DNA of 64,000 bases, taken from positions 2,508 to 66,507 of the forward strand of contig CAYLYM010000005.1 of NCBI GenBank assembly GCA_964387645.1. Reading direction: 5' to 3'. The DNA is from an uncultured Calditrichaceae bacterium. Lineage in GTDB: Bacteria > Calditrichota > Calditrichia > RBG-13-44-9. The position numbers and the translations under genes are program-made. Under the pieces are notes generated by a model. That model saw nothing but the letters and a program-made list of their open reading frames with translations. It had not been told where the DNA came from and did not search any database. Shown in pieces: positions 1 through 64,000 of the stretch; the stretch's first letter is position 1; the number at the start of each line of letters is the position of its first letter.

Positions 1-91
1 CGGAGGTGACGATATCTGGTAAATAAGGCTTAAGAGCAACAATGAGATAGTGGTGGTCGTTGGAAGACTTTGATGGTAAAGGGTTTTTCAT
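1..91 (-). CDS. 5' end of an unidentified ORF running off the window start (N-terminus MKNPLPSKSSNDHHYLIVALKPYLPDIVTS...)
   Basis: ATG at 89-91 on the minus strand, open to the window edge; no recognisable motif. Confidence 0.2.
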   Translation of the reverse strand, partial: MKNPLPSKSSNDHHYLIVALKPYLPDIVTS

Positions 92-737
92 TATTGATTT
101 AAAATGCAGACATACATATTTTTAATTTTTAAATCGAAACCGAAATAACTCTGATGTTGCTTATTGTAAACTTGCATCTTGTCCTCATCTGGAATTTTGT
201 TAACTGAAAAGTTCATTTAAGTGAATTTAAGAAAATAGAAGATTCTTAAAAGATTAGGAGAGGAATAATATCAAGTTGTACAACCAGAGGCTATCACACA
301 GAGAGTTTATGACGTTTTTGAAGCATTGTCAACATGACAGTTCTGGTTTTAGCTCCACCTTTATCCAGCTTATTTGGATTGGGAAATTATTATAAAAAAC
401 ATCTCTTTTTAATTTTTATAGCAATAATGTTAGAAAGATCATTGTTAGCTATGGAAACTGAACATGTTTCTTTCATTACAACCCCAATACTCCTATCCCA
501 ATTTAAACAAGAGTTTGAAAAAATTCCTTAAATTTGCCAATACTGTTTTTATTAAATTTAATTCAATTTAGTGTTCAAAATAGATTAATAAAATATGTAA
601 AAGAAGGAAGAGAGATTTTAGCTTTAATATGAAGAGTAAGGACATTTTTTAATAATAAATAAGAATCTCGGGGATTTTAAATGGTTTTGCTTTGTCCGTC
701 GATGTTTATTACTTTTAATTGAAAAAGGTTGGTGTTT

Positions 738-1541
738 ATGAAGTGGGGTATTACCTGTTTTTTTGAAAATCGTAAGGATTTTGAACTGGTAATCGATATG
801 GCTCCTCGATATCCGTTAAAATATTTAGAAATTCGAGGAGAACGACCATTTTTCTCGCCGGATGATTTACAAAAAGAAGATGTAAAATTTTTCCAGGATG
901 TTATTCAAGCTGCTGGATTAAAAATTACTCTGCATGCCACTTTTTTTGACGTGAACCTTTCCACCTTTAATTCTTATTTAAGGAAAGCGGTAATGGATTG
1001 TTATCGAAAGTATTTAGATCTGGGTGAGATGATCCAAGCGGAGATCATGGTAGTTCATGCTGGTCAAATTCACCGTGATGCTGCAACATGTGTCGGGCTT
1101 TTAAATCTTGCCAGAAATAATCTTATCGAAAATCTAATTGAATTGGGGGATTACGGAGAGAAAAGAGGAATTAAGATCGGACTTGAAAATTCTCCACCCA
1201 ATCCTCACCGGCTCATGGTATACGACTGGCAAAGCCATGTGGATATTTTGCGAGCAGTAAATCATAAAAATGTTGGTGCAGTTCTGGATATGGCTCATGC
1301 TTTTCTGCACGGATTGTCGCTTCAAAAATATTATGAAGAAATAAAAAAATACTTAATAGAAATCCATGCACATAATAATGATGGACAAACCGATTTACAC
1401 CAAAGTATGCAAAGGGGAAAAATAGATTACTCAGGTTTTTTTAAAACTAACCGGGTGAATGTTCCTGTGATAATGGAAATCAGGAACATTAAGGAGGCAA
1501 GAGAAAGTTTGGAATGGATTAAACAATTTGATCATGTATGA
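738..1541 (+). CDS. sugar phosphate isomerase/epimerase (xylose-isomerase-like TIM barrel, AP endonuclease family 2 fold)
   Basis: Listed ORF 729..1541 begins with TTG; ATG at 738 follows AAAGG with a 9-nt spacer. The 270-aa product has the pattern typical of PF01261-like TIM barrels (…VHAGQ…, GLENSP…, HAHNNDG). Confidence 0.5.
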   Translation: MKWGITCFFENRKDFELVIDMAPRYPLKYLEIRGERPFFSPDDLQKEDVKFFQDVIQAAGLKITLHATFFDVNLSTFNSYLRKAVMDCYRKYLDLGEMIQAEIMVVHAGQIHRDAATCVGLLNLARNNLIENLIELGDYGEKRGIKIGLENSPPNPHRLMVYDWQSHVDILRAVNHKNVGAVLDMAHAFLHGLSLQKYYEEIKKYLIEIHAHNNDGQTDLHQSMQRGKIDYSGFFKTNRVNVPVIMEIRNIKEARESLEWIKQFDHV

Positions 1542-2227
1542 TATTTGTTGGCATAGATCCTTCAGCCGGGGAGAGAAATCCCTCTGGTATTTGTTTCATG
1601 GATAAATCTTTTCGGATAATTTTAATCAATAAATGGTGGACTCTTAATGATTTAGATGCGATTCTCAAACCGCTGTCAAACAGAATCAGATTTATTGGAA
1701 TCGATGGTCCTCTACAGCCGCCCCATGAATTGGATTACTGTTGTTTTAAAGATTCGGTTTTACCTTGCCATCATAAACAAACCACACCTTTTAAAGGACG
1801 TTATTGTGAAAAAATACTAAATCAGTTTGGTTTTAGATGTTTTGTAACATCTAAGAATAGTTTTGCAAAAATTTGGATTAAGCGATGTTTTGAAATCGAT
1901 CACCATCTTCGAAGTGAGGGATATTTAACGCTTGAAGTTTATCCAACCGCTGTGCGCAAAATTTTATTCCCCGAATTGAAAGGTAAGAAAAAAAGTTTAA
2001 ACTTTCGTAAACATTTGCAAAAATTAATTGAAGAATCAGGTATTCAAATTCCACAAAATAAAAGAGTGTATTCTGATGATGAGCTGGATGCAGTATTGGC
2101 AGCCTATACAGTAGTATTACATGAGCAAAAAAAAACAATTGTGATTGGCGACGAAAAAGATGGTTTTATTATTCTTCCGAAAACAGAAAAGATTCCCATT
2201 CAGTATGTAAAACCTCATTTTCTTTAA
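1538..2227 (+). CDS. DUF429-like (RNase-H-fold) protein, hypothetical
   Basis: ATGA overlap with the upstream gene (translational coupling); N-terminus MIFVGIDPSAG… resembles DUF429-family N-termini; assignment from memory. Confidence 0.35.
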   Translation: MIFVGIDPSAGERNPSGICFMDKSFRIILINKWWTLNDLDAILKPLSNRIRFIGIDGPLQPPHELDYCCFKDSVLPCHHKQTTPFKGRYCEKILNQFGFRCFVTSKNSFAKIWIKRCFEIDHHLRSEGYLTLEVYPTAVRKILFPELKGKKKSLNFRKHLQKLIEESGIQIPQNKRVYSDDELDAVLAAYTVVLHEQKKTIVIGDEKDGFIILPKTEKIPIQYVKPHFL

Positions 2228-2321
2228 AACATTACCGGGTCAAATTTAATAATGTTGACATAAATTTATCAATCGTTTAAATTGATAATTTAAAAAATTA
2301 AGAATATTGGAGGACGGATCC

Positions 2322-4169
2322 TTGAATATTAAAATTCTTACGGTTATTTTAGTTTGTTTTTTGTTTATTTCTCTGCCGGTATATTCTCAAACAAGCGACA
2401 AAGTTCTATTTGATCAGGGACTGCAATTGTATAAGAATAAAAATTTTGAGGCAGCCCAGAACACCTTTTTAAAAATTTTAAAAAATTACCCCAACTCTCG
2501 TTTAATAACAGTTACCAAATTAATGTTAGCGAAATCCTATTATATGCAAAAGGATTATCATTCAGCCTTTATAGTGTGTGATAATTTTTTACAAGTTCAT
2601 AAAAATAGCAGTTATGTTGATGATATTCATTTTTTACGTGGAAAGATTTATTTTCGCCAGAACCAGTACATGCAAGCAGTGGAAGAATGGTTGAATGTTA
2701 TTTATGGCGATGGTGATTTAAGATTAAAAAGACAGGCTGGAAATTTTGTATTCCATACTATGTTAAATTATTTAAACAATAAAGAGTTAACAGCTTTACA
2801 GAAAAAGTATAATGATGAACCACTAAGAGGTCTTATTACTATTGTCCATGCCCAACATTTGATTCAGGAAGGTAATGAACGGGAAGGATATCGAAAATTA
2901 CAATTGTTTTTAGAAAAGTCACCTTATCATTTATATGGAGATATTGCTCGAAGAATACTTGAAGGATCTTCGGGTGCAAATGTAGCTGGAAATACGATTC
3001 TCATTCTAAAATCCCGTCAACAGGAAATGAAAGATATTGCTGAAGCCATTACCAAGGGTGTTTATTATGCTGCCTATGAAATGAGTATCCGTGAACCGCA
3101 AAAAAATATTAGTGTGGATTCAATAGCAATTGAAGGCGGTGTTCTCTCGGCAGCGCAAGTCACTTTAACTGCTTTAAAGAAGAAAACCCCTTTGGTTGTT
3201 GTTGGAGCATTAGGAAATGAAGAAACAGCTGCATTAGCTCTTCTTTCTCGGTATGAACATTTTCCTTTTGTATCGCCATTAAGTTCTCAAACAGGTTTGG
3301 CTGCTATCAGTCCTTACACTTTCCAGATCAACCCAGACGCCGAGATTAAAGGGCGAGTACTTGCCGAATATGCCATTAATGAGCTTGGTGCAAAAACATT
3401 TGCAATATTAGCTCCGGCTGATCTGTATGGACAGCGAATTTCGAGTAGTTTTGAAGAAACCATACTTGAAAATGGTGGCGAGATTGTAGAAAAACAATGG
3501 TACTATGAAAATACACAGGACTTTTCTAGACAATTGAAGGCAATTAGAAAAAAAGGTTTTTATATAACTTTTCGTGATTCAGTCAAAGCAGCCGATTCGA
3601 CTTTAACAGAGGAAGAGATAAAAAACAAATTTAAAGAATATCTAACTGAAGTATTGTTTTCCGATGAAAATACGCGCGGAAAAATAGACTCAACTCAAGT
3701 CCCTTCAACTGGCATAGATGCAGTGTTTATGGCCATTTACCCAAGCGATATCCCATATATTGCGCCACAATTTGCTTTTTATAATATTCAAACTAAACTT
3801 TTAGGAAATGAAGGATGGAATGATCCAGTTCAATTAAAACAAAATCAAATTTATTTAGATGGTCTTATTTATATAACATCTGGATACATCGATTTTGAAT
3901 CTTGGAATTATAAAGAATTTCAAAGCCGGTTCAGACAGAAAATGCATACTACACCCACATTATATCATCTTTTAGGTTATGATATAGGGAAATGGATGAT
4001 TTCAGGTTATCAACCAGGCATGACTCGGCAAGATTTTTGTGATAAGCTTGAGAATAGTCCAAGATTCCAGGGAATTATGGAACGTATTCATTTTGGAGAC
4101 AAACCCAGGGTAAATTCCGAGCTGAATATAATTCATTTCTATCTTGGAGAGTTCATAAAAGTCCGATAA
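2322..4169 (+). CDS. LpoA-like lipoprotein: N-terminal TPR repeats plus periplasmic-binding-protein type 1 (LivK-like) domain
   Basis: GGAGG at 2309-2313, then TTG at 2322 in frame (the listed ORF starts at 2307 inside the RBS). Signal peptide NIKILTVILVCFLFISLPVYSQ; TPR-like repeats at residues ~30-140; C-terminal half is PBP1-like (LVVVGALGNEETAALALL…, AKTFAILAPADLYGQ). Confidence 0.45.
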   Translation: MNIKILTVILVCFLFISLPVYSQTSDKVLFDQGLQLYKNKNFEAAQNTFLKILKNYPNSRLITVTKLMLAKSYYMQKDYHSAFIVCDNFLQVHKNSSYVDDIHFLRGKIYFRQNQYMQAVEEWLNVIYGDGDLRLKRQAGNFVFHTMLNYLNNKELTALQKKYNDEPLRGLITIVHAQHLIQEGNEREGYRKLQLFLEKSPYHLYGDIARRILEGSSGANVAGNTILILKSRQQEMKDIAEAITKGVYYAAYEMSIREPQKNISVDSIAIEGGVLSAAQVTLTALKKKTPLVVVGALGNEETAALALLSRYEHFPFVSPLSSQTGLAAISPYTFQINPDAEIKGRVLAEYAINELGAKTFAILAPADLYGQRISSSFEETILENGGEIVEKQWYYENTQDFSRQLKAIRKKGFYITFRDSVKAADSTLTEEEIKNKFKEYLTEVLFSDENTRGKIDSTQVPSTGIDAVFMAIYPSDIPYIAPQFAFYNIQTKLLGNEGWNDPVQLKQNQIYLDGLIYITSGYIDFESWNYKEFQSRFRQKMHTTPTLYHLLGYDIGKWMISGYQPGMTRQDFCDKLENSPRFQGIMERIHFGDKPRVNSELNIIHFYLGEFIKVR

Positions 4170-4190
4170 TCTCAATTTATAGACCCAAAA

Positions 4191-4448
4191 ATGATTTGTC
4201 AACTTTGTGGAAGAGATGTTGAGAAATGTACTAAACATCATCTTATTCCCAAATCGCAAAATAGTGAAAAATCGGAATTAGCCTACCTCTGTTCCGTTTG
4301 TCATCAAATGTTAAATCATTTATTTTCTAATAAACAGTTATCCAGTAAATTGAATTCTATTGAAGAGCTTAAAAGTCATCCGAAAATAAGAAAATTTTTA
4401 AAATGGGTTCGAAAACAAGATCCAAATAAAAGAATAAAAATCAAATGA
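4191..4448 (+). CDS. small HNH-motif nuclease-like protein (85 aa)
   Basis: CxxR…C…HHLIP…C..CH…H spacing typical of an HNH/zinc-finger nuclease core. Confidence 0.45.
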   Translation: MICQLCGRDVEKCTKHHLIPKSQNSEKSELAYLCSVCHQMLNHLFSNKQLSSKLNSIEELKSHPKIRKFLKWVRKQDPNKRIKIK

Positions 4449-4463
4449 AAATTTTGCTTAAAT

Positions 4464-5084
4464 TTATCCCAGTTTTACACACCAGATAATATCTGCATAG
4501 TTGGTTATGTTATCCTGAATATTGAGTCGAACGACTTTTTGTAAATCAAAATGATCTAAATAATTGAAAATAATATTTCTTAGCCAGTATAGTTCTGCTT
4601 TAAGTTTCCAGTGGTCACCATCACGCTGATAAAATACAACAAATATGTGATTATTCAGAGGATGTAGATTGGATTTTCGAATTCTTCTATATAGCCAATA
4701 TAACAATTCTTCTTTATGAAGTAAAGCATAACGTAGCGTTCTGGCAAACTGGTTTGGATAAACTTGAGATCTTATTTTAAAATTTATTTCTTGTATAGTA
4801 ATTGTTTCTATTTCATTGTAATGATTGTAATTAGGTGTAACAATCTCATGATTAGTAAAAATGAGATATAACCCTTTGTCGCACCAATAATTATACCAGC
4901 GATTTATGGCATATTGTCGAAGGTCTTCTGATAATTTTTCCGTCTTTTCAATAATTTCATCAAAATTATAATTTGAATAGATAAAATTGGATTTTGCATC
5001 AAGATATGCGTCATACTTGTAATGCCAGGTATGTGGTAAAAGGTACCTTTTTCTTAACTCTTTCTGAAGTTTTAAGATATCCAT
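4464..5084 (-). CDS. hypothetical protein (206 aa), convergent with the HNH gene
   Basis: Intact ORF; no motif I can name. Aromatic/Asn-rich. Confidence 0.4.
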   Translation of the reverse strand: MDILKLQKELRKRYLLPHTWHYKYDAYLDAKSNFIYSNYNFDEIIEKTEKLSEDLRQYAINRWYNYWCDKGLYLIFTNHEIVTPNYNHYNEIETITIQEINFKIRSQVYPNQFARTLRYALLHKEELLYWLYRRIRKSNLHPLNNHIFVVFYQRDGDHWKLKAELYWLRNIIFNYLDHFDLQKVVRLNIQDNITNYADIIWCVKLG

Positions 5085-5502
5085 CTTTTAAGTCCTTTTA
5101 CATTTTTATGAAAACAATTTTTTTGATTGAATAAATAGAACACCTGAAAAATTCAGATAATTTAATTAAAGAAAAAGGTATTTAATAAAGACTGTGCATG
5201 TCACAAAAATTACAGTTTGTTTTTAAATTATTAGTATTTTTTATAAAAAAATATAAAAAACATATCAAAAAGGAGGTAAATGAGGGAGAAAAAGATTCTA
5301 CATAGTACTAAGCGGATTAGAATATGCCGATTTTCGTGTATTCATTAAAAAATATCTAGTTCTTACAATTTAGTTCAAATATTGGAGTAAATTTATTAAT
5401 TGGCTTAAAAAGGTTGTAAATGATTTTTGTATTGATGTCAATAAAATTCTATTTTTCGCATAGAAAATTATTCAATGAGTTCAGAGTGTTTTAGAATAAA
5501 AC

Positions 5503-5922
5503 ATGCACGAAATAATCAATAGAGATGTTAAGAAGATTCTGAGAGAATATCAAAAAATTGCTGTTGTAGGTATTTCGGACAAAAATTACCGTGATTCCTT
5601 TAATGTTGCCAGCTTTATGCAGAGCAAAGGTTATCATATTATTCCGGTAATTCCCAGGTTGGATAATGTTCTTGGAGAAAGATGTTATCCGTCCTTGCGA
5701 GACATACCTGAGGAAGTGGGTCTGGTGGATATTTTCAGAAGATCTGAGTTTGTTGAGCATATAGTAGACGAAGCCATCGAAATTGGTGCCAAAGCTGTTT
5801 GGATGTAACTGGGCGTGATTAATTCAGCAGCAGCTCAAAAAGCAATTAAAGCAGGGTTGTCGGTGGTTATGAACAGATGTTGGAAAATTGAATATATGCA
5901 CTACGAAATGTTAAAGACCTGA
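5503..5922 (+). pseudogene. CoA-binding domain protein (YccU-like) interrupted by an in-frame TAA at 5806-5808
   Basis: 5503..5805 encodes …AVVGISDKNYRDSFNVA…HIIPV…GAKAVWM. After TAA the same frame continues to TGA at 5920-5922 as LGVINSAAAQKAIKAGLSVVMNRCWKIEY, the conserved C-terminus of this family. Combined length is 139 aa, a normal size. The stop sits where Gln (CAA) is expected. Confidence 0.6.
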
Positions 5923-6310
5923 TTTTTTAAGAAAGTTAATTGAAACAAGGATGTCGGTTATGATTCCTTATACATTGTTAAAGTTTAATAGCATTTTCAA
6001 ATTGCTTATAATTTGGAATTGCATTATTAAATTGTATAGTATTTTTTCTAGAAATACTCTCCTTGAATAATTGTTGATGCCAGCCAATAGATCACTTCAT
6101 AAAAAAGTTTATTTATATTTGTAACGTTTCGACAATTTAATGCATTAAAAAAATAGTTTAATGTGCTAAAGAAGCGAACTAGTCAATAATGAATTATATA
6201 AGGTTGAATAATTAATATTCGTTCTGAATTTTACCAATTAGAGGCCGGTTATAAAAAATACTACTCAAGTTTATAAGAATTGTTTATAATGAAATATTGA
6301 GGGACTGGTT

Positions 6311-6457
6311 ATGCCGCTATACAAATATCGTTGCCTTAAGTGCGATGAAAAGTTTGAAAAATTGGTTCCGTATGCTCAAAGCGATGATATAGAGTGTCCG
6401 AATTGTGGAAGTAAGCAAAAAAGAAACTTATCTCAACATCTGCTACAATTTGTGTAA
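6311..6457 (+). CDS. FmdB-family zinc-ribbon protein (48 aa)
   Basis: MPLYKYRCLKCDEKFE…ECPNCGS: N-terminal xYxYxC..C plus a second CxxC. Paralog of the 8783..9040 gene. Below the ORF-track size cutoff. Confidence 0.5.
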   Translation: MPLYKYRCLKCDEKFEKLVPYAQSDDIECPNCGSKQKRNLSQHLLQFV

Positions 6458-6563
6458 GCAACCACAGTAGCAGTTCCTCAATATCTTCATGCACTTCGAG
6501 TAATATTTCTTTTAGAGAAGCTTGAGTTTCTGGGCGACAGTTTGCTGCCTTTTTGATTTTTTT

Positions 6564-8483
6564 TCAATATTTCCAGATAAGTGAAATGCCTATCTCTTGA
6601 ACGTGGTTAGTATCAAAACTATTAAGACCAGATCCAATCGAGATTAAGTCTGGATAATATCGATATAGATATTTGATATCAAGTTGTAAAATTTCTTTAA
6701 TTTTCCAGCGGAGCAACATCAGCCATTTTTGCCCCCTATGATTTAGCAAAGATGTTCGAAAAGTTCCAGGTAGATCAGGTTCATATTCGAATATTCTTAA
6801 ATTATAATCAGGAATGTCAAAGTTTGTCCAACGACTTAATATTTGACAATTTTTTTTAAATTGTATTTCTATCTGATGATAAATTCCGGTTCCATAAAAT
6901 TTATCTACTCCTTGCAGAGGATATGCCCATCGAATATCAAGCGAATTTTGAAATTTAATTTTGGAACTCAACTTGGAGTAATAAACCAGCCGAAGAGATC
7001 GAATTGATTTTTCAAGTACAGCAACATTTTCGAGATCATTTTTACGATATCGCTGATGAAATTGTAATCTAATCGTTTGTCCAGAGAATCTTTTGCGAAT
7101 TTCTACATGGTAATCTTTATATAAAAACGGCTCGATTTGGCTATTATATAGGTCACGGTATAGATGGACATACCCAGATATATTTGTTTTTCTATGAAGA
7201 TTATAATTAATTAGCAAAGCGATACCTGTTTTATTAATTGGGATATCACTAAGTGTTCCAAAGGCCCTCCCATAGAGAGCAAAATATTGTGGGTGGTAAT
7301 AATAAGTAACAATTTCATATTTCATTTTTTTTCCGAATAAATAGAGGAAATTCTGAAAAGCTGGGAATTTAGACTGGAAAAAACTCACCTCAGAGGTAAT
7401 TCGTATGCTTTTTGTATTCCATGAACCTGCAATGCCAATATGATGTTGTTTCTTACTAAATTCTTTATAAGGTTTATCGAAATTTGATACTATGGCATTT
7501 AATTGGAGATGCAGAGGGCCACTTCGAAAGGACAAGAGTGCTCCTGACAGTATGGATTTCCATAACCCTTTTTTTTGTCTTTCGTTTGATGTTCGGTGCA
7601 GACCCGAAGAATAAATGTTTCGAATTCGGCTACTATCTTTAGAAAGCGTAACATCCAAGTGTCGAGTAGAGTAGAATAAATAAAATTGGGTTTTAGTTGA
7701 TAATATCTTTGAGATTGTGACTCCTCGCAAAAAACTAAATTCATTGCTCGATCGGTTTTCAAATTCTGGTATGTTGAATCCATTTGAGAAAGGCATAACA
7801 GAAGCTGTTAAAGGTAATCCATATGCCGACCATAGCATTAGGCCACATCCGATCCGCATTTGATAATCGCCAATTAAAAGGGAAAAATTGTGATTTAAAT
7901 TTTGGTATTTGAAATGGTAGGTCTGATAATCGAAATAATCTTTTTCTCCATTATCTTTTTCTACCAGAAAGCCCCCAGAGAAAGAAGAATTGCTATTAAA
8001 TAATAAACGATGTTGCCAGTAAAATGGCTTTGAAAAAACATGTTCGTAAAATCCTCGCCGTTTAGGAAATTCCTTGCGAAGGCGAAAGCGATAAATAACA
8101 TGTCCCTTCTTAGAAATGGGTTTTACGGTTACAAAAGGAATAAGGGCTTCATAAAGTTCTTCAGTCATACCTTGAATTGAAAGTAATTCTGTAATATGAT
8201 TAAATCCGTTATGTAAAGAACGAAAATCTATTATTTCTTGAGCGACATGGTTGGGGACAAAAGGGATGCGTTTAAAATCTTCGAGAGTAGCTTTGTTTAA
8301 ATCAAGAGGATTTTCCATTAATTCCCAGAGGTATTCGACCAATTCGAAGTTCTCACCTTCTTCATCTTCAATTTGTTCTAAAATTGTTTCTAAGAATTGA
8401 TTTTCTTGTGCAAATGTCCATTGGAAATGAAAAAGCAAGTTCCAGAGCAGAGTCACACAAAGGATAAAACATATTTTTCTCAT
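6564..8483 (-). CDS. predicted outer-membrane beta-barrel protein with N-terminal ComEA-like helix-hairpin-helix DNA-binding domain
   Basis: Signal peptide MRKICFILCVTLLWNLLF…AQ. Residues ~55-120 (LDLNKATLEDFKRIPFVPNHVAQEIIDFR…IQGMTEELYEALIPFVTV) match the ComEA HhH pattern. The remaining ~500 aa are beta-rich with alternating hydrophobics and end in …LIWKY (aromatic C-terminus). Confidence 0.5.
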   Translation of the reverse strand: MRKICFILCVTLLWNLLFHFQWTFAQENQFLETILEQIEDEEGENFELVEYLWELMENPLDLNKATLEDFKRIPFVPNHVAQEIIDFRSLHNGFNHITELLSIQGMTEELYEALIPFVTVKPISKKGHVIYRFRLRKEFPKRRGFYEHVFSKPFYWQHRLLFNSNSSFSGGFLVEKDNGEKDYFDYQTYHFKYQNLNHNFSLLIGDYQMRIGCGLMLWSAYGLPLTASVMPFSNGFNIPEFENRSSNEFSFLRGVTISKILSTKTQFYLFYSTRHLDVTLSKDSSRIRNIYSSGLHRTSNERQKKGLWKSILSGALLSFRSGPLHLQLNAIVSNFDKPYKEFSKKQHHIGIAGSWNTKSIRITSEVSFFQSKFPAFQNFLYLFGKKMKYEIVTYYYHPQYFALYGRAFGTLSDIPINKTGIALLINYNLHRKTNISGYVHLYRDLYNSQIEPFLYKDYHVEIRKRFSGQTIRLQFHQRYRKNDLENVAVLEKSIRSLRLVYYSKLSSKIKFQNSLDIRWAYPLQGVDKFYGTGIYHQIEIQFKKNCQILSRWTNFDIPDYNLRIFEYEPDLPGTFRTSLLNHRGQKWLMLLRWKIKEILQLDIKYLYRYYPDLISIGSGLNSFDTNHVQEIGISLIWKY

Positions 8484-8782
8484 ATTAAGTTTTTATTTAT
8501 GATGATGTTTGAAAGATGTTTCTGTACTAATCTGGAAAGAATATAAATTTTTGGGGTGAAAAATTCAAGATGATGTACTTAATAATCAAAAGTATTTATT
8601 TTATAAGTAAAGAAGAGTTTTCAACATAGATGAAAGTTTTAGAATTTTTCCAATAAAAGGATATTAGGCAATTTTAATTTTTTTTGAAACAATAAAACCG
8701 TTATTTAATTCAAGTTATCGGTTTTTTATTCTCGGGTAGCAGTTGTGCATTGTTATTTGTTATTCAATGAGATAATATAAGA

Positions 8783-9040
8783 TCAGGGCTTTTCCTTCGT
8801 GTTTTCTTTATTTTTGGACTTTTTATTATTTTTTGAAGATGTATGTCCCGTAAAGTTTTTGTTCTTATAATCAGTAATGTAAAAACCTGAACCTTTAAAA
8901 ATCAAACCTGAGCCGCCAGTAATTACTCGTTCTAATTTGCCTCCACAAGAAGGACAAACTTCTAAGGGCTTATCAATAATACTCTGGAAATATTCGAATT
9001 GGTTACGGCATTTTTTACAACGATATGTATAAGTCGGCAC
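8783..9040 (-). CDS. FmdB-family zinc-ribbon protein
   Basis: MPTYTYRCKKCRNQFE…CPSCGG followed by a Gly/Lys-rich tail. Confidence 0.6.
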   Translation of the reverse strand: MPTYTYRCKKCRNQFEYFQSIIDKPLEVCPSCGGKLERVITGGSGLIFKGSGFYITDYKNKNFTGHTSSKNNKKSKNKENTKEKP

Positions 9041-9054
9041 TATTCATTTCTCCC

Positions 9055-10257
9055 TTAATTATTTTTACTTTCTACCATTTTGTCCATTGTTTCAATTAAC
9101 CGATCCATGCCTTTTTCCAGTTCTGACTGTGAAGCGGCAAACGACAGCCGAATATAATCGTCTGCACCAAAAGCTGCGCCTGGTACGCCTACTAAATATG
9201 AATTTTCAGTTAAAAAGGTGCAAAAATTAATAGAATTATCAATTATTACATCATTTTTTCGGTAACCATAAGCTTCTGAAACTTTGATGAAGAAATAAAA
9301 AGCACCTTGTGGATTGACATAATTAAAATAGGGACGGGAATTTAATCGATTTCGGATATAGTTTCTGCGTTGTTCGAAGGTGACTCGCATTTTTTCGATT
9401 TCATCCTGGGGACCATTGATTGCAGCCAATGCTGCTTTCTGCGAGATGGATGAAGCATTAGAAGTATAATGGCTCTGAATTTTCGACATGGCCTTTACTA
9501 CAGGAAGCGGTCCAGCAGCATAGCCTATTCTCCATCCCGTCATGGCAAAGGATTTAGAGAATCCGTTGATGACGATGGTTCTTTCAATCAAATCTCCAAA
9601 AGTAGCGATGCTCACATGTTTCAATCCATCAAAAATGATTTTTTCATAAATTTCATCTGAAATAATCCATATTTTGTGTTTCATCAAAATTTCTGCCAGG
9701 TTACGAATTTCATCAGGTGTAAGAACAACGCCGGTGGGATTGCTTGGACTGTTCAAAATGAGCGCACGGGTACGAGGTGTTAGATGTTTGTCTATTAATT
9801 CGGGAGTTACCTTAAAATTGCTTTCCCGTGTATCGATAAAAACGGGTTTTGCTCCAGCTATTTTTATTTGCTCGGGGTAACTTACCCAATAGGGAAGAGG
9901 TAATAAAACTTCGTCTCCTTCTTCCACTAATGCCATTAATGTATTTAGAATAGCTTGTTTTGCGCCATTTGACACAATTATCTGTTCTGGTGTGTAATCA
10001 AGATTGTTATCGCTTTTTAGCTTTCTGGCAATTGCATCACGAAGTTCAGGAATGCCAGTATTGGCAGTGTAACGTGTGAATCCTTCTTCAATGGCTTTTA
10101 CGCCAGCAGCGCGAACAAAAGCAGGTGTATTAAAATCAGGCTCTCCGGCTGTTAGATCTATCACATCATAACCTTGAGCTTTAAGTTGCAGGGCTTTTTC
10201 TTTTACTTGAATTGTCTTCGATGTTTCAATTTTTGATATTCTTGAAGCCAATTTCAT
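9055..10257 (-). CDS. class I/II pyridoxal-phosphate aminotransferase (aspartate/aromatic aminotransferase-like)
   Basis: …NGFSKSFAMTGWRIGY… PLP-lysine region. Listed ORF starts with TTG at 10269; ATG at 10257 is preceded by GGGGG with a 5-nt spacer. Confidence 0.8.
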   Translation of the reverse strand: MKLASRISKIETSKTIQVKEKALQLKAQGYDVIDLTAGEPDFNTPAFVRAAGVKAIEEGFTRYTANTGIPELRDAIARKLKSDNNLDYTPEQIIVSNGAKQAILNTLMALVEEGDEVLLPLPYWVSYPEQIKIAGAKPVFIDTRESNFKVTPELIDKHLTPRTRALILNSPSNPTGVVLTPDEIRNLAEILMKHKIWIISDEIYEKIIFDGLKHVSIATFGDLIERTIVINGFSKSFAMTGWRIGYAAGPLPVVKAMSKIQSHYTSNASSISQKAALAAINGPQDEIEKMRVTFEQRRNYIRNRLNSRPYFNYVNPQGAFYFFIKVSEAYGYRKNDVIIDNSINFCTFLTENSYLVGVPGAAFGADDYIRLSFAASQSELEKGMDRLIETMDKMVESKNN

Positions 10258-10346
10258 CTGAGCCCCCAATATTAATCTTTTTACAATGGAATTTATTGAT
10301 TAAAATTTCTTTTAATGTCGATCTATGGTATCAAAAATGCTTTTAC

Positions 10347-11321
10347 TTACGAAAGAATGCTGCAAATTGCAGCTACATTGACAATATCGTTTACACTACA
10401 GCCGCGCGACAGATCGTTATAAGGTTTGGCCAGTCCTTGAATCAGAGGACCAATTGCTTCCGCCCCGGCTAATCTTTCGACCATTTTATACCCAATGTTA
10501 CCGGAATTTAAGTCGGGAAATATAAATACATTAGCTTTTCCTGCTACCGGAGACCCAGGTGCTTTTCTCTGACCAATGGATTCGATATAAGCTGCATCAA
10601 ATTGCAATTCACCGTCAACTTGTAATTGTGGAACGGATTCTTTTACAATCCGAGTAGCTTCGACAACCTTATCAACTAGAGGATGTTTCGCACTCCCTTT
10701 TGTAGAGAAAGATAGCATGGCTACAAGAGGTTCTGCTCCTAATAGTTTTCTGTGGGTATTGGCCGAGCTGATTGCTATACTGGCTAGTTGCTTGGGATCA
10801 GGATCGGGAACAACAGCACAATCTCCAAAAGTAAGGATTTGTCCATTTGGAAGAACCATGATAAAAGAACTGGATACAATGTTAACATCAGGCGCCAGTC
10901 CTACAACTTGAATTGCTGCTCGCAATACATCTCCGGTTGCATTTACAGACCCTGCCACAGCTCCTGCCGCGCGATCCTGGCGAACCATCATTGCACCAAA
11001 ATATAAAGGATTAGACATAACTTCTTGGGCTTTCTGAGGAGTCATACCTTTGTGTTTACGTAGTTCGTAATATTTTTGTACATAGCCTTCAAATTCAGAA
11101 TCAGCAATTGGATTTATGATTTCAATTCCATTTAATGAAATCTCCAACTCTTCGGCTCTCTTAAGGATTTCTTCTTCATCTCCTAATAAAATAGGTTTCA
11201 CGATTTTTTCAGAATATAGAATGTTCGCAGCTTTAATGACTCTATCTTCACTTCCTTCAGGTAAAACAATAGTTTTATAATTTTCTTTAGCTTGCTCAAG
11301 GAATTTTTGTGTAACATTCAT
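10347..11321 (-). CDS. pta: phosphate acetyl/butyryl-transferase
   Basis: 324 aa; conserved family core, C-terminal …RGCSVNDIVNVAAICSI. Confidence 0.7.
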   Translation of the reverse strand: MNVTQKFLEQAKENYKTIVLPEGSEDRVIKAANILYSEKIVKPILLGDEEEILKRAEELEISLNGIEIINPIADSEFEGYVQKYYELRKHKGMTPQKAQEVMSNPLYFGAMMVRQDRAAGAVAGSVNATGDVLRAAIQVVGLAPDVNIVSSSFIMVLPNGQILTFGDCAVVPDPDPKQLASIAISSANTHRKLLGAEPLVAMLSFSTKGSAKHPLVDKVVEATRIVKESVPQLQVDGELQFDAAYIESIGQRKAPGSPVAGKANVFIFPDLNSGNIGYKMVERLAGAEAIGPLIQGLAKPYNDLSRGCSVNDIVNVAAICSILS

Positions 11322-11469
11322 TTACAGCCTCCTTCTTCTTTAATCCTTATAATATCAGATTGAAATAATCAATTTAATATTAATTTTAAATTAAGCAACA
11401 TTTTTATTTTTCAACTTTATATAATGATTAAGAATTTTTAATGAAATTGTAGCAGGAAGGAGACTGTAT

Positions 11470-11958
11470 TTAGAAACCCATTTTTTTCAAGAGAGCTTCT
11501 TTAACTGCTGTTGGCACGAAGTTGGTAATATCTCCACCAAATCGGCAGACTTCTTTAACAATGGAGGAATTAAGATAAGTATACTTTTCGTGTGGCATCA
11601 TAAAGACTGTAGTAATTTCATCTGCCAATCTGCGATTCATTAAGGCCATTTGGAGTTCATATTCAAAATCCGATACCGCACGTAATCCTCTAATAATGGC
11701 ACAAGCTTTTTTTTCTTTTGCAAATTTTACTAAAAGACCATCAAATCCTTCTACTTTAACATGATCATGAATAGATCTTTCTTGAAGAGCTTTTTTTATT
11801 AGCTCAATTCTTTCATGGATTGAAAATAATGGACTTTTTAACGGATTAATTGCCACTGTGACACAAATTTCATCAAAAAGTTTTAGGGCTCTTTCAATAA
11901 TGTCTATATGCCCATTTGTGATGGGATCAAAGCTTCCAGGGTAAATAGCCCTCCTCAT
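11470..11958 (-). CDS. coaD: phosphopantetheine adenylyltransferase
   Basis: MRRAIYPGSFDPITNGHIDII (HxGH nucleotidyltransferase motif). Start ATG 11956-11958 overlaps the rsmD stop (ATGA). Upstream extension of the listed ORF rejected. Confidence 0.85.
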   Translation of the reverse strand: MRRAIYPGSFDPITNGHIDIIERALKLFDEICVTVAINPLKSPLFSIHERIELIKKALQERSIHDHVKVEGFDGLLVKFAKEKKACAIIRGLRAVSDFEYELQMALMNRRLADEITTVFMMPHEKYTYLNSSIVKEVCRFGGDITNFVPTAVKEALLKKMGF

Positions 11959-12506
11959 CCCTCCTCCTTTCTGCCAAAGAAGGTAATAATACTGCGATCG
12001 AATTTCTTCTGGCGTAATACTTCGTAAACGTTTGTTTCCCACTCTATATAATGATTTCTTTCGCTCTCGAGAACTAATATACCATATTCAGATAGATTTT
12101 CTGGAAGAAAGGAAAGAGGTAATAATTCAATATATCGATCCCATTTAAATGGTGGGTCTGCAAAAATTAAATCGAAAGGTTTTTTATTTTGACGCAAAAA
12201 AGATAAAACATTTTTTTTGATTATATTGTAAGGCTCACGAACTTGAATACGATTTAAATTTCTTCTCAGCACTTTTATTGAATTAAAAGAGTTATCTACA
12301 AATGTAACGCTATGTGCTCCCCTGCTTAAAGCTTCAATTCCAAGACTACCTGATCCAGAAAACAAATCTAATACCCGGCAATCTTCAACAAAATCACCCA
12401 ATATTTCAAAAATATATTCCTTGACACGATCTGTTGTGGGACGTATAGATTGATCGTTTGTAGAATATAAATGTTGACCTTTATACTTTCCGGAAATCAC
12501 TCGCAT
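11955..12506 (-). CDS. rsmD: 16S rRNA (guanine966-N2)-methyltransferase
   Basis: LDLFSGSGSLGIEALSRGA (SAM motif I) and FADPPF (motif IV); conserved rsmD-coaD gene pair. Confidence 0.8.
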   Translation of the reverse strand: MRVISGKYKGQHLYSTNDQSIRPTTDRVKEYIFEILGDFVEDCRVLDLFSGSGSLGIEALSRGAHSVTFVDNSFNSIKVLRRNLNRIQVREPYNIIKKNVLSFLRQNKKPFDLIFADPPFKWDRYIELLPLSFLPENLSEYGILVLESERNHYIEWETNVYEVLRQKKFDRSIITFFGRKEEG

Positions 12507-12524
12507 AAATACTGTTTCACTTAC

Positions 12525-13622
12525 CTATTTGGCGCTATAATAAGTAAAGATTAACCGTGTTGAAAGATTATTATCTGTAATTATCTCTAAATTATATGGA
12601 TATATGGAAAATTTATTAATTTTTATCATTGGAAAAGATTCAACCAAATTACCAATAAAGTTCAAAAGATTTTCTTTCCGCCCATTCAAATATGCATAAT
12701 AAACTGTTTCGCTATAAGTAATGCGATTGGTTATATTTCCTTTTTTGAAATATTGTATTTGAACTCCATATTTTTTCGCCACACTTTGGAACTCATTTGC
12801 AATATTTTTAGTGGTTAGTGCTTTTATTTCAGAAACAGGTTTGGGAGCAACGGTTTTAGGTGGATTCACTCTGGCGCTAAGATCAGCATAAATTTTTTTA
12901 TTTGATTTAGGTTGTACGGCAATAATTCTAAAACCAAAACTTGGGAAAGCTTTTTTCAAATCCATATGAAACCTGGCAATTTGGTCTCGAGAATCTGCCA
13001 GGATAGTTAAATTGATATCAGTTGGTGTCATCACAATGAGAGAAAAATCTGCAGAGCCAGGTTTTTGATTTATAAAGTTTTGTAAATTATTTTTTAAAAA
13101 TCTGTTACTATTTAGGTTTTGCTGATAGATTGGTAATAAAACAACTTCTTTAGATTTGATTGTCTGAGTTTCACTTAGTTGAGTTGACAAAGGCTGTTTG
13201 GGTAATTCTTTTGTTGTAGCAACTTCTTCTCCACTTTTCGTTAACTGGTAAACAATGAAAATAATGAGGAGAAGTAATAAAACAATACTTCCAAATATGA
13301 AAAAAGGTTTTTTTACACTTAGCGTTGACTTAAATATGTTGAATTCATCCTCCTGCACGGCATAAGTGCCTCTTTGCAATGTTTCCTCTTCCTCAGTCTC
13401 GGGTTGTTCTTCTTCAATTAAAAAAGATTCATTACTATCTTTAGCTTCGGTCTGAGGTTCAGCCTTATCAAAAAACGATTCTGTAGATGTAAAAGAAAGG
13501 TCTATATTTTCTTTGCGTTCAGGTAGTTTTTTGCTTACAAATGGCTCTTCTTCCAGTTTTTCTGTTTTAGATGTATCTATCAAAGTTAAAGGATTGGCGG
13601 TTTTTAAATTAATTTTAGCCAT
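12525..13622 (-). CDS. bitopic membrane protein, PilN/PilO-like candidate
   Basis: ~120-aa acidic low-complexity N-terminus, one TM helix (FFIFGSIVLLLLLIIFIVY), ~230-aa periplasmic domain. Positioned after a PilM-like gene. Confidence 0.3.
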   Translation of the reverse strand: MAKINLKTANPLTLIDTSKTEKLEEEPFVSKKLPERKENIDLSFTSTESFFDKAEPQTEAKDSNESFLIEEEQPETEEEETLQRGTYAVQEDEFNIFKSTLSVKKPFFIFGSIVLLLLLIIFIVYQLTKSGEEVATTKELPKQPLSTQLSETQTIKSKEVVLLPIYQQNLNSNRFLKNNLQNFINQKPGSADFSLIVMTPTDINLTILADSRDQIARFHMDLKKAFPSFGFRIIAVQPKSNKKIYADLSARVNPPKTVAPKPVSEIKALTTKNIANEFQSVAKKYGVQIQYFKKGNITNRITYSETVYYAYLNGRKENLLNFIGNLVESFPMIKINKFSIYPYNLEIITDNNLSTRLIFTYYSAK

Positions 13623-13647
13623 GAAAGTTTACCCTCTCTTTCTTGCG

Positions 13648-14586
13648 TTAGAAAATATTCGAGATGGGTTCAACAAATTGAAAAATGTTTTCAGCAGAAA
13701 GAAGAGCATCTTGAATTTTTAACTGAAACGCAGAATTTGTATCAACATTGAATAATTTTATCGGTAATTGGACCTGGGCCTGAATTATATCTAACCATTC
13801 AGCTTTAAAATGATAACCATAAAAGACTATTGTTTTAATATTGAAAAGAGATCGATCTAAAACTGGTGGCGATTGAATTTCATCTAATAGTAAATCAAAT
13901 GAGGATAAAAGATATTCTTCATCGATTTGTTCAATGGTATTCAGGTCAGTATTATATGGTTTAAAATCGTAGTGGATAAATTGTTCTGGAGTGGAAATTA
14001 TAATATCATAGCCTCTTCGTTGCCAGCCTATAATAAGAGTTTGTCCCTTTGCATCTGGATATAATTGCCGATACAATTCATCGACAGTGAAACACGAGGG
14101 TGTTAGGACATCAAGTTCCAATCCAGAAAACTCAGCAATATCCTGAAAATATTGAATTACTTTTTTTCTAACAGCCAGAATTAAAATTTCTGTCAACCCT
14201 TCACTGGCTTCAACTTTTTCTAATTGATAGATTTGGTAATTTTCAGAAGGTTCTTCCCAAATTTTTTCTAGTTCAAAAAAAATAAATTCATTATAATTTT
14301 CTGAAGAAATTGTAGAATCTAAAGCTATCTTTTTGATCAGAGAAAATTTGCTTGGGAATGTAAAGCGAACTTTTTCTTTCGAGAAACTATTTTGTTCGAT
14401 AAGGGTTACCAGTTTTTTAGATATTTGGTTAATCGATTCGGTCTGGTTTAAGCTTTTGTGATCTATGATCAAGGGCAGTGAATCACTCACTGCCCTTCTT
14501 ATTACTATATTACTTTCATCTAAAATCACATCTGCCCATTGTACAAAGTCTTCATGGAAGGAAACACTATTGATCTGTTTATTCAT
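13648..14586 (-). CDS. PilM-like actin-fold pilus assembly protein candidate
   Basis: Loose pattern match to PilM (…FIFFELEKIWEEP… vs PilM AVRWEAERYIPF; GLELDVLTPSCF vs GLVPVVLDVKPF); 312 aa. From memory. Confidence 0.35.
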   Translation of the reverse strand: MNKQINSVSFHEDFVQWADVILDESNIVIRRAVSDSLPLIIDHKSLNQTESINQISKKLVTLIEQNSFSKEKVRFTFPSKFSLIKKIALDSTISSENYNEFIFFELEKIWEEPSENYQIYQLEKVEASEGLTEILILAVRKKVIQYFQDIAEFSGLELDVLTPSCFTVDELYRQLYPDAKGQTLIIGWQRRGYDIIISTPEQFIHYDFKPYNTDLNTIEQIDEEYLLSSFDLLLDEIQSPPVLDRSLFNIKTIVFYGYHFKAEWLDIIQAQVQLPIKLFNVDTNSAFQLKIQDALLSAENIFQFVEPISNIF

Positions 14587-14598
14587 AAAACCTCTTTA

Positions 14599-16290
14599 TT
14601 ATTGTTCCCAACTTTTTTCTCCATTCACGATGGAACCATGGTTGATATGTTTTTTGGTAAATATAAGATAAATTGGTTCTTCTACTCCTTCCAAAGCTTT
14701 TAGTAAATCTTGTTCAAGTTTATGGCCAGCTTCTGTTAATGCCTGAGCAAAAGCCTGATCGAAACTGGATTTTATTTGAGAAACAATTTCTAAAGCCGGT
14801 GCAAAGGTTTCAGAATGCGAAATGATTCTCCTTCTGGTAGAAGCAGGCAAACGTGTTACCGTGATCATTGAATCTAATTGTTTAAGTTTTTTATTAAAAT
14901 AATTTATCTGGTCTTCTAAATCTTTAATGTTTCCTGTTTTTATTCGAGTTGCCAGTGTATCAATTGGGTTCAATATATCTTCAATCATGGGTTTAAGGAC
15001 TGATAATTTATTTTCAGTTTCAAGAGTCTTTACGAAATTCTGGTAATCATGCGAGTATTTATAAAAAAAGACGTTACTAAGGTCGCGCATTTCTGCTTGT
15101 AGCTCTTTCAAGCTCAACAAGATGTCAGTTTTTCTTCTTATGAAGACACGGTTTTTTTCCATTACTTCTTTGGTTTGTGCAATGATAGTATCAAGTTGAT
15201 TTAACTTATCGATATAAGGAAGATCTTTTACCGGCTCGATGTCTGCTATAAACTTTTGCTGAAATTCAGAAAGCAAATTAGGACATTCCACGGTTATCTT
15301 ATTACTATCGATACTAATAATGTAAGGCTCCTGACAGTCTGGACAGGAAAAATTTTCTTCGGTAAAATTAATAAGCAAGGAATCGACCTCACTTAAAGCA
15401 GTTAATCCATATTTTTTTGATATCATAAAATATTCTGGTGAAAGAAACTTCTCATGGAGAGCGGCCATATTTTCTCGTTCGCTCTGTAACTGATTTTGAT
15501 CTAAAGATAAATCAGTGTTATTTAAGGTATTTACGCTAGTATTTATTCTATCAATAAATTTTTTCAATCGATCATGTACACTAGAAACCTTAACAATATC
15601 TGTTTTACGAATAGCATCGATTAAACTATTAATTTTTTTGTATTCTGCATTCCAATAGTCTGTAAAATCCGATTTTTCGTATTGAGGGAAGTATACCAGA
15701 ATTGAATCGACATAGTTCAATGCATGGAGAACACTATTCTGGAGTGAGTAGTCAGATACTTTTTCCTTCATAGACCTAAGAGAATCCACAAATAATTTTA
15801 CACGGCTAAAATTTGGGAATGTAGCACTCGAATCCATTTGCATTATTTCATGGTTAATCTCCTTGCTCAAAGAAGCCACGTTTTCGTATTTACGGAAATA
15901 ACGTTCATTTCCAATCAGGTCTCCGGTAATTTCAAATGCGGCTTGTGAAATAGTGGAAATTTGCTCAATACTAGGGATAGAAAGAATATTGTCAACCACT
16001 TGAATGAAACTTCGAGTGAGTGAAACGATTGACTGACGCTGTTGAAGTCCTGAATCATTTTGAACAAATGTTAAAAGCTTAGAAAGCGTGTCGGTGTAAG
16101 ATTCTGTTGCACGATAAAAGAAACGTTCGGCTTCATAAATGGTGGTTAAATTATTTCGACACGCTTTAGTAACCTTTTCCTCTTTTTCCCAGATTTTGTT
16201 GGGAATTATTATAACTGCAATCAATAGCAGTGAAACGAGAACAATTAGAATTTCGAGAATAATAGAACCTTTCGGACGTTGAGCAGCCAT
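14599..16290 (-). CDS. large protein with type IV prepilin-like N-terminus (giant pilin/pseudopilin candidate)
   Basis: MAAQRPKG|SIILEILIVLVSLLLIAVIIIPN: basic leader, Gly at -1, Glu at +5, ~20 hydrophobic residues then IP, as in class III signal peptides. CPDCQ…ECPN cysteine pair mid-protein. Confidence 0.5.
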   Translation of the reverse strand: MAAQRPKGSIILEILIVLVSLLLIAVIIIPNKIWEKEEKVTKACRNNLTTIYEAERFFYRATESYTDTLSKLLTFVQNDSGLQQRQSIVSLTRSFIQVVDNILSIPSIEQISTISQAAFEITGDLIGNERYFRKYENVASLSKEINHEIMQMDSSATFPNFSRVKLFVDSLRSMKEKVSDYSLQNSVLHALNYVDSILVYFPQYEKSDFTDYWNAEYKKINSLIDAIRKTDIVKVSSVHDRLKKFIDRINTSVNTLNNTDLSLDQNQLQSERENMAALHEKFLSPEYFMISKKYGLTALSEVDSLLINFTEENFSCPDCQEPYIISIDSNKITVECPNLLSEFQQKFIADIEPVKDLPYIDKLNQLDTIIAQTKEVMEKNRVFIRRKTDILLSLKELQAEMRDLSNVFFYKYSHDYQNFVKTLETENKLSVLKPMIEDILNPIDTLATRIKTGNIKDLEDQINYFNKKLKQLDSMITVTRLPASTRRRIISHSETFAPALEIVSQIKSSFDQAFAQALTEAGHKLEQDLLKALEGVEEPIYLIFTKKHINHGSIVNGEKSWEQ

Positions 16291-16569
16291 TATTCCTCCG
16301 TCGATTTATTGCTTTATTCATTATGATTTATTAACTTAACTTATAAAGCACCTCATAAATATGCTAAAATGATGAAAAGTTTAATAAAATAACTATAAAA
16401 TGTCAATTAATTTTTGAAAATAAGATTTACAAAAATCCTTTTATTTTTTAAAGTTGTGAGCATTTTTTAAAAACTCTTATAATAAAGAATTTAAAGAAAA
16501 TACAAAAAGTAATTTCATTGAAATATTTTACAATTGCAATATTTATTACATTAAATTTTTTATACTCAG

Positions 16570-16605
16570 TTATCAGTTATAATCAAGTTATCAGTTATAA
16601 TCAAG
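16570..16605. repeat. perfect tandem direct repeat 2 x 18 bp (ttatcagttataatcaag) in the divergent intergenic region
   Basis: Read directly at 16570-16587 and 16588-16605; lies between the pilin-like operon start (16290, minus) and mtnA (16721, plus). Confidence 0.7.
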
Positions 16606-16720
16606 TGTCTATTTTATGAATATATCATAATATATCATGATTATGAATAAAAAATAAAAATATTTTGGAAAATGGATTATCAAATTTTAAATTTTTTAAT
16701 TTCAAAAAGTGGATCGGATT

Positions 16721-17758
16721 ATGATCAAAAGTATTGAATGGATTGGAGGAAGGTTAAGAATTGTGGACCAAACTGAAATTCCCAATAAATTGGTTTACAG
16801 GGAATTACAAGATGTTGAGGAAGTATATGAAGCTATAAAAAAATTAAGAGTTCGTGGGGCTCCTGCTATTGGAGTTGTAGCAGTTTTTGGTCTTTATCTT
16901 GGATTGTGCAAAGAAGTATTTCCTGAAAGGTCAAGTCTGATTTCTCGTGCAAAATACCTTGCTGAATACCTGTCAAAAGCACGACCAACAGCGGTGAATT
17001 TAAATTGGGCTTTGCAAAACGCTTTGAAGAGATTAGAATCTGTTAATGGAGATGTGAAAACTGCGTTAAATGCATTATTAGATCATGCATTAAAAGTAAA
17101 AAAAGATGATGAAATACGTTGTGCGAAAATTGGAGAATACGGTGCCAGTCTTATTATGGATGGTATGAACATTCTTACTCACTGTAATACCGGTGTACTC
17201 GCTACTGCCGGGATTGGTACTGCCCTGGGTGCTATTTATACTGCCTGGAAGCATGGAAAAAAGATTAAGGTTTTGGTAGATGAAACCCGCCCTCTTCTTC
17301 AAGGCGCAAGACTAACAATTTGGGAATTACAACAGGCAGGTATACCATGTACGCTTATCACTGATAATATGTCTGCCTATGCGATGAAGTTGAAAAAAGT
17401 TGATATGGTTATTGTTGGTGCTGATAGAATAACTGTTAATGGAGATGTTGCTAATAAAATTGGAACGTACAGTTTGGCTATTCAATGTAAATATCATGGA
17501 ATTCCGTTTTATGTAGCTGCTCCCCTTTCTACCTTTGATTTTTCTCTTTCTTCGGGAGATCAGATACCAATTGAAGAAAGAAATGGGAATGAAATTACTC
17601 AAATTTTAGGAAAGGTACCTATTGCAAGTTCACAAACATTAACTTGGAATCCGGCTTTTGATGTAACTCCCAACGAATTAATTACTGGTTTTATAACAGA
17701 AAAAGGTATTGCAAAACCACCATTCAAAAAATCTTTTCATATGCTTAAATTTTTTTAG
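16721..17758 (+). CDS. mtnA: methylthioribose-1-phosphate isomerase (eIF-2B alpha/beta/delta family)
   Basis: MIKSIEWIGGRLRIVDQT…RGAPAIG… family signature. Listed ORF starts with GTG at 16709; ATG at 16721 gives the canonical N-terminus. Confidence 0.75.
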   Translation: MIKSIEWIGGRLRIVDQTEIPNKLVYRELQDVEEVYEAIKKLRVRGAPAIGVVAVFGLYLGLCKEVFPERSSLISRAKYLAEYLSKARPTAVNLNWALQNALKRLESVNGDVKTALNALLDHALKVKKDDEIRCAKIGEYGASLIMDGMNILTHCNTGVLATAGIGTALGAIYTAWKHGKKIKVLVDETRPLLQGARLTIWELQQAGIPCTLITDNMSAYAMKLKKVDMVIVGADRITVNGDVANKIGTYSLAIQCKYHGIPFYVAAPLSTFDFSLSSGDQIPIEERNGNEITQILGKVPIASSQTLTWNPAFDVTPNELITGFITEKGIAKPPFKKSFHMLKFF

Positions 17759-17791
17759 TAAATTTACAAAAAACTAGAAGGAGTATTTTTT

Positions 17792-18907
17792 ATGAAAAAG
17801 TTACTTGTCATCTCTGTTTTTATATTTTTATGCAGTATGTTTCTTCTTACATCCTGCCGACCGCCGGAACTGGAAGGGGTTGTGGTAAATATGCAACAGG
17901 GATTATATGACAAAGCTTTTGCCTTGGCTAAAGAAGCTGTTGAAAAATATCCAGATAATCCAGAAGCATGGTATTTATTAGGTAGACTTTACGGGCGCCA
18001 GGAGAATTTTGAGAAAATGAATGAGTGTTATGAAAAAAGTCTTGCATTAGGTTCTAAATACAAAGCAGATATCGAAAGAGACCGCTTTAACTATTTTGCA
18101 GAAAATTATAATAATGCTATCAATAATTATTACAAACGCGCTCGTGATGAACAAAATCCAGAAACCCAAAAGAAGCTATATAAAGCAGCTTCAGAAAAAT
18201 TTTTAAAAGCATTTCTGGCTGATCCTGTGCGGACAGAACCACTTATGCCAATGGCGATATCTTTTCTTGAAATCGGCGATACAGCTACTGCTGAAAAATA
18301 CATGAAAAAAGCACTTGAAATGAAACCTCAAAATGACACCCTTTTAGTTGCTGTCGGCGATTTTTATTATCGTATTAATCGGAAAAATAATGCTAAATCG
18401 TTGTACGAAAAAGCTATCGAAGTGAATCCTAAAAATATTCAGGCTCATTTATCATTAGGTCAAATTTATACAGAAGAAAAAAATTGGGATAAAGCTGTTG
18501 AACAACTTAATATTGCTGCGGAAATGCAACCGAATAATTCGGTTATTACATTTAATATTGCCATACTTTATTACAATCAACAAAATTATGAAAAGGCAAT
18601 CCCATATATCAAAAAAACCATAGAGTTAGATCCACAAAATAAAGATATGCATGAGCTCCTGAGCATTAGTTATATCCAACTTGCCCAACAGGAGTTGGAA
18701 AAATTTAACAAGACTGAAGATTCGAAATATAAAGAAAATGCTATGAAAATTTACGACAAAGCTATTGTTTTTCTTGAAGATGCTATTCAAAAATTTCCTG
18801 ATTCCGCTTTGATGTGGAATAATTTAGGAGTTTGCTATGCTCAAAAAGGTTTGAAGGAAAAAGCCCAGGAAGCCTTTAAGAAACAGAAGGAATTGGAAGA
18901 ACAATAA
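17792..18907 (+). CDS. TPR-repeat lipoprotein
   Basis: AGGAG RBS; lipobox LLTSC; multiple 34-aa TPR-like repeats (…AWYLLGRLY…, …AHLSLGQIY…). Confidence 0.6.
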   Translation: MKKLLVISVFIFLCSMFLLTSCRPPELEGVVVNMQQGLYDKAFALAKEAVEKYPDNPEAWYLLGRLYGRQENFEKMNECYEKSLALGSKYKADIERDRFNYFAENYNNAINNYYKRARDEQNPETQKKLYKAASEKFLKAFLADPVRTEPLMPMAISFLEIGDTATAEKYMKKALEMKPQNDTLLVAVGDFYYRINRKNNAKSLYEKAIEVNPKNIQAHLSLGQIYTEEKNWDKAVEQLNIAAEMQPNNSVITFNIAILYYNQQNYEKAIPYIKKTIELDPQNKDMHELLSISYIQLAQQELEKFNKTEDSKYKENAMKIYDKAIVFLEDAIQKFPDSALMWNNLGVCYAQKGLKEKAQEAFKKQKELEEQ

Positions 18908-18936
18908 AGTAAATCTCAGAAAAGTAATAATATCTA

Positions 18937-18974
18937 TGAGCCAAAACCGGTATTCGGTTTTGGCTCATTTTTTA
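18937..18974 (+). terminator. rho-independent terminator
   Basis: tgagccaaaaccg-gtat-tcggttttggctca stem-loop followed by tttttt, 30 nt after the stop codon. Confidence 0.6.
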
Positions 18975-19064
18975 GTATCCCACCGAATTAAATTTGCAAA
19001 AATCCCCTTTTTTTCATTATTTTTAATCAAGGTCATACATAAATTTAAATAAAGAGGGTTTTGT

Positions 19065-20318
19065 ATGTCTAAAGGAATAATTCAATCGCAAAACAACAAA
19101 GTCAAACCGTTCTCCAGAAGGCGGTTTTTAAAACAAACCGGGTTGGCTGCTCTTTCCTTTACATTGATCAAATTAGATTTGGTAAAGGCAACAAAAGCCA
19201 ATTCTAAAATCCGTCTTGGAATGATTGGATGCGGTAAACGTGGTACTTGGATTGGTAAATTATTCCAGCAACACGGCGGTTTTGAAATAATGGCGGCGGC
19301 GGATTATTTTCAGGATAAGGTAGATCGTTTTGGAGAGCAGTTCAACATTTCTCCAAAGAAGCGTTTTACTGGGCTTGGTGGATATAAACGACTGATGGAA
19401 GAAAATATTGACGCTGTTGCCATTGAAAGTCCGCCATATTTCCACCCGGAACAGGCTGCGGTAGCTGTAGAGGCCGGTGTTCATGTTTACCTGGCTAAAC
19501 CTGTCGCTGTAGATGTCCCTGGTTGTAAGTTAATTGAAAGGAGTGGAAAGGAAGCTACTCGTAAGAATTTATGTTTTTTAATCGACTTCCAGACGCGCGC
19601 TAATGAATTTTACATCGAAGCTATCAGGAGGGTGCACAAAGGTGCCATTGGTCAGTTCGCCTTCGGTGAAGCCAGTTACCATGCTGAAAGCCCCTGGACG
19701 CACTTTTATGATATTCTCAAGGCCGATCCGAAAAATCCTGAAAATCGCTTGCGCGCCTGGGGATTGGATCGAGCATTCTCTGGCGATATTATCACCGAAC
19801 AAAATATTCACGCACTGGATGTGATGAGTTGGATAATGAACCAAGAACCCGTTTCGGCCTGGGGTACTGGTGGCCATAAGGTTCGCCAGGATGTGGGAAA
19901 TTGCTGGGATTATTTTGCAGTGTTATTCAAATACCCCAATAATGTTGGAATAACATTTAGTTCACGGCAATTCAAAGGCTATGATAGCCCGGGAGGGATT
20001 AAGAACCGCATGTTTGGATCGAAGGGAGTTTTAGAGGCTCAATATGGCGGTCAGGTGCTTATACGCGGTGAAAATTTTTACCGAGGTGGTAAAACCAATC
20101 AAATTTACCGCCAGGGAGCGGTAAATAATATTGCAACATTCTACAAAAATATCACTGATGGCTATTTCGAAAACCTAACTGTGGCCCCAAGTGTTCGGAG
20201 TAACCTGATTACCATCCTTGGCCGCACTGCCGCCTATGAAAATCGTGAAGTTTCCTGGGGAGAAATTTTGAAATCCGAGGAAAGATTAGAACCTAATTTG
20301 AAAGGATTGAAAATCTAA
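19065..20318 (+). CDS. Gfo/Idh/MocA-family NAD(P)-dependent oxidoreductase with twin-arginine signal
   Basis: SRRRFLKQTGLAALSF Tat motif; Rossmann IRLGMIGCGKRG; EKP-like motif region. Confidence 0.75.
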   Translation: MSKGIIQSQNNKVKPFSRRRFLKQTGLAALSFTLIKLDLVKATKANSKIRLGMIGCGKRGTWIGKLFQQHGGFEIMAAADYFQDKVDRFGEQFNISPKKRFTGLGGYKRLMEENIDAVAIESPPYFHPEQAAVAVEAGVHVYLAKPVAVDVPGCKLIERSGKEATRKNLCFLIDFQTRANEFYIEAIRRVHKGAIGQFAFGEASYHAESPWTHFYDILKADPKNPENRLRAWGLDRAFSGDIITEQNIHALDVMSWIMNQEPVSAWGTGGHKVRQDVGNCWDYFAVLFKYPNNVGITFSSRQFKGYDSPGGIKNRMFGSKGVLEAQYGGQVLIRGENFYRGGKTNQIYRQGAVNNIATFYKNITDGYFENLTVAPSVRSNLITILGRTAAYENREVSWGEILKSEERLEPNLKGLKI

Positions 20319-20487
20319 ATCGTAATAAGCACATTTAATAATTTATCTTGGAGATAATTTTTTTCACCCTTTCAAGAATTGAAAGATACTATTCTCTTTA
20401 GTTTTTACTTAATAGACAATATATCTTTTTTTAGAACCAAAAATTTAAGATTTATTCGATTTTAAAAATCGTTAGGAGGATGTAGAA

Positions 20488-22326
20488 ATGAATATTCGGA
20501 ATTACTTTTTTGTTTCAACTGTAATTTTGATTTTCATTCTTTTTACCTTTTCTACTTTCCAAGGATTTTCTCAAGATCTTACCATTCCCAAAGTTTCAAA
20601 AGAGGATATCATTTGTTTCGCTTTATACACAGTACATAATAATGTACTAAAACTAACTGCTCAATTATATCCATTGAGTACCACTGATGATCGGGTTGTG
20701 CGCTTGGAAATAAAGAAAGGTGATAAATGGGTTGAAATTGCCAGAACCAGAGTGATTGAAGCTGGTTGGATAGCGCCCTTTCGGGTGGAGAATTGGGATA
20801 TGACCAGTGATTATGAATATCGGGTTTGTCATGGCACTTCAGCCTACTATACCGGAATTATAAAACATGATCCGATAGAGAAAGAAGAAATAGTCATAGC
20901 TGCGTTTACTGGAAATTCGATCAATCCGAAACATGGGGGTGATATTCCCAAAACAGATATCATTAATAATATTAAAAAGATTAAGCCGGACTTGTTATTT
21001 TTTTCGGGTGACCAGGTTTATAACCATAAAAAGCATTTAGCAGCCTGGCTAAAATTCGGACGAGATTTTGGGGAAATTATTCGAAACATACCCACTGTCA
21101 CCATTCCGGATGACCACGATGTGGGTCAGGCAAATTTATGGGGAGCTGGCGGCAAGAAGTCCAAAACCATGGCAGGTAATGATGGAGGGTATTTTGCACC
21201 GGTGGAATATGTTAATATGGTGCAACGGGCGCAAACCAGTCATCTTCCCGATCCTTACGATCCAACACCAATTCAGCGGGGTATTACTGTTTACTACACT
21301 GCTCTGCGAATTGGTAGGGTGAGCTTTGCCATAATTGAAGATCGGAAATGGAAGTCTGGACCCAAAGGTCTTGTTCCTCAAATGGGACCACGTCCCGACC
21401 ATATTACTGATCCAAATTATGATCCCAGGAGCCTGGATGTTCCTGGTGCAGTCCTTCTGGGTGAAAGACAGCTCAGGTTTTTAAGAGAATGGGCACAAGA
21501 TTGGACCAATGCTGATTTTAAATGTGTGCTTTCGCAAACTGTTTTTGCCGGAGCAGCTCATCTGCATGGAAACAGACACAATCGACTTTATGCCGATTTG
21601 GATTCCAATGGTTGGCCACAATCGGGTAGAAACCGGGCTTTACGGGAAATGCGAAAAGCTTTTGCCTTCCATATCTGCGGAGATCAACATTTAGCAACAG
21701 TCATCCATCATGGGATTGATGACTGGAATGATGCCATATATTCTTTCTCTGTTCCTTCAATCGCTAATCTTTATCTGCGCTGGTGGGCTCCGCTTGAACC
21801 AGGAAAAAATCGGACACCTGGAATGCCGGAGTTTTTGGGAGAATTCAAGGACGGATTGGGCAATAAGATTACTATGTTAGCAGTAGCCAATCCCAGCCCA
21901 GAAGAAAATCACGATAAACTAACTACCCGGGCAGCAGGCTTTGGTGTGGTCCGATTTAATTGCAAATCGAGAGAAATTACCGTAGAATGTTGGCCAAGGA
22001 AAGTGGATGTTTCTGATCCGAATGCCAGACAATATCCTGGATGGCCAATTACTATTAAACAAGAAGATAATTATGGTAAAAAACCTGCAGCATATTTACC
22101 CTGTCTGGAAATTACTGGACAACAAAATCCAGTTGTCCAGGTAATTGATGAGGAAAGTAACGAAATTGTTTACACCATTCGAATTCCTGGAAATACCTAT
22201 CGGCCAAAAGTGTTTAAAAAAGGACTTTATACAATAAAAATTGGAGAAAAAGGGTCACAGAAAGTTTTAAGGCATGTTCATTCTATTGGATTAAATGAAA
22301 GAAAAACTATTAGAGTCCAATTATGA
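20488..22326 (+). CDS. PhoD-like secreted metallophosphatase
   Basis: Signal peptide; metallophosphoesterase motifs FFSGDQVY and PDDHDVG; size 612 aa. Confidence 0.5.
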   Translation: MNIRNYFFVSTVILIFILFTFSTFQGFSQDLTIPKVSKEDIICFALYTVHNNVLKLTAQLYPLSTTDDRVVRLEIKKGDKWVEIARTRVIEAGWIAPFRVENWDMTSDYEYRVCHGTSAYYTGIIKHDPIEKEEIVIAAFTGNSINPKHGGDIPKTDIINNIKKIKPDLLFFSGDQVYNHKKHLAAWLKFGRDFGEIIRNIPTVTIPDDHDVGQANLWGAGGKKSKTMAGNDGGYFAPVEYVNMVQRAQTSHLPDPYDPTPIQRGITVYYTALRIGRVSFAIIEDRKWKSGPKGLVPQMGPRPDHITDPNYDPRSLDVPGAVLLGERQLRFLREWAQDWTNADFKCVLSQTVFAGAAHLHGNRHNRLYADLDSNGWPQSGRNRALREMRKAFAFHICGDQHLATVIHHGIDDWNDAIYSFSVPSIANLYLRWWAPLEPGKNRTPGMPEFLGEFKDGLGNKITMLAVANPSPEENHDKLTTRAAGFGVVRFNCKSREITVECWPRKVDVSDPNARQYPGWPITIKQEDNYGKKPAAYLPCLEITGQQNPVVQVIDEESNEIVYTIRIPGNTYRPKVFKKGLYTIKIGEKGSQKVLRHVHSIGLNERKTIRVQL

Positions 22327-22370
22327 TTCTTTTTCTCAAAAAAAATCAAAATTAATTTTTTGAGGTTGGA

Positions 22371-22745
22371 ATGGAAAAACATATAACATTAGTAGCAGCA
22401 TTGCATATAGCATTTAGTATATTAGGCCTTTTTCTTGCTGCAATTTTTTTCATTGCTGTTGTTGGTGGGGGTCTTCTTTCTGGTGACGATGATGCCATAA
22501 CAATAACCGCGATTGTTGGTGGCATGGTTTTGCTGTTTATTTTTATTCTCTCGATACCTGGTATCATCGGTGGAATCGGCCTTTTAAAAAGAGCTACCTG
22601 GTCCAGGATTTTAATGTTAGTTATTGCTTTTTTAGAATTGATCAATATTCCATTTGGGACAATTCTTGGCGTTTATTCCATCTGGGTGCTTGTAGATGAA
22701 AAAACGGTGGAACTTTTTGAAAAGAATTCAGAAAAACAAAGCTAA
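22371..22745 (+). CDS. small integral membrane protein, hypothetical
   Basis: 3-4 predicted TM helices, Gly-rich. Confidence 0.4.
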   Translation: MEKHITLVAALHIAFSILGLFLAAIFFIAVVGGGLLSGDDDAITITAIVGGMVLLFIFILSIPGIIGGIGLLKRATWSRILMLVIAFLELINIPFGTILGVYSIWVLVDEKTVELFEKNSEKQS

Positions 22746-23362
22746 CTGGTAGATTGTTCATCAAAATGTTTTTCCTAATTGTTCTATTCTAATCAAAATA
22801 AACTTGATGAACCTGCTTGTTTTTTATAGTATATGTATAACGATACGTCTAATCGTATTGCTATGGTTTATGTAAAAGGACTTTAGCGATTCAGGGGATC
22901 ATTCTCATTGATTTATTCTATATAACGTTTGAATAGGAAGGTAAAGTAATCAACTAAATTGCTTTTACAATCTCAGATTAAAAAGCAAATTCTTATACTT
23001 TCTCCGATTAACGATTTTCATCTCGGTAAATTAAACTCCTATCTGACCCGGCGGGTACAAAGTATTTTCTTTCTATATAATGAACAAAAATATTTGGTGG
23101 TATCTATTCTCTGATCTACAGATAAATAAATATCTAATCTTAAAACCAGTGATATAGGGAATAAAAAAACAATTTTTTCTTTTCAGAAATTATCCTAATT
23201 TGAAATTCTGTAAAGAGTATTTATTGAGTACGAAAATGACCTGAACTTCGGTAGCCAGTGAAATCAACCATAAGTTTGTTTTCCTAACGGGTGCTTCATC
23301 CGGAATGGGCCAGGCATGCATACTTCACTTAGCTGACTTGGGTTACCGTTACACCCGGTTTA

Positions 23363-24462
23363 ATGAATATTTCTAATGGTCGGTTACATGCGGTAACTAA
23401 ACTTACTGATGGTTGGACGCGCTTTGACTGGTTTGTTAGTTATCCAATTAACAATTATAATATTACATTTAATATTGGCAAATTTGCTCATTTTAGTGAT
23501 GTTTATGAAGGAGCAGAAAAGCTTAAATTAGATTATTACATTATGCCAGAAAACCTTGAAAAAGCCCGAAAACAATTTGCCCAGGTAAAAAGTATGCTTG
23601 CTTTGAAAAGTATTTTAGACCTTACCCCTTCCCCGGTGATGGTTACAAACTTATTGAAGTACCCCCTCCTTGGAATGGAATACCAATCCGCTGTTGTCTA
23701 TGGAAATCAATACCTGAACGGCGTCCGCGGCGGTTCAATTACCGATGTGGGGTTACTTTTTGATTTTATCATCATTCACAAAAGCGCTCTTGAATGGTGG
23801 GGTGATAGTGTAACCGCAAAAGACATTGCTGATATGTGGATTCATGAGAGCCTGGCAACCTATGCCGAACCGTTTTTTATGGAATACCAATGGGATTATG
23901 ATGCAGCCATGAAGTATTTTGAGGGTAAAAAGCAAGAAGTCTGTATGACGCTCATGTCATTGGACCGCATGGAGTTTATCAAGAGGGTTCTGGCAATATG
24001 TATCACAGAGGAAGTTTAATGTGGAATACCCTGCGCCATATCCTTGATGATGATGAACTCTGGTTTTCCCTTTTGCGAGATATGACCAAAACATTCAAAT
24101 ATCAGACAGTGGATGCGGAGGATATTTTCAATTTTGTAAATGAAAAAACCGGTATTGACTTTTCCTATCTATTTGATCAGTATCTGAAACAGGTCAATTT
24201 ACCACAGTTAGACGTTTTACTTATTGTTCAGGGCGATAGCATGAAATTTATTTATTAATGGAAAGCGGATACTGAGAATTTCAGGATGCCAGTGAAAGTA
24301 ACGACTTCGAAGGGGAAATTTGAATTTATTTATACTGAAACGTTCTCTAAACGGATGACGCTTAAAAACATGAAACCAGAAGATTTCCAGGTCGCTCAGA
24401 GCCGGTTTTTCATTGAAGTAAGAATCCGAACGAAATATCTTTTGCCTGAGGTAACTCAGTAG
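23363..24462 (+). pseudogene. decayed M1-family (aminopeptidase N-like) metallopeptidase remnant
   Basis: GMEYQSAVVYG aligns with GAMEN. IIIHKSALEWWGDSVT…DMWIHESLATYAE aligns with HEXXH-WFGNLVT…NEGFATY, with the zinc ligands lost (HEXXH became HKSAL). Frame shifts at the A5 run 23927-23931. In-frame TAA at 24256-24258 with similarity continuing after it. No intact N-terminal ~250 aa upstream. Confidence 0.55.
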
Positions 24463-24643
24463 ATCCCAATAGAATCGTTTTTTAGGGAATCTTTTTTAGC
24501 TGGGGAAACATTTATAATTCTAACGAAAAGCAGGAATTTAAAAGCAAAATGACGAAACTGTTTTTTTTCCTTTTCTTGAGATTTTCATAATAATCCTTTA
24601 CTTTTTATCTTAGTTTACAAGATTAATTGAAGGAGTATAAAAT

Positions 24644-26743
24644 ATGAAGAAAATGTTGATTTTACTTATCTGTCTGCTTCTCAATTCATGGTTATTGGCC
24701 GAGAAAAAGGCTTTCACGATTGAGGACCTTTACCATTTGAAAAGTGTAAGCGATCCTCAGATATCTCCTGATGGGAAAAAGATTGCTTTTGTTGTTACAG
24801 AATATTTTTTAGAGAAAGGTGAGCGCAATTCTGAAATTTATTTGATAAATCTGGATGGTTCGAATTTGCGCCGGATGACTAATAATGAAGCGGCCGATTT
24901 CCGACCACGCTGGTCTCCTGACGGAAAAACACTGATATTTCTATCAAGTCGCGCCGAAGGTGTGCAGATTTGGGAAATGCCAGTAGATGGCGGCGAGCCG
25001 ACTCAGTTAACTCATTTTTATACAGGCGTGAGCAATGCGGAGTGTTCGCCGGATGGTAAAAGAATTGCGTTTACCAGTATGGTTTTACCCGAGTGCGGCG
25101 CGGATAATGATTGCAATAAAGAAATTCTTGAATCAATGAAAAATGGGCCATTACAGGCTCACATGGCCGATCATTTACTCTTTCGACACTGGAATTTCTG
25201 GAAAGATGGTAAACGTACTCACCTTTTTGTTTTTGATAAGGAAACCGAAGAGATCACTGATTTAACTCCAGGTGATTACGATTCTCCTTCCTTTTCTTTA
25301 GCTGGAGCTACCGGTTATGCTTTTTCTCCTGACGGAAAGGAAATTTGTTTTGTCTCTAACCGTGATAAAAACGAAGCGGAAACTACCAATAAAGATTTAT
25401 GGATCGTTCCTGTTACAGGTGGAGAGGCGAAGAATATTACCGATGATAATGAAGCTTACGATGGTGATCCGCAGTATTCGCCTGATGGACGCTATATTGC
25501 TTATCGTATGCAAAAAGTCCCAACTTTTGAATCCGATAAATTTCGGATTGCTTTATATGACCGAAAAACCGGTAAAAAACGGATCATCACTGATGATTTT
25601 GATTACTGGATGGACGACTTTACCTGGTCTCCCGATGGTAAATATATCTATTTCATTGGCGAGGTCATGGGCCATTTCCCGCTTTATCGATTAAATGTTA
25701 AAAATGGAGAAATTGTAAAAATTCTGGATGTGAAAACCATCAATGCCTTCGACATTACGCCGGATGGGAAAACGATTGTAGTTAGCCGACGGGCCATTGC
25801 TGAACCCACTGAAATCTGGTCCGCACCGGTAAAAGGAAAAGCTGAAGGGAAAAAGGCTACACGTCTCACTTTTTTTAACAAGGCCATTGAAGATACTGTT
25901 GATATCCGCCCAGCAGAAGAATTGTGGATTCCCAGTCCAACTGGTAGAAAAATTCACACTTTTCTCATCAAACCACACAATTTTGATCCGTCCAAGAAAT
26001 ATCCTTTAATCATCAATGTTCACGGTGGTCCTCAATCACAATGGGCGGATGCTTTTCGCGGAGATTGGCAGATCTATCCGGGAGCTGGGTATGTTTTAGC
26101 TTTCCCAAATCCTCATGGTTCTACCGGATATGGGCAGGAATTCACGAATGCCATATCAAAAGATTGGGGTGGTAAAGTATTCCAAGATGTTATGGCTGTC
26201 ACGGATTCAATCAGCCGTTTGGATTATGTGGATGAAAATCGTATGGGAGCAATGGGATGGTCATACGGCGGCTATATGATGATGTGGTTAGAGGGACATA
26301 CCAATCGTTTTAAAGCGATTGTTTCCATGATGGGCGTTTATAATTTAGAGTCAATGTACGGAACTACCGAAGAGTTATGGTTTCCGGAATGGGATTTGGG
26401 CGGAGCTCCATGGGAAAGTCCTGAAATCTATGAAAAATTTTCTCCTCATAAATATGTCAAAAATTTTAAGACACCTTGCCTGGTAATTACCGGGGAGAAA
26501 GATTTCAGGGTAAATTTCACGGAAAGTTTACAATTTTTCACCGCACTTCAAAAGATGGGTGTTCCTTCACGACTGATCGTTTACAAGAATGATGGTCACT
26601 GGCCGGATTATGTTAAATCCATGCCATTTTACTATAATGCTCATCTGGATTGGTTCCACAAGTATTTAGGTGGAGACCCTGCGCCTTATGATATGGTCAA
26701 GATGTGGCGTAATATGGCTTTCGATTCGGAAGAATCTAAATAA
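24644..26743 (+). CDS. S9-family serine peptidase (prolyl oligopeptidase/acylaminoacyl-peptidase-like) with TolB-like beta-propeller
   Basis: Signal peptide; propeller repeats (SPDGKKIAF, SPDGKTLIF, SPDGKRIAF…); catalytic GWSYGGYMMMW (GxSxGG); C-terminal Asp/His region. Confidence 0.8.
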   Translation: MKKMLILLICLLLNSWLLAEKKAFTIEDLYHLKSVSDPQISPDGKKIAFVVTEYFLEKGERNSEIYLINLDGSNLRRMTNNEAADFRPRWSPDGKTLIFLSSRAEGVQIWEMPVDGGEPTQLTHFYTGVSNAECSPDGKRIAFTSMVLPECGADNDCNKEILESMKNGPLQAHMADHLLFRHWNFWKDGKRTHLFVFDKETEEITDLTPGDYDSPSFSLAGATGYAFSPDGKEICFVSNRDKNEAETTNKDLWIVPVTGGEAKNITDDNEAYDGDPQYSPDGRYIAYRMQKVPTFESDKFRIALYDRKTGKKRIITDDFDYWMDDFTWSPDGKYIYFIGEVMGHFPLYRLNVKNGEIVKILDVKTINAFDITPDGKTIVVSRRAIAEPTEIWSAPVKGKAEGKKATRLTFFNKAIEDTVDIRPAEELWIPSPTGRKIHTFLIKPHNFDPSKKYPLIINVHGGPQSQWADAFRGDWQIYPGAGYVLAFPNPHGSTGYGQEFTNAISKDWGGKVFQDVMAVTDSISRLDYVDENRMGAMGWSYGGYMMMWLEGHTNRFKAIVSMMGVYNLESMYGTTEELWFPEWDLGGAPWESPEIYEKFSPHKYVKNFKTPCLVITGEKDFRVNFTESLQFFTALQKMGVPSRLIVYKNDGHWPDYVKSMPFYYNAHLDWFHKYLGGDPAPYDMVKMWRNMAFDSEESK

Positions 26744-26784
26744 ATGAAAATATCCTTTTGGACTGTTTGCTTACTTGAAGTTTG

Positions 26785-26817
26785 GGTTCCAATACCATTA
26801 CGTTGGAACTGTTTTTA
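26785..26817 (+). terminator. candidate rho-independent terminator
   Basis: ggttccaa-taccattacg-ttggaac stem-loop followed by tgttttt, ~40 nt after the stop. Confidence 0.4.
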
Positions 26818-27063
26818 AAATTATTGAATCTTGCATTTTATTTGGGAACATAACCCAATCAGTTTCTTTCTGTTTGATTAAAAAATAAACCATGAAAAGC
26901 ACAAAATGAAATTTGATAAGTTGTTTATTAAAATTATGGGGTATGTATCTAACTTCCTGGCCAGGTTTATTTGAATTTATTTATAAACAATGCCTGAAAA
27001 AGAAATGGATCTTTCAGGGATATCATTCAAATTAAAATTTCCTTATAGCAGTTAAATAAAAAA

Positions 27064-27153
27064 GGAATTGTGTTAGATTGTGAATATCGAATTGATTTAC
27101 TTGTTGAAGACAAACTTATTATTGTTGAATTCAAAGGTATAGAAAAAATATAA
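27064..27153 (+). pseudogene. remnant of a GxxExxY-family (PD-(D/E)XK-like) gene
   Basis: Translates to GIVLDCEYRIDLLVEDKLIIVEFKGIEKI*, matching the conserved core (…Y-RxDLLVEdkvIVExK…) of GxxExxY proteins. No start codon and no intact flanks. Confidence 0.3.
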
Positions 27154-27701
27154 CCTGTTTGTGGAACTTAAAAATTAACATACATGAAGTTAGCGAAAAT
27201 CAAAGTTGATTTAAGATAAATATCAATATGGAAGGATTGGTAGAAGGTATAAAAAATATTTGTTTTATAAAATCTTCGGGTATATCGTATATTTTGTGGT
27301 AAGATATTATTAAAACAAGGCATTAAAACTAATCACTTTTTATTTTCCGAAATAGCGGAACCCATATCAGTAAGTGTGCCAAATCGTAAGAGAATATAGA
27401 TTAAATAAAATGGAAATTTTTGTTTCATTCGTAGTAAAATTAAAAATTAAATAAATAATAATTGAGTTAGAAAATAAAAAAGTTAAGCTGTGTTTAGTTT
27501 TATTTTAAATGATAAATTTTTAGTTATTATGAATTTTTCAGTTTTGTTCGAAATGGTACACCTGTTTATTTGACTTTCAAGTGTGATGTCATTTAAAGTG
27601 ATTCGGCTGTTTTGGAATAGCTCGGAAACTATTTAATTTTTTTAAAAATCATATTTATAAACAAACATTATTATATTAATGATTAATATAAAAAATTTGA
27701 T

Positions 27702-28745
27702 ATGGTTAAAATGAAAAGGTCAGGTTGTCCCATACCTGAACATTTTGATGCAAATAAAGTAGGTAAAATCTGGCGAGTCGATTATGAAACACTTTCGATC
27801 GCCGCTCTGGATTTTGCTCGAAAACACTATATTCAACCGGCTGCAAAAGATAAAACAAGGATTTGTCTTCTGGCGGTTGATGTTCAAAATACCTTTTGCC
27901 TGCCCAATTTTGAGTTGTTTGTAGCGGGGCGTTCCGGTACCGGAGCGGTAGATGATACCCGAAGACTATGTGAATTTATCTATCGCAACCTGGACGTCAT
28001 TACTGAAATCTGTCCCACAATGGATACCCACCAGGCCTTGCAAATTTTCCATTCCATTTTTTTTATTAATGATAAAGGTGAACATCCAGGTCCTTATACA
28101 CTCATTACAGTGGAGGATATTCAGAAGGGTGTTTGGAAGGTTAATCCGGATGTTTGTCCGTTTTTAAATATGGATCATGAAAATGCCCAGAAGTATCTGT
28201 TACATTACACCAGAGAATTAAAATCCAGCGGTAAATACGTTTTAACCGTGTGGCCCTATCATGCCATGCTTGGCGGGATTGGTCATGCACTGGTTCCAGC
28301 ATTTGAAGAAGCCTTGTTCTTTCACAGTATCGCCCGCTATAGCCAGCCAGATTTTCAGATAAAGGGAAATCATCCTTTAACCGAGCACTATTCGGTATTT
28401 GGTCCTGAGGTAGAAAAGGGAGTGAATGGGGAAGTCATTGTGCAAAAAAATACCTATCTGATTGAAAAATTGATTCAATTCGATGCTGTGATTGTTGCCG
28501 GTCAGGCAAAAAGCCATTGCGTGGCATGGACCATTGAAGATTTGTTGAGCGATTTTTTAAAAATTGACCGCAAATTAGCAGAAAAAGTATATCTATTGGA
28601 AGATTGTACTTCGCCTGTTGTCATACCAGGGGTTGTGGATTATACCGATGAAGCGGCGGCTGCTTTTCGAAAATTTGTTGATGCTGGCATGCATGTGGTC
28701 AAATCCACTGATCCAATAGAATCCTGGGAAGGTTTCCCATTTTAA
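27702..28745 (+). CDS. isochorismatase-family (cysteine hydrolase) protein with N-terminal extension
   Basis: [14 protein letters not shown] (family motif) and …[11 protein letters not shown] (catalytic Cys region). Confidence 0.45.
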
Positions 28746-29074
28746 ATCTTAATGTATTTGTTTGCAGTTTCTTGCCTCAAGTGAAAAAGTAATTGGGAGA
28801 AAAATCAAATTCTCTTCTCGTTTCTTTTATTTCCATTTCCTTCCGGATGTAAATTAATTTATTCCATTTTAAATTTCTCAATCTAATTAATCCTGACGAT
28901 TTTTATCGGAAAAAGCTAAATGAGTCGAGAATATATTGTTCCTGAACGGTTTCATGTTAAATCATTAACATTATTACTCCTGGAAAAATAAAGCAGATTT
29001 ATATTGTGTTATGAAAATATATTTTGTATTATTAGTGCTATCATTTTAATATTTATAACACAGGAGGTGATAAA

Positions 29075-30931
29075 ATGGGTCTTTTTAAGCACAGCTTTTT
29101 GACTTCTTTGATGTTATTTTTGATTTTTTTACCAAGATTTGTCTTGGGTGAGGAAGTTGAAAAAACTTACTATCTTGAAGACACTGTAGTTGTTTTTGCA
29201 AACCGTTTTGAGTTACCTCTGAAATCGAGTGTGAATGCTTTTGATCTGATTGATGTGAAAGAATATTCTCCACTGGCCACTCATTCTTTGTTACAAATGG
29301 TTGACATGCTTTCTCCATCGGCTTTTGTGCTGGAAAAGAAAATTTTGGGTTTTGGTGTGGGATCGGCAGGTGCCGGACTGCTCAATCTGCGTGGAATGGG
29401 AGGTAAACCAAATTCAGGTGTTCTTTTTCTGATTAATGGACGGCCGGATTTTATGGGTATATTCGGACATCCCCTGCCCGATGTCTACGGCTTAATGGAT
29501 GCTGAACGTGTCGAGGTTTTGAAGGGCCCTGCTTCTACCGTATTTGGTTCGAACGCCATGGCGGGAGTAGTCAATGTTGTTTATAGTCAGGCAGAACAGG
29601 ATTATCTTAAGCTCCGGGTAGAGGCTGGAAAATATCGAACCATCCAACAACATGTCTCAGGTGCAAAGCATTTGGGAAAAACACATTTTCGCTGGAATAT
29701 ACTGCATCAGTCCAGTGCTGGACATATCGCTTCTTCTGGATTTGAAAGTTGGAGTGTATCAACAAGATTCGACAGACAAATTAATAGAAATTGGTCGATC
29801 AGTGTGGATGGTCGTTACGTTCCTTATCAATTTGATGATCCATCAATGGATGAAGATGTAGCCAACCTGGGGAATTATGCCAAAATCCGTCGGGGTATGT
29901 TGGATATGCAACTTCTTGGACAAACCGGGAAAATAAACCATTCTTTTCATGTTTATTCCAATTTAGGACATCACCGTTTTTATGATGGTTTCGAGTCCCA
30001 TGATTTTACCTATGGATTTTCTTCATATCAGTGGTTAAAATATTCCTCAAAATTGCAGTTTGGTGCAGGGATGGATTTGCTTCATTATGGTGGAAAAGCG
30101 AAAAACGTGGTTTTTCCAGCGGCGCCACCTAAACCCGAACTTCATGCAGTTACATCACTTGGGAGTTATCTTTTGGCTATTTATTCGCCATTAAAAAATT
30201 GGAATATGAAAGGTGGAATAAGATATCATCACGCTTCTTTAAATATAAACAAAATTTCACCTAGTTTAGGAATATCTTTTTTCCCTTTTTATAATCTAAA
30301 AATATATGCAAACTGGAGTGATGGTTTCCGACTGCCTACATTACAGGAATTGTATCTTTTTCCACCTTCAAACGAAAATCTGGATCCAGAAGATGTAAAA
30401 AGTTATGAGCTGGGTGGCGCATTTTACTTTGATAATTCGAATTATCTTGAAGTGTGTTATTTTAAAAATCACATTAAAAATAAAATACAGATCACTGCTA
30501 ATCCTGCTAGCCAACCGCCCTTCATGTTTATGAATAGCGGTAAGGTAAATCAATGGGGAATGGAATACAAATTGGTAGTTCAACCATCGTCTAGTATGAT
30601 GACGCAATTTTCTTATAGTTATTTAGATCCAGATCAGATGACTACTTACAATCCTGCTCATATGTTTAAGTATTTAATTCAACTCAATTTGACTAAGATA
30701 AAACTTATGTGTTCGGGGAAATTTATAAAAGATATTTATGCTGACAATAATAAAAATATGAAGTTACCGGATTACCATGTGTTGAATGTCGCTCTCTCTT
30801 ATCCCATTGGTTCTTTTCTACTGGATGTTCAATTGAGAAATGTATTGAATAGATATTATGAAATTTTGCCTGGATATCCAGCGCCTGATTTACATTTTTT
30901 AATGGGTGTTACTTATCAATTGAGTATGTAA
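29075..30931 (+). CDS. TonB-dependent outer membrane receptor
   Basis: GGAGG RBS; signal peptide; plug domain (…ERVEVLKGPASTVFGSNAMAGVVNVV); 618 aa beta-barrel. Confidence 0.8.
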   Translation: MGLFKHSFLTSLMLFLIFLPRFVLGEEVEKTYYLEDTVVVFANRFELPLKSSVNAFDLIDVKEYSPLATHSLLQMVDMLSPSAFVLEKKILGFGVGSAGAGLLNLRGMGGKPNSGVLFLINGRPDFMGIFGHPLPDVYGLMDAERVEVLKGPASTVFGSNAMAGVVNVVYSQAEQDYLKLRVEAGKYRTIQQHVSGAKHLGKTHFRWNILHQSSAGHIASSGFESWSVSTRFDRQINRNWSISVDGRYVPYQFDDPSMDEDVANLGNYAKIRRGMLDMQLLGQTGKINHSFHVYSNLGHHRFYDGFESHDFTYGFSSYQWLKYSSKLQFGAGMDLLHYGGKAKNVVFPAAPPKPELHAVTSLGSYLLAIYSPLKNWNMKGGIRYHHASLNINKISPSLGISFFPFYNLKIYANWSDGFRLPTLQELYLFPPSNENLDPEDVKSYELGGAFYFDNSNYLEVCYFKNHIKNKIQITANPASQPPFMFMNSGKVNQWGMEYKLVVQPSSSMMTQFSYSYLDPDQMTTYNPAHMFKYLIQLNLTKIKLMCSGKFIKDIYADNNKNMKLPDYHVLNVALSYPIGSFLLDVQLRNVLNRYYEILPGYPAPDLHFLMGVTYQLSM

Positions 30932-30956
30932 AAGAATTTACATTAGTTGTTTATTT

Positions 30957-31472
30957 ATGGATCAATTTTCTATTTATCGAAAACTACCTTTAACTGCAAT
31001 GTTGGCAGCTTTAGCTGTGGTAGTTCCAATATTCTTTCATTTGTTAGGATTGGGCAGCACTTTTTTACCTATGTTTCAGCCAGTGGTGCTGGGTGGATTT
31101 TTGCTTCCTCTCAGGCTATCATTGTCGGTAGCGGTGATTGCTCCGTTTGTTTCTTTTATTTTTACTGGCATGCCGCCACTTTATCCACCTATTCTGCCTG
31201 TAATGATTCTTGAGATGGCAGCCATGTGTTGTATTGCCAATCTATTTTATGTGAAAAAAAACCAAAATGTTTGGTTTACTCTTTTTCTGACAATTTTATT
31301 AGATCGTTTGATTTTATTATTAATTGTCTTAATTTTAGCTCCTTTGTTTGGGTTACCCAAATTTTTTTCAGTAGTAACTTTGTTTCATGGCGTTCCGGGT
31401 CTCGTACTCATGTTTCTCATTATCCCGGGAACAATTAAATTTTTAAATAAACGGTACCAAAATTTATATTAA
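30957..31472 (+). CDS. polytopic membrane protein, possibly ECF-transporter S-component-like
   Basis: ~5 TM helices in 171 aa; placed directly after the TonB receptor. Confidence 0.3.
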   Translation: MDQFSIYRKLPLTAMLAALAVVVPIFFHLLGLGSTFLPMFQPVVLGGFLLPLRLSLSVAVIAPFVSFIFTGMPPLYPPILPVMILEMAAMCCIANLFYVKKNQNVWFTLFLTILLDRLILLLIVLILAPLFGLPKFFSVVTLFHGVPGLVLMFLIIPGTIKFLNKRYQNLY

Positions 31473-31487
31473 TGAAGATTCATCTGG

Positions 31488-32114
31488 GTGATAAAACAAA
31501 TTATTGGAGAAAGTGAATTGGATCGTAGAACTTTTTTTGATAGTTGTGCTCAGAGTTGGGATTTGGATGAAACACCTGAGAAATTGAATAAACTTAGAGA
31601 TATTTTTTCGAATCTAAGTCTTTATTTTGATGGTAATATTCTGGATGTAGGTTGTGGAACAGGAATTTTAGTCCCTATTTTACGTAATTTATCCAGCAAT
31701 CAAAATCCGATTCTTGAGCTGGATATCTCCCGGGCTATGCTACAGAGAAATAAAACGCGTTGGTCTCCTCGTTTTTCCAGGATTCATCATTTAAATGGAA
31801 ATGCGATGTATTTGCCGCTTTCCGAAGGTTCTATCTCTTTGGTTATCTGTTTCGCTGTCATTCCTCACATTTCTGATAAATATAAAGCTTTAAACGAGTT
31901 CTATCGAGTTCTTACTACTGAAGGAGTGTTATTGATTTTACATTTAATGAGTAGTGAAAAATTGAATGAGCTTCACGCTTCAGTTGGAGAAGCCGTGGCA
32001 AATGATCGCTTACCATCGGCCGATGTTATGGCACAAAAAGTACGCGAAACTGGTTTTTCTCTTATTAAAAAAGAAGAAAAAGATGATTTATATCTAATAA
32101 TAGGTAAAAAATAG
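31488..32114 (+). CDS. class I SAM-dependent methyltransferase
   Basis: ILDVGCGTGILV motif I. Confidence 0.65.
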   Translation: MIKQIIGESELDRRTFFDSCAQSWDLDETPEKLNKLRDIFSNLSLYFDGNILDVGCGTGILVPILRNLSSNQNPILELDISRAMLQRNKTRWSPRFSRIHHLNGNAMYLPLSEGSISLVICFAVIPHISDKYKALNEFYRVLTTEGVLLILHLMSSEKLNELHASVGEAVANDRLPSADVMAQKVRETGFSLIKKEEKDDLYLIIGKK

Positions 32115-32338
32115 ATTTTTTAAAGCTTGAACTGAATATCCAGTGGGATAATTATAAATGGCGTCAAAACTTGAATAATCGATTGAAAGATTTGAGGTCT
32201 TTTTGAAATATTGGAAATTCAATATAACTGATTTTAAAGTAAATTTTATTCAAAATGAGAAAGTTACTCTTTTTATTCCATGTATTTAATTTTTAGAGTT
32301 TAAATATCATTTATTTTAGGATAAAATGAAGATTCCAA

Positions 32339-33325
32339 TTATTCCTCTTTATATCCCAATTTATCGTGCAAAAAATCATTAAAACTTTTTTTAGAGAAAT
32401 TTTCCAGGGCTTCACGCGCCGCTTTTCTTACTTTTTCATTGGGATGCAAACTAAATTGTTGCAATATTTCGCCCAGGTTTTCAGTCTTATTAATATTTCC
32501 AAGGGTCAAAAGCGCATAGCATAAAATATCCTCATCGTTAGAAGTTAATAATTGCTCGATTTGTTGAGCGAGTACTTTTGAATTGGATGAATAACTTGAA
32601 CTGATGGCTTCAAGAACAAGGGTTTTATCCTTTGAAAGGTCAAGGAAACGTTGAATTTCATTTATCCAGTAATGAGGAAATTTACCCATAGCTTTCAGCG
32701 CAGCTCTTTGAGTAGAAACCCGCTCAGATTCGATAAAGTCTTTTATCCATTCCCGTACTACTTCTAGAAATCCCAGGTCACTCAGGGCAATTAAAGCCGT
32801 TTCTCTTAACTCCACATCTTCAAATTCGTCTTCAATTATATTTAAAAATAAGTTTTTTACTCTTAAGTAATCTTCTCGCAACGATTCAGTTTGAACTTCA
32901 TCCCATTCCTCATAAAATTCTAACTCTGGTCCACTTCCCATTTCATCTTCAAAATTTTGTAGAATACCTTCGTAAATCAAATTTTCCATAGCCTTGATTG
33001 CTGCCTTTCGGATAGCGTTGTTACTATCATTTTCTATCAGTTCGATTAGTGTGTCCAGGATGTATGGTTCAAATATACAACCATGGGCAGCTAAAGCAGC
33101 AGCACCACGGATACGATCGTCAGGGGATTTTAGATGTTCTAAAATAAATTGAACATTCGCTGGCGAATAGTCACCTTTTTCACGAATCTCCGATAATTTT
33201 GTTAGAACATCTTTCCAATTATTAATCGACATATTTAGGCCCTTGTTTTTAATTTTTAAATAATCACTACTAATTAATTTTCTTACAGTTCCCGCGAATA
33301 ACACAATTAAAATTTTTATTTGCAA
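32339..33325 (-). CDS. HEAT/PBS-lyase repeat protein
   Basis: Repeated …IR.AAA.AL… helical repeats. Confidence 0.5.
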   Translation of the reverse strand: MQIKILIVLFAGTVRKLISSDYLKIKNKGLNMSINNWKDVLTKLSEIREKGDYSPANVQFILEHLKSPDDRIRGAAALAAHGCIFEPYILDTLIELIENDSNNAIRKAAIKAMENLIYEGILQNFEDEMGSGPELEFYEEWDEVQTESLREDYLRVKNLFLNIIEDEFEDVELRETALIALSDLGFLEVVREWIKDFIESERVSTQRAALKAMGKFPHYWINEIQRFLDLSKDKTLVLEAISSSYSSNSKVLAQQIEQLLTSNDEDILCYALLTLGNINKTENLGEILQQFSLHPNEKVRKAAREALENFSKKSFNDFLHDKLGYKEE

Positions 33326-33731
33326 TTTAAGAGAAATTTTTAAAGAATTTGGCTAATTTTTCACTTTTAGTTTAAGCGTATAAATATAAATAATATAAAA
33401 AATGTTGGCTCACTCTCTTGCGTAAATTTTATAACTTATTAAATTCTAAAATAAATCGAATTAAACGATTGGAGTTTTTATTTTTATAAAGATATGTAAC
33501 TTTCGATGATTTTTATTATTATAATCAAAGATAATGTTAATTTTAACAAATTTTGTGGGTTATAGTATTCTAAACAGAATTTTAACAAATGTTTAAATAT
33601 TGTAAATTTTTACTTATATGGAACTCTTGGGGTTATGTTTGATTATAAAACTTGTTAGAAATACTTTTTGATTTAACTTGATTCTTGTTCTGTCGAAAAT
33701 TTATATTTATTAACTAAAAAAAAGATAGGAT

Positions 33732-34760
33732 ATGAGTGTATTAAGTGACAAAGAGAAATTAGTACTTGAAGCAATTGTAAAATTTTTCATTCTAAATGCT
33801 AACCCGGTTGCATCGAATTATGTAGCCAGACATAGTGCTTTAGCATTTAGTCCTGCTACAATTCGGAATATAATGTACAGCCTTGAAGAAAAAGGGTATA
33901 TTTATCAACCTCATACTTCGGCTGGACGGGTGCCTACTACTCGTGGGTATAGGTTTTATGTTGACCACATGATGCGGAGGGCGAGGTTATCTACCGGTCA
34001 GAAAGAAACGATTAAAAAAGCAGTGTTTCAGAATCCCGGAGACTTCGAAACGGTTCTAAAAGAAGCTTCTAGAATACTGGCTCATTTATCTCAACAACTT
34101 AGCGTAATTATATCGCCCGAGTTTGATGAAGGTGTTTTTCACAGAATGGATATTACTCGTTTAAGTAGCGAACGGCTGTTACTTATCCTTTCGATAAAGA
34201 GTGGTATGGTCAAAACAATTCTTTTGGAAGTTTCATCATATCTTCGGGATGAACATTTGAATTCTCTTTGCAACATTTTAAACGAGCGTTTACATGGTTT
34301 AAAGGTTCGGGAAATTCGTGCGAAATTTCGTGAAATTGTTCAGGATATCGCTGATGACAAGAGTGGTTTAATCCCGCTTTTTAGTAAAGCAGCTCATAAA
34401 ATATTCGATTTCTCTGGCGAGAACGAAGTATTTCTCACAGGAACCCATAATATTTTGAGACAACCAGAGTTTGCCAATAGTATTAAGGTGTCTAGTGTTG
34501 TTGAGTTATTAGAAGATAAAAACCTCGTTATTCATCTTTTAGATGATGATATACCAGACCAGAAGTTAAGTATTAAGATCGGAGAGGAGATCAGAGAGAA
34601 GAAGATGAAAAATTGCAGTATTATTTCTGCACGGTATCGGATTGGGAATATGTCTGGGACGCTTGGAGTTATTGGTCCAATACGCATGGATTACAGTTAT
34701 TTAGTTCCCTTAGTAGATTTTACAGCCAATTTCCTTTCCGATTCGCTCGGTGAGAATTAA
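33732..34760 (+). CDS. hrcA: heat-inducible transcription repressor HrcA
   Basis: N-terminal winged HTH (…SPATIRNIMYSLEEKGYIYQPHTSAGRVPTTRGYRFYVD…); 342 aa. Confidence 0.8.
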   Translation: MSVLSDKEKLVLEAIVKFFILNANPVASNYVARHSALAFSPATIRNIMYSLEEKGYIYQPHTSAGRVPTTRGYRFYVDHMMRRARLSTGQKETIKKAVFQNPGDFETVLKEASRILAHLSQQLSVIISPEFDEGVFHRMDITRLSSERLLLILSIKSGMVKTILLEVSSYLRDEHLNSLCNILNERLHGLKVREIRAKFREIVQDIADDKSGLIPLFSKAAHKIFDFSGENEVFLTGTHNILRQPEFANSIKVSSVVELLEDKNLVIHLLDDDIPDQKLSIKIGEEIREKKMKNCSIISARYRIGNMSGTLGVIGPIRMDYSYLVPLVDFTANFLSDSLGEN

Positions 34761-34856
34761 TACTTTTGAAAAAAAAATTTTATCTGATCTGCCGTGACTG
34801 AATAAGAAAAAGACAGAGAAGGAAAGTCTGATATTTTTATCTAAAGAGAAAGGTAA

Positions 34857-36044
<1,188 letters not shown>

Positions 36045-36212
36045 CTTTAACATAAGGGGCTAAATTCTGAAATATTTTTTATTTTCCTCATACATGGCGA
36101 TCGACGAACCAGAAAAAGATTTACTCCTCACTTCAATTCCATAGAAAATAAAAATTATTAACAAAAGGTACATTGTATTTGAATAATTGTCCCAATTTTA
36201 GAAGAGACTATT

Positions 36213-36573
36213 ATGTCACCTTCATCTGTTGAAATCTGTAAGGAAACAATCGTGCATATGGATTTAGTGGAAAAAGTCAAAAAAAGTTTACCTGGAAATG
36301 ATAAAATTCAGGCATTAGTATATACTTTTAAGATATTAGGCGATCCAACGCGATTATGAATTGTTTTGGCCCTGGCCAGGGGGAAATTATGTGTGTGATA
36401 TTGCCACATTAGTAAATTTGTCTGTTTCTGCCGTCTCACATCAACTTCGTCTGTTACGAAGTATGAAGCTGGTTAAATTCATAAAAGAGGGGAATATGGT
36501 TCATTATTCTTTGGATGATGAACATATCGAGAAAATTATTGGTGAGGCACAAAATCACGTAAGAGAAAAGTAA
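36213..36573 (+). pseudogene. ArsR/SmtB-family regulator carrying a nonsense codon and a 2-bp deletion
   Basis: MSPSS…ILGDPTRL, then TGA (36357-36359) where Arg is expected. The same frame continues IVLALARGKLCV. The (TG)4 run at 36390-36397 is 2 nt short of what is needed for …CVCDIA, shifting to the frame of the listed ORF 36361..36573 (…VCDIATLVNLSVSAVSHQLRLLR…). Confidence 0.6.
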
Positions 36574-36700
36574 AAATCTTTTACTTATTAACATTATGCC
36601 AGTCAGGAATCGAACAAAAAATCAGTTATTTTAACCAGTCATTTTAAAGTTTTCAATATAGACTGCACGGACTGATCAGTGCATATCAAAAGAGTTGTTA

Positions 36701-36747
36701 AAACAAATGCTCGGTTATGAATTGGTCGGGCATTTGTTTTTTTATCC
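36701..36747 (+). terminator. candidate terminator
   Basis: aaacaaatgc…gcatttgttt 10-bp stem with a large loop, followed by ttttttt. Confidence 0.3.
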
Positions 36748-36842
36748 CAAATTTTATGAATAACCTATTATTTCCTCACACAAAAAACTCATCTTTGGTA
36801 ATTGAAGGAAAAAAATTTTCTAAAAAGGTTTATAAAAAGTGC

Positions 36843-36895
36843 TTGACGAATTGAACTTATGTTCATTATATTGCGTAAAATGAACATAAGTTCAA
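36843..36895 (+). promoter_or_regulatory. sigma70-like promoter (-35 TTGACG 36843-36848, -10 TATATT 36867-36872) overlapped by a perfect 16-bp inverted-repeat operator
   Basis: TTGAACTTATGTTCAT (36851-36866), 13-nt spacer, ATGAACATAAGTTCAA (36880-36895). The -10 lies inside the spacer. RBS AAGGTGG and ATG of the DUF134 gene follow at 36911. Confidence 0.55.
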
Positions 36896-36910
36896 TATTG
36901 AAGGTGGATA

Positions 36911-37357
36911 ATGAGAGGGCCATATCGGAAAAGAATGATATTGCAGCCGCCGCAATTTAAAAATTTTAAACCTGGGGGAATACCAAGTCGGTTTTTAAAA
37001 TCCATTATTCTTACAGTGGATGAATATGAAGCAATACGACTGGCCGATCATCTTGGTCTTGAACACCAGGAAGCAGCAGAGCGAATGAAGATATCAAGAC
37101 CGACTTTTACCCGATTAATTGAACAAGCAAGGCAAAAAGTTGCCACAGCATTGGTAGAAGGAATGGAATTAATAATTGAAGGAGGTAATATATATTTTAT
37201 CAATACGTTAAGTCATTGTAAAGATTGTGGTGAAACTATTCCTCAACCATTTACTGAGGAAATTGATCAGTGTCCTGATTGTGGTTCAGAAAATGTTGAA
37301 AATTTAGCCTGGCAGTTTATAGGAAGAGGAAGAAAAGGTTATAGAAGGGGACGTTAA
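36911..37357 (+). CDS. DUF134 (UPF0251) predicted DNA-binding protein with C-terminal CxxC…CxxC zinc ribbon and RG-rich tail
   Basis: …LTVDEYEAIRLADHLGLEHQEAAERMKISRPTFTRLIEQARQKVA… (sigma-70 region-4-like HTH typical of DUF134); CKDCG…CPDCG; GRGRKGYRRGR tail. Confidence 0.65.
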   Translation: MRGPYRKRMILQPPQFKNFKPGGIPSRFLKSIILTVDEYEAIRLADHLGLEHQEAAERMKISRPTFTRLIEQARQKVATALVEGMELIIEGGNIYFINTLSHCKDCGETIPQPFTEEIDQCPDCGSENVENLAWQFIGRGRKGYRRGR

Positions 37358-37358
37358 G

Positions 37359-38216
37359 ATGAAAATCGCTGTTGCAAGTGGAAAAGGAGGAACGGGTAAA
37401 ACATTAGTAGCAACAAACTTTGCCTATTTTGTTTCTAAAGAGAATCCTGTAACGCTTTATGACCTGGATGTAGAGGAGCCTAATGCCGCTCTATTTTTCG
37501 ATGCTGAAAAGAAAGAAGTTAAATCCGTTCAAGTAATGATCCCCGTTGTGAATGAGAAAAAATGTGATCATTGTGGAGTTTGTAGCCGAATTTGCGAATA
37601 CCATGCAATTATAAACTTAGGAAATCAGGTTATGGTTTTTCCAGAATTATGCCATAGCTGTTATGGGTGTTTAGAATTATGTCCTCAAGGAGCTATTAGT
37701 GAGGGTAAAAAAGAAATTGGTACTATTCATACTGCAAAACATAATAATATAGAAATTGTTACAGGTGTTTTAAAAATTAGTGAATCTGCTACTCCAAAAT
37801 TAATTCGTGAGACAAAAAAAGAATTGTCAGATAAAAATTCAATTGAAATTTATGATTCACCACCTGGAACATCTTGTCCTGTAATAGAAGTAGTAAAAGA
37901 TGTAGATTATGTTTTAATAGTTGGTGAGCCGACTCCGTTTGGTTTGCATGATTTAGACTTATTGATGCGGGTTATAGAACAATTAAAAATACCATTTGGT
38001 GTATTAATTAATAAAGCCGATGAGCAGAATAACCTTATTAAACAGTATTGTATAGAAAAAAACGTAGAAATTATTGGGGAAATTCCTATGCGCCACGATA
38101 TAGCGTGTACTTATGCCAAAGGTAAGTTAATTATAGATGAAATTGATGATATGAGTTCACTATTCGAATCAATTTGGGATAAAATAATGCAAAAAGTTAA
38201 CGAGGCAGCTTTATGA
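37359..38216 (+). CDS. MinD/ParA-superfamily P-loop ATPase with inserted 2x[4Fe-4S] ferredoxin domain (COG1149-type)
   Basis: Deviant Walker A SGKGGTGKT; CDHCGVCSRIC…CHSCYGCLELC cysteine motifs. Confidence 0.75.
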   Translation: MKIAVASGKGGTGKTLVATNFAYFVSKENPVTLYDLDVEEPNAALFFDAEKKEVKSVQVMIPVVNEKKCDHCGVCSRICEYHAIINLGNQVMVFPELCHSCYGCLELCPQGAISEGKKEIGTIHTAKHNNIEIVTGVLKISESATPKLIRETKKELSDKNSIEIYDSPPGTSCPVIEVVKDVDYVLIVGEPTPFGLHDLDLLMRVIEQLKIPFGVLINKADEQNNLIKQYCIEKNVEIIGEIPMRHDIACTYAKGKLIIDEIDDMSSLFESIWDKIMQKVNEAAL

Positions 38217-39094
38217 AGGAAATTTTGCTTATAAGTGGGAAAGGTGGAACTGGCAAGACATCGATTTCTGCTGCACTGGGAGCGTTAGCCGGAAATAAAG
38301 CTGTTGTTGCCGACTGTGATGTGGATGCAGCCAATTTACATCTGCTTTATGAACCAGAAATAACTCGAGAAGAGAACTTTTATAGTGGTAAGGAACCAGT
38401 AATAGACCACAACTTGTGTACAAAATGTGGTTTATGTAAGGAAAAATGTCGATTTGATGCCATTTATCTGGAGGATGGACAATATAAAATTGATGAAGTG
38501 AGTTGTGAGGGGTGCTCGTTGTGTTTTCACATTTGTCCTATAGATGCTATTCGAATGGAAAAGAATTTGGCTGGAAAGTGGTATTGCGCAAAATCGCGTT
38601 TTGGGAATGATTTTTTATTTGCTCATTTGGGCATAGGTAAAGAAAATTCAGGGAAATTAGTAACAAAAGTCAAGCAAGAAGCTAAGCAGTTAGCTGATCA
38701 AAGGGGTATTTCATTTATTTTTGTGGATGGACCTCCGGGAATAGGTTGTCCAGTAATTTCGTCTTTAAGCAATGTTGATGTTGTTTTAATTGTAACAGAA
38801 GCAACACAATCAGGTTTGCATGATTTAGCAAGGTTGGTAGAATTAATAGAATATTTCAATCTTAAAGCTTTTTGTGTTATTAATAAAAGTGATTTAAATG
38901 AAGAAGTAACCAGAGAAATAAAAGAATTTTGTACAGACCATAATATTCAAATTATTACTGAAATACCATTTCATCCTGTGTTTTATGAAACTTTGCAAGA
39001 AGGGAAAACAGTAATTGAGAGTCAAAATTCAGAAATAATTGACAAAATAAGAAAAATTTTTAACGAGATGACAAAAGAGGAGAATGTGAAATGA
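38213..39094 (+). CDS. second COG1149-type MinD-like ATPase with ferredoxin domain (paralog)
   Basis: SGKGGTGKT; CTKCGLCKEKC…CEGCSLCFHIC. ATGA overlap with the upstream paralog. Confidence 0.75.
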   Translation: MKEILLISGKGGTGKTSISAALGALAGNKAVVADCDVDAANLHLLYEPEITREENFYSGKEPVIDHNLCTKCGLCKEKCRFDAIYLEDGQYKIDEVSCEGCSLCFHICPIDAIRMEKNLAGKWYCAKSRFGNDFLFAHLGIGKENSGKLVTKVKQEAKQLADQRGISFIFVDGPPGIGCPVISSLSNVDVVLIVTEATQSGLHDLARLVELIEYFNLKAFCVINKSDLNEEVTREIKEFCTDHNIQIITEIPFHPVFYETLQEGKTVIESQNSEIIDKIRKIFNEMTKEENVK

Positions 39095-39432
39095 AAGTTG
39101 CCATTACCACGCAAGCAGAAGGATGGGATGCAAAAATTGATCCTAGATTTGGTCGGGCGCGAGGATTTTGGATTATTGATACCGACACTGGGGAAGCTGA
39201 ATTTATAGACAACAATGAAAATTTTGAAGCTGCACATGGTGCTGGAACAAGCTCTGCGCAGAAAATGATCGAAAATAAAGTTAATGTATTGATTTCTGGA
39301 TCAGTTGGTCCAAAAGCAGGATCGGTACTCAAAGCAGCTGGGATTAAGATATATTTAACAAATGAAAATTTGACTGTTCGAGAAGCTTTTGATCGTTTTA
39401 AGAATAATAAATTAACTGAGATGTTAAATTAA
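39091..39432 (+). CDS. NifX/NifB-like (dinitrogenase FeMo-cofactor biosynthesis family) small cofactor-binding protein
   Basis: MKVAITTQAEGWDAKIDPRFGRARGFWIID…VNVLISGSVGPKA…GIKIY, the typical DUF/COG1433 pattern. ATGA overlap with the upstream gene. Confidence 0.65.
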   Translation: MKVAITTQAEGWDAKIDPRFGRARGFWIIDTDTGEAEFIDNNENFEAAHGAGTSSAQKMIENKVNVLISGSVGPKAGSVLKAAGIKIYLTNENLTVREAFDRFKNNKLTEMLN

Positions 39433-39449
39433 AAAAAGGAGGTGTCATC

Positions 39450-39824
39450 ATGCCAGGTGGTGATCGTACAGGACCTTTAGGTTTTGGTCCACTTACAGGA
39501 AGAGGTTTGGGTTATTGTGCGGGATATAATCATCCCGGTTATTATGTTCCTCCCGGTTGGGGCAGAGGTTTTGGTCGCGGCTGGGGTTGGGGTAGAGGAC
39601 GTGGATTTGGTTTTGGCCGAGGATTCTGGCGCTGGGGATGGCGTTGGACTGCTCCCATTCTTCCCGAACAATTAGACAAAATGCCGCCCGAATATCTGGT
39701 TGGATTAAAAGAAGAGTTACGCGGATTACGAACTACTGTTGATGATATGCTGCAAAGAATTGAAAATATGGAAAAAACCAGGGATAGCCATCAGGGTAAA
39801 GGTGAAACTACTGGTGGGGAATGA
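39450..39824 (+). CDS. DUF5320-like protein with Trp/Arg/Gly-rich low-complexity core
   Basis: N-terminus MPGGDRTGPLGFGPLTGRGLGYCAGY (the DUF5320 hallmark as I recall it); core GWGRGFGRGWGWGRGRGFGFGRGFWRWGWRW; C-terminal predicted helix. GGAGG RBS. Confidence 0.55.
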   Translation: MPGGDRTGPLGFGPLTGRGLGYCAGYNHPGYYVPPGWGRGFGRGWGWGRGRGFGFGRGFWRWGWRWTAPILPEQLDKMPPEYLVGLKEELRGLRTTVDDMLQRIENMEKTRDSHQGKGETTGGE

Positions 39825-39875
39825 TGTGAATTAATTAAAAAACTTTTAAAATTTGAGTAAAATGGAGGCTTAAAA

Positions 39876-40250
39876 ATGAAAATTGCTGTTGCTTCTGATG
39901 ATGGTGTTACAATTTCCGCGCACTTTGGTCGTACACGAGGTTTTGTGATTGCTGAAATTGAAGGTGACAAAATTGTCAATAAAGAATACCGGGAAAATAC
40001 GTTTACTGGTCATGCCCGGGGCTTAAATGTCACCGGGCATGACTTTAATGATCGTCATGGGCCAATTCTGGAAGCATTGAAAGATTGCAAGGTTGTTATA
40101 TCTCATGGAATGGGACGCCGAATTTATGAAGATTTAAGGGCTGCAGGTATTTCAGCCTTTATTGTTCAGGAAACAGATGTTGATCAAGCATTAAACCTGT
40201 ATCTTCAAAATTCTCTGGTTGATAGACCTGATAAAGGATGTGATCATTAA
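39876..40250 (+). CDS. second NifX/NifB-like cofactor-binding protein
   Basis: MKIAVASDDGVTISAHFGRTRGFVIAEIEGDKIV…; GGAGG RBS. Confidence 0.6.
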   Translation: MKIAVASDDGVTISAHFGRTRGFVIAEIEGDKIVNKEYRENTFTGHARGLNVTGHDFNDRHGPILEALKDCKVVISHGMGRRIYEDLRAAGISAFIVQETDVDQALNLYLQNSLVDRPDKGCDH

Positions 40251-40660
40251 CATAAGCGTGATAAAAGTACTAAAGATTAGAATTTCGGAAAAGGACAGAA
40301 TTCAGGTTGACAGATAAAATCCGATAAAATCCGGCGGAAGTAAGTGAACAATGAACGGGACTATATATGCATTTTCTGGAGGTTAGGTAATCTTATTGAA
40401 TAAGGTGAACTTTGTAAAATAAAAATCATCATAATACAGTGAAATGTTGACTTTTTAATGAAGCGAGAAAATCTAATGATCATAGTTAGATCTATTCTTG
40501 GTACAATTTGTAGGGGAGTAAAATAAATTAATCTTTTATTGAGAAACTTTTTCTGATTTTTGATAATCCGATTGTAAACAAATGAAAGTTCGGGTAAAAT
40601 CAAAGTTAAATTTCAAATATTAATTCTTTAAAAAATTTTAACTAATAAAGAAATAAAATT

Positions 40661-40861
40661 ATGTATGAAAAAAATCCGCAAAGAATGGGACCGGTTGGGC
40701 ATTGTATTTGTCCCAAATGTGGTTTTCGAATTTCACATAAACGTGGAGTCCCATGTCAAGACCAGAAATGTCCTCAATGTGGTGTGAAATTGATGCGAGA
40801 AGGTTCGTACCATCACAATTTGTTATTAGCAAAGAAAAAAAAGAAGAAGGAAAACTCTTGA
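40661..40861 (+). CDS. small zinc-ribbon protein (CxxC…CxxC) with poly-Lys tail
   Basis: GPVGHCICPKCG…CPQCG; Lys6 tail encoded by an A-rich tract. Confidence 0.4.
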   Translation: MYEKNPQRMGPVGHCICPKCGFRISHKRGVPCQDQKCPQCGVKLMREGSYHHNLLLAKKKKKKENS

Positions 40862-41053
40862 AAATTGAAATTAAGTTGAATTTTCTAAATGCTAATGTTT
40901 GGAGAATAAAATAAGTAAAGTACGGAAGCTTTTTAGTCCACAATCATTTTAATTGTTATTAATAAATGTGAAACACTTTATATGAGGGAATCAACAGGCT
41001 AATTTTTCTCTTGTACCTTAAATATTAGATTTTGAAATCAGGAAGTTCAATAT

Positions 41054-41704
41054 ATGATCAGTGCGACCATTGTATTTGATAATACGACTAAAAATAAGCA
41101 GTTAAAGGCAGATTGGGGATTTGCATGTGTTATTGAGTATCATGATAGGATGCTCCTATTTGATACTGGTGCTGATGGTAATATATTATTGAATAATATG
41201 AAAAAATTGAACATTAATCCACAAAGTATTCACTCAGTTTTCATATCGCACAACCATTTTGATCACATAGGTGGTCTCTCGCATTTTTTAAATGAAAATT
41301 CTGATGTGATACTCTACCTGCCTCAATCTTTAAGAGGAGTAACGCATGGACGAGAAATAATACATATTGATGACAATCCGCGAGAATTGGAAAAAGGAAT
41401 ATTTACAACTGGAGAATTAGAGGGCATTGAACAATCCCTCGTTATTTCCACATCAAAAGGAATGGTAATTTTTGTGGGATGCTCACATCCAGATATGAAT
41501 AAAATACTGAGTCGAGCTAAACAATTCGGAAAATTATTTGGCATTATTGGGGGACTACATGGTTTTAATCACTATAAATTGTTTCAGGATTTACAGTTAA
41601 TTTGTCCAACTCATTGTACAAAAAATAAACAGGTAATTAAAAATATTTATCCTGACAAGGTAATTGAGGGTGGGGTAGGTTTGCAAATAGTAATAAGTTC
41701 ATGA
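41054..41704 (+). CDS. MBL-fold metallo-hydrolase
   Basis: HNHFDHIGG (HxHxDH motif). Confidence 0.6.
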   Translation: MISATIVFDNTTKNKQLKADWGFACVIEYHDRMLLFDTGADGNILLNNMKKLNINPQSIHSVFISHNHFDHIGGLSHFLNENSDVILYLPQSLRGVTHGREIIHIDDNPRELEKGIFTTGELEGIEQSLVISTSKGMVIFVGCSHPDMNKILSRAKQFGKLFGIIGGLHGFNHYKLFQDLQLICPTHCTKNKQVIKNIYPDKVIEGGVGLQIVISS

Positions 41705-41759
41705 ACCGGATATAGAGGATAGAAAGACGAATAATAATAAAATTAAGTAGGAGAAAGTT

Positions 41760-43112
41760 ATGAAGACTGATGTGTTAGTAATTGGTGGTGGCCCTGGAGG
41801 CGTTATTTCTGCTATAGTTGGTAGAACTATTTATCCAGACAAAAAATTTATTTTGGTTCGAAAAGAACAGAAATCGATTGTACCCTGTGGTATACCTTAT
41901 GTTATTAATCGGTTAAAATCCGCCGAAGAAAATATTATGGGAGATGCTCCGCTAAAAGCTAAGGAAGTAGAAATAGTAATTGATGAAGTAATAAATGTTG
42001 ATCGAAAAAAAAAGGTGGCTCAATTAGCTAGTGGTAAGGAAATTGCCTTCCAGAAATTAGTTTTAGCAACAGGTAGTAAACCAGTTGTTCCGTCTTCAAT
42101 AAAAGGAATTGATTTAGAAAATATTTTCCCAATAAAAAAAGAACTAAACTATTTAAAACATTTAAGAGAACAAATTCACAATTTTAAAAATATTGTTATA
42201 GTTGGTGGTGGATTTATTGGAGTTGAATTTGCTGATGAAATAAGTAAACTTCCCAATAAAAATATTAGTATTATTGAGCTATCAGATCATCTTCTGGATC
42301 AATCTTTTGATGAAGAATTTAGTGAGAAAGTAGAAAATATTCTACGGAAAGAAAAAGTTAATATTTATACTCAGAGTCAGGTTGGTGGTTTTAAGGGAAA
42401 TAAGAAAGTTGAATATGTTTTATTGAATAATGGCAAAGAAATCCCTGCTGATGTTGTAATTTTATCTATTGGTTCCAGACCTAATACGGACTTAGCTGAA
42501 GAAATTGGATTAGATGTTTCTCCTTTAGGAGGAATTAAAGTAGATGAATTTATGAAAACCAGTGATTCAGACATTTTTGCCGTTGGTGACTGTGTAGAAA
42601 AGCGTTGTTTCTTTTGTCGAAAGCATATAGATGTCATGTTAGCTTCAACTGCTACTGCTGAGGCCCGATCGGCTGGTGCCAATCTGTTTCATTTAAAAAT
42701 AATAGAAATGAACAAAGGAACCATCGGAATATATTCTACTAAAGTGGGTGATTTGGCGCTGGCTACGGCCGGGCATACCGAGAAGAAAGCTATCGAAGAG
42801 GGATATGAAATTGTTACTGGTATATCTAAAGGTATTGATCGACATCCTGGTACCCTTCCAGATAAGCATGAGTTATATGTAAAACTGATATTTTCAAAAT
42901 ATTCTGGTATTATTATGGGTGCCCAAATCTATGGAGCCGATTCAGTAGGTGAGTTAATTAATACAATTGGGTTGGCTATACAAAATAAATTGACTATAAC
43001 AGATATTGCGACCATACAATATGGTACGCATCCTTTGCTAACTTCAGCACCAACTACTTATCCATTGATTGCTTGTGCTCTGGATGCTTTTAAAAAAATC
43101 CATGAATTTTAG
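41760..43112 (+). CDS. FAD-dependent pyridine-nucleotide-disulfide oxidoreductase (CoA-disulfide reductase/NADH oxidase family)
   Basis: VLVIGGGPGG FAD motif; single redox Cys in SIVPCGIPY (aligned with SFANCALPY of CoADR/Nox); second Rossmann IVIVGGGFIGVE. Confidence 0.7.
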   Translation: MKTDVLVIGGGPGGVISAIVGRTIYPDKKFILVRKEQKSIVPCGIPYVINRLKSAEENIMGDAPLKAKEVEIVIDEVINVDRKKKVAQLASGKEIAFQKLVLATGSKPVVPSSIKGIDLENIFPIKKELNYLKHLREQIHNFKNIVIVGGGFIGVEFADEISKLPNKNISIIELSDHLLDQSFDEEFSEKVENILRKEKVNIYTQSQVGGFKGNKKVEYVLLNNGKEIPADVVILSIGSRPNTDLAEEIGLDVSPLGGIKVDEFMKTSDSDIFAVGDCVEKRCFFCRKHIDVMLASTATAEARSAGANLFHLKIIEMNKGTIGIYSTKVGDLALATAGHTEKKAIEEGYEIVTGISKGIDRHPGTLPDKHELYVKLIFSKYSGIIMGAQIYGADSVGELINTIGLAIQNKLTITDIATIQYGTHPLLTSAPTTYPLIACALDAFKKIHEF

Positions 43113-43224
43113 ATAAAATATATGAAGATTAATGATAATAACTTTTAACTAAAAGTGGATTCGTTAATAATATTTGTTGAAATATCACAAAATTTGTATT
43201 TCATCTGTGCGGAGGTTGCTAACT

Positions 43225-43683
43225 ATGTTTAATAAAGCTCGATTAAAAATATATCCTGATTCCGTTCTAAGAGAAAAATCATTTCCTGTTTTCGATTTTG
43301 ATAAGAATTTGCAATCCCTAATAAATGCAATGCGAAGGATTATGTATGAACACAAAGGTATTGGTTTGGCAGCTCCACAGATTGGAATTCTAAAACAAGT
43401 TATTATTGCGGATGTTGGCAATGGGCTCCTTACTCTTGTTAACCCAACTATATTAGAAAGAAAAGGTGAAGAAATATTAACAGAAGGTTGTTTAAGTTTA
43501 CCTGGAATCGGAGTTGACGTACCGAGAAGCACACGTCTTGCTATTAGTGGTTTTGATCAATCAGGAAAAGCAATTGAAATGGAGTTAAGTGGTCTCATGG
43601 CACGTGTAGTCCAACACGAAATTGACCATTTAAATGGAGTACTAATTATTGATTATCAGGAGAATAAAAAAGAAGTGGTTTAG
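43225..43683 (+). CDS. def: peptide deformylase
   Basis: GIGLAAPQIG, EGCLSLPG, QHEIDHLNG motifs. GGAGG at 43211-43215 then ATG at 43225; the upstream extension of the listed ORF is rejected. Confidence 0.85.
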   Translation: MFNKARLKIYPDSVLREKSFPVFDFDKNLQSLINAMRRIMYEHKGIGLAAPQIGILKQVIIADVGNGLLTLVNPTILERKGEEILTEGCLSLPGIGVDVPRSTRLAISGFDQSGKAIEMELSGLMARVVQHEIDHLNGVLIIDYQENKKEVV

Positions 43684-43699
43684 AAAAGGAGAATAAGAA

Positions 43700-44518
43700 A
43701 TGAATACTCAAAATAGTAAAGTTCATACTCAAAATGAAGAAGATATGAAAATCTCAGAAAATCTTTCAAGAATAAAACATCGCATTGTAGTATTTAGTGG
43801 GAAAGGTGGGGTTGGCAAAACCACTGTGAGTGTTAATCTTGCTTTTGGATTTCAACAAAAAGGGCATAAAACAGGACTTTTAGACGCAGATATCACTGGA
43901 CCAAACATATCCAAAATGTTAGGATTGAGTGGAAACATTCAGGTTATTGATAACAAATTGATCCCACTTATCCGAAACGAATTAAAAGTGATTTCCATAG
44001 CAAACATTATCGAGAATAACCAACCTGTGATTTGGAGAGGTCCATTGAGGTCGAAATTATTGAATCAATTTTTAGGAGATGTATTGTGGGGAGAGCTGGA
44101 TTTTCTTGTTGCAGATTTACCGCCGGGCACAGGGGATGAAATTCTAACAATGACACAGAAAATGCAACCTGATATGGCTATCATTGTTACTACACCTCAG
44201 GAGGTTTCTTTAATTGATTCAGCAAGAGCTATTAATATGGCAAAAAAAATGAATATTAAAAAAATAGGTCTAATCGAAAATATGTCTGGTTTAATATGTC
44301 CAAAATGTGGAGAAAATATTGAAATATTTGGTTCAGGAGGTGGCAAAAAACAGTCTGAAGAAATGGGTATTGAATTTTTAGGTACTCTTCCTCTTGATCT
44401 TAAAACAAGAAAATTGGCTGATCAGGGGCAACCAATTCTTCTTGCCGATGCGCAGGCAGGTATATCCATTTTATTTAAACAAATTGTTGATAAAATCATG
44501 ACAGTGATTATGCAATGA
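43700..44518 (+). CDS. apbC: Mrp/NBP35/ApbC-family Fe-S cluster carrier ATPase
   Basis: FSGKGGVGKTT deviant Walker A; CPKCG motif. Confidence 0.8.
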   Translation: MNTQNSKVHTQNEEDMKISENLSRIKHRIVVFSGKGGVGKTTVSVNLAFGFQQKGHKTGLLDADITGPNISKMLGLSGNIQVIDNKLIPLIRNELKVISIANIIENNQPVIWRGPLRSKLLNQFLGDVLWGELDFLVADLPPGTGDEILTMTQKMQPDMAIIVTTPQEVSLIDSARAINMAKKMNIKKIGLIENMSGLICPKCGENIEIFGSGGGKKQSEEMGIEFLGTLPLDLKTRKLADQGQPILLADAQAGISILFKQIVDKIMTVIMQ

Positions 44519-44664
44519 AGATTTCATTAAATTTAAACTCATGTATTATAAATAACTAGATTTTATAAAAATAATATAGGATATTTTGTTTAATTCATAT
44601 TAAGAATTTTTTTAAAAATTTTTTAAAAAAACACCAATTAAATCAAATTAAGATATATTTAATA

Positions 44665-45480
44665 ATGGTCATTAATATTGACAGTTGTGATTTGAATTAT
44701 ATTAAAAAATGGTTTTTTTCTTATGTGAAATCATTTAAATCTGGTGATAAGAGTCAATTGCATAATATCTTTTTAAAAGAAGAACATACAAAGCGTGTTT
44801 GTAAAGAAATTATAGAAATTGGTAATCAATTAAATTTAAATGAAAAAGAAATAATTTTAAGTGAAATTATTGCCCTTTTACATGATGTTGGCCGCTTCGA
44901 ACAGTACTGGCTTTACAAAACTTTCTCTGATAGTCGGTCAGTTGATCATGTAGAGCTAGGAATAAAAATATTAAAGAAATATAATGTGTTAGAGAATATA
45001 GATTATGATCTACAAAAACTTATTTTTAAAACAATTGGTTATCATAATCGTGCAATTCTACCACAAAATGAGACAGAAACCTGTCTGTTTTTTTCGAAAT
45101 TACTTCGTGATGCCGATAAGCTGGATATTTTAAGAGTTGTCACGGAATATTATTATAAAAAGAATGGAGATAAGAATGATGCGATTGTATTGGATTTACC
45201 TAATACTCCCGAAGTTTCTGAAAACGTTTACAATGATTTAATGAATAAAAAGATCGTTGATATCAAACATGTGAAAAATCAAAATGATTTTAAACTACTT
45301 CAAGCCGGGTGGATTTTTGACATAAATTTTCTTCCTACCTTTCAACGTATTAAAGAAAGACATTATTTAGAAATGATTAAAAATGCTTTACCTAAATCTA
45401 AAAGGATTGAGGAAATTTTTATTTTGATTAATTCCCATCTAAATGACTCTTTAAAAAATTTAAATATTATGGTAAAATAG
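44665..45480 (+). CDS. HD-domain phosphohydrolase
   Basis: …LLHDVGRF… HD motif. Confidence 0.55.
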   Translation: MVINIDSCDLNYIKKWFFSYVKSFKSGDKSQLHNIFLKEEHTKRVCKEIIEIGNQLNLNEKEIILSEIIALLHDVGRFEQYWLYKTFSDSRSVDHVELGIKILKKYNVLENIDYDLQKLIFKTIGYHNRAILPQNETETCLFFSKLLRDADKLDILRVVTEYYYKKNGDKNDAIVLDLPNTPEVSENVYNDLMNKKIVDIKHVKNQNDFKLLQAGWIFDINFLPTFQRIKERHYLEMIKNALPKSKRIEEIFILINSHLNDSLKNLNIMVK

Positions 45481-46087
45481 TAAAAAATGTAGTCAAAATA
45501 TTTGCTTTTTACCCTAATAAACGATTCACGTAAATTACCAAGAGTGAAGAATAAATTTTTGAAATAAGGAATTTTATTGTTACGATTGATCATAAAAATT
45601 TTCAATTCGACATAATTTTTTATCTAATAAAGTAATTTGAATAGAATTTTGATAATAACAAGCTTAAATAAAGAAAGGGAAAAAAATGGATTGTTGTTCA
45701 ATTAAGCCTCATTTGGTTATCGTAGGTGATTAAATAGGCCGCACTTACTTTTCAAAAAGATGTAAAAGAATTGAGTTGCTGTGCAACATAAATTAGTAAC
45801 CATTTTTAAATCTATTCTAAAATGTTTAAAGGGCTTTTAATGATTGTATTGGTTTTTATTTTCCCTGTCATAGAGTAGTGAATTATTGATAATATTTTCA
45901 ATTAAATAGTCATGTGCTTTATTGTATGGAAAATATGTCGCCAACTCATATAATGTGGGTATCAGATATTTTTACACTGGAATCGTTTATGTTTGAAGAG
46001 AAAATTCTACTTTTGAAGTAATTTTCTGTAACTTTTCATACTTAAAAGCATTTAAATTTCAGAAAAATTCAAAAGGAGAGAAAAACC

Positions 46088-46483
46088 ATGAAACAAACAA
46101 ATTATGGTTTCTCAAAGGTGGTTCCCATGTCCTATAATGAAGCTCTAGAAAAAGTTACAGAGGAATTGAAGAAAGAAGGATTTGGGATTCTGACTGAGAT
46201 TGATGTAAAGGAAACTCTGAAGAAAAAATTAGATGTTGATTTTAAATCATATAAAATATTGGGTGCATGTAATCCTCCATTTGCCTATAAAGCTCTCCAG
46301 GCTGAAGAGCAAATCGGTTTACTATTACCGTGTAATGTGGTTGTGTATGTCAACGACAAAGGAGAGACGGTTGTTGCAGCGATGGATCCTGTGGCGGCCA
46401 TGCAAGCTGTTAAAAATGAGGTCTTAGCCGATGTTGCAAATGAAATACAACAGCGACTTAAAAGAGTAATTGAAAATGTTTGA
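46088..46483 (+). CDS. DUF302-domain protein
   Basis: N-terminal pattern and size (131 aa) typical of DUF302. Confidence 0.55.
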   Translation: MKQTNYGFSKVVPMSYNEALEKVTEELKKEGFGILTEIDVKETLKKKLDVDFKSYKILGACNPPFAYKALQAEEQIGLLLPCNVVVYVNDKGETVVAAMDPVAAMQAVKNEVLADVANEIQQRLKRVIENV

Positions 46484-46943
46484 TTTGGTTCGATCACGAT
46501 TAGATTCATCTTTTTAGTGAACTGGTAAGACGGAAATTACCGTTCTACCGGACTAAATTTTATTTCGTAAATGATTGGAGAGATCGAAGTGTAAGTAAGT
46601 TTTCAACTCATTTTTGTTGAATACTTCGTTTTAGGTTGCCTAAATTCAAAACTACCTCAAAACTTTTTAAGTTAAAAATTACTTCACATCTTTGAAAATT
46701 TTTTATTCAACAATAAATTAAAACGAGAGATTAAAAAATATTTGTATTTCCATTTTTTCTATCAGCGGTAAAATTTGAAGAAATGAGATCCTGATTCTTT
46801 TGGCTATTTTTACATATGCCCGGGATAGGTTTTTTGCGAAAAACGAAATCAGCTGGCAATGTTTTTTTGTCTAATGATGGAATTCAAATTCTTTAATGGG
46901 TAACATTTTAATTTTTGTATTTCACTAAAATTGTTCTAATGTC

Positions 46944-47393
46944 ATGTACCTCACAAAAGCTCAACTGAAAGCGCTATGGTTTCTTATCTCAGTTTTAGCT
47001 ATATCGGTTTTGATCCGTTATTTACAGGTATATTTCATGGAGCAAAAAGTAGAGAGTTTTAGCCAGTTTGATAGTCTATTTTTACAATACCGGGATAGTA
47101 TCCAGGCGGCTTATCATGCTAAAAAAAATGATGACTTAAACTACTTAGGGAATGACGAATCTGAAAGTCAAGTAAAACAAACCATCTCAATGGTTCAGTT
47201 CCCAATCAATATCAATGTTGCAGATAAGGAACAATTACAGGCGTTGCCGAGGATTGGCCCTAAAATGGCTGAGCGTATTCTTCTATATCGTCACGAAAAG
47301 GGATCTTTTAAAACAAAGGAAGAATTAATGAATGTGAAGGGTATTGGACCAAAAACGTTTGAAAAACTAAAAAATTTAATTACTGTTGAATAA
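46944..47393 (+). CDS. comEA: ComEA-like helix-hairpin-helix DNA-binding protein (membrane-anchored)
   Basis: N-terminal TM helix; INVADKEQLQALPRIGPKMAERIL…VKGIGPKTFEKLKNLITV. Confidence 0.65.
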   Translation: MYLTKAQLKALWFLISVLAISVLIRYLQVYFMEQKVESFSQFDSLFLQYRDSIQAAYHAKKNDDLNYLGNDESESQVKQTISMVQFPININVADKEQLQALPRIGPKMAERILLYRHEKGSFKTKEELMNVKGIGPKTFEKLKNLITVE

Positions 47394-47442
47394 AATGAAA
47401 ATAACTGGGTATTGTTTACTGTAAATGAAAACTTGTTAGAGA

Positions 47443-48012
47443 ATGGAGATTGTTACTGAACAAAATCTCATTGTGGCCTGTCAGGAGGGATCGGAAAAGG
47501 CTTTTAAAGAATTGGTGCAGAAATATTACCAACAGGCTTATGCCATGGCTTTGGTCATGACACAGAACAAAGAAGCCGCTTTTGATATTTCTCAAGAAGC
47601 CTTTTTAAGAATTTATCGCAATTTCTCCTCATTTGATGTGCGGCGTTCTTTTAAAGCCTGGCTATTCACTATTGTTAAAAATCTTTCTTTGAATTACCTG
47701 GAACGAAAAAAACGGCGCTGGATTACTTTCACGGATTTTTTTAAAAGTAAAAATAAACCGGATATTTTCACGGAAGATTTTCCTGAGACGATCGAACGGA
47801 GTGAAATCCGACAGCAAGTGTTGTGGGCTTTGAAACAATTAGGTGAACAGGATCGTGATATCATTTTATTGAGGGACTTTGAATCTTTCTCTTATCAAGA
47901 GATTAGTGATATCCTGGAAATACCGGTTGGGACAGTTATGTCCCGTTTGTATTATGCTCGTAAAAAACTGGCCAGAATTATTAAGGAAGAGCATAATGAA
48001 TCTTCGAAGTAA
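47443..48012 (+). CDS. ECF (sigma-24) RNA polymerase sigma factor
   Basis: Region 2 and region 4 (…SYQEISDILEIPVGTVMSRLYYARKKL). Confidence 0.8.
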   Translation: MEIVTEQNLIVACQEGSEKAFKELVQKYYQQAYAMALVMTQNKEAAFDISQEAFLRIYRNFSSFDVRRSFKAWLFTIVKNLSLNYLERKKRRWITFTDFFKSKNKPDIFTEDFPETIERSEIRQQVLWALKQLGEQDRDIILLRDFESFSYQEISDILEIPVGTVMSRLYYARKKLARIIKEEHNESSK

Positions 48013-48460
48013 AAAAGATTGTAAACAGTTTAAAATCCTTCTTATTAAGCTTGTTGATGATGAGATATCGCCGGAGGAACAGACCAGACTGGATCAACAT
48101 TTATCTACATGCCGTGAATGTCAAAATGATTTGAATGAACTTCGTAAATGGAAGGAGGTGAGTCATTCCATGAAAGGTAAACTTTTGCCTGATATGGCCT
48201 GGGATGAATATTGGAGAAATTTATATAACCGGTTGGAACGTGGTATAAGCTGGATTCTTATTTCGGTGGGTGCTATTATTCTTTTAGGTATTGCAGCGTA
48301 TCATTTTGTGTTGAACTTATTAGAGGATACCCAGCTCGGTTTACTTGAAAAATTAGGAATTTTTGCTCTGGTTTTCGGTTTTGTAATCTTATTTGTTTCG
48401 GTTACCAGAGAAAAATTAATGGTGCGTAAACATGACAAATATAAGGAGATCATCAGATGA
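47996..48460 (+). CDS. anti-sigma factor (zinc-finger, single TM)
   Basis: Start ATG 47996 overlaps the sigma factor by 17 nt; …HLSTCRECQNDL zinc-binding anti-sigma motif; C-terminal TM helices. Upstream extension of the listed ORF rejected. Confidence 0.5.
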   Translation: MNLRSKKDCKQFKILLIKLVDDEISPEEQTRLDQHLSTCRECQNDLNELRKWKEVSHSMKGKLLPDMAWDEYWRNLYNRLERGISWILISVGAIILLGIAAYHFVLNLLEDTQLGLLEKLGIFALVFGFVILFVSVTREKLMVRKHDKYKEIIR

Positions 48461-48771
48461 TTGTTACGACCACTGAAACGATTCCTGGGAAAAAAATTGT
48501 TCGCACTTTAGGTATTGTAAAAGGTAATACCATTCGTGCCAGGCATATCGGTAAGGATATTCTGGCGATATTTAAGAATATTGTAGGCGGTGAGATTGAG
48601 GAATATACCAAACTCATCGCCGAAGCCCGTGAACAGGCAATTGATCGAATGAAAGCCAGTGCAGAGGAATTAGGTGCTAACGCTATCATCAATGTGCGGT
48701 TTTCTACTACTTATATCATGCAAAATGCATCGGAAATATTGGCTTATGGAACCGCGGTTGTGGTAGAATAA
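48457..48771 (+). CDS. YbjQ/UPF0145-family protein
   Basis: MIVTTTETIPGKKIV…LGIVKGNTIRARHIGKDILA… family pattern; ATGA overlap with the anti-sigma gene. Confidence 0.65.
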   Translation: MIVTTTETIPGKKIVRTLGIVKGNTIRARHIGKDILAIFKNIVGGEIEEYTKLIAEAREQAIDRMKASAEELGANAIINVRFSTTYIMQNASEILAYGTAVVVE

Positions 48772-48773
48772 TC

Positions 48774-50183
48774 TTAGACTTGAAGTGTGTATTTTTGCCC
48801 GTATTTAACTATAGTGGTATTGTAATTTTTTTCCTCCAATAATTTTTTAAGGTGAGCCTGGGCATCGGGTTCACCGTGAACCAAAAATATATGTTTGAGT
48901 CGTTTGTAATCTAATTGGGAAATATAGTCAAGAATTTCCTGATAATCGGCATGGGCACTGAAAGCGTTCAATGTCACAACTTCGGCTTTTAATTTATATC
49001 GCTCGCCTAAGATTTTTACTTCGGAGTGTTCTTCTTTGATTCTTCTTCCCAGAGTATGTTTGGCCATGAAACCAACGATCAAGATGGTATTCCTGGGATT
49101 TTCAATATTATGCGCTAAGTGGTGCAAGATGCGACCAGCCTCACACATTCCCGATGAAGAGATAATGATCGCAGGTTCTTTCAATTCATTTAACTGTTTG
49201 CTCTCTTCCAGGCTGGTAATATAATGAAGTTCATTAAATCCGAAGGGATTTTTGTGATGTTGTAGAAAAGCCTCCCGGGTTTCCTGGTCATAACATTCTT
49301 GATGTACTCTAAAAATTGATGTAGCATTTACTGCCATGGGACTGTCTACATAAACGGGCATTCTGGGAATCCGATTCTGATCATTTAATAGATGTAGGAA
49401 AAAGACCAATTCTTGTGTTCGTTCCACCGCGAAGGCAGGAATGATGATTTTCCCGCCGCGTTCGACGGTCCTGTTGACCACCTGTGCTAATTTGTCCACG
49501 GCTGAGTCTATTGGATCGTGCAAACGGTGTCCGTATGTGCTTTCCATGATCAAATAATCAACTGGAGGAATGATTTCCGGATCACGCAAAATAGGCAGGT
49601 TTTTACGGCCTAAATCTCCACTAAACGCTACCCGCATTTCCTGACCATTGCGGTGAATTTCCAGTACGGTTATAGCGGATCCCAAAATATGACCAGCATC
49701 ATAAAAAGTGGCTTTAATTCCATCGGCTACATAAAATTGTCGATGGTAAGAAACGGTGATAAAATAATCTAATACATCAACCACGTCTGACTCAGTGTAT
49801 AAAGGACTTTTGTCAAATACTTCTCCTTTCCGAGTAGCCTTTTTTCGTAAAAATTCAATATCCCTGGCTTGAATATGGGCTGAATCCATCATGATAAGAC
49901 TGGCCAGATCTCGGGAGGCAGGGGTTGAATAAATACTTCCGTTAAAGTTTTTTTGAGGCAATATAGGCAACAGTCCGCAATGATCAAAATGAGCATGGGT
50001 GAGAATGGTTGATGTAATTTTTTGGGCATCAAAGGGCCAGTTCCGATTTTTTTCTTCAGCCTCAGCTCGGCGTCCTTGAAAAGCGCCACAATCAACCATG
50101 ATTTGTTGATCAGCTACTTGTAGAAAATGTTTGGATCCGGTAACTTCTTCCGCACCACCAAAAGAAAATAATTCTACTTGCAT
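48774..50183 (-). CDS. MBL-fold/beta-CASP RNA-metabolising hydrolase
   Basis: HAHFDHCGLLP (HxHxDH); beta-CASP-like C-terminal half; 469 aa. Confidence 0.65.
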   Translation of the reverse strand: MQVELFSFGGAEEVTGSKHFLQVADQQIMVDCGAFQGRRAEAEEKNRNWPFDAQKITSTILTHAHFDHCGLLPILPQKNFNGSIYSTPASRDLASLIMMDSAHIQARDIEFLRKKATRKGEVFDKSPLYTESDVVDVLDYFITVSYHRQFYVADGIKATFYDAGHILGSAITVLEIHRNGQEMRVAFSGDLGRKNLPILRDPEIIPPVDYLIMESTYGHRLHDPIDSAVDKLAQVVNRTVERGGKIIIPAFAVERTQELVFFLHLLNDQNRIPRMPVYVDSPMAVNATSIFRVHQECYDQETREAFLQHHKNPFGFNELHYITSLEESKQLNELKEPAIIISSSGMCEAGRILHHLAHNIENPRNTILIVGFMAKHTLGRRIKEEHSEVKILGERYKLKAEVVTLNAFSAHADYQEILDYISQLDYKRLKHIFLVHGEPDAQAHLKKLLEEKNYNTTIVKYGQKYTLQV

Positions 50184-50611
50184 GGTCTTTACCTCTATTA
50201 AAATCGGTTATGTATTTATATTATTTGAAGAATATAGGATTAATTGTAGCAAATGAAAATGAGTTTTTATTTCTACTTGTAGGGAAAATTTAATTATCAT
50301 CATTATAAATGATCAAAAAGTAGAGCGGGTGAGCAAAGATTTCCTAAACATGAAATTCACATCATCTAATTTTACCAATAAACAGAATAGGAAAATATGA
50401 AACAGAAACAGGAATACTTCAGATTCTTTCTGTGGAATATGTTCGAAGGATAGAATTGAGATGTTACGAAAATATAATCATGTGTTTAAATTTTAACGGA
50501 AAATCTTAATATTTAGAAGGTTATGAGGATTTTTTCTTTAAATAGTTTTTAATCGATTGAGGAGTATGAGTCTTTCTTTGATTTAGAACAAACTCACTTC
50601 AGTATCTTTAC

Positions 50612-51610
50612 TCAGGAGTTGAGATTTAAAATCTCCTTTAGTCGATGCTCACGATGATTCAAAGTAAAATTATTCAATATCCTTTCTCTGGCTTTTTTTC
50701 TTATCGAAGGATCTAACTTGAATGCTTTTTTGATAGCTTCAGCCGCTTCGTTAATTCCCCTTTCGGTAACAATTCCAGTCTGACCTACTATCTCTGGAAG
50801 TGCGCCTGTCTTAAAAACCACAGGGATGCATTCACAAAGCATTGCTTCTACCAGCGCCATACCAAAAGATTCAATCATGGAAAATTGACAATAAATTTTT
50901 GCTCGCTGATAATGATGAATTAATTCATCATATTTTACCCAACCTCGGATTTCAAGATTCTGGGGTATTTCACCTAAATATTTTTTTGCTTCTACACCAA
51001 CACCGATAATTAAAAACCGAAACTCGGGTAATCTTTTGGCTACTTCACAGAATATATCGATTCCTTTTAATTTAATTCTCTGAAAAGAATTACCTGCTCC
51101 TACAGTTATTATTAAATTATCTTTAGGAGCAATTTGATGTGGAAATAGGTCGGTGTTTACACCATTAAAAACCACCTCAATACGAGAATTTGGTATAAGA
51201 TGAGAAGCAGTTCGCCTGATATATTCTGACACGGCTAAATTAACTTTCGCATTTTTGATGGTGAATAATGCACAAAACTTTCGTATGGGATTTTTTAAAG
51301 AGCCATAACCAATTTCTGGTATGTGTACGACGTCGTATCCACCCAAAACCACAAAAAACTCTTTTTTAAAGATTTTTGAAAAAAAAGCAGGAAGTAAGGA
51401 GTGATAATCAGCAAACCAACAAAATATCTTATCAGAACTCCAGATATTAAAAATAAGCCAATAACAAAGTTGTATTTGGCTCCAAAGGTGCCTGGAGAAA
51501 GATTTTCCCTGTCTATATCGAAATTTCTTTATTTTGCCATATTTTTTAAGTATAAAATAGTCATTTCTAACGAATGAACTGAAATCAGGATATATTAAAA
51601 GAATTTTCAT
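50612..51610 (-). CDS. GT4/GT1-family glycosyltransferase
   Basis: C-terminal …GMALVEAM…PVVFKTGALPEIV… (EX7E-like retaining GT motif). Confidence 0.55.
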   Translation of the reverse strand: MKILLIYPDFSSFVRNDYFILKKYGKIKKFRYRQGKSFSRHLWSQIQLCYWLIFNIWSSDKIFCWFADYHSLLPAFFSKIFKKEFFVVLGGYDVVHIPEIGYGSLKNPIRKFCALFTIKNAKVNLAVSEYIRRTASHLIPNSRIEVVFNGVNTDLFPHQIAPKDNLIITVGAGNSFQRIKLKGIDIFCEVAKRLPEFRFLIIGVGVEAKKYLGEIPQNLEIRGWVKYDELIHHYQRAKIYCQFSMIESFGMALVEAMLCECIPVVFKTGALPEIVGQTGIVTERGINEAAEAIKKAFKLDPSIRKKARERILNNFTLNHREHRLKEILNLNS

Positions 51611-51662
51611 AATTATTTTGTTTCTCTATCGGCGTATCGTCGCTTAACCTGGGTTAGTTCCT

Positions 51663-52457
51663 TTAATCAGCAATCTTTTTTGCAAAAATTTCCTGCGTAG
51701 CCTTATTCATCTTAGGGATTTCTCTGTATGGGGGTTCCAATTCGTGGATAGTAAAGTTATACGCTTTGAGAATTTTTTCGACTTCCTCTGGCGATACCCC
51801 CAGGGTTGTATGTACATCGATCAATAGAAAGATATTTTTATTTGATTCCAATATTTTCTGTGCACCTTTAAGAACTTCCAATTCTGATCCTTCGACATCG
51901 ATTTTTATCATGTCAACTCTTTCATGCTTCATTTCTTTCAGGACTGAATCAAGGGTTTTTTGCTCAATCTCAATGGATTCCCCAGTTCCAGTGTCGAGAT
52001 CGGGTAATAAACTATGCCAGCCGCTTTTCTTGCCAATAAAAAGTCTGGTCTTCCCATTTTTAGCGCCAAGAGCATAAGGAAATAAAGTGATGTTTTTATA
52101 ATTATTTAGCTCGATGTTTTTTTGAATCCACTCACAATTTTGAGGTTCGGGCTCGAAAGTAAAAACCAGCCCTTGCTCACCAACAATTTTTGCAGCAATG
52201 AGGGAAAAATAACCTTTATTAGCGCCAATATCTACAAATGTCATTCCTGGTTTGAGAAAGGAACAAAGCGTTTCAGTTTTTCTTGTTTCAAAAACTCCCA
52301 GGGCCCTCTTGAACATCATCGGTGATTCTTTAATATTGAGATATATTTTTCCTCCCAGGTAGTTATATACACGATATTGATCCGAAAGAAAAGGTCGAAT
52401 AATATTATAATTTTTCGCGATCAATTTCTTAAGAATATGAAGAGGGTTTTTTCTCAT
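51663..52457 (-). CDS. FkbM-family methyltransferase
   Basis: FVDIGANKGYFSL…FTFEPEPQN motif block. Confidence 0.6.
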   Translation of the reverse strand: MRKNPLHILKKLIAKNYNIIRPFLSDQYRVYNYLGGKIYLNIKESPMMFKRALGVFETRKTETLCSFLKPGMTFVDIGANKGYFSLIAAKIVGEQGLVFTFEPEPQNCEWIQKNIELNNYKNITLFPYALGAKNGKTRLFIGKKSGWHSLLPDLDTGTGESIEIEQKTLDSVLKEMKHERVDMIKIDVEGSELEVLKGAQKILESNKNIFLLIDVHTTLGVSPEEVEKILKAYNFTIHELEPPYREIPKMNKATQEIFAKKIAD

Positions 52458-53910
52458 TTTCCTTGCCCCGTAATTTTATTCCTATTTGCTCAAGTTCTGT
52501 CTGGTGAAAAAAACCAAAATAATACAATAACACAGGATATACCACGAGTAATACAAATTTCAATGCCATTGAAATGAAAATATTGTCAATTTTAATCAGA
52601 AAAGATAATCCATACAGAAAAAATCCAATCGTAATTATTTTTAGAGCTCTTGGCCAGTCCCAGGGTATGGGGTAAATCTTTTGCAATGGAAAGTAATTGA
52701 ATATAGTGATCACAAAATAAGATACGACTGTGGCTATGGCGGCCCCCAGAATACCCATCTGAGGAATTAAAATCATGTTCAAAATAATATTTAAAAGCGC
52801 ACCAAGAATTGTGGTTGAGGCTATTATTTTTGTTTTTTTCATAGTAGCCAGGGCATTAGTAAAGATGGAACGCAAGCCAAACAACAGGTAAGCAAACGTA
52901 ATCAGTGGAATGATAATCGCTCCCTGTGCGTATTCAGGTGTAGTCACGATGAGTAAAATTTCCCGAGCAAACATGGAGAGGAATAAGAAGAAAATGAAAC
53001 CGGCTAATAAGAAATAAGTAAAGTATTTTCTATATAATTTCTTAATATCCATTTCATCAGCCAATCGAAACATCATTGGAGAAAAAGCCTGGCGAAATGG
53101 CGTTATAAGAACCATGTTCATAATCATGCCAAATCTATACGACATAGAATAAATGCCCACTTCGGTCATGTTCCGGAAGATTTTCAGGAAATAACGGTCA
53201 GCCAGAGTTAAAAGTGTTAAAGACACGCCGACGAAAATTAAAGGCAATCCATATTGGAGGGATTCTGAAAGTACTCCCCGTGAAAATTTGAGTCTAAATC
53301 GTTTGATGAAATAAATCATGATATAAGAGAAGCTTAAAATGCCGACGTACAATTTGGATTCTACAATACCTAATACACCTTGATTCAGGATGCCTACTTT
53401 ATAAATGTTTAATCCCAATAAAAGTAGAAAATGAATCAACGTGAAAACCACGAAGGAAAACGCTTTTTCTTCTGCCTGGAGGAGAACAACAAAAATGCCC
53501 TGGAACATACCGAAGAAAATAATTAATAATATATAACGGAAAAAAACAATATTTTCGGGTGTCAAAGAAAGGAATTGTCTCACCCAAAAATCAGGATAGA
53601 TGTATAAAGATCCCAGGAAGATTAAATTGAAAACGAAGAGAAAAATCAGATTGGTAAAGACCAGTTCATCGGCTTTATTTTTGCTTTTATACTGATTCAG
53701 GAAACGAAGAATAGACTGGGACAAGCCAAGGCCGAGCAGTGGTTTTCCCAACAGTTCAAGCAATTCCAGAATAGCTACCACGCCATATTCGTCTGGTGCC
53801 AATTTTCTGGCATACAGCGGGATCAGCAAAAACGCCACTAATTTGATAAGTATGTTCCCAATGCTATAGATAGAGGATTTCGTAAGTAATTGACGGGTTT
53901 CTTTTAGCAT
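52429..53910 (-). CDS. polysaccharide flippase (Wzx-like, MOP superfamily)
   Basis: 12-14 TM helices; N-terminal …IGNILIKLVAFLLIPLYARKL… typical of Wzx. Confidence 0.65.
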   Translation of the reverse strand: MLKETRQLLTKSSIYSIGNILIKLVAFLLIPLYARKLAPDEYGVVAILELLELLGKPLLGLGLSQSILRFLNQYKSKNKADELVFTNLIFLFVFNLIFLGSLYIYPDFWVRQFLSLTPENIVFFRYILLIIFFGMFQGIFVVLLQAEEKAFSFVVFTLIHFLLLLGLNIYKVGILNQGVLGIVESKLYVGILSFSYIMIYFIKRFRLKFSRGVLSESLQYGLPLIFVGVSLTLLTLADRYFLKIFRNMTEVGIYSMSYRFGMIMNMVLITPFRQAFSPMMFRLADEMDIKKLYRKYFTYFLLAGFIFFLFLSMFAREILLIVTTPEYAQGAIIIPLITFAYLLFGLRSIFTNALATMKKTKIIASTTILGALLNIILNMILIPQMGILGAAIATVVSYFVITIFNYFPLQKIYPIPWDWPRALKIITIGFFLYGLSFLIKIDNIFISMALKFVLLVVYPVLLYYFGFFHQTELEQIGIKLRGKENEKKPSSYS

Positions 53911-54014
53911 ATTTTTATCACATGAATGATTAGAAATTTACTGTAAATAGAAAGAACGTTTTAATCTTTGAACTGTTCTTAAATCCCAATCTATCTTCTT
54001 ATAGAAAAATCTTT

Positions 54015-55001
54015 TCAACTGTGATAAAAACGGTAGATACGATTATAAAGATATCGTTTTAAATTTTCGCCACGAGCTTTTTTCCAGAATGATCCGCTTT
54101 GCGAAATAATTTCATATCCATAATCTCGCAGTACAAACGGAAAAATTTTGTTAACATAATAAATTTCCATGGGATGGATTTCTTTTTTCCATTTATTCAG
54201 ACGAGATGATTCAATTCCACGAAAGGGCTCTCCGGAAGTACTGTTTCCCACCCATGGTTTACCCTGGTATGTGGGAATTAGCAAAATATCTTCAAAAGGT
54301 AAATTTAAAAATTGACAAATTTTTTTGATCTGTAATTCTGGTTCTGTGACCAGATCTTCATATTTCAGGATGTAATAGTTTTGAATAATCTTTGAGTTTT
54401 TATAAAGATAGTAATAACTGTTATAAAGGGATTTTATTACCCGGGGTATGAGTGCGAAATCATGGTATATGCTTTTAAACTTTCTCAATGATACAATGTT
54501 GGCGTAGGGATTCCGCACAATATGGATGAACTTTGCCCTTGGGAAGAAGGTGGACAGTTCAACGGCAAATTCGGCGTTTTCTATGGATTTTTCAACAATT
54601 CTGATTTCCTCAGGGAGAAATTTCCCGGAGACAGAATAATAAATTGCTCTGAAATAGATTTCAATCCTTTCTTTCTCGGACTGGGTATATTTAATTTCAG
54701 AGAAGACCTCCTTAAATTTATCTTCATTAAATAGGCCTTTTGCTATTGAATCGCTATAGGGATCTTCAGAGCTATTACAAGTATGAATCCAGTTACAGAA
54801 ACTTTCGATTATTTCATCATTTGTGAGATTTTGAGGTCTTTGAGCACGGTACTCGTAATCCACCCAGTATTTCATATTTTGAAAATAATGTGCTTCTATT
54901 GGGATTGTGTAAATCTGTGAATGGCCATTAAAGATGCTTCTTAAAAGGCTGGTACCTGATTTATGTGCCCCTAATAAGAAAATAGGTTCTTGATTCATCA
55001 T
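54015..55001 (-). CDS. PAPS-dependent sulfotransferase
   Basis: 5'-PSB motif GAHKSGTSLL and 3'-PB motif IVRNPYANIVSL. Confidence 0.7.
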   Translation of the reverse strand: MMNQEPIFLLGAHKSGTSLLRSIFNGHSQIYTIPIEAHYFQNMKYWVDYEYRAQRPQNLTNDEIIESFCNWIHTCNSSEDPYSDSIAKGLFNEDKFKEVFSEIKYTQSEKERIEIYFRAIYYSVSGKFLPEEIRIVEKSIENAEFAVELSTFFPRAKFIHIVRNPYANIVSLRKFKSIYHDFALIPRVIKSLYNSYYYLYKNSKIIQNYYILKYEDLVTEPELQIKKICQFLNLPFEDILLIPTYQGKPWVGNSTSGEPFRGIESSRLNKWKKEIHPMEIYYVNKIFPFVLRDYGYEIISQSGSFWKKARGENLKRYLYNRIYRFYHS

Positions 55002-55269
55002 TTTAGCTAACTTATCTATATTAAATCATTTTAATAAAACAATTTACAGGATATTCCTTTCGAACAAAATAATTTTTTATTAAGATGAGCAAACCGTTTT
55101 CGGTTTCTTTGTAAAAAAGAAATTCGGAATACAAATTTATATCTGCGAATATGATAAGTTCTATCTAACAAATTCTCAGGGTCAAATTTTTACCTGGCTT
55201 TAGAAATGTCCCAATTGTGCAATTTGTAGAGTCATCGATAATGAATAAAAGAGAAATCACTTCCATTGA

Positions 55270-55803
55270 TTGTTTTATAGAATTCTTCCTTTTAAATTAA
55301 ATCCTTTCACTAATGATTGTTTAAAAAAAATGAAAATGAAATTCTCTGAAGACTTGCCGGATGTTATTGACCAGGAAATCGATTTTATCGGACAATTATT
55401 TCTTGAATATGAACAGTTCACAACAAATCCAGATGTGCTTAATCGACAGGATGGAATAAGGAGTTTAGAAGGCATTTTTTACGATTTTGTTGACCATGTT
55501 GTTCACATTATTAGATTCGGATTTGATCTTGTGAACTATCAAGAAGAATCCGATGAATCACCTTTCATATCTGCTGAAGATGACCGTATAAAATTTTTTT
55601 TAGGATTAATATTATCGGATAAAACATTGAATCAATTTGATCCGTTTTTAAAGTTTTATTCAGGTTTTTCCTATTTATATCCATCGAAAATCGATCTGAA
55701 TATTTTAACTAATTTAATTTCAGATTTTCCACATACTGTAGAATCAGTCTCTGCGGATTTAAGAATTTTTGCTCAAAAATTGCGAGGAGGCGATGCCTGG
55801 TAA
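55270..55803 (+). CDS. hypothetical protein (177 aa)
   Basis: Intact ORF preceding the epimerase gene; no recognisable motif. Confidence 0.35.
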   Translation: MFYRILPFKLNPFTNDCLKKMKMKFSEDLPDVIDQEIDFIGQLFLEYEQFTTNPDVLNRQDGIRSLEGIFYDFVDHVVHIIRFGFDLVNYQEESDESPFISAEDDRIKFFLGLILSDKTLNQFDPFLKFYSGFSYLYPSKIDLNILTNLISDFPHTVESVSADLRIFAQKLRGGDAW

Positions 55804-56788
55804 AATCCAGAAAATTGTTTTTATGTTACGTAAATTCATCAAAGATATTAGTCGAGACCGCCAGATATATGAAATTTCCAAAGATTTACATTCCCAGCAA
55901 CTAAAAGAATATTATTTCATTATGACCGAAGAACAGATGCTCTCTGGCCATAGCCAGCAATTTCATTTCGATGAAGAAGGTATTCCGATTATTCCCACCT
56001 ACATTGATGTAGAAGAACAAAAAATGATCTATTATCCGATTTCTATTGGCCAATATGGTCTGGCGATATGGCATACATATTTGAAAACAAAGTCTGAAAA
56101 AGACTTAAACCGGTTCTTGAAAATCGCCGAATGGTTTTATCAAAATGGAATACAAGATGAAAAATTAGGCGTTTACTGGTTGACGGATGTGGATAAGCCA
56201 GCATACCGGATCTCAAAGCCCTGGAAGTCGGCCTTTTCGCAAGCTCGTGGAATAAACATTTTGATGCGGGCGTACCAGGTAACGGGAAAGAAAGAATATG
56301 AGGAGGTATCCCAACAAGCATTACTTCCATTTTTATATTCTGTAAAAGAGGGCGGGGTAAGTTGTTCAACGAAATATGGCCCGTTTTATGAAGAGTATCC
56401 GGCTGATGTTCCTGTTCTGGTATTAAATGGGCATATCTTTGCTCTGTGCGGGGTGTACGACTTTATTCGCACCCATCCTGAAGATCAACAGGCGCGAGAG
56501 ATATTCGATCGTGGCGTTAGCAGTTTGGAATCACTTCTGCCCCAATACGACCTGGGTTTCTGGAGCAAGTATTCGTTGTGTGAAGCAGACTTTCATCCAG
56601 AGGTCGATCCAGCAACCATCGGTTATCATCATTTGCATATTATTCAGCTTGAATTAATGTACCAACTGACTGGAAAGGAGATGTTTAAGGAATATGCTGA
56701 AAGATGGAAGAACTATGTAAATCTTAAAAATATTCTGAAAATGTATCGAATTAAATATAGAGCTTTGAGGAAAATGAACAGGTTGTAA
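55793..56788 (+). CDS. D-glucuronyl C5-epimerase-like protein (C5-epim_C domain)
   Basis: KPWKSAFSQARGINILMRAYQVTGKKEYEEVSQQALLPF…EGGV aligns with Glce GWHSAMAQGQAISTLVRAY…. Start chosen at ATG 55793 after GAGGAGG (the listed ORF starts at 55769). 11-nt overlap with the upstream ORF. Confidence 0.5.
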   Translation: MPGKIQKIVFMLRKFIKDISRDRQIYEISKDLHSQQLKEYYFIMTEEQMLSGHSQQFHFDEEGIPIIPTYIDVEEQKMIYYPISIGQYGLAIWHTYLKTKSEKDLNRFLKIAEWFYQNGIQDEKLGVYWLTDVDKPAYRISKPWKSAFSQARGINILMRAYQVTGKKEYEEVSQQALLPFLYSVKEGGVSCSTKYGPFYEEYPADVPVLVLNGHIFALCGVYDFIRTHPEDQQAREIFDRGVSSLESLLPQYDLGFWSKYSLCEADFHPEVDPATIGYHHLHIIQLELMYQLTGKEMFKEYAERWKNYVNLKNILKMYRIKYRALRKMNRL

Positions 56789-56803
56789 TTTTTCCTTACT
56801 CTC

Positions 56804-59572
56804 TTAATCTCTCATTTTTGCAAAATATTCCTTTAGGAATTGACCAGTATATGAATGGGGATTCGCTGCAATTTCTCTGGGATTCCCCTGAGCCACTATC
56901 CGCCCACCTCTGTCTCCACCCTCCGGTCCTAAATCAATAATCCAGTCGGCATATTGGATCATATCCAGATTATGTTCGATGAGCAGGATGGAAGCGCCAC
57001 CTTTGATGAGTTCATCAAAAGCATTCAGAAGTTTGGAAATATCATGGAAATGAAGCCCAGTGGTGGGTTCATCAAAAATGAAAAGAACGTTTCGGTGTGA
57101 TTTACGGCTCAGATGAGCAGCCAGTTTGATTCGCTGTGCTTCACCGCCTGAAAGGGTAGTAGCGGGCTGACCTAATTTTAAGTATCCCAATCCTACTTTC
57201 TGAAGCATCTTCAGTTTGTTCGCCAGAGATGGATATTTATGGAAAAAATCGATTGCCTGATCAACTGTCATTTCAAGAATATCGTGAATATTTTTTCCAT
57301 GATAGTGAACATTCAATATTTCAGGTTTATAACGTTTGGCCTGGCAGGCTTCGCAGGGCAGGTACACATCGGCCAGGAATTGCATTTCAATCTTGATTTG
57401 TCCGTCTCCCTGGCAGACCTCACATCGACCACCCGGAACGTTAAAGGAGAAATGTCCAGGCGAATAGCCATGAGCTCTTGCTGCTGGAGTCGATGCAAAG
57501 ATCTTTCGAATATCATCAAAAGCTTTTATGTAAGTTACAGGGTTACTTCGCGGCGTTCTCCCAATCGGGGATTGATCCACCATCTCCATGCGGTCAATCT
57601 GGTGTAAACCACGGATGGCATCATGATCGCCGATTTTTGTCACAGTTTGTCCTGAATAAGCTAAATAACCCCGATATAGAATCTCCTCTACCAGGGTACT
57701 TTTTCCTGAACCTGAAACCCCGGTGATGCATACAATAATTCCCAACGGTATTTCCACCGTTATGTTTTTGAGATTATGCTCGCGGGCACCAATAATGGTA
57801 ATTGATTTTCCAGAAGATTTACGATACTGGTTTCGAAGAGGAATGCGCTTTTCCTTCCTAAAGTATTGTGCGGTAAGACTATTTCCACTTTTAAGGAAAT
57901 TAGAAAAATTCCCCTGAAACATCACCTGACCACCATTTTCCCCGGCTGCCGGACCTAAATCTATCATGTATCCGGCATTTTCCACGACTCTTTTTTCATG
58001 CTCGACGACTACTACAGTGTTTCCTCTTCCCACTAACGATTTGAGTATATTCACCAATTTGTTCACATCTCGCGGGTGTAGGCCAATAGTCGGTTCGTCT
58101 AATATATAAAGAGTTTGGCTTAGAGCCGATCCCAGGGCGGTGGCTAAGTTGATCCTTTGAAATTCACCACCGCTTAAAGTGTTTGCCCGACGGTTTAAAT
58201 TTAGGTACTCCAGACCCACATCAATCAAATAACGTAAACGGTTTCTGGTTTCCTGGAGAAGTTGTCCGGCAATTTGCTGCTCATATTCGGAAATTTTTAA
58301 ATTTTCAAGAAACTGATACAGATCCGCCACGGTCATATTTACAAGTTCGGATATATTTCTATCTTGAATTTTGACTGCCAGTGCTTCCGGACGTAGTCTT
58401 TGCCCACCGCATTCAGTACAGGTGAAGTAACTCCGGTAACGGCTGATAAAAACGCGAACGTGGATCTTATATTTTTTACCTTCTAATTTTTTAAAAAAGC
58501 CACGTACACCGATAAAATTGTCCCCACCATTAATAATGTAATCCTTGTGTTCACGGGACAATTCCTGAAAGGGTACATCCATCGGAATGTTATGCCGAGC
58601 GGCCGCATAGAATAGTTGGGTCATAAAATGCCGGTAGGCTGGTGTTGTCCAGGGAGCAATGGCGCCCTGTCGAAGACTTTTGGTAGGATCAGGAACAATT
58701 TTATTGATATCCAGATCCATCATATCTCCAAATCCCTGACATCCAGGACATGCCCCAAAAGGATTGTTAAAAGAAAAAAGTCGAGGTTCAGGTTCAACCA
58801 TTTTTGTACCACAGTGTTTGCAAATAAGTTGTTGATTGAACTGCTTCATCTCGCCGTTGGACAGAATAAGATACATAAAACCTTCTCCCCCTTTGAAAGC
58901 TGTTTCAATGGATTCTTTTAATCGGAGTCTGTCCATGCTGGAGGTTTTTGTACCTCGGTCTACGACTACAATTACTTCGGTGAGTTCGGAGTTGAAAGAT
59001 TCATCTTTTCGCAGATCAATAATGCGACCCTGATGCCAGATACGCAAAAAGCCTTGTGAAATAAGCAAGTCTTTGATTCGGGAGATATTTGCATTGTTTG
59101 AAAGACGGATTGGAAACGCAATAAAGAAGGGGTTTTTTTCAGGCAACGATTCAATATATTGGATGACATCATCGGACTGTTCTTTTTTAACCCTGGCACC
59201 GCATTGATAGCAAAATATTTTTCCTATCCTGGCAAAAAGAAGTCTTAAATAATCATATATTTCTGTCACCGTACCAACGGTTGATCTTGGATTTCCTGAA
59301 GGCGTTTTCTGCTGAATAGCAATGGCTGGACAAATGCCGGTGATGGATTCAACTTCGGGTTTGGGCATTTTTTCAAGGAACTGTCTGGCATAAGTTGATA
59401 AAGATTCAACATATCGGCGCTGGCCTTCGGCAAATAATGTATCGAAAGCAAGGCTGGATTTTCCTGATCCGCTTGGACCGGTTATAACTACTAATTCACT
59501 ATGTGGAATTTTTACATTGATGTTTTTTAAGTTATGTAATCTGGCACCGCGTATTTCAATGTATTTTATCAT
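56804..59572 (-). CDS. uvrA: excinuclease ABC subunit A
   Basis: Two ABC ATPase modules (GPSGSGKSSL, GVSGSGKSTL), zinc-finger Cys clusters, 922 aa. Confidence 0.95.
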   Translation of the reverse strand: MIKYIEIRGARLHNLKNINVKIPHSELVVITGPSGSGKSSLAFDTLFAEGQRRYVESLSTYARQFLEKMPKPEVESITGICPAIAIQQKTPSGNPRSTVGTVTEIYDYLRLLFARIGKIFCYQCGARVKKEQSDDVIQYIESLPEKNPFFIAFPIRLSNNANISRIKDLLISQGFLRIWHQGRIIDLRKDESFNSELTEVIVVVDRGTKTSSMDRLRLKESIETAFKGGEGFMYLILSNGEMKQFNQQLICKHCGTKMVEPEPRLFSFNNPFGACPGCQGFGDMMDLDINKIVPDPTKSLRQGAIAPWTTPAYRHFMTQLFYAAARHNIPMDVPFQELSREHKDYIINGGDNFIGVRGFFKKLEGKKYKIHVRVFISRYRSYFTCTECGGQRLRPEALAVKIQDRNISELVNMTVADLYQFLENLKISEYEQQIAGQLLQETRNRLRYLIDVGLEYLNLNRRANTLSGGEFQRINLATALGSALSQTLYILDEPTIGLHPRDVNKLVNILKSLVGRGNTVVVVEHEKRVVENAGYMIDLGPAAGENGGQVMFQGNFSNFLKSGNSLTAQYFRKEKRIPLRNQYRKSSGKSITIIGAREHNLKNITVEIPLGIIVCITGVSGSGKSTLVEEILYRGYLAYSGQTVTKIGDHDAIRGLHQIDRMEMVDQSPIGRTPRSNPVTYIKAFDDIRKIFASTPAARAHGYSPGHFSFNVPGGRCEVCQGDGQIKIEMQFLADVYLPCEACQAKRYKPEILNVHYHGKNIHDILEMTVDQAIDFFHKYPSLANKLKMLQKVGLGYLKLGQPATTLSGGEAQRIKLAAHLSRKSHRNVLFIFDEPTTGLHFHDISKLLNAFDELIKGGASILLIEHNLDMIQYADWIIDLGPEGGDRGGRIVAQGNPREIAANPHSYTGQFLKEYFAKMRD

Positions 59573-59912
59573 CTGTGAATACTTAACTCCTCTAAGCTCA
59601 TCAATAAATCATAAACTTTTCATTAAATTATAAAGAATTTTGTAAAAATCATTCTCCAACCCAAATAAACGAATATTTAAATTATTTCAGAATGTCAATA
59701 AATGTTTCCAAATAGTCGAAAATATATAATAAGCTTGTTGAAATTAAATCTTAATATTATTTTATAGGTCATTGTTATAAAATATTAAAATTTTAATATA
59801 TGGATGAACATTTTTCATACAAATTTGAATTCGAGAGATATTTTTATTTTTAGTGGTATATAATATTTGCAAGGTCTTTAATGTTGTTTTACATAATTTG
59901 ATTGATATTTAT

Positions 59913-60140
59913 ATGAAGATACTAGCAGAAATTCCAGTACAAAAAAAGGTAAGAATTGTAGATATTTTTGGTGGCAGAAATGCCAGGCAGACTCTTGCCC
60001 AGATGGGAATCGGTGTTGGAAGCCAAGTGATTGTTAGGAGAAATGCACCTTTTTCTGGGCCCATATTAGTGGAAAATCATGGAACTACGGTTGCAATAGG
60101 AAGAGGTCTGGCTTCAAAAATTATGGTTGAGGAAATATGA
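59913..60140 (+). CDS. feoA: ferrous iron transport protein A
   Basis: SH3-like FeoA pattern (…VRIVDIFGGRNARQTLAQMGIGVGSQVIVRRNAPFSGPILVE…); internal ATG chosen; ATGA overlap with feoB. Confidence 0.7.
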   Translation: MKILAEIPVQKKVRIVDIFGGRNARQTLAQMGIGVGSQVIVRRNAPFSGPILVENHGTTVAIGRGLASKIMVEEI

Positions 60141-62065
60141 AAATTGCTTTAGTGGGACAACCTAATGCAGGTAAAAGTACTCTGTTCAATTCAGTTGCCG
60201 GGTACAAATCAGCCACCTCGAATTTGCCTGGAACTACTGTAAAATATACGGAAAGCAGGGTTAGAATTAATGGTGATGTTTATATATTAATCGATTTTCC
60301 AGGCACTTATTCTTTATCAGCAACCAATGATGCTGAAGGAGAAGTTAGAAAATATCTGGTTACCAGTAATTTTGATTTAATTATTAATGTTATTGACGCT
60401 TCACAATTAGGGAGAAGCCTGCCCTTAACCCTTGAGTTAATGGAAGTTGGTATTCCCATTGTAATTGCTTTAAATATGATAGATGAGGCCCGACGCAAAG
60501 GAATTGAAATCGATGCAGAAAAATTGTCTGATTTATTAGGTTTACCCGTTCAAACTACGATAGCCAGTAAAAATATTGGTGTTCGAGAATTATTTTATAC
60601 AGTTAAACGGGTGCTGAATGGCCAGATTAAAATTGAATCGAAGAAAATTTATTGCCAGAAAGATGTTGAATCAGTTATTGAAGAAATGGAAAGTTTCCTC
60701 GCCGAAAATTTTCAAGGGGAAGTACCTTATCCTACTCGGTTTTTGGCTTCCAAGCTTTTAGAAGAAGATGATTATTTTATTAAAAAACTAACTGGCAACA
60801 ATGGCGCACTTATTACTCAGAAATTGAGAGAGCTACAGGATCAATTGGTTAAATTGCGAGGTAAACCTCGAGATAGTGTTGTAGTTTTAGAACGTCATGC
60901 TCTGGCCATGGAGATTTATGAACAGGTTGTTCATGTGGGGCCTCCAAAACATGACTGGCGTGAACGGCTCGATGATGTTGTTATGCACAAATATGTTGGA
61001 TATTTCATTTTAATCGGTGTATTGGTGGCATTTTTTTATGGAGTTTTTGGACTGGGTGCCTTTTTAGAAGAATTTTTACTTCAGGGTTTTGATTATGTCA
61101 ATGCTTTGTTACCGCGATTTTTACCTGCTAACAGTTTTCAGTTACATTTTATTAAATCAATTCTTTGGGGAATTTCTGGTGGTGTTGCTATTGTTTTACC
61201 TTATCTCATGCCATTCCTCATCGGATTGAACATGTTAGAAGATATTGGTTATCTTCCGCGGGTTGCATTTTTAATGGATGCTTTTATGCATCGTATTGGT
61301 TTACACGGTACTTCTATTATACCAGCAGTTTTAGGTTTTGGATGTAATGTGCCTGCTGTAATGGCCACGCGAATTTTGAAATCGAGGAGAGATAAAATTA
61401 TTGCAGCTGTAATTTCGACCATGGTGCCTTGTTCTGCTCGTTCAGTGGTTATATTTGGTCTGGTAGCATATTATCTTGGACCAATATGGGCATTTTTTAT
61501 TTATTTGACTAATATAATTGTTATAGCTCTATTGGGTAAAGTCCTTTCTCTGCTCATGCCAGAAGTTTCGCCAGGTATGGTTTTAGAAATTCCACCTTAT
61601 CGACTGCCCTCTTTTCAGGTTATAAAAAAGAAAACCTGGTTCAGGATAAAGGAATTTATCACCGTGGCGTGGCCACTTTTAATTATAGGAAGCCTGGTGT
61701 TAGGCCTTTTGGAATACTTAGAGATTGATCAATGGATCAATCTGGGACTTTCACCTTTAACATCGTTACTTGGCCTACCATCGGTCGTGGGAATGACATT
61801 AATTTTTGGTGTCTTGAGAAAAGAATTGTCTCTAATTATGTTGACTCAAGCATTAGGAACAACTGAAGTTATTTCAGTTTTAACAAAGGTTCAAATTTTG
61901 ACCTTTACTACCTTCATTACGTTTTATATTCCTTGTGTCGCAACCATGGCTGTTTTAGCACGGGAACTGGATAGAAAGTGGATGTTTATTATTTCAGGTA
62001 TTACTTTAAGTATTGCTCTTGTGATATCGTTGTTGGTTCGCTTTTTTGGTGGCTTCTTTATCTGA
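60137..62065 (+). CDS. feoB: ferrous iron transporter B
   Basis: N-terminal G-protein domain (GQPNAGKST, DFPG) plus polytopic permease. Confidence 0.9.
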   Translation: MKIALVGQPNAGKSTLFNSVAGYKSATSNLPGTTVKYTESRVRINGDVYILIDFPGTYSLSATNDAEGEVRKYLVTSNFDLIINVIDASQLGRSLPLTLELMEVGIPIVIALNMIDEARRKGIEIDAEKLSDLLGLPVQTTIASKNIGVRELFYTVKRVLNGQIKIESKKIYCQKDVESVIEEMESFLAENFQGEVPYPTRFLASKLLEEDDYFIKKLTGNNGALITQKLRELQDQLVKLRGKPRDSVVVLERHALAMEIYEQVVHVGPPKHDWRERLDDVVMHKYVGYFILIGVLVAFFYGVFGLGAFLEEFLLQGFDYVNALLPRFLPANSFQLHFIKSILWGISGGVAIVLPYLMPFLIGLNMLEDIGYLPRVAFLMDAFMHRIGLHGTSIIPAVLGFGCNVPAVMATRILKSRRDKIIAAVISTMVPCSARSVVIFGLVAYYLGPIWAFFIYLTNIIVIALLGKVLSLLMPEVSPGMVLEIPPYRLPSFQVIKKKTWFRIKEFITVAWPLLIIGSLVLGLLEYLEIDQWINLGLSPLTSLLGLPSVVGMTLIFGVLRKELSLIMLTQALGTTEVISVLTKVQILTFTTFITFYIPCVATMAVLARELDRKWMFIISGITLSIALVISLLVRFFGGFFI

Positions 62066-62352
62066 TTCATCGATCTATCTTGATTATATTTTCAGTTCAT
62101 TACAATAAAGAATTTTTCTACAGTTTTTGATGATTTAATGGATTCGTTTTGTTTGCAGCATGAACGGGTTTATTTAAAAATAAGTGAATTTTAAATTTGC
62201 TAAGCTGTATTGTGAATCCGTACGGCATTAATGGAAACAAGAAAAATAAGTTTCTCGTTCATGGATATGGGTTTAAAATTAAAAAATCAAGTTTATAGGT
62301 TTGATTTTTACACTTTTCCTTTTAAATTTAGTTATCAATCAAGGAAGAGACG

Positions 62353-63558
62353 ATGACCGAGAAACTTTATTATCGGGATGCCTATAAATTTGAGTTTGAC
62401 GCTCGTGTTCTGGAATGTTTCCAACACAGTTCCCATTTTGGAGTAATTCTGGATAGAACATATTTTTATCCAGAAGGTGGTGGCCAGCCGGCTGATCAGG
62501 GCTGGTTAGATGATGTGCCGGTAATCGATGTTCAGGTAGATGGCAATAATAGAATTATTCATTTTACCGAAAAACCTTTACAAATAGGACCTGTGCATGG
62601 AAAAGTAAATTCTGATCGCCGATTGGATTTTATGCAACAACATACTGGACAACATATACTTTCACAGTCTCTTTTGCGGGTTGGTAATTACCAAACAGTT
62701 TCTGTTCATTTTGGTCAAAACTATACCGCTGTGGAAATAGATCAACCTCGTATAAGCGAGGTGGATATTCTTGATGTGGAAAAATTATCGAATCAGATAA
62801 TTCAAAAAAATATTCCCGTGAAAATTTATTGGGTGTCGCCGGAAGAAGTTTCGAAATTTAATATTCGGAAGCCACCTCCCAATGTAGATAAAATTCGCAT
62901 TGTGGAAATCCAGGATTTTGATTATTCCACCTGTGGCGGAATACATGTGAGACATACCGGTGAAGTTGGCTTAATCAAAGTTGTAAATACGGAAAAAATT
63001 AGAGGGCGTGTTCGATTACATGCTAAAATTGGCCAGCGAGCTTTTGATGATTATCATCAAAAGAATGTTTTAATGAAAGAGTTAATGCGTTTCTTAACTT
63101 GTGGCGAACAAGACATTTTATCCCGAATATATGATTTACAAAAACAAATCAAAGAAAAACAAAAACAAGTTGAGTATTGGCAGAAACAATGGGTAGTCAC
63201 TCAAGCAGAGAATGCTCTTAAATCGGCAGAAGAAATAAATCATGTTAAGATAATATTAAAGGTATTTGAAAATTTAGACAATAAAATGTTAAAATCCTTC
63301 GCCGATCATATTACAAAACAATCCAGTTCATTTGTGGCTGCTATAAACCAGACTCAGAACGGTATTTATTGGATTATTGCACATTCTTTGTCGAATGGAT
63401 TTGATCTTAAAACGATTGTTACACCATTGATGGATTTAATTGATGCAAAAGGTGGTGGGAGTTCCTCGCTAATGCAAGGTGGTGGAAAAAATTTAGAAGG
63501 TATATCGAGATTTCTATGTGAATTAAAACAAAAAGTAGAACAGGAGCTTGTATTATGA
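62353..63558 (+). CDS. alaX: alanyl-tRNA editing protein AlaX-L
   Basis: HTGQHILS…CGGIHV zinc-binding editing motifs; 401 aa. Confidence 0.7.
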   Translation: MTEKLYYRDAYKFEFDARVLECFQHSSHFGVILDRTYFYPEGGGQPADQGWLDDVPVIDVQVDGNNRIIHFTEKPLQIGPVHGKVNSDRRLDFMQQHTGQHILSQSLLRVGNYQTVSVHFGQNYTAVEIDQPRISEVDILDVEKLSNQIIQKNIPVKIYWVSPEEVSKFNIRKPPPNVDKIRIVEIQDFDYSTCGGIHVRHTGEVGLIKVVNTEKIRGRVRLHAKIGQRAFDDYHQKNVLMKELMRFLTCGEQDILSRIYDLQKQIKEKQKQVEYWQKQWVVTQAENALKSAEEINHVKIILKVFENLDNKMLKSFADHITKQSSSFVAAINQTQNGIYWIIAHSLSNGFDLKTIVTPLMDLIDAKGGGSSSLMQGGGKNLEGISRFLCELKQKVEQELVL

Positions 63559-64000
63559 GTGAAATTCGAGGTATTGTTATTCAATCAAGAATGGATTATT
63601 TAGAGAAAAAAACAAATGAAGCCATCTATAAAGAGGTAATGAATCGGCTTTCGGACAAAGCCAGGCAGGCAATTGGTGAACAAATTTTTTTAACAAATCT
63701 ATATTCGTTTGAGATTCTAAAAGAATTAGATCGAGTAATAGTAGAAGCGATTGGTAAACCTGCTGAAGAAATATTTCGAGATATAGGAAAATATTTTGCT
63801 GCAATTATTGTCGATAGTTATTTTTATAATTATGTAGAAGCAAAGAACCCACAAAAATTTCTTGCACAAATCAGCAATCTTTTTCCTCATCTATGGCAAT
63901 TTGGGAAATACTACTATGAAAAATCCTCGAATAATAGTGCTGTTGTGAAATTTGAATATGATGAAGATATTCATAAACCCTATTGCTGGTTTACTCAGGA
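63555..64000 (+). CDS. hypothetical protein, 3' end beyond window
   Basis: ATGA overlap with alaX; open to the window end (148 aa visible). Confidence 0.35.
   Translation, partial: MSEIRGIVIQSRMDYLEKKTNEAIYKEVMNRLSDKARQAIGEQIFLTNLYSFEILKELDRVIVEAIGKPAEEIFRDIGKYFAAIIVDSYFYNYVEAKNPQKFLAQISNLFPHLWQFGKYYYEKSSNNSAVVKFEYDEDIHKPYCWFTQ

What the first reader, a model, noticed from the sequence alone, without database searches (positions are those of the whole stretch)
6311..9040. Outer-membrane beta-barrel candidate fused to a ComEA-type helix-hairpin-helix domain, flanked by two FmdB zinc-ribbon paralogs
The 639-aa secreted protein has an N-terminal region (LDLNKATLEDFKRIPFVPNHVAQEIIDFR…GMTEELYEALIPFVTV) that matches the DNA-binding HhH module of competence protein ComEA. 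About 500 residues of amphipathic beta-strand-like sequence follow, ending in an aromatic residue (…LIWKY) as in OMP barrels. ComEA is normally a small periplasmic or inner-membrane-anchored protein. A ComEA domain tethered to an outer-membrane barrel would suggest a DNA-capturing porin. Two paralogous FmdB-type zinc-ribbon mini-genes (6311..6457 plus-strand, 8783..9040 minus-strand) bracket the gene.
Basis: partly seen in the sequence, partly recalled or inferred. Interest (0 to 1): 0.55.

Follow-up and report, generated by a model that had tools for sequence, protein, structure and literature searches.

The report
Outer-membrane barrel with ComEA-like domain
The gene encodes a large outer-membrane pore-type protein carrying a small domain shaped like the DNA-binding part of competence protein ComEA; it belongs to a very large but unstudied family in Bacteroidota-type bacteria, and the sequence features ComEA uses to hold DNA are missing, so a DNA-capturing role is possible but unsupported.

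Summary

The architecture is not rare: a profile search finds more than 6,000 cluster representatives (E<=1e-30), and the 150 best listed are all full-length, 640-745 aa. [quoted passage not shown]

The HhH module fails the ComEA family cut-offs. In 175 members the G-x-G hairpins occur 0 and 1 times, and ComEA's lysine positions are rarely basic. The N-terminal region is acidic (99%) and the estimated barrel lumen basic (100%).

In Bacteroidota, 65 of 70 loci have a PorV/PorQ-like small barrel gene directly upstream; the window lacks it.

The zinc-ribbon bracketing is not conserved, and the 48-aa copy is a frameshifted remnant.

Function remains unknown. My best guess is a gated outer-membrane channel whose N-terminal module is a plug or adaptor.

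The parts
6564..8483 (-). Gene for the 639-aa HhH-barrel protein (stop codon 6564..6566)
   Evidence: ORF list. It is 100% identical to P0001 from three JGI metagenome contigs. Full-length homologues of 637-642 aa occur in Calditrichota, so the gene is intact.
8409..8483 (-). Signal peptide, residues 1-25 (MRKICFILCVTLLWNLLFHFQWTFA), with cleavage before Gln26
   Evidence: Sequence inspection: a basic n-region, a hydrophobic core and T-F-A before the cleavage site. The model shows a helix at residues 2-22. Gln26 is conserved in >=90% of the family. There is no lipobox. No signal-peptide predictor was available.
8310..8408 (-). Acidic helical segment, residues 26-58 (net charge about -12)
   Evidence: Net charge of residues 27-58 is -12 in the window and the family median is -9. 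The model has helices at 29-38 and 46-57, with low pLDDT at 18-44.
8124..8309 (-). ComEA-type helix-hairpin-helix module (HHH_3), residues 59-120, with degenerate hairpins (PFVP and QGMT)
6567..8102 (-). Predicted 24-stranded outer-membrane beta-barrel, residues 128-639. Conserved motifs lie in the nominally extracellular loops: EKDxGE (L2), GDYQ...GxGLxLWS (L3), GLHRT (L4) and YEYEPDL (L11). The C-terminal beta-signal is ...ISLIWKY.
8783..9040 (-). FmdB-family zinc-ribbon gene (85 aa, GTG start), 14 nt downstream of the aminotransferase gene and 299 nt upstream of the HhH-barrel gene
   Evidence: Zn_ribbon_8 at 62 bits and TIGR02605 at 65 bits, both above cut-off. It was called as a gene in the JGI contigs. 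It is not found next to the HhH-barrel gene in the other Calditrichota loci.
6311..6525 (+). FmdB-family zinc-ribbon gene remnant, convergent with the barrel gene. The ORF 6311..6457 (48 aa) is intact, and the ancestral Ser-rich tail lies in another frame up to TGA 6523..6525.
   Evidence: Zn_ribbon_8 at 52 bits and TIGR02605 at 54 bits. Orthologues of 67-69 aa in L004/L006, L007 and L009 carry a Gly/Ser tail. The window tail 'KKKLISTSATICVSNHSSSSSISSCTSS...' is out of frame after the A6 run near 6417-6422. The same sequence appears in three independent contigs, and L001 has Cys11->Arg.

Best explanation
The gene encodes a Sec-exported, BAM-inserted outer-membrane protein. It is a 24-stranded beta-barrel (residues 128-639) whose N-terminus carries an acidic helical stretch and a ComEA-fold HhH module (residues 26-120), held about 7 residues from the first strand.

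It is a divergent Calditrichota member (21-26% identical to the other members in the 28-sequence alignment, the named ones being Bacteroidota) of a very large, uncharacterised family. In Bacteroidota this family is encoded in a two-gene operon with a PorV/PorQ-like small barrel.

The mechanism I think most likely is a gated outer-membrane channel or translocon.
- The strongly conserved 'extracellular' loops L2, L3, L4 and L11 fold into the lumen and form a constriction or functional site.
- The lumen is lined with basic residues.
- The acidic HhH-containing N-terminal module acts as a periplasmic plug, gate or protein-docking adaptor, as non-DNA-binding HhH modules do in PsbU and GspK. It is not a classical DNA clamp.

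The substrate is unknown. An anionic envelope or extracellular polymer would fit the charge pattern.

What is shown: domain composition, barrel fold, family size, partner-gene conservation, loss of the ComEA DNA-contact signature, and the charge pattern. What is inferred: periplasmic placement of the module, loops folding into the lumen, and channel or plug behaviour.

The two FmdB zinc-ribbon genes are unrelated neighbours.
For: Structure:
- AlphaFold2 pLDDT 82, pTM 0.78.
- 24 strands with 2-5-residue periplasmic turns alternating with longer loops.
- A C-terminal aromatic residue in 137/175 members.

Family:
- 6,006 representatives at E<=1e-30, and the 150 best are all full-length, 640-745 aa.
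- The closest relatives are Calditrichota MAGs.

Partner gene:
- 65 of 70 Bacteroidota-type loci have a ~276-aa gene immediately upstream on the same strand. It often overlaps by 4, 1 or 11 nt.
- It hits the NCBIfam PorV/PorQ family below cut-off, at 50-59 bits against 90.

HhH module not ComEA-like in detail:
- It is below the ComEA cut-offs.
- G-x-G hairpins occur in 0/175 and 1/175 members.
- Lys/Arg at the ComEA lysine positions occurs in 12/175 and 30/175 members.
- Asp sits at the second-hairpin Gly position in 124/175 members.

Charge pattern:
- Residues 27-120 are net negative in 99% of members (median -11, window -17).
- The barrel is net positive in 93% (median +15, window +34).
- Strand positions assigned as lumen-facing are net positive in 175/175 (median +11, window +18).

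Loops: the invariant residues cluster in loops L2, L3, L4 and L11 rather than in the strands.
Against: - No coordinates or PAE were available, so I could not see whether the HhH module sits inside, under or away from the barrel.
- The lumen-facing assignment is a crude hydrophobic-dyad estimate. Part of the positive charge may reflect the Lys-rich composition of a 33% GC genome.
- N-terminal and barrel charges are weakly positively correlated across the family (Spearman 0.26). That gives no extra support for electrostatic pairing.
- A degenerate HhH module can still bind nucleic acid through other surfaces.
- The window protein lacks the PorV-like partner found in Bacteroidota, so it may work differently from the bulk of the family.
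- There are no experimental data for any member.
Confidence: 0.5

Rival explanations
1. DNA-capturing or DNA-uptake porin. The basic 24-stranded barrel conducts DNA across the outer membrane. The periplasmic ComEA-like HhH module binds the incoming DNA and acts as a ratchet. In this reading it replaces the PilQ secretin plus free ComEA of classical Gram-negative competence systems.
For: - The module has the ComEA-type fold and passes Pfam HHH_3.
- By topology it lies on the periplasmic side.
- The estimated lumen is basic in all 175 members.
- How DNA crosses the outer membrane in competent Bacteroidota without type IV pili is stated to be unknown (PMC11532111).
- A type-IV-pilus-like gene cluster (pilin-like, PilM-like) lies 4 kb upstream on the same strand in the window.
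Against: - The G-x-G hairpins and the lysines at ComEA's DNA-contact positions are absent family-wide, and a conserved Asp replaces the second-hairpin Gly.
- The module and its N-terminal extension are strongly acidic.
- Scores are far below the ComEA family cut-offs.
- In 86 loci the conserved neighbour is a PorV/PorQ-like barrel, not comEC, comF or dprA.
- The pilus-like cluster is separated from the gene by five unrelated genes (rsmD, coaD, pta, an aminotransferase gene and the 85-aa FmdB gene). No homologue of it turned up within the 6-kb flanks of the gene in other Calditrichota loci.
- The Riemerella transposon screen recovered a different HhH protein, with its HhH at residues 236-301. 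That screen had only 3,000 mutants and was not saturating (PMC8459023).
- P. gingivalis uses a separate gene annotated as ComEA, with its ComEA domain at residues 94-165 (PMC11532111).
Confidence: 0.2
2. Outer-membrane enzyme or structural protein rather than a channel. In one version, the conserved Asp/Glu/His/Arg residues in the loops (EKDxGE, GDYQ, GLHRT, YEYEPDL) form a catalytic or metal-binding site, as in OmpT, OMPLA or PagL. In another version, the protein is an envelope tether or assembly factor whose HhH module binds a periplasmic partner.
For: - The invariant polar residues D177, E180, D185, D206, R253, H296, R297, E301, E365, E568 and D570 concentrate in loops or at strand ends.
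- Pairing with a PorV-like protein parallels the PorV-SprA and BamG-BamA complexes. This rests on the NCBIfam names and on my own knowledge.
- The family is very widespread, which would fit a housekeeping envelope role.
Against: - There is no sequence or fold match to any known outer-membrane enzyme.
- From my own knowledge, known outer-membrane enzymes have 8-12 strands rather than 24.
- A barrel of this size must be either open or plugged.
Confidence: 0.2
3. The two FmdB zinc-ribbon genes form a functional unit with the barrel gene, for example as regulators.
For: - They are the only two FmdB-like ORFs found in the 64-kb window (among small, <160 aa, CxxC...CxxC ORFs) and lie within 300 nt of the barrel gene on either side.
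- A downstream convergent FmdB gene also occurs in at least three related Calditrichota contigs.
Against: - The upstream copy is absent next to the gene in all other fetched Calditrichota loci. The Bacteroidota loci were not screened for FmdB ORFs, but their conserved upstream neighbour is the PorV/PorQ-like gene.
- The downstream copy is convergent, so it is not co-transcribed. It was not detected in the other related Calditrichota loci (no zinc-ribbon gene called in L005; no motif match in L008 or L010-L015).
- In the window it is frameshifted, and one strain has a Cys->Arg change in the first CxxC.
- FmdB proteins lack signal peptides, so they would be cytoplasmic while the barrel is in the outer membrane.
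Confidence: 0.04
4. The protein is a soluble periplasmic protein and not a barrel (the refutation condition named by the first reader).
For: None found.
Against: - The model is confident, with 24 long antiparallel strands and a loop pattern typical of outer-membrane proteins.
- Every high-ranking fold match to the beta-rich part is a membrane barrel.
- The C-terminal aromatic beta-signal is conserved.
Confidence: 0.03

Closest known systems
ComEA (competence DNA receptor; Pfam HHH_3, TIGR01259/TIGR00426; structures 8dss, 8dfk, 2duy)
   Different: - ComEA is small, with chains of 148-157 aa in 8dss and 8dfk. From my own knowledge it is soluble or anchored to the inner membrane.
- Here the module is fused to a 510-residue outer-membrane barrel.
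- Scores are far below the ComEA cut-offs.
- The G-h-G hairpins and DNA-contact lysines are replaced.
- The region is acidic.
Non-DNA-binding extracytoplasmic HhH modules: PsbU (photosystem II 12-kDa extrinsic protein) and the GspK pseudopilin alpha-domain
   Same: There are weak direct hits: PsbU NF002708 and 8wql, GspK PF21687 and NF037980. The second hairpin follows the same 'G-h-T/D' variant (PsbU PGLT, window QGMT). That these modules serve for protein-protein contact is from my own knowledge.
   Different: Neither is fused to a barrel. The similarity is weaker than to ComEA.
Large plugged outer-membrane barrels: TonB-dependent transporters (22 strands, N-terminal plug) and the chaperone-usher protein FimD/PapC (24 strands, internal plug)
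   Different: There are no Plug, TonB_dep_Rec or Usher Pfam hits. Sequence identity is 6-11% and TM-scores are <=0.49. The N-terminal domain is an HhH module, not a plug fold.
PorV/PorQ-family small barrels paired with a large barrel (PorV-SprA of the type IX secretion system; BamG-BamA of the Bacteroidota BAM complex)
   Same: In Bacteroidota the family's gene is translationally coupled to a PorV/PorQ-like ~276-aa barrel in 65/70 loci. This suggests a two-barrel outer-membrane complex.
   Different: The partner scores below the PorV family cut-off. The large barrel is unrelated to SprA or BamA. The Calditrichota window has no such partner.
Outer-membrane proteins with a periplasmic anchoring domain (OmpM with an SLH domain, OmpA-like proteins)
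   Different: From my own knowledge, OmpM and OmpA barrels are much smaller (about 16 and 8 strands) and their periplasmic domains bind the cell wall. The HhH domain has no known cell-wall ligand.

Membership tests
Pfam HHH_3 (PF12836) helix-hairpin-helix domain | Score at or above the Pfam gathering threshold (27 bits) | tested here: met
   48 bits, E=1.3e-12, residues 59-119 matching profile positions 5-65 of 65.
ComEA (NCBIfam TIGR01259 comE; TIGR00426 ComEA HhH repeat region) | Score at or above the curated cut-offs (152.35 and 53.1 bits) | tested here: not met
   27.6 and 21.3 bits. Bacteroidota members score even lower.
ComEA | Two canonical G-h-G hairpins followed by Lys residues that contact the DNA backbone | tested here: not met
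   In the alignment to Geobacillus and Bacillus ComEA, LPGIGPAKA aligns with IPFVPNHVA, and VTGIGEKTLEKLK aligns with IQGMTEELYEALI. Across the family, G-x-G occurs in 0/175 and 1/175 members, and K/R at the lysine positions in 12/175 and 30/175.
ComEA | Small periplasmic or inner-membrane-anchored protein | tested here: not met
   The protein is 639 aa, with a 24-stranded outer-membrane barrel after the module.
ComEA | Sequence-independent dsDNA binding and a requirement for transformation | not testable with these tools
   This needs a biochemical assay and genetics.
Outer-membrane beta-barrel protein (BAM substrate) | N-terminal Sec signal peptide | tested here: met
   By inspection only: MRK, a hydrophobic core, then TFA|Q. 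Gln at +1 is conserved in >=90% of members.
Outer-membrane beta-barrel protein (BAM substrate) | An even number of antiparallel amphipathic strands, with short periplasmic turns and longer external loops | tested here: met
   24 strands, 11 turns of 2-5 aa and 12 loops of 5-42 aa. Hydrophobic dyad alternation is seen in the strands.
Outer-membrane beta-barrel protein (BAM substrate) | C-terminal beta-signal ending in an aromatic residue | tested here: met
   ...ISLIWKY. The last residue is aromatic in 137/175 members, Phe in 126.
Outer-membrane beta-barrel protein (BAM substrate) | Fold similarity to solved outer-membrane barrels | tested here: met
TonB-dependent transporter | Plug domain (PF07715) and TonB_dep_Rec barrel (PF00593) | tested here: not met
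   There are no such hits at E<=0.1. A genuine TonB-dependent transporter in the same window (29075..30931) hits both.
Chaperone-usher outer-membrane usher | Usher Pfam domain and adjacent chaperone and pilin genes | tested here: not met
   There is no Usher hit, and no chaperone or fimbrial genes lie next to the gene.
[quoted passage not shown] | Full-length homology, including the motifs EKDxGE, GDYQ..GxGLxLWS, FLRG, GLHRT and YExExDL | tested here: met
   All 18 invariant columns of the 28-sequence alignment are present in the window protein. The profile search lists full-length matches only among its best 150.
Uncharacterised 'HhH + 24-strand barrel' family | A translationally coupled PorV/PorQ-like ~276-aa gene directly upstream (seen in 65/70 Bacteroidota-type loci) | tested here: not met
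   hmmsearch with a profile of three partner proteins finds nothing in the window or in the 10 Calditrichota-clade loci searched (best E=0.32). In the window, the upstream neighbour is the FmdB gene.
FmdB family zinc ribbon (TIGR02605 / PF09723) | Score above cut-off with the CxxC...CxxC motif | tested here: met
   The 85-aa ORF scores 65.3 and 62 bits. The 48-aa ORF scores 53.8 and 52 bits. The cut-offs are 31.3 and 34.4.
FmdB family zinc ribbon | An intact gene including the Ser/Gly-rich C-terminal tail | tested here: not met
   This applies to the 48-aa copy only. Its tail is out of frame, whereas orthologues are 67-69 aa. The same frameshift appears in 4 assemblies, and one strain has Cys->Arg. 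The 85-aa copy is intact.

The most novel reading that the evidence does not exclude
The family could be the missing outer-membrane DNA conduit of bacteria in the Bacteroidota-Calditrichota group that lack a type IV pilus and secretin. The basic 24-stranded barrel would pass DNA. The acidic, DNA-mimicking N-terminal HhH module would plug it at rest and be displaced by incoming DNA, or would hand the DNA to free ComEA. In Bacteroidota, the PorV-like partner would gate the complex.
Probability: 0.12. Interest if true: 0.85.

Novelty: new variant of a known kind. Interest (0 to 1): 0.42.

Why it matters
If the barrel-plus-HhH family is a real transport machine, it is among the larger outer-membrane protein families still without a function. 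It has more than 6,000 cluster representatives at 50% identity, and no Pfam or NCBIfam model covers the barrel. My searches found no paper on it. In Bacteroidota it also has a conserved PorV-like partner.

It offers a concrete candidate for an open question, namely how DNA or another anionic polymer crosses the outer membrane in these phyla. Genetically tractable species such as P. gingivalis, R. anatipestifer and F. johnsoniae could settle this with one knockout each.

For this window alone the result is modest. The gene is an ordinary, intact, divergent member of that family. The zinc-ribbon 'bracketing' is incidental.

Tried and rejected
- The AlphaFold-database fold search (afdb50) was unavailable.
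- The 28-sequence alignment was too diverse for a genome scan. A 7-sequence alignment worked but reached only Calditrichota.
- Sequence searches of the PDB hit only the HhH region. No solved relative of the barrel exists.
- Pfam and NCBIfam have no model for the barrel or for the Bacteroidota partner.
- Literature searches found no description of the family. I combined HhH, ComEA, PorV, outer membrane, Bacteroidota and BT3167.
- The Riemerella HhH competence protein RA0C_RS02645 (HhH at residues 236-301, three HhH motifs) and P. gingivalis PGN_0421 (annotated ComEA; ComEA domain at residues 94-165) have their HhH regions placed differently, so I did not treat them as members of this family; their lengths and sequences were not checked.
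- The promoter and terminator scan of 6200..9200 showed no excess over shuffles.
- The Rfam scan of 5800..9400 gave only a sub-threshold Na+ riboswitch hit on the wrong strand.
- The repeat search found nothing meaningful.
- The test for anticorrelated N-terminal and barrel charge came out negative (Spearman +0.26).
- The pilus-like cluster is not linked to the gene in the other fetched Calditrichota loci, where only the CoA-binding gene is syntenic.
- No ComEC, DprA, PilQ, PilB or PilT was found among the window ORFs scanned; a few ORFs of 150 aa or more were not scanned.
Full report
**1. What is at the coordinates**

The interval 6311..9040 holds three ORFs.
- A 48-aa ORF at 6311..6457 (+).
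- A 639-aa ORF at 6564..8483 (-).
- An 85-aa ORF at 8783..9040 (-).

The window is AT-rich (about 33% GC around the gene) and carries ordinary chromosomal genes: hrcA, dnaJ, uvrA, feoB, pta, coaD and a TonB-dependent transporter. The 639-aa protein is 100% identical to a protein found on three JGI metagenome contigs with the same gene order. Its closest relatives (36-47% identity) all come from Calditrichota or Calditrichaceae MAGs. The organism is therefore very probably a member of Calditrichota.

**2.

HhH module. Residues 59-119 match Pfam HHH_3 at 48 bits, above the 27-bit cut-off. In a profile search of PDB sequences, only this region finds relatives. They are ComEA of Geobacillus and Bacillus, EEPD1, Tex, TEFM, KIF22 and, weakly, GspK and PsbU.

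Barrel. An AlphaFold2 model built on 28 homologues has pLDDT 82 and pTM 0.78. It shows helices up to residue 117 and beta-strands from 128 to 638. I read 24 strands from the DSSP string. Eleven turns of 2-5 residues alternate with twelve loops of 5-42 residues. This is the classic outer-membrane topology, and by convention it places both termini, and hence the HhH module, on the periplasmic side.

- OmpM1;
- many TonB-dependent transporters;
- AlgE, Wzi and MtrB.

Termini. The C-terminus ...ISLIWKY has the alternating hydrophobic pattern and terminal aromatic residue of a BAM beta-signal. In the family the last residue is Phe in 126 of 175 members and aromatic in 137. The N-terminus looks like a signal-peptidase-I signal peptide cut before a conserved Gln. 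This is by inspection only.

Zinc ribbons. Both small ORFs exceed the FmdB/Zn_ribbon_8 cut-offs. They are 39% identical over 41 residues.

**3. The architecture is common, not exceptional**

A word-indexed search found 29 full-length homologues of 634-742 aa. [quoted passage not shown]

An exhaustive profile search of 1.84 billion cluster representatives found 6,006 proteins at E<=1e-30. The 150 best all cover the whole profile at 640-745 aa.

A third search seeded with a Flavobacteriales-like member gave 1,773 hits at E<=1e-30 among the 8,000 candidates scored. One is named "ComEA family DNA-binding protein [Halocola ammonii]".

The barrel part has no Pfam or NCBIfam model. Six full-text literature searches found no paper that describes the family. 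The family is therefore visible in databases but uncharacterised. The window protein is a divergent branch, 21-26% identical to the other members in the 28-sequence alignment.

**4. The HhH module has the ComEA fold but not ComEA's DNA-contact signature**

The protein scores 27.6 bits against TIGR01259 (cut-off 152) and 21.3 bits against TIGR00426 (cut-off 53).

In the residue-by-residue alignment to Geobacillus ComEA, two changes stand out.
- LPGIGPAKA aligns with IPFVPNHVA.
- VTGIGEKTLEKLK aligns with IQGMTEELYEALI.

I aligned 175 diverse family members and tabulated these columns.
- The first hairpin is [G/Y/F/P]-[L/F/I]-L-[S/N/T], with G-x-G in 0 of 175 members.
- The second hairpin is G-F-D, with G-x-G in 1 of 175 and Asp in 124 of 175.
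- The positions of ComEA's lysines are Gln (151 of 175) and Glu/Ala/Asn/Gln. Lys or Arg occurs there in 12 and 30 of 175 members.

The residues that are conserved (N63, A65, L70, L76, R88, G92, E99, L100, P116, F117) are the structural core of the fold.

Residues 27-58 are strongly acidic: -12 in the window, family median -9. Residues 27-120 are net negative in 99% of members, with a median of -11 and -17 in the window. Charge alone is not decisive, because the ComEA HhH modules from the PDB are themselves about -1 to -2. The loss of hairpin glycines and lysines, and the gain of a hairpin Asp, do argue against classical HhH-DNA contacts. They resemble the non-DNA-binding extracytoplasmic HhH modules of PsbU and GspK, which also give weak hits.

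**5. Features of the barrel**

The invariant or nearly invariant residues lie mostly in the nominally extracellular loops or at strand ends rather than in the strand bodies.
- EKDxGE and D185 in L2.
- GDYQ...GxGLxLWS in L3, the longest loop at 42 residues.
- FLRG at the start of strand 6.
- GLHRT and E301 in L4.
- YEYEPDL in L11.

Surface loops are normally the most variable part of an outer-membrane protein. Their conservation here suggests that they fold into the lumen as a constriction or functional site. This is an inference; I had no coordinates.

The barrel is basic: +34 in the window, family median +15, positive in 93% of members. A crude assignment of lumen-facing strand positions by hydrophobic dyad gives +18 in the window and a positive value in all 175 members. 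Acidic N-terminal module plus basic lumen is therefore a family-wide pattern. Two readings fit it.
- The module docks as a plug or gate.
- The pore conducts an anionic polymer.

The two charges are not anticorrelated across the family (Spearman +0.26). That test gave no extra support for electrostatic pairing.

**6. Genomic context**

In the window the gene is the last of a co-directional string. The order is a pilin-like gene, a PilM-like gene, a gene for a 365-aa bitopic protein, rsmD, coaD, pta, an aminotransferase gene, the 85-aa FmdB gene, a 299-nt gap, and then the barrel gene. No promoter or terminator signal stands out, and no Rfam element is present.

In other Calditrichota the upstream neighbours differ (ligA, nth, a sulfatase gene). 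Only a convergent CoA-binding-protein gene, and in at least three contigs a convergent FmdB gene, recur downstream.

In Bacteroidota the picture is different and sharp. I fetched 80 metagenomic loci and added six found earlier. I clustered all neighbouring ORFs.
- 65 of the 70 loci with at least 1 kb of upstream sequence have the same ~276-aa gene immediately upstream on the same strand.
- It commonly overlaps the barrel gene by 4, 1 or 11 nt.
- This partner has no Pfam family.
- Two of the three partner proteins scanned match the NCBIfam PorV/PorQ family below cut-off (50-59 bits against 90); one also has faint PorV, PorQ and BamG hits.
- Its homologues are all "hypothetical protein".
- Downstream genes vary. 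A GT87 glycosyltransferase follows in one genome.

A profile of the partner finds nothing in the window or in the Calditrichota loci. The bulk of the family thus looks like a two-barrel outer-membrane module. The window protein is a partner-less version.

**7. The zinc ribbons**

The 85-aa gene is intact and follows the aminotransferase gene. It is next to the barrel gene only in this species.

The 48-aa ORF is the orthologue of 67-69-aa FmdB genes in related contigs. Their Gly/Ser tail corresponds here to a different reading frame after an A6 run near 6417-6422. The same frameshift is present in three independent JGI assemblies. One of them also has Cys11->Arg in the first CxxC. The JGI gene calls omit this ORF. 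It is best read as a decaying gene.

Neither zinc ribbon has a signal peptide. One is convergent with the barrel gene. Neither association extends beyond close relatives, so I reject a functional link.

**8. Interpretation**

Two points are firmly supported.
- The protein is an outer-membrane 24-stranded barrel with a periplasmic N-terminal module of ComEA fold.
- It is a member of a very large uncharacterised family.

My best mechanistic reading has about 0.5 confidence overall, with about 0.9 for the fold and much less for the mechanism. I read the protein as a gated channel or translocon. The conserved loops would form the lumenal site. The acidic HhH module would be a plug or adaptor rather than a DNA clamp.

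Its appeal is that the outer-membrane route of DNA in competent Bacteroidota is explicitly unknown (PMC11532111). The HhH signature, the acidity, the gene neighbourhood and the existing competence screens (PMC8459023, PMC11532111) do not point to it.

An enzymatic or structural role is a further alternative (about 0.2).

**9. Novelty and score**

The architecture is already annotated by domain in public records, and the window copy is an ordinary member. What is new is descriptive.
- The barrel has 24 strands with conserved lumenal-loop motifs.
- The HhH is degenerate.
- The charge pattern is family-wide.
- Bacteroidota members have a near-universal PorV-like partner.
- Calditrichota members lack it.

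I rate it a new variant of a known kind, namely a large outer-membrane barrel with a periplasmic N-terminal domain, and of moderate interest.

Noticed in passing
window 6311..6525 (+): The downstream FmdB zinc-ribbon gene is frameshifted relative to its 67-69-aa orthologues. The Ser-rich tail continues in another frame after an A6 run near 6417-6422. The identical frameshift appears in three independent metagenome contigs, and one strain (L001) also has Cys11->Arg in the first CxxC. It is probably a decaying gene rather than an assembly error.
   Followed up: yes
window 5503..5922 (+): The CoA_binding_2 gene ends at an in-frame TAA (5806..5808) where orthologues have Gln (VWMQLGV). The frame then continues, still conserved (LGVINSAAAQKAIKAGLSVVMNRCWKIEY), to TGA 5920..5922. 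This is a recent nonsense mutation or a read-through site. Both genes downstream of the barrel gene therefore look disrupted.
   Followed up: partly
window 12525..16290 (-): A type-IV-pilus-like cluster with no above-threshold family hits.
- A 563-aa protein has a prepilin-type N-terminus (RPKG|SIILEILIVL...) and weak PilA, ComGC and GspG hits.
- A 312-aa protein is PilM-like (TIGR01175 24.5 bits against a cut-off of 133; PF11104 21.6 bits against 27).
- A 365-aa protein is bitopic.
No secretin or ATPase was found among the window ORFs scanned. No homologue of the cluster was found within the 6-kb flanks of the barrel gene in other Calditrichota loci.
   Followed up: partly
L016 6164..6991, L017 6180..7004, L018 6171..7004, L020 8001..8729, L021 8001..8819, and 65 of the 70 loci among L016-L101 that have at least 1 kb of upstream sequence: A conserved, uncharacterised ~276-aa PorV/PorQ-like (FadL-type) outer-membrane barrel gene is translationally coupled to the HhH-barrel gene in Bacteroidota. 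It has no Pfam family, and all homologues are 'hypothetical protein'. It is absent from Calditrichota loci.
   Followed up: yes
window 4191..4448 (+) and 4464..5084 (-): An 85-aa HNH nuclease-like ORF resembles HlpB (NF058586, 83 bits, below the 130-bit cut-off). It is present in the window and in contig L001 but missing from the otherwise syntenic strain L002, so it is a small variable or mobile gene. The adjacent 206-aa ORF has no family hit.
   Followed up: no
window 2307..4169 (+): A 620-aa exported protein combines an N-terminal BamD/YfiO-like TPR region with a periplasmic-binding-protein (Peripla_BP_6 / ANF_receptor) domain. This is an unusual fusion.
   Followed up: no
window 8406..8411 (-), residues 25-26 of the barrel protein: The predicted signal-peptide cleavage site is followed by Gln, which is conserved in >=90% of the family. 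From my own knowledge this matches the 'Q-rule' (pyroglutamate N-termini) described for Bacteroidota exported proteins. Here it appears in a Calditrichota protein.
   Followed up: no
L021 10947..12104; L020 10831..12150: In two long Bacteroidota contigs (4.3-4.4 Mb) the partner-barrel pair is followed on the same strand by a third gene. One is a GT87-family membrane glycosyltransferase. The other is a 439-aa protein with no family hit. This is a possible hint of a glycan-related role, but it is not conserved across loci.
   Followed up: partly
window 40649..40861 (+) and 36902..37357 (+): Two further small CxxC...CxxC zinc-ribbon ORFs lie elsewhere in the window. They do not have the FmdB N-terminal motif.
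   Followed up: no

What the first reader, a model, noticed from the sequence alone, without database searches (positions are those of the whole stretch)
12525..16290. Operon encoding a 563-aa protein with a canonical type IV prepilin N-terminus plus PilM- and PilN/O-like partners
The first gene product begins MAAQRPKG|SIILEILIVLVSLLLIAVIIIPN. This is a basic leader with Gly at -1, Glu at +5 and a 20-residue hydrophobic helix, the class III (prepilin peptidase) signal. It continues for 530 more residues, including a CPDCQ…ECPN cysteine pair. It is followed by a PilM-like actin-fold protein and a bitopic protein with a ~120-aa acidic disordered cytoplasmic N-terminus. No pilB, pilC or pilD (ATPase, platform, prepilin peptidase) lies adjacent. 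This looks like either a giant minor pilin or pseudopilin with its own alignment subcomplex, or a non-canonical surface or secretion filament. The window also encodes two ComEA-type DNA-binding proteins at 6564 and 46944, so a DNA-uptake pilus is one possible function.
Basis: partly seen in the sequence, partly recalled or inferred. Interest (0 to 1): 0.55.

Follow-up and report, generated by a model that had tools for sequence, protein, structure and literature searches.

The report
Orphan pilin-like module with PilM/PilNO partners
A tightly packed operon conserved across Calditrichia bacteria encodes a pilin-fold protein enlarged by two big helical insertions, together with its own PilM-like and PilN/PilO-like membrane partners; no curated protein family covers this offshoot of type IV pilus machinery, and in sister lineages it almost always sits directly after the DNA-uptake gene comEA.

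Summary
Three minus-strand genes (14599-16290, 13648-14586, 12525-13622) are 12 and 25 bp apart and run into rsmD-coaD.

**Protein X (563 aa)**
- Its N-terminus is in exact pilin register: Gly-1, Ser+1, Glu+5, Pro+22.
- Gly-1, Ser+1 and Pro+22 are invariant in 69 homologues.
- A profile of its shortest relatives hits only pilins and pseudopilins in the PDB (best E 1e-6).
- X is a roughly 150-aa pilin-like core carrying two helical insertions of about 227 and 195 aa.

**Partners**
- The 312-aa protein is a PilM homologue (profile E 2e-18) that seems to lack nucleotide-binding motifs.

**Context**
- No pilus ATPase, platform, peptidase or secretin lies in the window.
- X-M-N-rsmD-coaD is conserved in 20 Calditrichia-type loci.
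- In KSB1 and unnamed lineages, comEA sits directly upstream of X in 26 loci.

**Interpretation**
- Most likely X is a single-copy cap or stalk pseudopilin on a dedicated PilM-PilN/O platform, probably working with ComEA in DNA uptake.
- Function is inferred. No curated family covers X or N.

The parts
14599..16290 (-). Gene X: 563-aa pilin-fold protein (whole gene, stop codon included).
   Evidence: ORF. 91 homologues of constant length (about 565 aa), those that carry an organism name being Calditrichia/Calditrichota or KSB1 MAGs apart from one partial sequence labelled as an archaeon. AF2 model has pLDDT 92.5 and pTM 0.75.
16267..16290 (-). Leader MAAQRPKG: a short basic leader ending in Gly(-1), the putative prepilin-peptidase cleavage site G8|S9.
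   Evidence: Gly-1 and Ser+1 are 69/69, and Lys/Arg at -2 is 56/69. Translation verified. Cleavage itself is inferred, not shown.
16042..16290 (-). N-terminal pilin-like module, aa 1-83. It holds the hydrophobic alpha1-N with Glu+5 and Pro+22, within a predicted 53-residue helix (aa 10-62).
   Evidence: hhalign against the 146-187-aa family covers 83 columns at E 2.5e-30. That family's profile hits PilA, GspG and geopilin chains.
15361..16041 (-). Insertion 1, aa 84-310: a helical-bundle region at the position of the pilin alpha-beta loop.
   Evidence: All-helical in the AF2 model. Absent from the 146-187-aa relatives.
15268..15360 (-). Core beta-hairpin, aa 311-341 (FSCPDCQEPYIISIDSNKITVECPN), containing C316 and C336.
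   Evidence: Strands 324-328 and 331-335. Matches positions 6-35 of the C-terminal HMM built from the minimal family.
14683..15267 (-). Insertion 2, aa 342-536: a second helical region inserted inside the core beta-sheet.
   Evidence: The C-terminal HMM of the minimal family matches X in two pieces, 314-341 and 537-562. The region is helical.
14599..14682 (-). C-terminal core strands, aa 537-563, carrying the near-invariant motif K-K-H-I-N-H-G-x-I-x-x-G-x-K-S-W-E.
   Evidence: Strands 536-540, 544-548 and 553-555. In the 22-sequence alignment H548, N550, G552, K559, S560, W561 and E562 are invariant; in the 69-sequence alignment G552 and E562 stay invariant and the others are at least 90% conserved. 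The motif is shared by all length classes.
13648..14586 (-). Gene M: 312-aa PilM-like cytoplasmic actin-fold protein, probably without nucleotide binding.
   Evidence: PilM_2 E 1.2e-4 and TIGR01175 E 1.2e-5, both below their cutoffs. The family profile hits M. xanthus PilM (3jc8) at E 2.3e-18 and P. aeruginosa PilM at 3.5e-5, with no FtsA hit. The PilM 'VTIGGNQFT' stretch has no counterpart in the family, and no conserved Asp/Gly motif appears in the family alignment.
12525..13622 (-). Gene N: 365-aa bitopic PilN/PilO-like protein (whole gene).
13602..13622 (-). N-terminal peptide MAKINLK: the only conserved cytoplasmic element of N, and the presumed docking peptide for the PilM-like protein.
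   Evidence: M1 and N5 are invariant. The pattern M-x-[KRD]-[ILVF]-N-[LFYM] holds in every lineage examined. Binding to M is inferred.
13311..13601 (-). Acidic, disordered cytoplasmic linker of N, aa 8-104.
   Evidence: pLDDT below 50. pI 4.4 with 25 D+E against 13 K+R. Length varies from about 25 aa (L023) to more than 100 aa between lineages.
13236..13310 (-). Transmembrane helix of N, aa 105-129.
   Evidence: Helix 105-129. Sequence verified.
12525..13172 (-). Periplasmic part of N: a long helix (151-185) followed by two tandem beta-beta-alpha-beta-beta / alpha-beta-beta-alpha-beta-beta domains (192-251 and 274-364).
   Evidence: Secondary structure with pLDDT above 90. PilO/PilN/GspL/GspM fold matches. 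Sequence similarity between the two domains is not significant.
11955..12506 (-). rsmD (16S rRNA m2G966 methyltransferase). It starts 18 bp after N and follows N in all 21 Calditrichia-type loci that extend far enough.
   Evidence: TIGR00095 scores 155.6 bits against a cutoff of 117.5. Synteny.
11470..11958 (-). coaD (pantetheine-phosphate adenylyltransferase). The likely start is M29 of the listed ORF, which overlaps the rsmD stop codon.
   Evidence: TIGR01510 scores 205.9 bits against a cutoff of 103.3, matching aa 31-187 of the long ORF. Translation. Synteny.
16291..16708 (.). AT-rich 418-bp spacer between X and the divergent mtnA-like gene. It holds the Shine-Dalgarno sequence of X and an 18-bp tandem repeat (16560-16606).
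   Evidence: Sequence and SD. Tandem repeat (2.7 copies, 93% match). Promoter-like sites occur only at chance frequency.
46944..47393 (+). ComEA (149 aa). It is not in the operon here, but its orthologue is the gene directly upstream of X in sister lineages.
   Evidence: TIGR00426 scores 58.9 bits against a cutoff of 53.1. DnaJ-ComEA-X-M order is seen in 26 loci.

Best explanation
**What it is (about 0.9 confidence).** This is a conserved chromosomal operon encoding a diverged, 'orphan' piece of type IV filament machinery with three parts.
- X is a pilin-fold protein. Its roughly 150-aa core (alpha1 plus a small disulfide-bearing beta-sheet) has been expanded by two helical-bundle insertions of 227 and 195 aa.
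- M is a PilM homologue that appears to have lost its nucleotide-binding motifs.
- N is a single bitopic protein that combines a PilN-type N-terminal docking peptide with two tandem PilN/PilO-fold periplasmic domains.

**How it most likely works (inferred, about 0.5 confidence).**
- X is inserted N-in/C-out into the inner membrane.
- Its 8-residue basic leader is removed at G8|S9 by a prepilin peptidase encoded elsewhere.
- M clamps the MAKINL peptide of N on the cytoplasmic side.
- The periplasmic PilN/PilO-like domains of N form the platform that holds X.
- X is too bulky to sit in the body of a filament, and its +5 residue is not fixed. It therefore acts as a single-copy pseudopilin: either a cap or primer of a short pseudopilus built by pilus ATPase and platform proteins encoded elsewhere, or a non-extending stalk.
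- The ancestral gene order is dnaJ-comEA-X-M-N-rsmD-coaD. The most likely job is therefore periplasmic DNA capture and uptake together with ComEA.
For: **Shown by tool results**
- Pilin register and conservation: G-1, S+1 and P+22 are invariant.
- Only pilins and pseudopilins are hit by the minimal-family profile.
- The N-terminal 83 columns are shared with the 146-187-aa relatives at E 2.5e-30.
- The C-terminal core matches X as a split pair, 314-341 plus 537-562.
- The AF2 model has a 53-residue first helix and five short strands (pLDDT 92.5).
- C44 and C336 covary, which argues for an extracytoplasmic globular part.
- M hits PilM at E 2.3e-18.
- The M-x-K/D-I-N-L start of N is present in every lineage.
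- Gene spacing of 12, 25 and 18 bp indicates an operon.
- X-M-N-rsmD-coaD is found in 20 Calditrichia-type loci plus the window. ComEA lies directly upstream of X in 26 loci of KSB1/Zhuqueibacterota and unnamed lineages.

**From papers**
- ComZ (a beta-solenoid inserted into the pilin sheet, with Gly at position 5) and GspK (an alpha domain inserted between strands) are tip pilins, argued on steric grounds. ComZ binds DNA (PMC6561018).
- The type species Caldithrix abyssi carries a 'Pili IV cluster' elsewhere in its genome (PMC5317091).
Against: - Glu5 is replaced by Lys, Arg or Gly in 15/69 homologues of the 565-aa family. In the 146-187-aa family it is replaced by Lys in 9/18 and by Asp in 1/18.
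- I know of no Lys5 pilin that assembles.
- Orthologues P0122, P0128 and P0131 lack the leader and Gly-1 altogether, and at least P0128 still sits in front of an M gene. Processing is therefore not universally needed.
- No other minor pilins are co-encoded, unlike GspHIJK or the PilA1-3/ComZ locus.
- M seems to lack nucleotide-binding motifs.
- One lineage has ComEA-X-M but no N.
- X is acidic overall (pI 5.6), with no obvious basic region.
- In Calditrichia itself, comEA is not adjacent to the operon.
- The operon sits among housekeeping genes.
- Whole-model fold searches did not retrieve pilins.
- The presence of PilD, PilB, PilC and PilQ in this particular genome could not be checked.
Confidence: 0.5

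Rival explanations
1. Repurposed static scaffold. M, N and X form a fixed inner-membrane and periplasmic ring or cage that has nothing to do with a filament or with DNA. It could, for example, surround or stabilise another envelope machine such as the flagellar motor, division apparatus or outer-membrane biogenesis. In this reading X is just a permanently anchored periplasmic helical strut that descends from a pilin.
For: - H. pylori has no type IV pili, yet it keeps a pilM-pilN-pilO operon whose products form the flagellar motor cage (PMC10823254).
- Caldithrix abyssi has a full flagellar gene set (PMC5317091).
- No ATPase, platform, peptidase or secretin lies nearby.
- Lys5 variants and leaderless orthologues exist.
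- M lacks nucleotide motifs.
- The context is housekeeping and looks constitutive: rsmD, coaD, pta, dnaJ and ftsEX.
- The helical insertions are well conserved within Calditrichia rather than hypervariable.
Against: - Gly-1 and Ser+1 are invariant and a basic -2 residue is present in 56/69 of the 69 sequences. That is hard to explain if the leader is never cut.
- The near-obligatory ComEA neighbour in 26 loci points to DNA rather than to flagella.
- No flagellar or division gene is consistently adjacent, apart from ftsEX several genes away.
Confidence: 0.25
2. Tip pseudopilin of a type II secretion-like system. X would be a GspK analogue that caps a secretion pseudopilus. M plus N would be the GspL/GspM equivalents, and the ATPase, platform and secretin would be encoded elsewhere.
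For: - GspG is among the best N-terminal matches.
- GspK is a pilin fold with an inserted alpha-helical domain (PMC6561018).
Against: - M and N are separate proteins with a PilN-type peptide, as in type IVa pili, not a GspL fusion.
- No GspH/I/J-like genes are present.
- The neighbour is ComEA, not a secretion substrate.
Confidence: 0.1
3. X is the major subunit of a new, thick surface filament: a non-canonical pilus made of 563-aa pilins.
For: - X has a class III-like signal with Glu5 and Pro22 in the window protein.
- It is the only pilin-like gene in the operon.
- Length classes vary widely, from 146 to 672 aa. This could reflect a surface-exposed decoration.
Against: - Glu5 is not conserved, and leaderless orthologues exist.
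- About 420 residues of rigid helical insertion would clash in a pilin helix-bundle core. This is the same steric argument made for ComZ (PMC6561018).
- No assembly ATPase is co-encoded.
Confidence: 0.05
4. There is no real relation to pili. X would be an ordinary Sec signal-anchor protein whose N-terminus resembles a prepilin by chance, and the M and N similarities would be spurious.
For: - No pilin, PilM, PilN or PilO model reaches its curated cutoff for any of the three proteins.
- Whole-model fold searches of X return only generic helical bundles.
Against: Three independent lines agree on one machine:
- The pilin-only PDB hits with correct residue register.
- PilM at E 2.3e-18.

In addition, the three genes are adjacent in 20 Calditrichia-type loci, and the X-M pair is kept in more than 40 loci.
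Confidence: 0.02

Closest known systems
ComZ of Thermus thermophilus (competence-associated tip pilin) and the T2SS tip pseudopilin GspK
   Same: - Both are pilin folds enlarged by a domain inserted into or next to the beta-sheet.
- Both have an atypical position 5: Gly in ComZ, and variable in X.
- Both are too bulky for the filament body, so they are placed at the tip.
- ComZ is dedicated to DNA uptake (PMC6561018).
- X likewise has its second insertion inside the core sheet and is linked to comEA in sister lineages.
   Different: - X has two insertions, both all-helical. ComZ has one beta-solenoid and GspK has one alpha domain.
- X shows no detectable sequence similarity to ComZ or GspK beyond alpha1.
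- X is not encoded with other minor pilins. It is encoded with its own PilM and PilN/O homologues.
- X has a conserved C-terminal HxNHG...KSWE motif and a C44-C336 cysteine pair that I have not seen described.
PilM-PilN-PilO assembly (alignment) subcomplex of type IVa pili (P. aeruginosa, M. xanthus, T. thermophilus)
   Same: - A cytoplasmic actin-fold PilM homologue.
- A bitopic partner with a conserved extreme N-terminal peptide, one TM helix, a long periplasmic helix and ferredoxin-like alpha-beta-beta repeats.
- PilM binds the N-terminus of PilN in the canonical system (PMC6916266; PMC13039148).
   Different: - One gene carries two tandem PilN/PilO-fold domains, instead of separate pilN and pilO genes.
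- A 97-aa acidic disordered linker lies between the peptide and the TM helix.
- M seems to lack nucleotide-binding motifs.
- No pilP or pilQ follows.
- None of the proteins reaches the Pfam or NCBIfam cutoffs.
Akkermansia muciniphila Amuc_1098-Amuc_1102 'pili-like' cluster
   Same: - NF045709 (Amuc_1101 family) weakly matches M at E 0.002.
- The function of that cluster is also unresolved (PMC5332112).
   Different: - The Akkermansia cluster includes a secretin (Amuc_1098) and is reported as outer-membrane or surface associated.
- The window operon has no secretin.
- M scores 17 bits against a cutoff of 650, so it is not a member of that family.
Orphan PilM-PilN-PilO operon of Helicobacter pylori (flagellar motor cage)
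   Same: - It is a PilMNO-type set encoded without pilus ATPase, platform or secretin, next to housekeeping genes.
- It shows that such modules can work outside a pilus (PMC10823254).
   Different: - No pilin-like gene accompanies the H. pylori operon, and PilN and PilO are separate proteins there.
- No ComEA link is reported.

Membership tests
Type IV pilin / pseudopilin (class III signal peptide proteins) | Short, positively charged leader ending in Gly(-1), directly followed by a hydrophobic helix of about 20 residues. | tested here: met
   The leader is MAAQRPKG|SIILEILIVLVSLLLIAVIII. Gly-1 is 69/69 and Lys/Arg at -2 is 56/69.
Type IV pilin / pseudopilin (class III signal peptide proteins) | Glu at +5 of the mature protein. 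| tested here: inconclusive
   Glu is present in the window protein. In the 565-aa family the counts are E 54, K 13, R 1 and G 1. In the 146-187-aa family they are E 8, K 9 and D 1. Tip pilins such as ComZ also lack Glu5.
Type IV pilin / pseudopilin (class III signal peptide proteins) | Sequence homology of alpha1 to known pilins, in register (residue 1, Pro22). | tested here: met
   The minimal-family profile hits PilA 8tj2 at 1e-6, GspG 5wda at 1.6e-4, PilA 6xxd at 8e-4 and geopilin at 2e-3. Query position 11 aligns to pilin residue 3. Pro+22 is 69/69.
Type IV pilin / pseudopilin (class III signal peptide proteins) | Match to curated pilin models at or above their cutoffs (Pfam N_methyl; NCBIfam pilin equivalogs). 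| tested here: not met
   No Pfam pilin hit at E <= 10. NCBIfam PilA_Myxo scores 19 bits (cutoff 400), ComGC 18.8 (cutoff 75) and GspG 15.9 (cutoff 88.85).
Type IV pilin / pseudopilin (class III signal peptide proteins) | Globular domain in which an antiparallel beta-sheet packs on alpha1-C. | tested here: inconclusive
   [not shown]
Type IV pilin / pseudopilin (class III signal peptide proteins) | Cleavage and N-methylation by a prepilin peptidase, and incorporation into a filament. | not testable with these tools
   No Peptidase_A24 family was found in the window. A type IV pilus cluster is reported in Caldithrix abyssi (PMC5317091), but the genome of this window could not be searched.
PilM (type IVa pilus assembly, actin-like ATPase fold) | Sequence homology to PilM over most of its length. 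| tested here: met
   The family profile A4 hits M. xanthus PilM 3jc8 at E 2.3e-18 (positions 53-288) and P. aeruginosa PilM 5eox at 3.5e-5. No FtsA or MreB chain was hit at E <= 1.
PilM (type IVa pilus assembly, actin-like ATPase fold) | Score at or above the curated cutoff (PF11104 or TIGR01175). | tested here: not met
   21.6 bits against a cutoff of 27, and 24.5 bits against a cutoff of 133.
PilM (type IVa pilus assembly, actin-like ATPase fold) | Nucleotide-binding motifs of the actin/Hsp70 fold. | tested here: inconclusive
   In the alignment to M. xanthus PilM, the 'VTIGGNQFT' stretch has no counterpart. No Asp/Gly-rich column is conserved in the 24-sequence family alignment. This was read from alignments only, without structure or binding data.
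PilN / PilO (and GspL/GspM) periplasmic platform proteins | Bitopic N-in topology with a long periplasmic helix followed by a ferredoxin-like (alpha-beta-beta)x2 domain. | tested here: met
   [not shown]
PilN / PilO (and GspL/GspM) periplasmic platform proteins | Conserved extreme N-terminal peptide of PilN that binds PilM. The consensus is I-N-L-L-P, which I recall from Karuppiah & Derrick 2011; that paper is not held in the library. | tested here: inconclusive
   M-x-[KRD]-[ILVF]-N-[LFYM] is the only conserved cytoplasmic element of N in all lineages. The resemblance to the PilN motif rests on my memory. Short-peptide searches of PDB sequences found nothing. Binding was not tested.
PilN / PilO (and GspL/GspM) periplasmic platform proteins | Match to curated PilN or PilO sequence models. 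| tested here: not met
   No PilN or PilO family appears at E <= 10 in Pfam or NCBIfam. The family profile finds no PilN or PilO chain by sequence.
PilN / PilO (and GspL/GspM) periplasmic platform proteins | Two separate paralogous genes (pilN and pilO) whose products heterodimerise. | tested here: not met
   A single gene carries two tandem domains. No second such gene lies between M and rsmD in any locus. One lineage lacks N entirely.
Complete type IV pilus / T2SS / Com gene cluster | Co-encoded extension ATPase (PilB/GspE), platform protein (PilC/GspF), prepilin peptidase and, in diderms, a secretin. | tested here: not met
   None of these families occurs in the 43 window ORFs of 110 aa or more that were scanned. 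None occurs in the called genes within 10 kb of nine related loci.
Amuc_1101 family PilM-like pilus complex protein (NF045709) | Score at or above the equivalog cutoff. | tested here: not met
   17 bits against a cutoff of 650.

The most novel reading that the evidence does not exclude
ComEA, X, M and N together form a previously unrecognised, self-contained periplasmic DNA-capture device of FCB-group bacteria (Calditrichota, KSB1/Zhuqueibacterota and unnamed relatives).
- X is not polymerised at all. It stands as a fixed, pilin-derived helical stalk.
- Its length is set by lineage-specific insertions, from 146 to 672 aa.
- It sits on a nucleotide-independent PilM-PilN/O ring.
- The device works without any dedicated pilus ATPase.
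- The charged +5 residue (Glu or Lys) and the invariant C-terminal HxNHG...KSWE motif would be its own assembly contacts.
Probability: 0.15. Interest if true: 0.8.

Novelty: new variant of a known kind. Interest (0 to 1): 0.6.

Why it matters
- **An unfiled family.** X and N belong to no Pfam or NCBIfam family. Some source databases label X homologues 'ComGC' or 'hypothetical'.
- **A large, ordered family.** An exhaustive search gives 338 cluster representatives at E <= 0.001. They share the same N- and C-terminal core, and the middle ranges from nothing to about 500 residues.
- **A locked gene order.** The order dnaJ-comEA-X-M-N-rsmD-coaD is kept across phylum-level distances.
- **A natural experiment.** If the functional inference holds, this shows how a pilin fold is re-engineered by domain insertion. 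It would also be a candidate DNA-uptake component for large, mostly uncultured sediment phyla where competence has not been studied.
- **A test of what PilM-PilN-PilO proteins do.** The module would show whether they can act without an adjacent ATPase, which reviews flag as an open point in pilus biology (PMC6916266).
- **A tractable system.** Caldithrix abyssi is cultured and its genus carries the module (locus L010), so the predictions can be tested.

Tried and rejected
- **Sequence detection of PilN/PilO in N.** A family profile against PDB sequences found only TM or low-complexity noise. Two short N-terminal peptide queries found nothing.
- **Internal duplication in N.** hhalign between the two periplasmic domains gave probability 5.6%, which is not significant. 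The tandem-domain statement therefore rests on predicted structure only.
- **FtsA or cell-division identity for M.** Rejected, because only PilM chains are hit.
- **Defence system or phage origin.** Rejected. PADLOC found nothing, and PHROGs gave only a weak spanin-like TM match for N.
- **Promoter and terminator scan of the operon.** Counts were at shuffle level and uninformative.
- **ComEA downstream of dnaJ in the window, as in sister lineages.** Absent; that position holds a split ArsR-like ORF instead.
- **The 639-aa HHH_3 protein at 6564 as part of the system.** It is not conserved at that position in relative L001 and was left aside.
- **Broad alignments as queries for contig scans.** These failed. 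Narrower alignments worked.
- **Pilus genes elsewhere in this genome.** I could not test whether it encodes PilD, PilB, PilC, PilQ or ComEC.

Full report
**1. The observation**

The region holds three minus-strand ORFs: X (14599-16290, 563 aa), M (13648-14586, 312 aa) and N (12525-13622, 365 aa). The gaps between X, M, N and the next gene are 12, 25 and 18 bp. A GGAGG lies 5 nt upstream of the X start codon. The next two genes score above their curated cutoffs as rsmD (TIGR00095, 155.6 bits against 117.5) and coaD (TIGR01510), followed by pta. The upstream neighbour is a divergent IF-2B/MtnA-family gene.

**2. Protein X has a pilin-type N-terminus**

The sequence MAAQRPKG|SIILEILIVLVSLLLIAVIIIPN puts Gly at -1, Ser at +1, Glu at +5 and Pro at +22.

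- Among 69 full-length homologues (36-62% identical), those that carry an organism name are Calditrichia/Calditrichota or KSB1 metagenome-assembled genomes (MAGs). All are about 565 aa long.
- Gly-1, Ser+1 and Pro+22 are invariant, and position -2 is Lys or Arg in 56.
- Position +5 is Glu in 54, Lys in 13, Arg in 1 and Gly in 1.
- The single sequence gives only sub-threshold hits to pilin models: PilA_Myxo 1e-3, ComGC 1e-3, GspG 0.01, and PDB PilA 0.03.
- A profile of the shortest relatives finds pilins and pseudopilins as its five best PDB matches. These are M. xanthus PilA 1e-6, GspG 1.6e-4, Thermus PilA 8e-4 and geopilin 2e-3. The family's Ser+1 aligns with pilin residue 1.

Homology of the first roughly 70 residues to pilin alpha1 is therefore established. 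Membership in a curated pilin family is not.

**3. X is a small pilin-like core with two large insertions**

An exhaustive profile search returned 338 cluster representatives at E <= 0.001. Besides the 560-585-aa family, it recovered proteins of 146-187, 250-300, about 365 and 585-672 aa. All share two things:

- the N-terminal roughly 83 residues;
- a C-terminal block, CP..Y.I....I.I.CP ... F..K.I.NHG.I..GxKSWE.

The evidence for the insertion model is as follows.

- hhalign between the 565-aa and the 146-187-aa families aligns the first 83 columns at E 2.5e-30.
- An HMM of the 61-column C-terminal block matches X in two pieces, 314-341 and 537-562. The E-values there refer to a 69-sequence target set.
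- The AlphaFold2 (AF2) model (pLDDT 92.5, pTM 0.75) shows a 53-residue first helix (10-62). It shows short strands only at 324-335 and 536-555, and helices everywhere else.

X is thus a roughly 150-aa core plus insertion 1 (aa 84-310, at the alpha-beta-loop position) and insertion 2 (aa 342-536, inside the sheet).

- Within Calditrichia the insertions contain many invariant residues. They are constrained rather than hypervariable.
- Between lineages they differ completely. The 585-672-aa forms, for example, are Trp/Lys/Glu-rich repeats.

The cysteines behave as follows.

- C44, C316 and C336 are all Cys in 45/69 sequences.
- C336 is Ser in 18, and in all 18 of those C44 is Ser too.

This covariation suggests a C44-C336 disulfide tying alpha1 to the sheet, and hence a periplasmic location. 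Both points are inference.

**4. Protein M**

- Pfam PilM_2 and TIGR01175 match weakly, at 1e-4 and 1e-5, both below cutoff.
- A 24-sequence family profile hits M. xanthus PilM at 2.3e-18 and P. aeruginosa PilM at 3.5e-5. Nothing else is hit at E <= 1.
- In that alignment the glycine-rich 'VTIGGNQFT' stretch of PilM has no counterpart. The family alignment has no conserved Asp/Gly motif.

M is therefore probably a nucleotide-free PilM derivative. This is inferred from alignments only.

**5. Protein N**

No sequence model recognises N. Its architecture is conserved over very low identity, with a mean of 30%.

- It has an invariant Met1 and Asn5 within M-x-[KRD]-[ILVF]-N-[LFYM]. Examples are MAKINL here, and MVDINL, MVRINL and MKDINL elsewhere.
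- An acidic low-complexity linker follows. It spans aa 8-104 here, with pI 4.4 and pLDDT below 50. It is about 25 aa in one lineage.
- There is one TM helix (105-129) and a long helix (151-185).
- Two tandem alpha/beta domains (192-251 and 274-364) are modelled at pLDDT above 90.

The N-terminal peptide resembles the PilM-binding 'INLLP' start of PilN. I recall that consensus from the literature. The reviews I could read state only that PilM binds the PilN N-terminus. This is a lead, not a test.

**6. Context**

*Within the window.* No PilB/T, PilC, PilD or secretin family occurs in the window ORFs scanned. Nor do they occur within 10 kb of nine related loci.

- All 20 Calditrichia-type loci and the window show X-M-N-rsmD-coaD, with variable upstream genes.
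- 26 loci from KSB1/Zhuqueibacterota and unnamed lineages show dnaJ-ComEA-X-M-(N)-rsmD-coaD.
- In those 26 loci ComEA lies directly upstream of X, and in L025 its end overlaps the X start.
- hrcA-grpE precedes dnaJ in the four of these loci whose called genes were read (L023-L026), and ftsEX precedes that in L023, L024 and L026.
- These upstream genes reach the ComEA HhH cutoff.

*Exceptions.*

- One locus (L022) has dnaJ directly followed by X, with no ComEA.
- One lineage (X of 146 aa) has ComEA-X-M-rsmD with no N.
- Another (L028) has X-M-N-rsmD-coaD-pta with ftsEX-grpE-dnaJ a few genes downstream of pta and no ComEA next to dnaJ.

In the window, hrcA-dnaJ (33732-36044) and ComEA (46944-47393) are present but dispersed.

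**7. How it most likely works**

*Shown:* three adjacent genes are each independently related to a different part of the type IVa pilus inner-membrane machinery. Their order is conserved, and there is an ancestral link to comEA.

*Inferred:*

- X is membrane-inserted through alpha1-N, and its leader is cut at G8|S9. The invariance of Gly-1 and Ser+1 argues for selection on a cleavage site.
- A type IV pilus cluster, and hence probably a prepilin peptidase, exists in Caldithrix abyssi (PMC5317091).
- M caps the N-terminal peptide of N.
- The two PilN/PilO-type domains of N replace the PilN-PilO heterodimer and hold X.

X carries about 420 residues of rigid helical insertions and a non-fixed +5 residue. 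It therefore should not fit into a filament body. The same steric argument places ComZ and GspK at filament tips, and ComZ has Gly5 and binds DNA (PMC6561018).

I therefore favour X as a single-copy cap, primer or fixed stalk working with ComEA in DNA capture.

- About 0.9 that the three homologies and the operon are real.
- About 0.5 for the cap-or-stalk, ComEA-linked mechanism as a whole.

**8. Evidence against, and rivals**

The following weaken a dynamic-pilus reading:

- Lys5 variants and leaderless orthologues such as P0122, P0128 and P0131;
- the lack of other minor pilins;
- a probably nucleotide-free M;
- the N-less lineage;
- the acidic pI of X (5.6);
- the housekeeping setting.

The main rival is a static, repurposed scaffold (0.25). 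The precedent is the H. pylori orphan PilMNO operon, which builds the flagellar motor cage (PMC10823254). C. abyssi has flagellar genes. Against this rival stand the invariant cleavage-site residues and the ComEA neighbour.

The remaining rivals are less likely.

- A T2SS-type tip pseudopilin (0.1) is disfavoured, because PilO and PilM are better matches than GspM and GspL, and because M and N are separate proteins.
- A major-pilin filament (0.05) is disfavoured on steric grounds and by Glu5 variability.
- Chance resemblance (0.02) is excluded.

**9. Comparison with known systems**

- It works most like a ComZ/GspK-type domain-inserted tip pseudopilin combined with a PilM-PilN-PilO platform.
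- The Akkermansia Amuc_1098-1102 cluster is the nearest described gene cluster of similar composition, but it includes a secretin (PMC5332112).
- By curated thresholds it is not a member of any pilin, PilM, PilN, PilO or Amuc_1101 family.
- It lacks the ATPase, platform, peptidase and secretin that define a pilus, T2SS or Com cluster.

**10. Novelty and limits**

The parts are of a known kind. The following features are not covered by any family or paper I could find:

- a pilin core with two helical insertions and its own C-terminal motif;
- the fused PilN/PilO-like protein with an acidic linker;
- the degenerate PilM;
- the orphan status of the module;
- the locked dnaJ-comEA-...-rsmD-coaD neighbourhood.

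I classify it as a new variant of a known kind.

Limits:

- Function is inferred from homology, predicted structure and synteny only.
- The N model rests on 17 sequences.
- I could not view model coordinates.
- I could not run complex prediction.
- I could not search the rest of this genome.

Noticed in passing
window 6564-8483 (-): A 639-aa protein has a ComEA-like HHH_3 domain at aa 59-119 (Pfam 48 bits; ComEA TIGR00426 only 21 bits, below its cutoff of 53). About 500 further residues match no family. It lies on the same strand about 4 kb downstream of the operon, but is not conserved at that position in relative L001.
   Followed up: partly
window 16560-16606: An 18-bp unit (TTATAATCAAGTTATCAG) is repeated 2.7 times at 93% match. 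It lies in the AT-rich spacer between gene X and the divergent mtnA-like gene and could be an operator site.
   Followed up: no
window 36213-36573 (+): An ArsR-type HTH reading frame is split into two ORFs (48 and 70 aa) just after dnaJ, probably a frameshifted pseudogene. It sits where sister lineages carry comEA.
   Followed up: no
L033, L041, L043, L045, L046 (e.g. L041 4523-6850): This lineage has the order ComEA, X (146 aa), M (292 aa), rsmD, with no N gene. Its ComEA has an extra N-terminal stretch '..KKINDxIGL..' before the TM helix that other ComEAs lack. That stretch might substitute for the M-x-D-I-N-L docking peptide of N.
   Followed up: partly
window X residue 13, and alignments A2 and A6: Position +5 of the pilin-like helix is almost always charged, but it switches between Glu and Lys across lineages. 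The counts are E 54 / K 13 / R 1 / G 1 in the 565-aa family, and E 8 / K 9 / D 1 in the minimal family. I know of no Lys5 pilin.
   Followed up: partly
window 33732-36044 (+): hrcA and dnaJ are adjacent with no grpE between them. Related lineages have hrcA-grpE-dnaJ-comEA-X, so the Calditrichia arrangement looks like a broken-up version of an ancestral supercluster.
   Followed up: partly
window 36911-40250 (+): A compact cluster holds DUF134, two MinD/ParA-like ATPases with 4Fe-4S domains, two Nitro_FeMo-Co (NifX/NifB-like) proteins and DUF5320. It is unrelated to the finding.
   Followed up: no
proteins P0182, P0194, P0201 (loci L025, L044): The 585-672-aa X homologues of other lineages fill the insertion with Trp/Lys/Glu-rich helical repeats (26-32 Trp). 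This is entirely different from the Calditrichia insertions, although the N- and C-terminal cores are the same.
   Followed up: partly

What the first reader, a model, noticed from the sequence alone, without database searches (positions are those of the whole stretch)
36213..36573. ArsR-family regulator inactivated twice: CGA to TGA nonsense plus 2-bp loss in a (TG)n tract
The protein reads MSPSS…ILGDPTRL, then TGA where the family has Arg. The same frame continues IVLALARGKLCV. Then the tgtgtgtg run is one TG unit short of what …CVCDIA requires, which throws the HTH and metal-site part (…VCDIATLVNLSVSAVSHQLRLLR…) into another frame. Dinucleotide tracts are classic slipped-strand sites. The shortfall could be real phase variation of a metal-responsive repressor, gene decay, or a sequencing artefact. 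The gene lies just upstream of the metallocluster locus promoter. If it is functional in other strains, it could be an additional regulator of that locus.
Basis: seen in the sequence. Interest (0 to 1): 0.5.

Follow-up and report, generated by a model that had tools for sequence, protein, structure and literature searches.

The report
Dead metal-sensor gene, relic of lost efflux operon
This is a genuinely broken ArsR/SmtB-type metal-sensing repressor gene, left behind when a Calditrichia bacterium lost the zinc/cadmium efflux pump it once controlled; it is ordinary gene decay, not a genetic switch and not a sequencing error.

Summary
Window 36213-36573 is an ArsR/SmtB gene with an in-frame TGA at codon 49 (36357-36359) and a 2-bp shortfall in a (TG)4 run (36390-36397), inside the invariant CVC motif. 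The repaired 120-aa protein scores 92 bits against NF033788 (cut-off 55) and keeps all four SmtB alpha5 zinc ligands.

Both lesions are identical in six other independent metagenome assemblies of the same population, so they are neither an artefact nor visibly phase-variable.

Context explains the decay. In the related Calditrichia genomes that keep the module, the order is hrcA-dnaJ-arsR followed directly by a Zn/Cd/Pb P1B-type ATPase. Of 37 distant homologous loci, 36 have the same pairing. Here the ATPase is missing from all 64 kb. Only a decayed fragment of about 25-35 codons from its metal-binding domain remains (about 36598-36699), with its own stop at the second Cys of CxxC. The arsR operator palindrome (TGAAC-N4-GTTCA in relatives) is also broken.

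The neighbouring DUF134 "metallocluster" operon carries its own twin-palindrome promoter. That promoter is conserved in three phyla without any arsR nearby, so a regulatory link to this gene is not supported.

Verdict: an orphaned, decaying cadC/smtB-type regulator. Interest is low.

The parts
36177..36196 (+). Degenerate arsR operator, ATTTGAAT-AATT-GTCCCAAT. The left half-site is intact. The right half-site, GTTCA in relatives, reads GTCCCA here.
   Evidence: Relatives carry a palindrome at the same distance (about -30) from the arsR ATG. L007 has TTGAACAATTGTTCAA, L051 has TTTGAACGAGCGTTCAAA, L010 has TTTGAACAGTTATTCAAA and L009 has CTTGAATGGTTGCTCAAT. Among the fetched loci the motif TGAA[CT]-N4-[GA]TTCA lies almost only just upstream of arsR homologues. 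The window shows no inverted repeat here. The sequence is identical in all seven assemblies.
36158..36187 (+). Promoter-like site (TTAACA-18-AATAAT) overlapping the operator remnant
   Evidence: Consensus scan, 10 of 12 matches. This is a prediction only.
36213..36359 (+). 5' segment of the arsR/smtB pseudogene (codons 1-48) ending in the premature TGA (36357-36359)
   Evidence: A 48-aa gene is called here on seven contigs from NCBI, JGI and ENA. The stop position holds K or R in 111 of 120 intact homologues.
36360..36395 (+). Middle segment, still in the original frame (IVLALARGKLCV)
   Evidence: It aligns to RIVLALA.EELCV of the orthologues.
36390..36397 (+). (TG)4 run and site of the 2-bp deficit, inside the invariant Cys-Val-Cys-Asp metal-site motif
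   Evidence: It is (TG)4 in all seven assemblies.
36392..36573 (+). 3' segment of the pseudogene in the +1 frame (VCDIATL...NHVREK, TAA at 36571-36573). It encodes the wHTH and the alpha5 ligands D103, H105, H116 and E119.
   Evidence: tblastn against L007 ArsR residues 61-119 gives 76% identity. The alignment to SmtB 1R1T matches D104, H106, H117 and E120.
36482..36482 (+). Population polymorphism T/G. ATA (Ile91) is found in the window and four contigs. AGA (Arg91, the family consensus) is found in L003 and L006.
   Evidence: Arg occupies this position in 108 of 120 homologues.
36598..36699 (+). Decayed 5' remnant of the P1B-type ATPase gene (first HMA domain). It reads ...HFKVFNIDCTD*SVHIKRVV, against ELKVKGVDCADCALHIEKSV in L010. 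A TGA at 36673-36675 replaces the second Cys of CxxC.
   Evidence: Four orthologous ATPase N-termini align in one frame at the expected position. The summed Smith-Waterman score is 180. Shuffles gave mean 90, sd 8.4 and maximum 156, and 0 of 2000 reached the observed score. Pfam HMA support is weak: E=0.016, and only when the stop is replaced by Cys. No other ATPase or CDF similarity exists anywhere in the window.
36700..36746 (+). Intrinsic-terminator-like hairpin (18-bp stem, then T7) directly after the ATPase remnant, marking the end of the relic
   Evidence: Folding energy is -18.6 kcal/mol, z = -3.3.

Best explanation
The feature is the dead first gene of a former cadC/smtB-type metal-efflux operon.

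Ancestral state. In this Calditrichia lineage an ArsR/SmtB repressor sat directly downstream of dnaJ. It had an SmtB-like alpha5 site, a CVC/alpha3N site and an N-terminal Cys. It presumably bound a TGAAC-N4-GTTCA palindrome about 30 bp upstream of its own start and repressed an arsR-P1B-2 (Zn/Cd/Pb) ATPase operon until metal released it.

Present state. Almost all of the ATPase gene has been deleted. About 25-35 decayed codons of its first HMA domain remain. The repressor, now without a target, picked up a nonsense codon and a 2-bp deletion, and its operator lost one half-site.

The three relics are fixed in the sampled population and have no function.

Shown here: the lesions, their presence in seven assemblies, the orthology and synteny, the absence of the ATPase, the ATPase remnant and the broken operator.

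Inferred: the metal specificity, the repressor mechanism, and the order of events. The ATPase probably went first, because its remnant is more decayed than the arsR remnant.
For: 1. Family identity of the repaired protein. NF033788 gives 92.1 bits (cut-off 55) and PF01022 gives 60.2 bits. The best solved relative is SmtB (77 bits), with all four alpha5 ligands and C61/D64 aligned. C9, C60, C62, D63, D103, H105, H116 and E119 are each conserved in at least 117 of 120 homologues.

2. The lesions are real and fixed. The sequence across both sites is identical in six further contigs from six different metagenome samples, which are 99.0-100% identical to the window overall. No intact protein more than 69% identical exists among 5.8 billion protein clusters.

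3. Orthology and synteny. HEAT-hrcA-dnaJ-arsR-P1B ATPase(-CDF)-DUF302-HHH_3...beta-CASP is seen in L007 and L009. hrcA-dnaJ-arsR-ATPase is seen in L051, the nearest relative, with DnaJ 80% identical. The window has HEAT, hrcA, dnaJ, the arsR pseudogene, DUF302 (46088), HHH_3 (46944) and beta-CASP (48774, minus strand), but no ATPase hit anywhere.

4. The ATPases of relatives are Zn/Cd/Pb type. TIGR01512 gives 522-530 bits (cut-off 313.5), and the best-scoring model is NF008262. L009 also has a ZitB-like CDF.

5. The arsR-ATPase pairing is general: 36 of 37 distant loci, plus L010-L012.

6. The ATPase HMA remnant beat all 2000 shuffles.

7. The operator is conserved in relatives and broken in the window.

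8. Other lineages have lost the whole module after dnaJ (L052/L053, L054), so loss is recurrent in this clade.

9. Relative decay. The arsR remnant keeps 50 of 56 residues invariant in four orthologues. The ATPase remnant keeps 4 of 10 (Fisher p=0.0015).
Against: - No read-level data were available. Minority alleles with (TG)5 or CGA could exist below the assembly consensus.
- The arsR remnant is only mildly degraded beyond the two lesions. It deviates at 3 of 44 highly conserved columns, and 23 of 120 intact homologues deviate as much. Inactivation is therefore fairly recent, and residual expression of fragments cannot be excluded.
- The ATPase remnant is short. Its Pfam support is weak (E=0.016, and only with the stop replaced by Cys).
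- The nearest genomes with the intact module are distant (DnaJ 68-80% identical). The history of the roughly 9-kb DUF134-to-HD block now lying between the relic and DUF302 is not resolved.
- Only 64 kb of the genome was seen. A second ArsR or P1B ATPase elsewhere cannot be ruled out.
Confidence: 0.85

Rival explanations
1. Phase-variable (contingency) regulator. Slipped-strand mispairing in the (TG)n tract switches the repressor ON and OFF in the population.
For: The frameshift lies in a dinucleotide run, and adding one TG unit restores the frame.
Against: - All seven independent assemblies have (TG)4.
- A pattern scan allowing 4-14 bases between the flanks found only the (TG)4 form.
- Four units is short for efficient slippage (general knowledge).
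- The upstream TGA at codon 49 would still truncate the protein.
- The operator is broken and the regulated ATPase is gone.
- Orthologues encode CVC as TGC-GTN-TGC, so the tract is not a conserved feature.
Confidence: 0.02
2. Sequencing or assembly artefact. The real gene is intact.
For: Dinucleotide runs can be miscalled. Several JGI contigs of this population do carry suspicious 65-140-bp deletions elsewhere.
Against: The same two lesions occur in the window and in six contigs from six samples built by at least two assembly pipelines, including a MEGAHIT-style k141 contig. The 48-aa truncated product is called on seven contigs from NCBI, JGI and ENA. No intact near-identical protein exists in the 5.8-billion-cluster database.
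Confidence: 0.01
3. The gene was, or in other strains still is, a regulator of the adjacent DUF134/MinD-like/NifX-like 'metallocluster' operon. Its loss has derepressed or rewired that operon.
For: The DUF134 promoter (36843-36896) carries two perfect TGAAC-N4-GTTCA palindromes (36852-36865 and 36881-36894). These are the only exact matches in 64 kb. The core is the same as in the operators upstream of arsR orthologues and in the SmtB/ArsR 12-2-12 repeats, for example AATACCTGAACA-GA-TGTTCAAGTATT (PMC8790569). One or two such repeats at the promoter are typical of SmtB-type control.
Against: - The same twin-site promoter accompanies DUF134 operons at unrelated genomic positions with no adjacent arsR. 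This holds in Caldithrix abyssi, three other Calditrichia populations, an Ignavibacteria MAG and, in slightly variant form, a Latescibacterota genome. The sites therefore belong to the DUF134 operon, whose first gene is itself an HTH protein.
- In relatives the arsR is co-directional with, and abuts or overlaps, a P1B ATPase, the classical target.
- In the window the twin sites are perfectly preserved, whereas arsR and its own operator have decayed.
Confidence: 0.07
4. The locus is still expressed as something useful. Options are recoding (TGA read-through plus frameshifting) or two separate peptides (the 48-aa N-terminal piece and a 70-aa HTH piece).
For: A promoter-like site and the start codon persist. 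The C-terminal frame is open for 70 codons from a TTG.
Against: - TGA is a normal stop here.
- Two independent recoding events in one small gene would be unprecedented.
- No Rfam element is present.
- The 70-aa ORF is not called as a gene on any contig in the collection.
- That ORF would lack helices alpha1-alpha2 and one Cys of the metal site.
- The operator and the target gene are both degraded.
Confidence: 0.03

Closest known systems
SmtB of Synechococcus PCC 7942 (PDB 1R1T/1SMT), a Zn-sensing ArsR/SmtB repressor
   Same: It is the best solved-structure match (77 bits, residues 30-119 against 31-120). All four alpha5 ligands align: D104, H106, H117 and E120 match D103, H105, H116 and E119. 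C61 and D64 of the alpha3N site also align. The operators of the orthologues share the TGAACA-N2-TGTTCA core of 12-2-12 repeats.
   Different: SmtB regulates a metallothionein (smtA) transcribed divergently. Here the ancestral target was a co-directional P1B ATPase. The motif is CVCD, not CVGD. The window copy is a pseudogene.
CadC-CadA of Staphylococcus aureus pI258 (PDB 1U2W) and the Listeria CadC-like Lmo1102
   Same: The operon logic matches that of the relatives: an ArsR-family repressor as first gene, immediately followed by a Cd/Zn/Pb P1B-type ATPase. It also has an N-terminal Cys plus a CVC motif (alpha3N-type thiolate site) and a C-terminal alpha5 site. Sequence match is 57 bits.
   Different: The match is only moderate. 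Metal specificity is untested. In the window the ATPase is reduced to a fragment of about 30 codons and the repressor is broken.
ZiaR-ZiaA (Synechocystis) and AztR-AztA (Anabaena)
   Same: These are SmtB-family Zn sensors controlling a Zn-exporting P1B ATPase through a 12-2-12 repeat near the promoter (as summarised in PMC8790569).
   Different: ziaR is divergently transcribed from ziaA. No direct comparison was run here.
Orphaned-regulator pseudogenes in general (a regulator decays after its target is lost)
   Same: The pattern of relics fits: broken operator, nonsense codon plus frameshift in the regulator, and a truncated, more decayed target gene. Complete loss of the module has occurred in sister lineages.
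   Different: Nothing distinctive was found. This is an instance of the general process.

Membership tests
ArsR/SmtB metalloregulator (NCBIfam NF033788, Pfam PF01022 HTH_5) | Sequence matches the family model above its curated cut-off | tested here: met
   The repaired translation scores 92.1 bits (cut-off 55) and 60.2 bits (cut-off 22).
ArsR/SmtB metalloregulator (NCBIfam NF033788, Pfam PF01022 HTH_5) | Uninterrupted reading frame encoding the whole winged-helix protein (about 100-125 aa) | tested here: not met
   There is a TGA at codon 49 (36357-36359) and a 2-bp deficit at 36390-36397. The longest pieces are 48 and 70 aa. It is therefore a pseudogene of the family, not a functional member.
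ArsR/SmtB metalloregulator (NCBIfam NF033788, Pfam PF01022 HTH_5) | Metal-sensing ligands: alpha5 DxH...HxxE and alpha3/alpha3N Cys residues | tested here: met
   This holds in the repaired translation only. D103, H105, H116 and E119 align to SmtB D104, H106, H117 and E120. C60, C62, D63 and C9 are present. The frameshift cuts through C60-V61-C62.
ArsR/SmtB metalloregulator (NCBIfam NF033788, Pfam PF01022 HTH_5) | Palindromic (12-2-12-type) operator at its own or its target's promoter | tested here: not met
   Orthologues have TGAAC-N4-GTTCA at about -30. The window has TGAAT-AATT-GTCCCA with a broken right half.
ArsR/SmtB metalloregulator (NCBIfam NF033788, Pfam PF01022 HTH_5) | Metal-dependent release from DNA | not testable with these tools
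   This needs EMSA or reporter assays with a resurrected protein.
cadCA / ziaRA-type operon (ArsR-family repressor plus P1B-2 Zn/Cd/Pb ATPase) | A heavy-metal P1B ATPase gene adjacent to the repressor gene | tested here: not met
   It is present in L007, L009, L010-L012, L051 and in 36 of 37 distant loci. In the window only a remnant at 36598-36699 is left, and no ATPase hit exists in 64 kb.
Phase-variable contingency locus (simple-sequence-repeat switch) | Repeat-tract length differs between cells or samples | tested here: not met
   The tract is (TG)4 in 7 of 7 assemblies, and the variable-gap pattern scan found only (TG)4. Read-level data were not available.
Phase-variable contingency locus (simple-sequence-repeat switch) | One tract length gives an intact, functional ORF | tested here: not met
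   (TG)5 restores the frame, but the TGA 33 nt upstream still terminates translation.

The most novel reading that the evidence does not exclude
The twin TGAAC-N4-GTTCA palindromes in the DUF134 operon promoter might be genuine SmtB/ArsR-type operators, bound in trans by ArsR/SmtB sensors throughout Calditrichota and its neighbours. Death of this arsR would then have uncoupled a conserved Fe-S/NifX-like 'metallocluster' operon from metal sensing. That would be regulatory rewiring by pseudogenisation, rather than neutral decay of an orphan.
Probability: 0.06. Interest if true: 0.5.

Novelty: new member of a known kind. Interest (0 to 1): 0.15.

Why it matters
It matters little beyond correct annotation. 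Three changes follow.
- The locus should be annotated as an arsR/smtB pseudogene plus a P1B-ATPase fragment, not as a 48-aa hypothetical protein.
- This Calditrichia population has probably lost one Zn/Cd/Pb efflux system, a small clue about metal exposure in its habitat.
- No regulatory link to the DUF134 operon should be inferred from adjacency.

The by-product may be more useful than the pseudogene. The DUF134 (UPF0251) operon carries a conserved twin-palindrome promoter in the genomes sampled from three phyla. That gives a concrete, testable operator for a family of unknown function.

Tried and rejected
1. Genome-collection scan with the repaired ArsR. It returned only distant homologues (36-56% identical) from Clostridia, Brachyspira, Helicobacter and others. 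It found neither the source genome nor close relatives. The loci were still useful for showing arsR-ATPase linkage and operator position.

2. Metagenome pattern scan for alternative tract lengths. It found only one contig, already known, with (TG)4. This was not informative about heterogeneity.

3. Extra 71-bp and 107-bp deletions inside the pseudogene in contigs L001 and L004. I first read these as ongoing decay. I rejected that because the same JGI contigs carry similar 65-140-bp gaps all along their length, including inside the TonB-dependent receptor, MinD-like ATPase and DUF134 genes. They are probably assembly artefacts, or at least not specific to the pseudogene.

4. Test for excess substitutions at conserved ArsR positions. 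The window deviates at 3 of 44 columns, and 23 of 120 intact homologues deviate as much. The excess is not significant, so the pseudogene is not old on the scale of the family.

5. Pfam HMA on the ATPase remnant. There was no hit with the stop as X, and E=0.016 with the stop as Cys. I relied instead on the orthologue-based permutation test.

6. Search for mobile-element signatures, flanking repeats, compositional shifts or RNA families around the 36.7-46.0 kb block. Nothing was found, so how the ATPase was replaced remains unresolved.

7. Other overlapping ORF pairs in the window (11470/11955, 47443/47879, 55270/55769), checked as possible further frameshifted genes. The first two pairs are separate neighbouring genes with different domains. 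In the third pair the first ORF has no Pfam hit, so that pair is unresolved.

8. Literature search for DUF134. Nothing relevant turned up.

Full report
**1. The observation**

  - An ORF starts at ATG 36213 and reads MSPSS...ILGDPTRL. It stops at TGA 36357-36359 (codon 49).
  - The same frame continues IVLALARGKLCV and then meets TGA at 36396-36398.
  - A (TG)4 run lies at 36390-36397.
  - The +1 frame then reads VCDIATLVNLSVSAVSHQLRLLR... to TAA at 36571-36573.
- Replacing TGA by CGA and adding one TG gives a 120-aa protein.
  - It scores 92.1 bits against NCBIfam NF033788, the ArsR/SmtB metalloregulator model (cut-off 55).
  - It scores 60.2 bits against Pfam HTH_5 (cut-off 22).
- Intact homologues of 119-124 aa, mostly from Calditrichia/Calditrichota and KSB1 MAGs, are 64-69% identical over the full length.
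- In 120 such homologues the stop position is Lys (61) or Arg (50). C60, V61, C62 and D63 are essentially invariant.
- KLCVCDI needs 21 nt and 19 are present, so the lesion is a 2-bp deletion.
- TGA is an ordinary stop in this genome: 15 of 51 long ORFs end in it.

**2. Real or artefact, fixed or variable**

- An exact-protein look-up of the neighbouring DnaJ found six further contigs of the same population from six different samples.
  - Five are from JGI and one is an ENA MEGAHIT-style assembly.
  - They are 99.0-100% identical to the window.
- All six carry the same TGA and the same (TG)4. The only difference inside the pseudogene is one SNP at 36482, Ile91/Arg91, where Arg is the family consensus.
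- The truncated 48-aa product is on record from seven contigs from NCBI, JGI and ENA.
- No intact protein more than 69% identical exists among 5.8 billion protein clusters.
- The lesions are therefore real and fixed at the consensus level, and there is no sign of tract-length switching.
- Two JGI contigs show extra 71-bp and 107-bp deletions in the pseudogene.
  - The same contigs have comparable gaps throughout, including inside clearly functional genes.
  - I do not count these deletions as evidence of decay.

**3. What the gene used to be**

- The best solved-structure match is SmtB (77 bits).
  - The four alpha5 zinc ligands align exactly: SmtB D104, H106, H117 and E120 match D103, H105, H116 and E119 here.
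  - C61 and D64 of the alpha3N site also align.
  - A conserved N-terminal Cys (C9, in 117 of 120 homologues) and the CVC motif add a CadC-like thiolate site.
- Genomic context of the closest intact homologues settles its role.
  - L007 and L009 (Calditrichia MAGs, DnaJ 68-69% identical) have the order HEAT-hrcA-dnaJ-arsR-P1B ATPase(-CDF)-DUF302-HHH_3...beta-CASP.
  - L051, the nearest relative (DnaJ 80%), has hrcA-dnaJ-arsR-P1B ATPase.
  - L010-L012 have arsR-ATPase at another location.
- The ATPases have HMA domains and score as Zn/Cd/Pb-type.
  - TIGR01512 gives 522-530 bits (cut-off 313.5).
  - The best-scoring model is the Zn/Cd/Hg/Pb ATPase NF008262.
  - L009 adds a ZitB-like CDF.
- Of 37 distant arsR loci fetched from other phyla, 36 have a P1B ATPase directly downstream on the same strand.
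- This is the cadCA / ziaR-ziaA type of module.

**4. What is left in the window**

- tblastn with the proteins of the relatives finds HEAT, HrcA, DnaJ, both halves of ArsR, DUF302 (46088-46483), HHH_3 (46944-47393) and beta-CASP (48774-50183, minus strand) in the same order. It finds no ATPase or CDF anywhere in the 64 kb.
- Immediately after the arsR stop, one frame reads ...HFKVFNIDCTD*SVHIKRVV (about 36598-36699).
  - The N-terminal HMA domains of all four orthologous ATPases align there, for example ELKVKGVDCADCALHIEKSV in L010.
  - A TGA (36673-36675) replaces the second Cys of CxxC.
  - The summed alignment score is 180. Dinucleotide shuffles gave 90 +/- 8.4, with a maximum of 156, and 0 of 2000 reached the observed score.
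  - Pfam support alone is weak.
- Similarity ends at 36699.
  - An 18-bp-stem hairpin with a T7 tail follows at 36700-36746.
  - About 750 of 778 ATPase codons are therefore gone.
- The operator has decayed too.
  - Upstream of arsR, relatives carry a palindrome about 30 bp before the ATG: TTGAACAATTGTTCAA, TTTGAACGAGCGTTCAAA, TTTGAACAGTTATTCAAA and CTTGAATGGTTGCTCAAT.
  - In the distant loci, TGAA[CT]-N4-[GA]TTCA occurs almost exclusively right before arsR.
  - It has the core of the SmtB/ArsR 12-2-12 repeats (PMC8790569).
  - The window has TGAAT-AATT-GTCCCA at the same position (36180-36194), so the right half-site is broken.
- Operator, repressor and target are all relics.
- Two other lineages (L052/L053 and L054, DnaJ 75-76%) have lost the whole module after dnaJ.

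**5. Order of events (inference)**

- The arsR remnant keeps 50 of 56 residues that are invariant in four orthologues. The ATPase remnant keeps 4 of 10 (Fisher p=0.0015).
- Beyond its two lesions, the arsR remnant is not significantly more deviant than intact homologues.
- The simplest reading is that the pump was lost first and the orphaned repressor died later, fairly recently. The numbers are small.
- Slippage in an ancestral TGT-GTG-TGT tract is a plausible source of the 2-bp loss but is not demonstrated. Close orthologues use TGC-GTN-TGC.

**6. The suggested link to the 'metallocluster' locus**

- The DUF134 operon promoter (TTGACG...TATATT, 36843-36872) carries two perfect TGAAC-N4-GTTCA palindromes, at 36852-36865 and 36881-36894.
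  - These are the only exact matches in the window.
- The same promoter accompanies DUF134 operons at unrelated positions, with no arsR next to them. It has a -35 box, site 1, a -10 box and site 2 before the RBS. It occurs in:
  - Caldithrix abyssi;
  - three other Calditrichia populations;
  - an Ignavibacteria MAG;
  - a Latescibacterota genome, with TGCAC/GTGCA variants.
- The sites therefore belong to the DUF134 operon.
  - Autoregulation by its first gene, an HTH protein, is the parsimonious inference.
  - Their adjacency to the pseudogene is incidental.
  - Cross-talk with an ArsR/SmtB paralogue cannot be excluded by sequence alone. I give it about 6-7%.

**7. Verdict**

  - Gene decay is supported.
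  - Phase variation and sequencing artefact are not.
  - A role as regulator of the neighbouring locus is not supported.
- The feature is an orphaned, decaying cadC/smtB-type repressor gene beside the stump of its Zn/Cd/Pb efflux ATPase.
- This is a known kind of event in an undescribed organism. Interest is low.

Noticed in passing
window 36843-36896 (sites 36852-36865 and 36881-36894); also L055:5930-6000, L057:5930-6000, L059:2465-2536, L061:2935-3000, L063:2900-3000: The DUF134 (UPF0251) operon has a strongly conserved promoter. It runs TTGAC(A/G), then TGAAC-N4-GTTCA, then TTATATT, with a second TGAAC-N4-GTTCA just before the RBS. It is conserved in Calditrichota, an Ignavibacteria MAG and, in variant form, Latescibacterota. 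This is a candidate operator for the uncharacterised DUF134 HTH protein, and it shares its core with SmtB/ArsR 12-2-12 repeats.
   Followed up: partly
window 36598-36699: A stump of the first HMA domain of a P1B-type ATPase lies here, with a TGA in place of the second Cys of CxxC. It is more decayed than the adjacent arsR pseudogene.
   Followed up: yes
L001, L002, L003, L004 relative to window 26843-44673: JGI contigs of the same population carry many 65-140-bp deletions relative to the window. Examples are 28615-28720, 32563-32631, 37499-37636, 38225-38304 and 44555-44673. Several lie inside conserved genes, and some have recurrent breakpoints. They are probably assembly artefacts or strain-graph collapses, so caution is needed when using these contigs for gene integrity.
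   Followed up: partly
window 36700-46087 compared with L007:8699-8931 and L009:7887-9088: A block of about 9.3 kb lies exactly where relatives have the ATPase(-CDF), between the arsR relic and DUF302. It holds the DUF134 operon, an MBL-fold protein, a pyridine-nucleotide disulphide oxidoreductase, peptide deformylase, an Mrp/NUBPL-type ATPase and an HD protein. No repeats, integrase or compositional shift mark its borders.
   Followed up: partly
window 36482: There is a T/G polymorphism within the pseudogene across samples: Ile91 against the ancestral-type Arg91. Both alleles carry the same two inactivating lesions.
   Followed up: yes
L052/L053 and L054 (downstream of dnaJ): The region downstream of hrcA-dnaJ is a variable spot in Calditrichia. 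Some lineages have arsR-ATPase there and others have unrelated genes (NosD-like/beta-helix, AAA_15). This suggests repeated gain and loss at this position.
   Followed up: no
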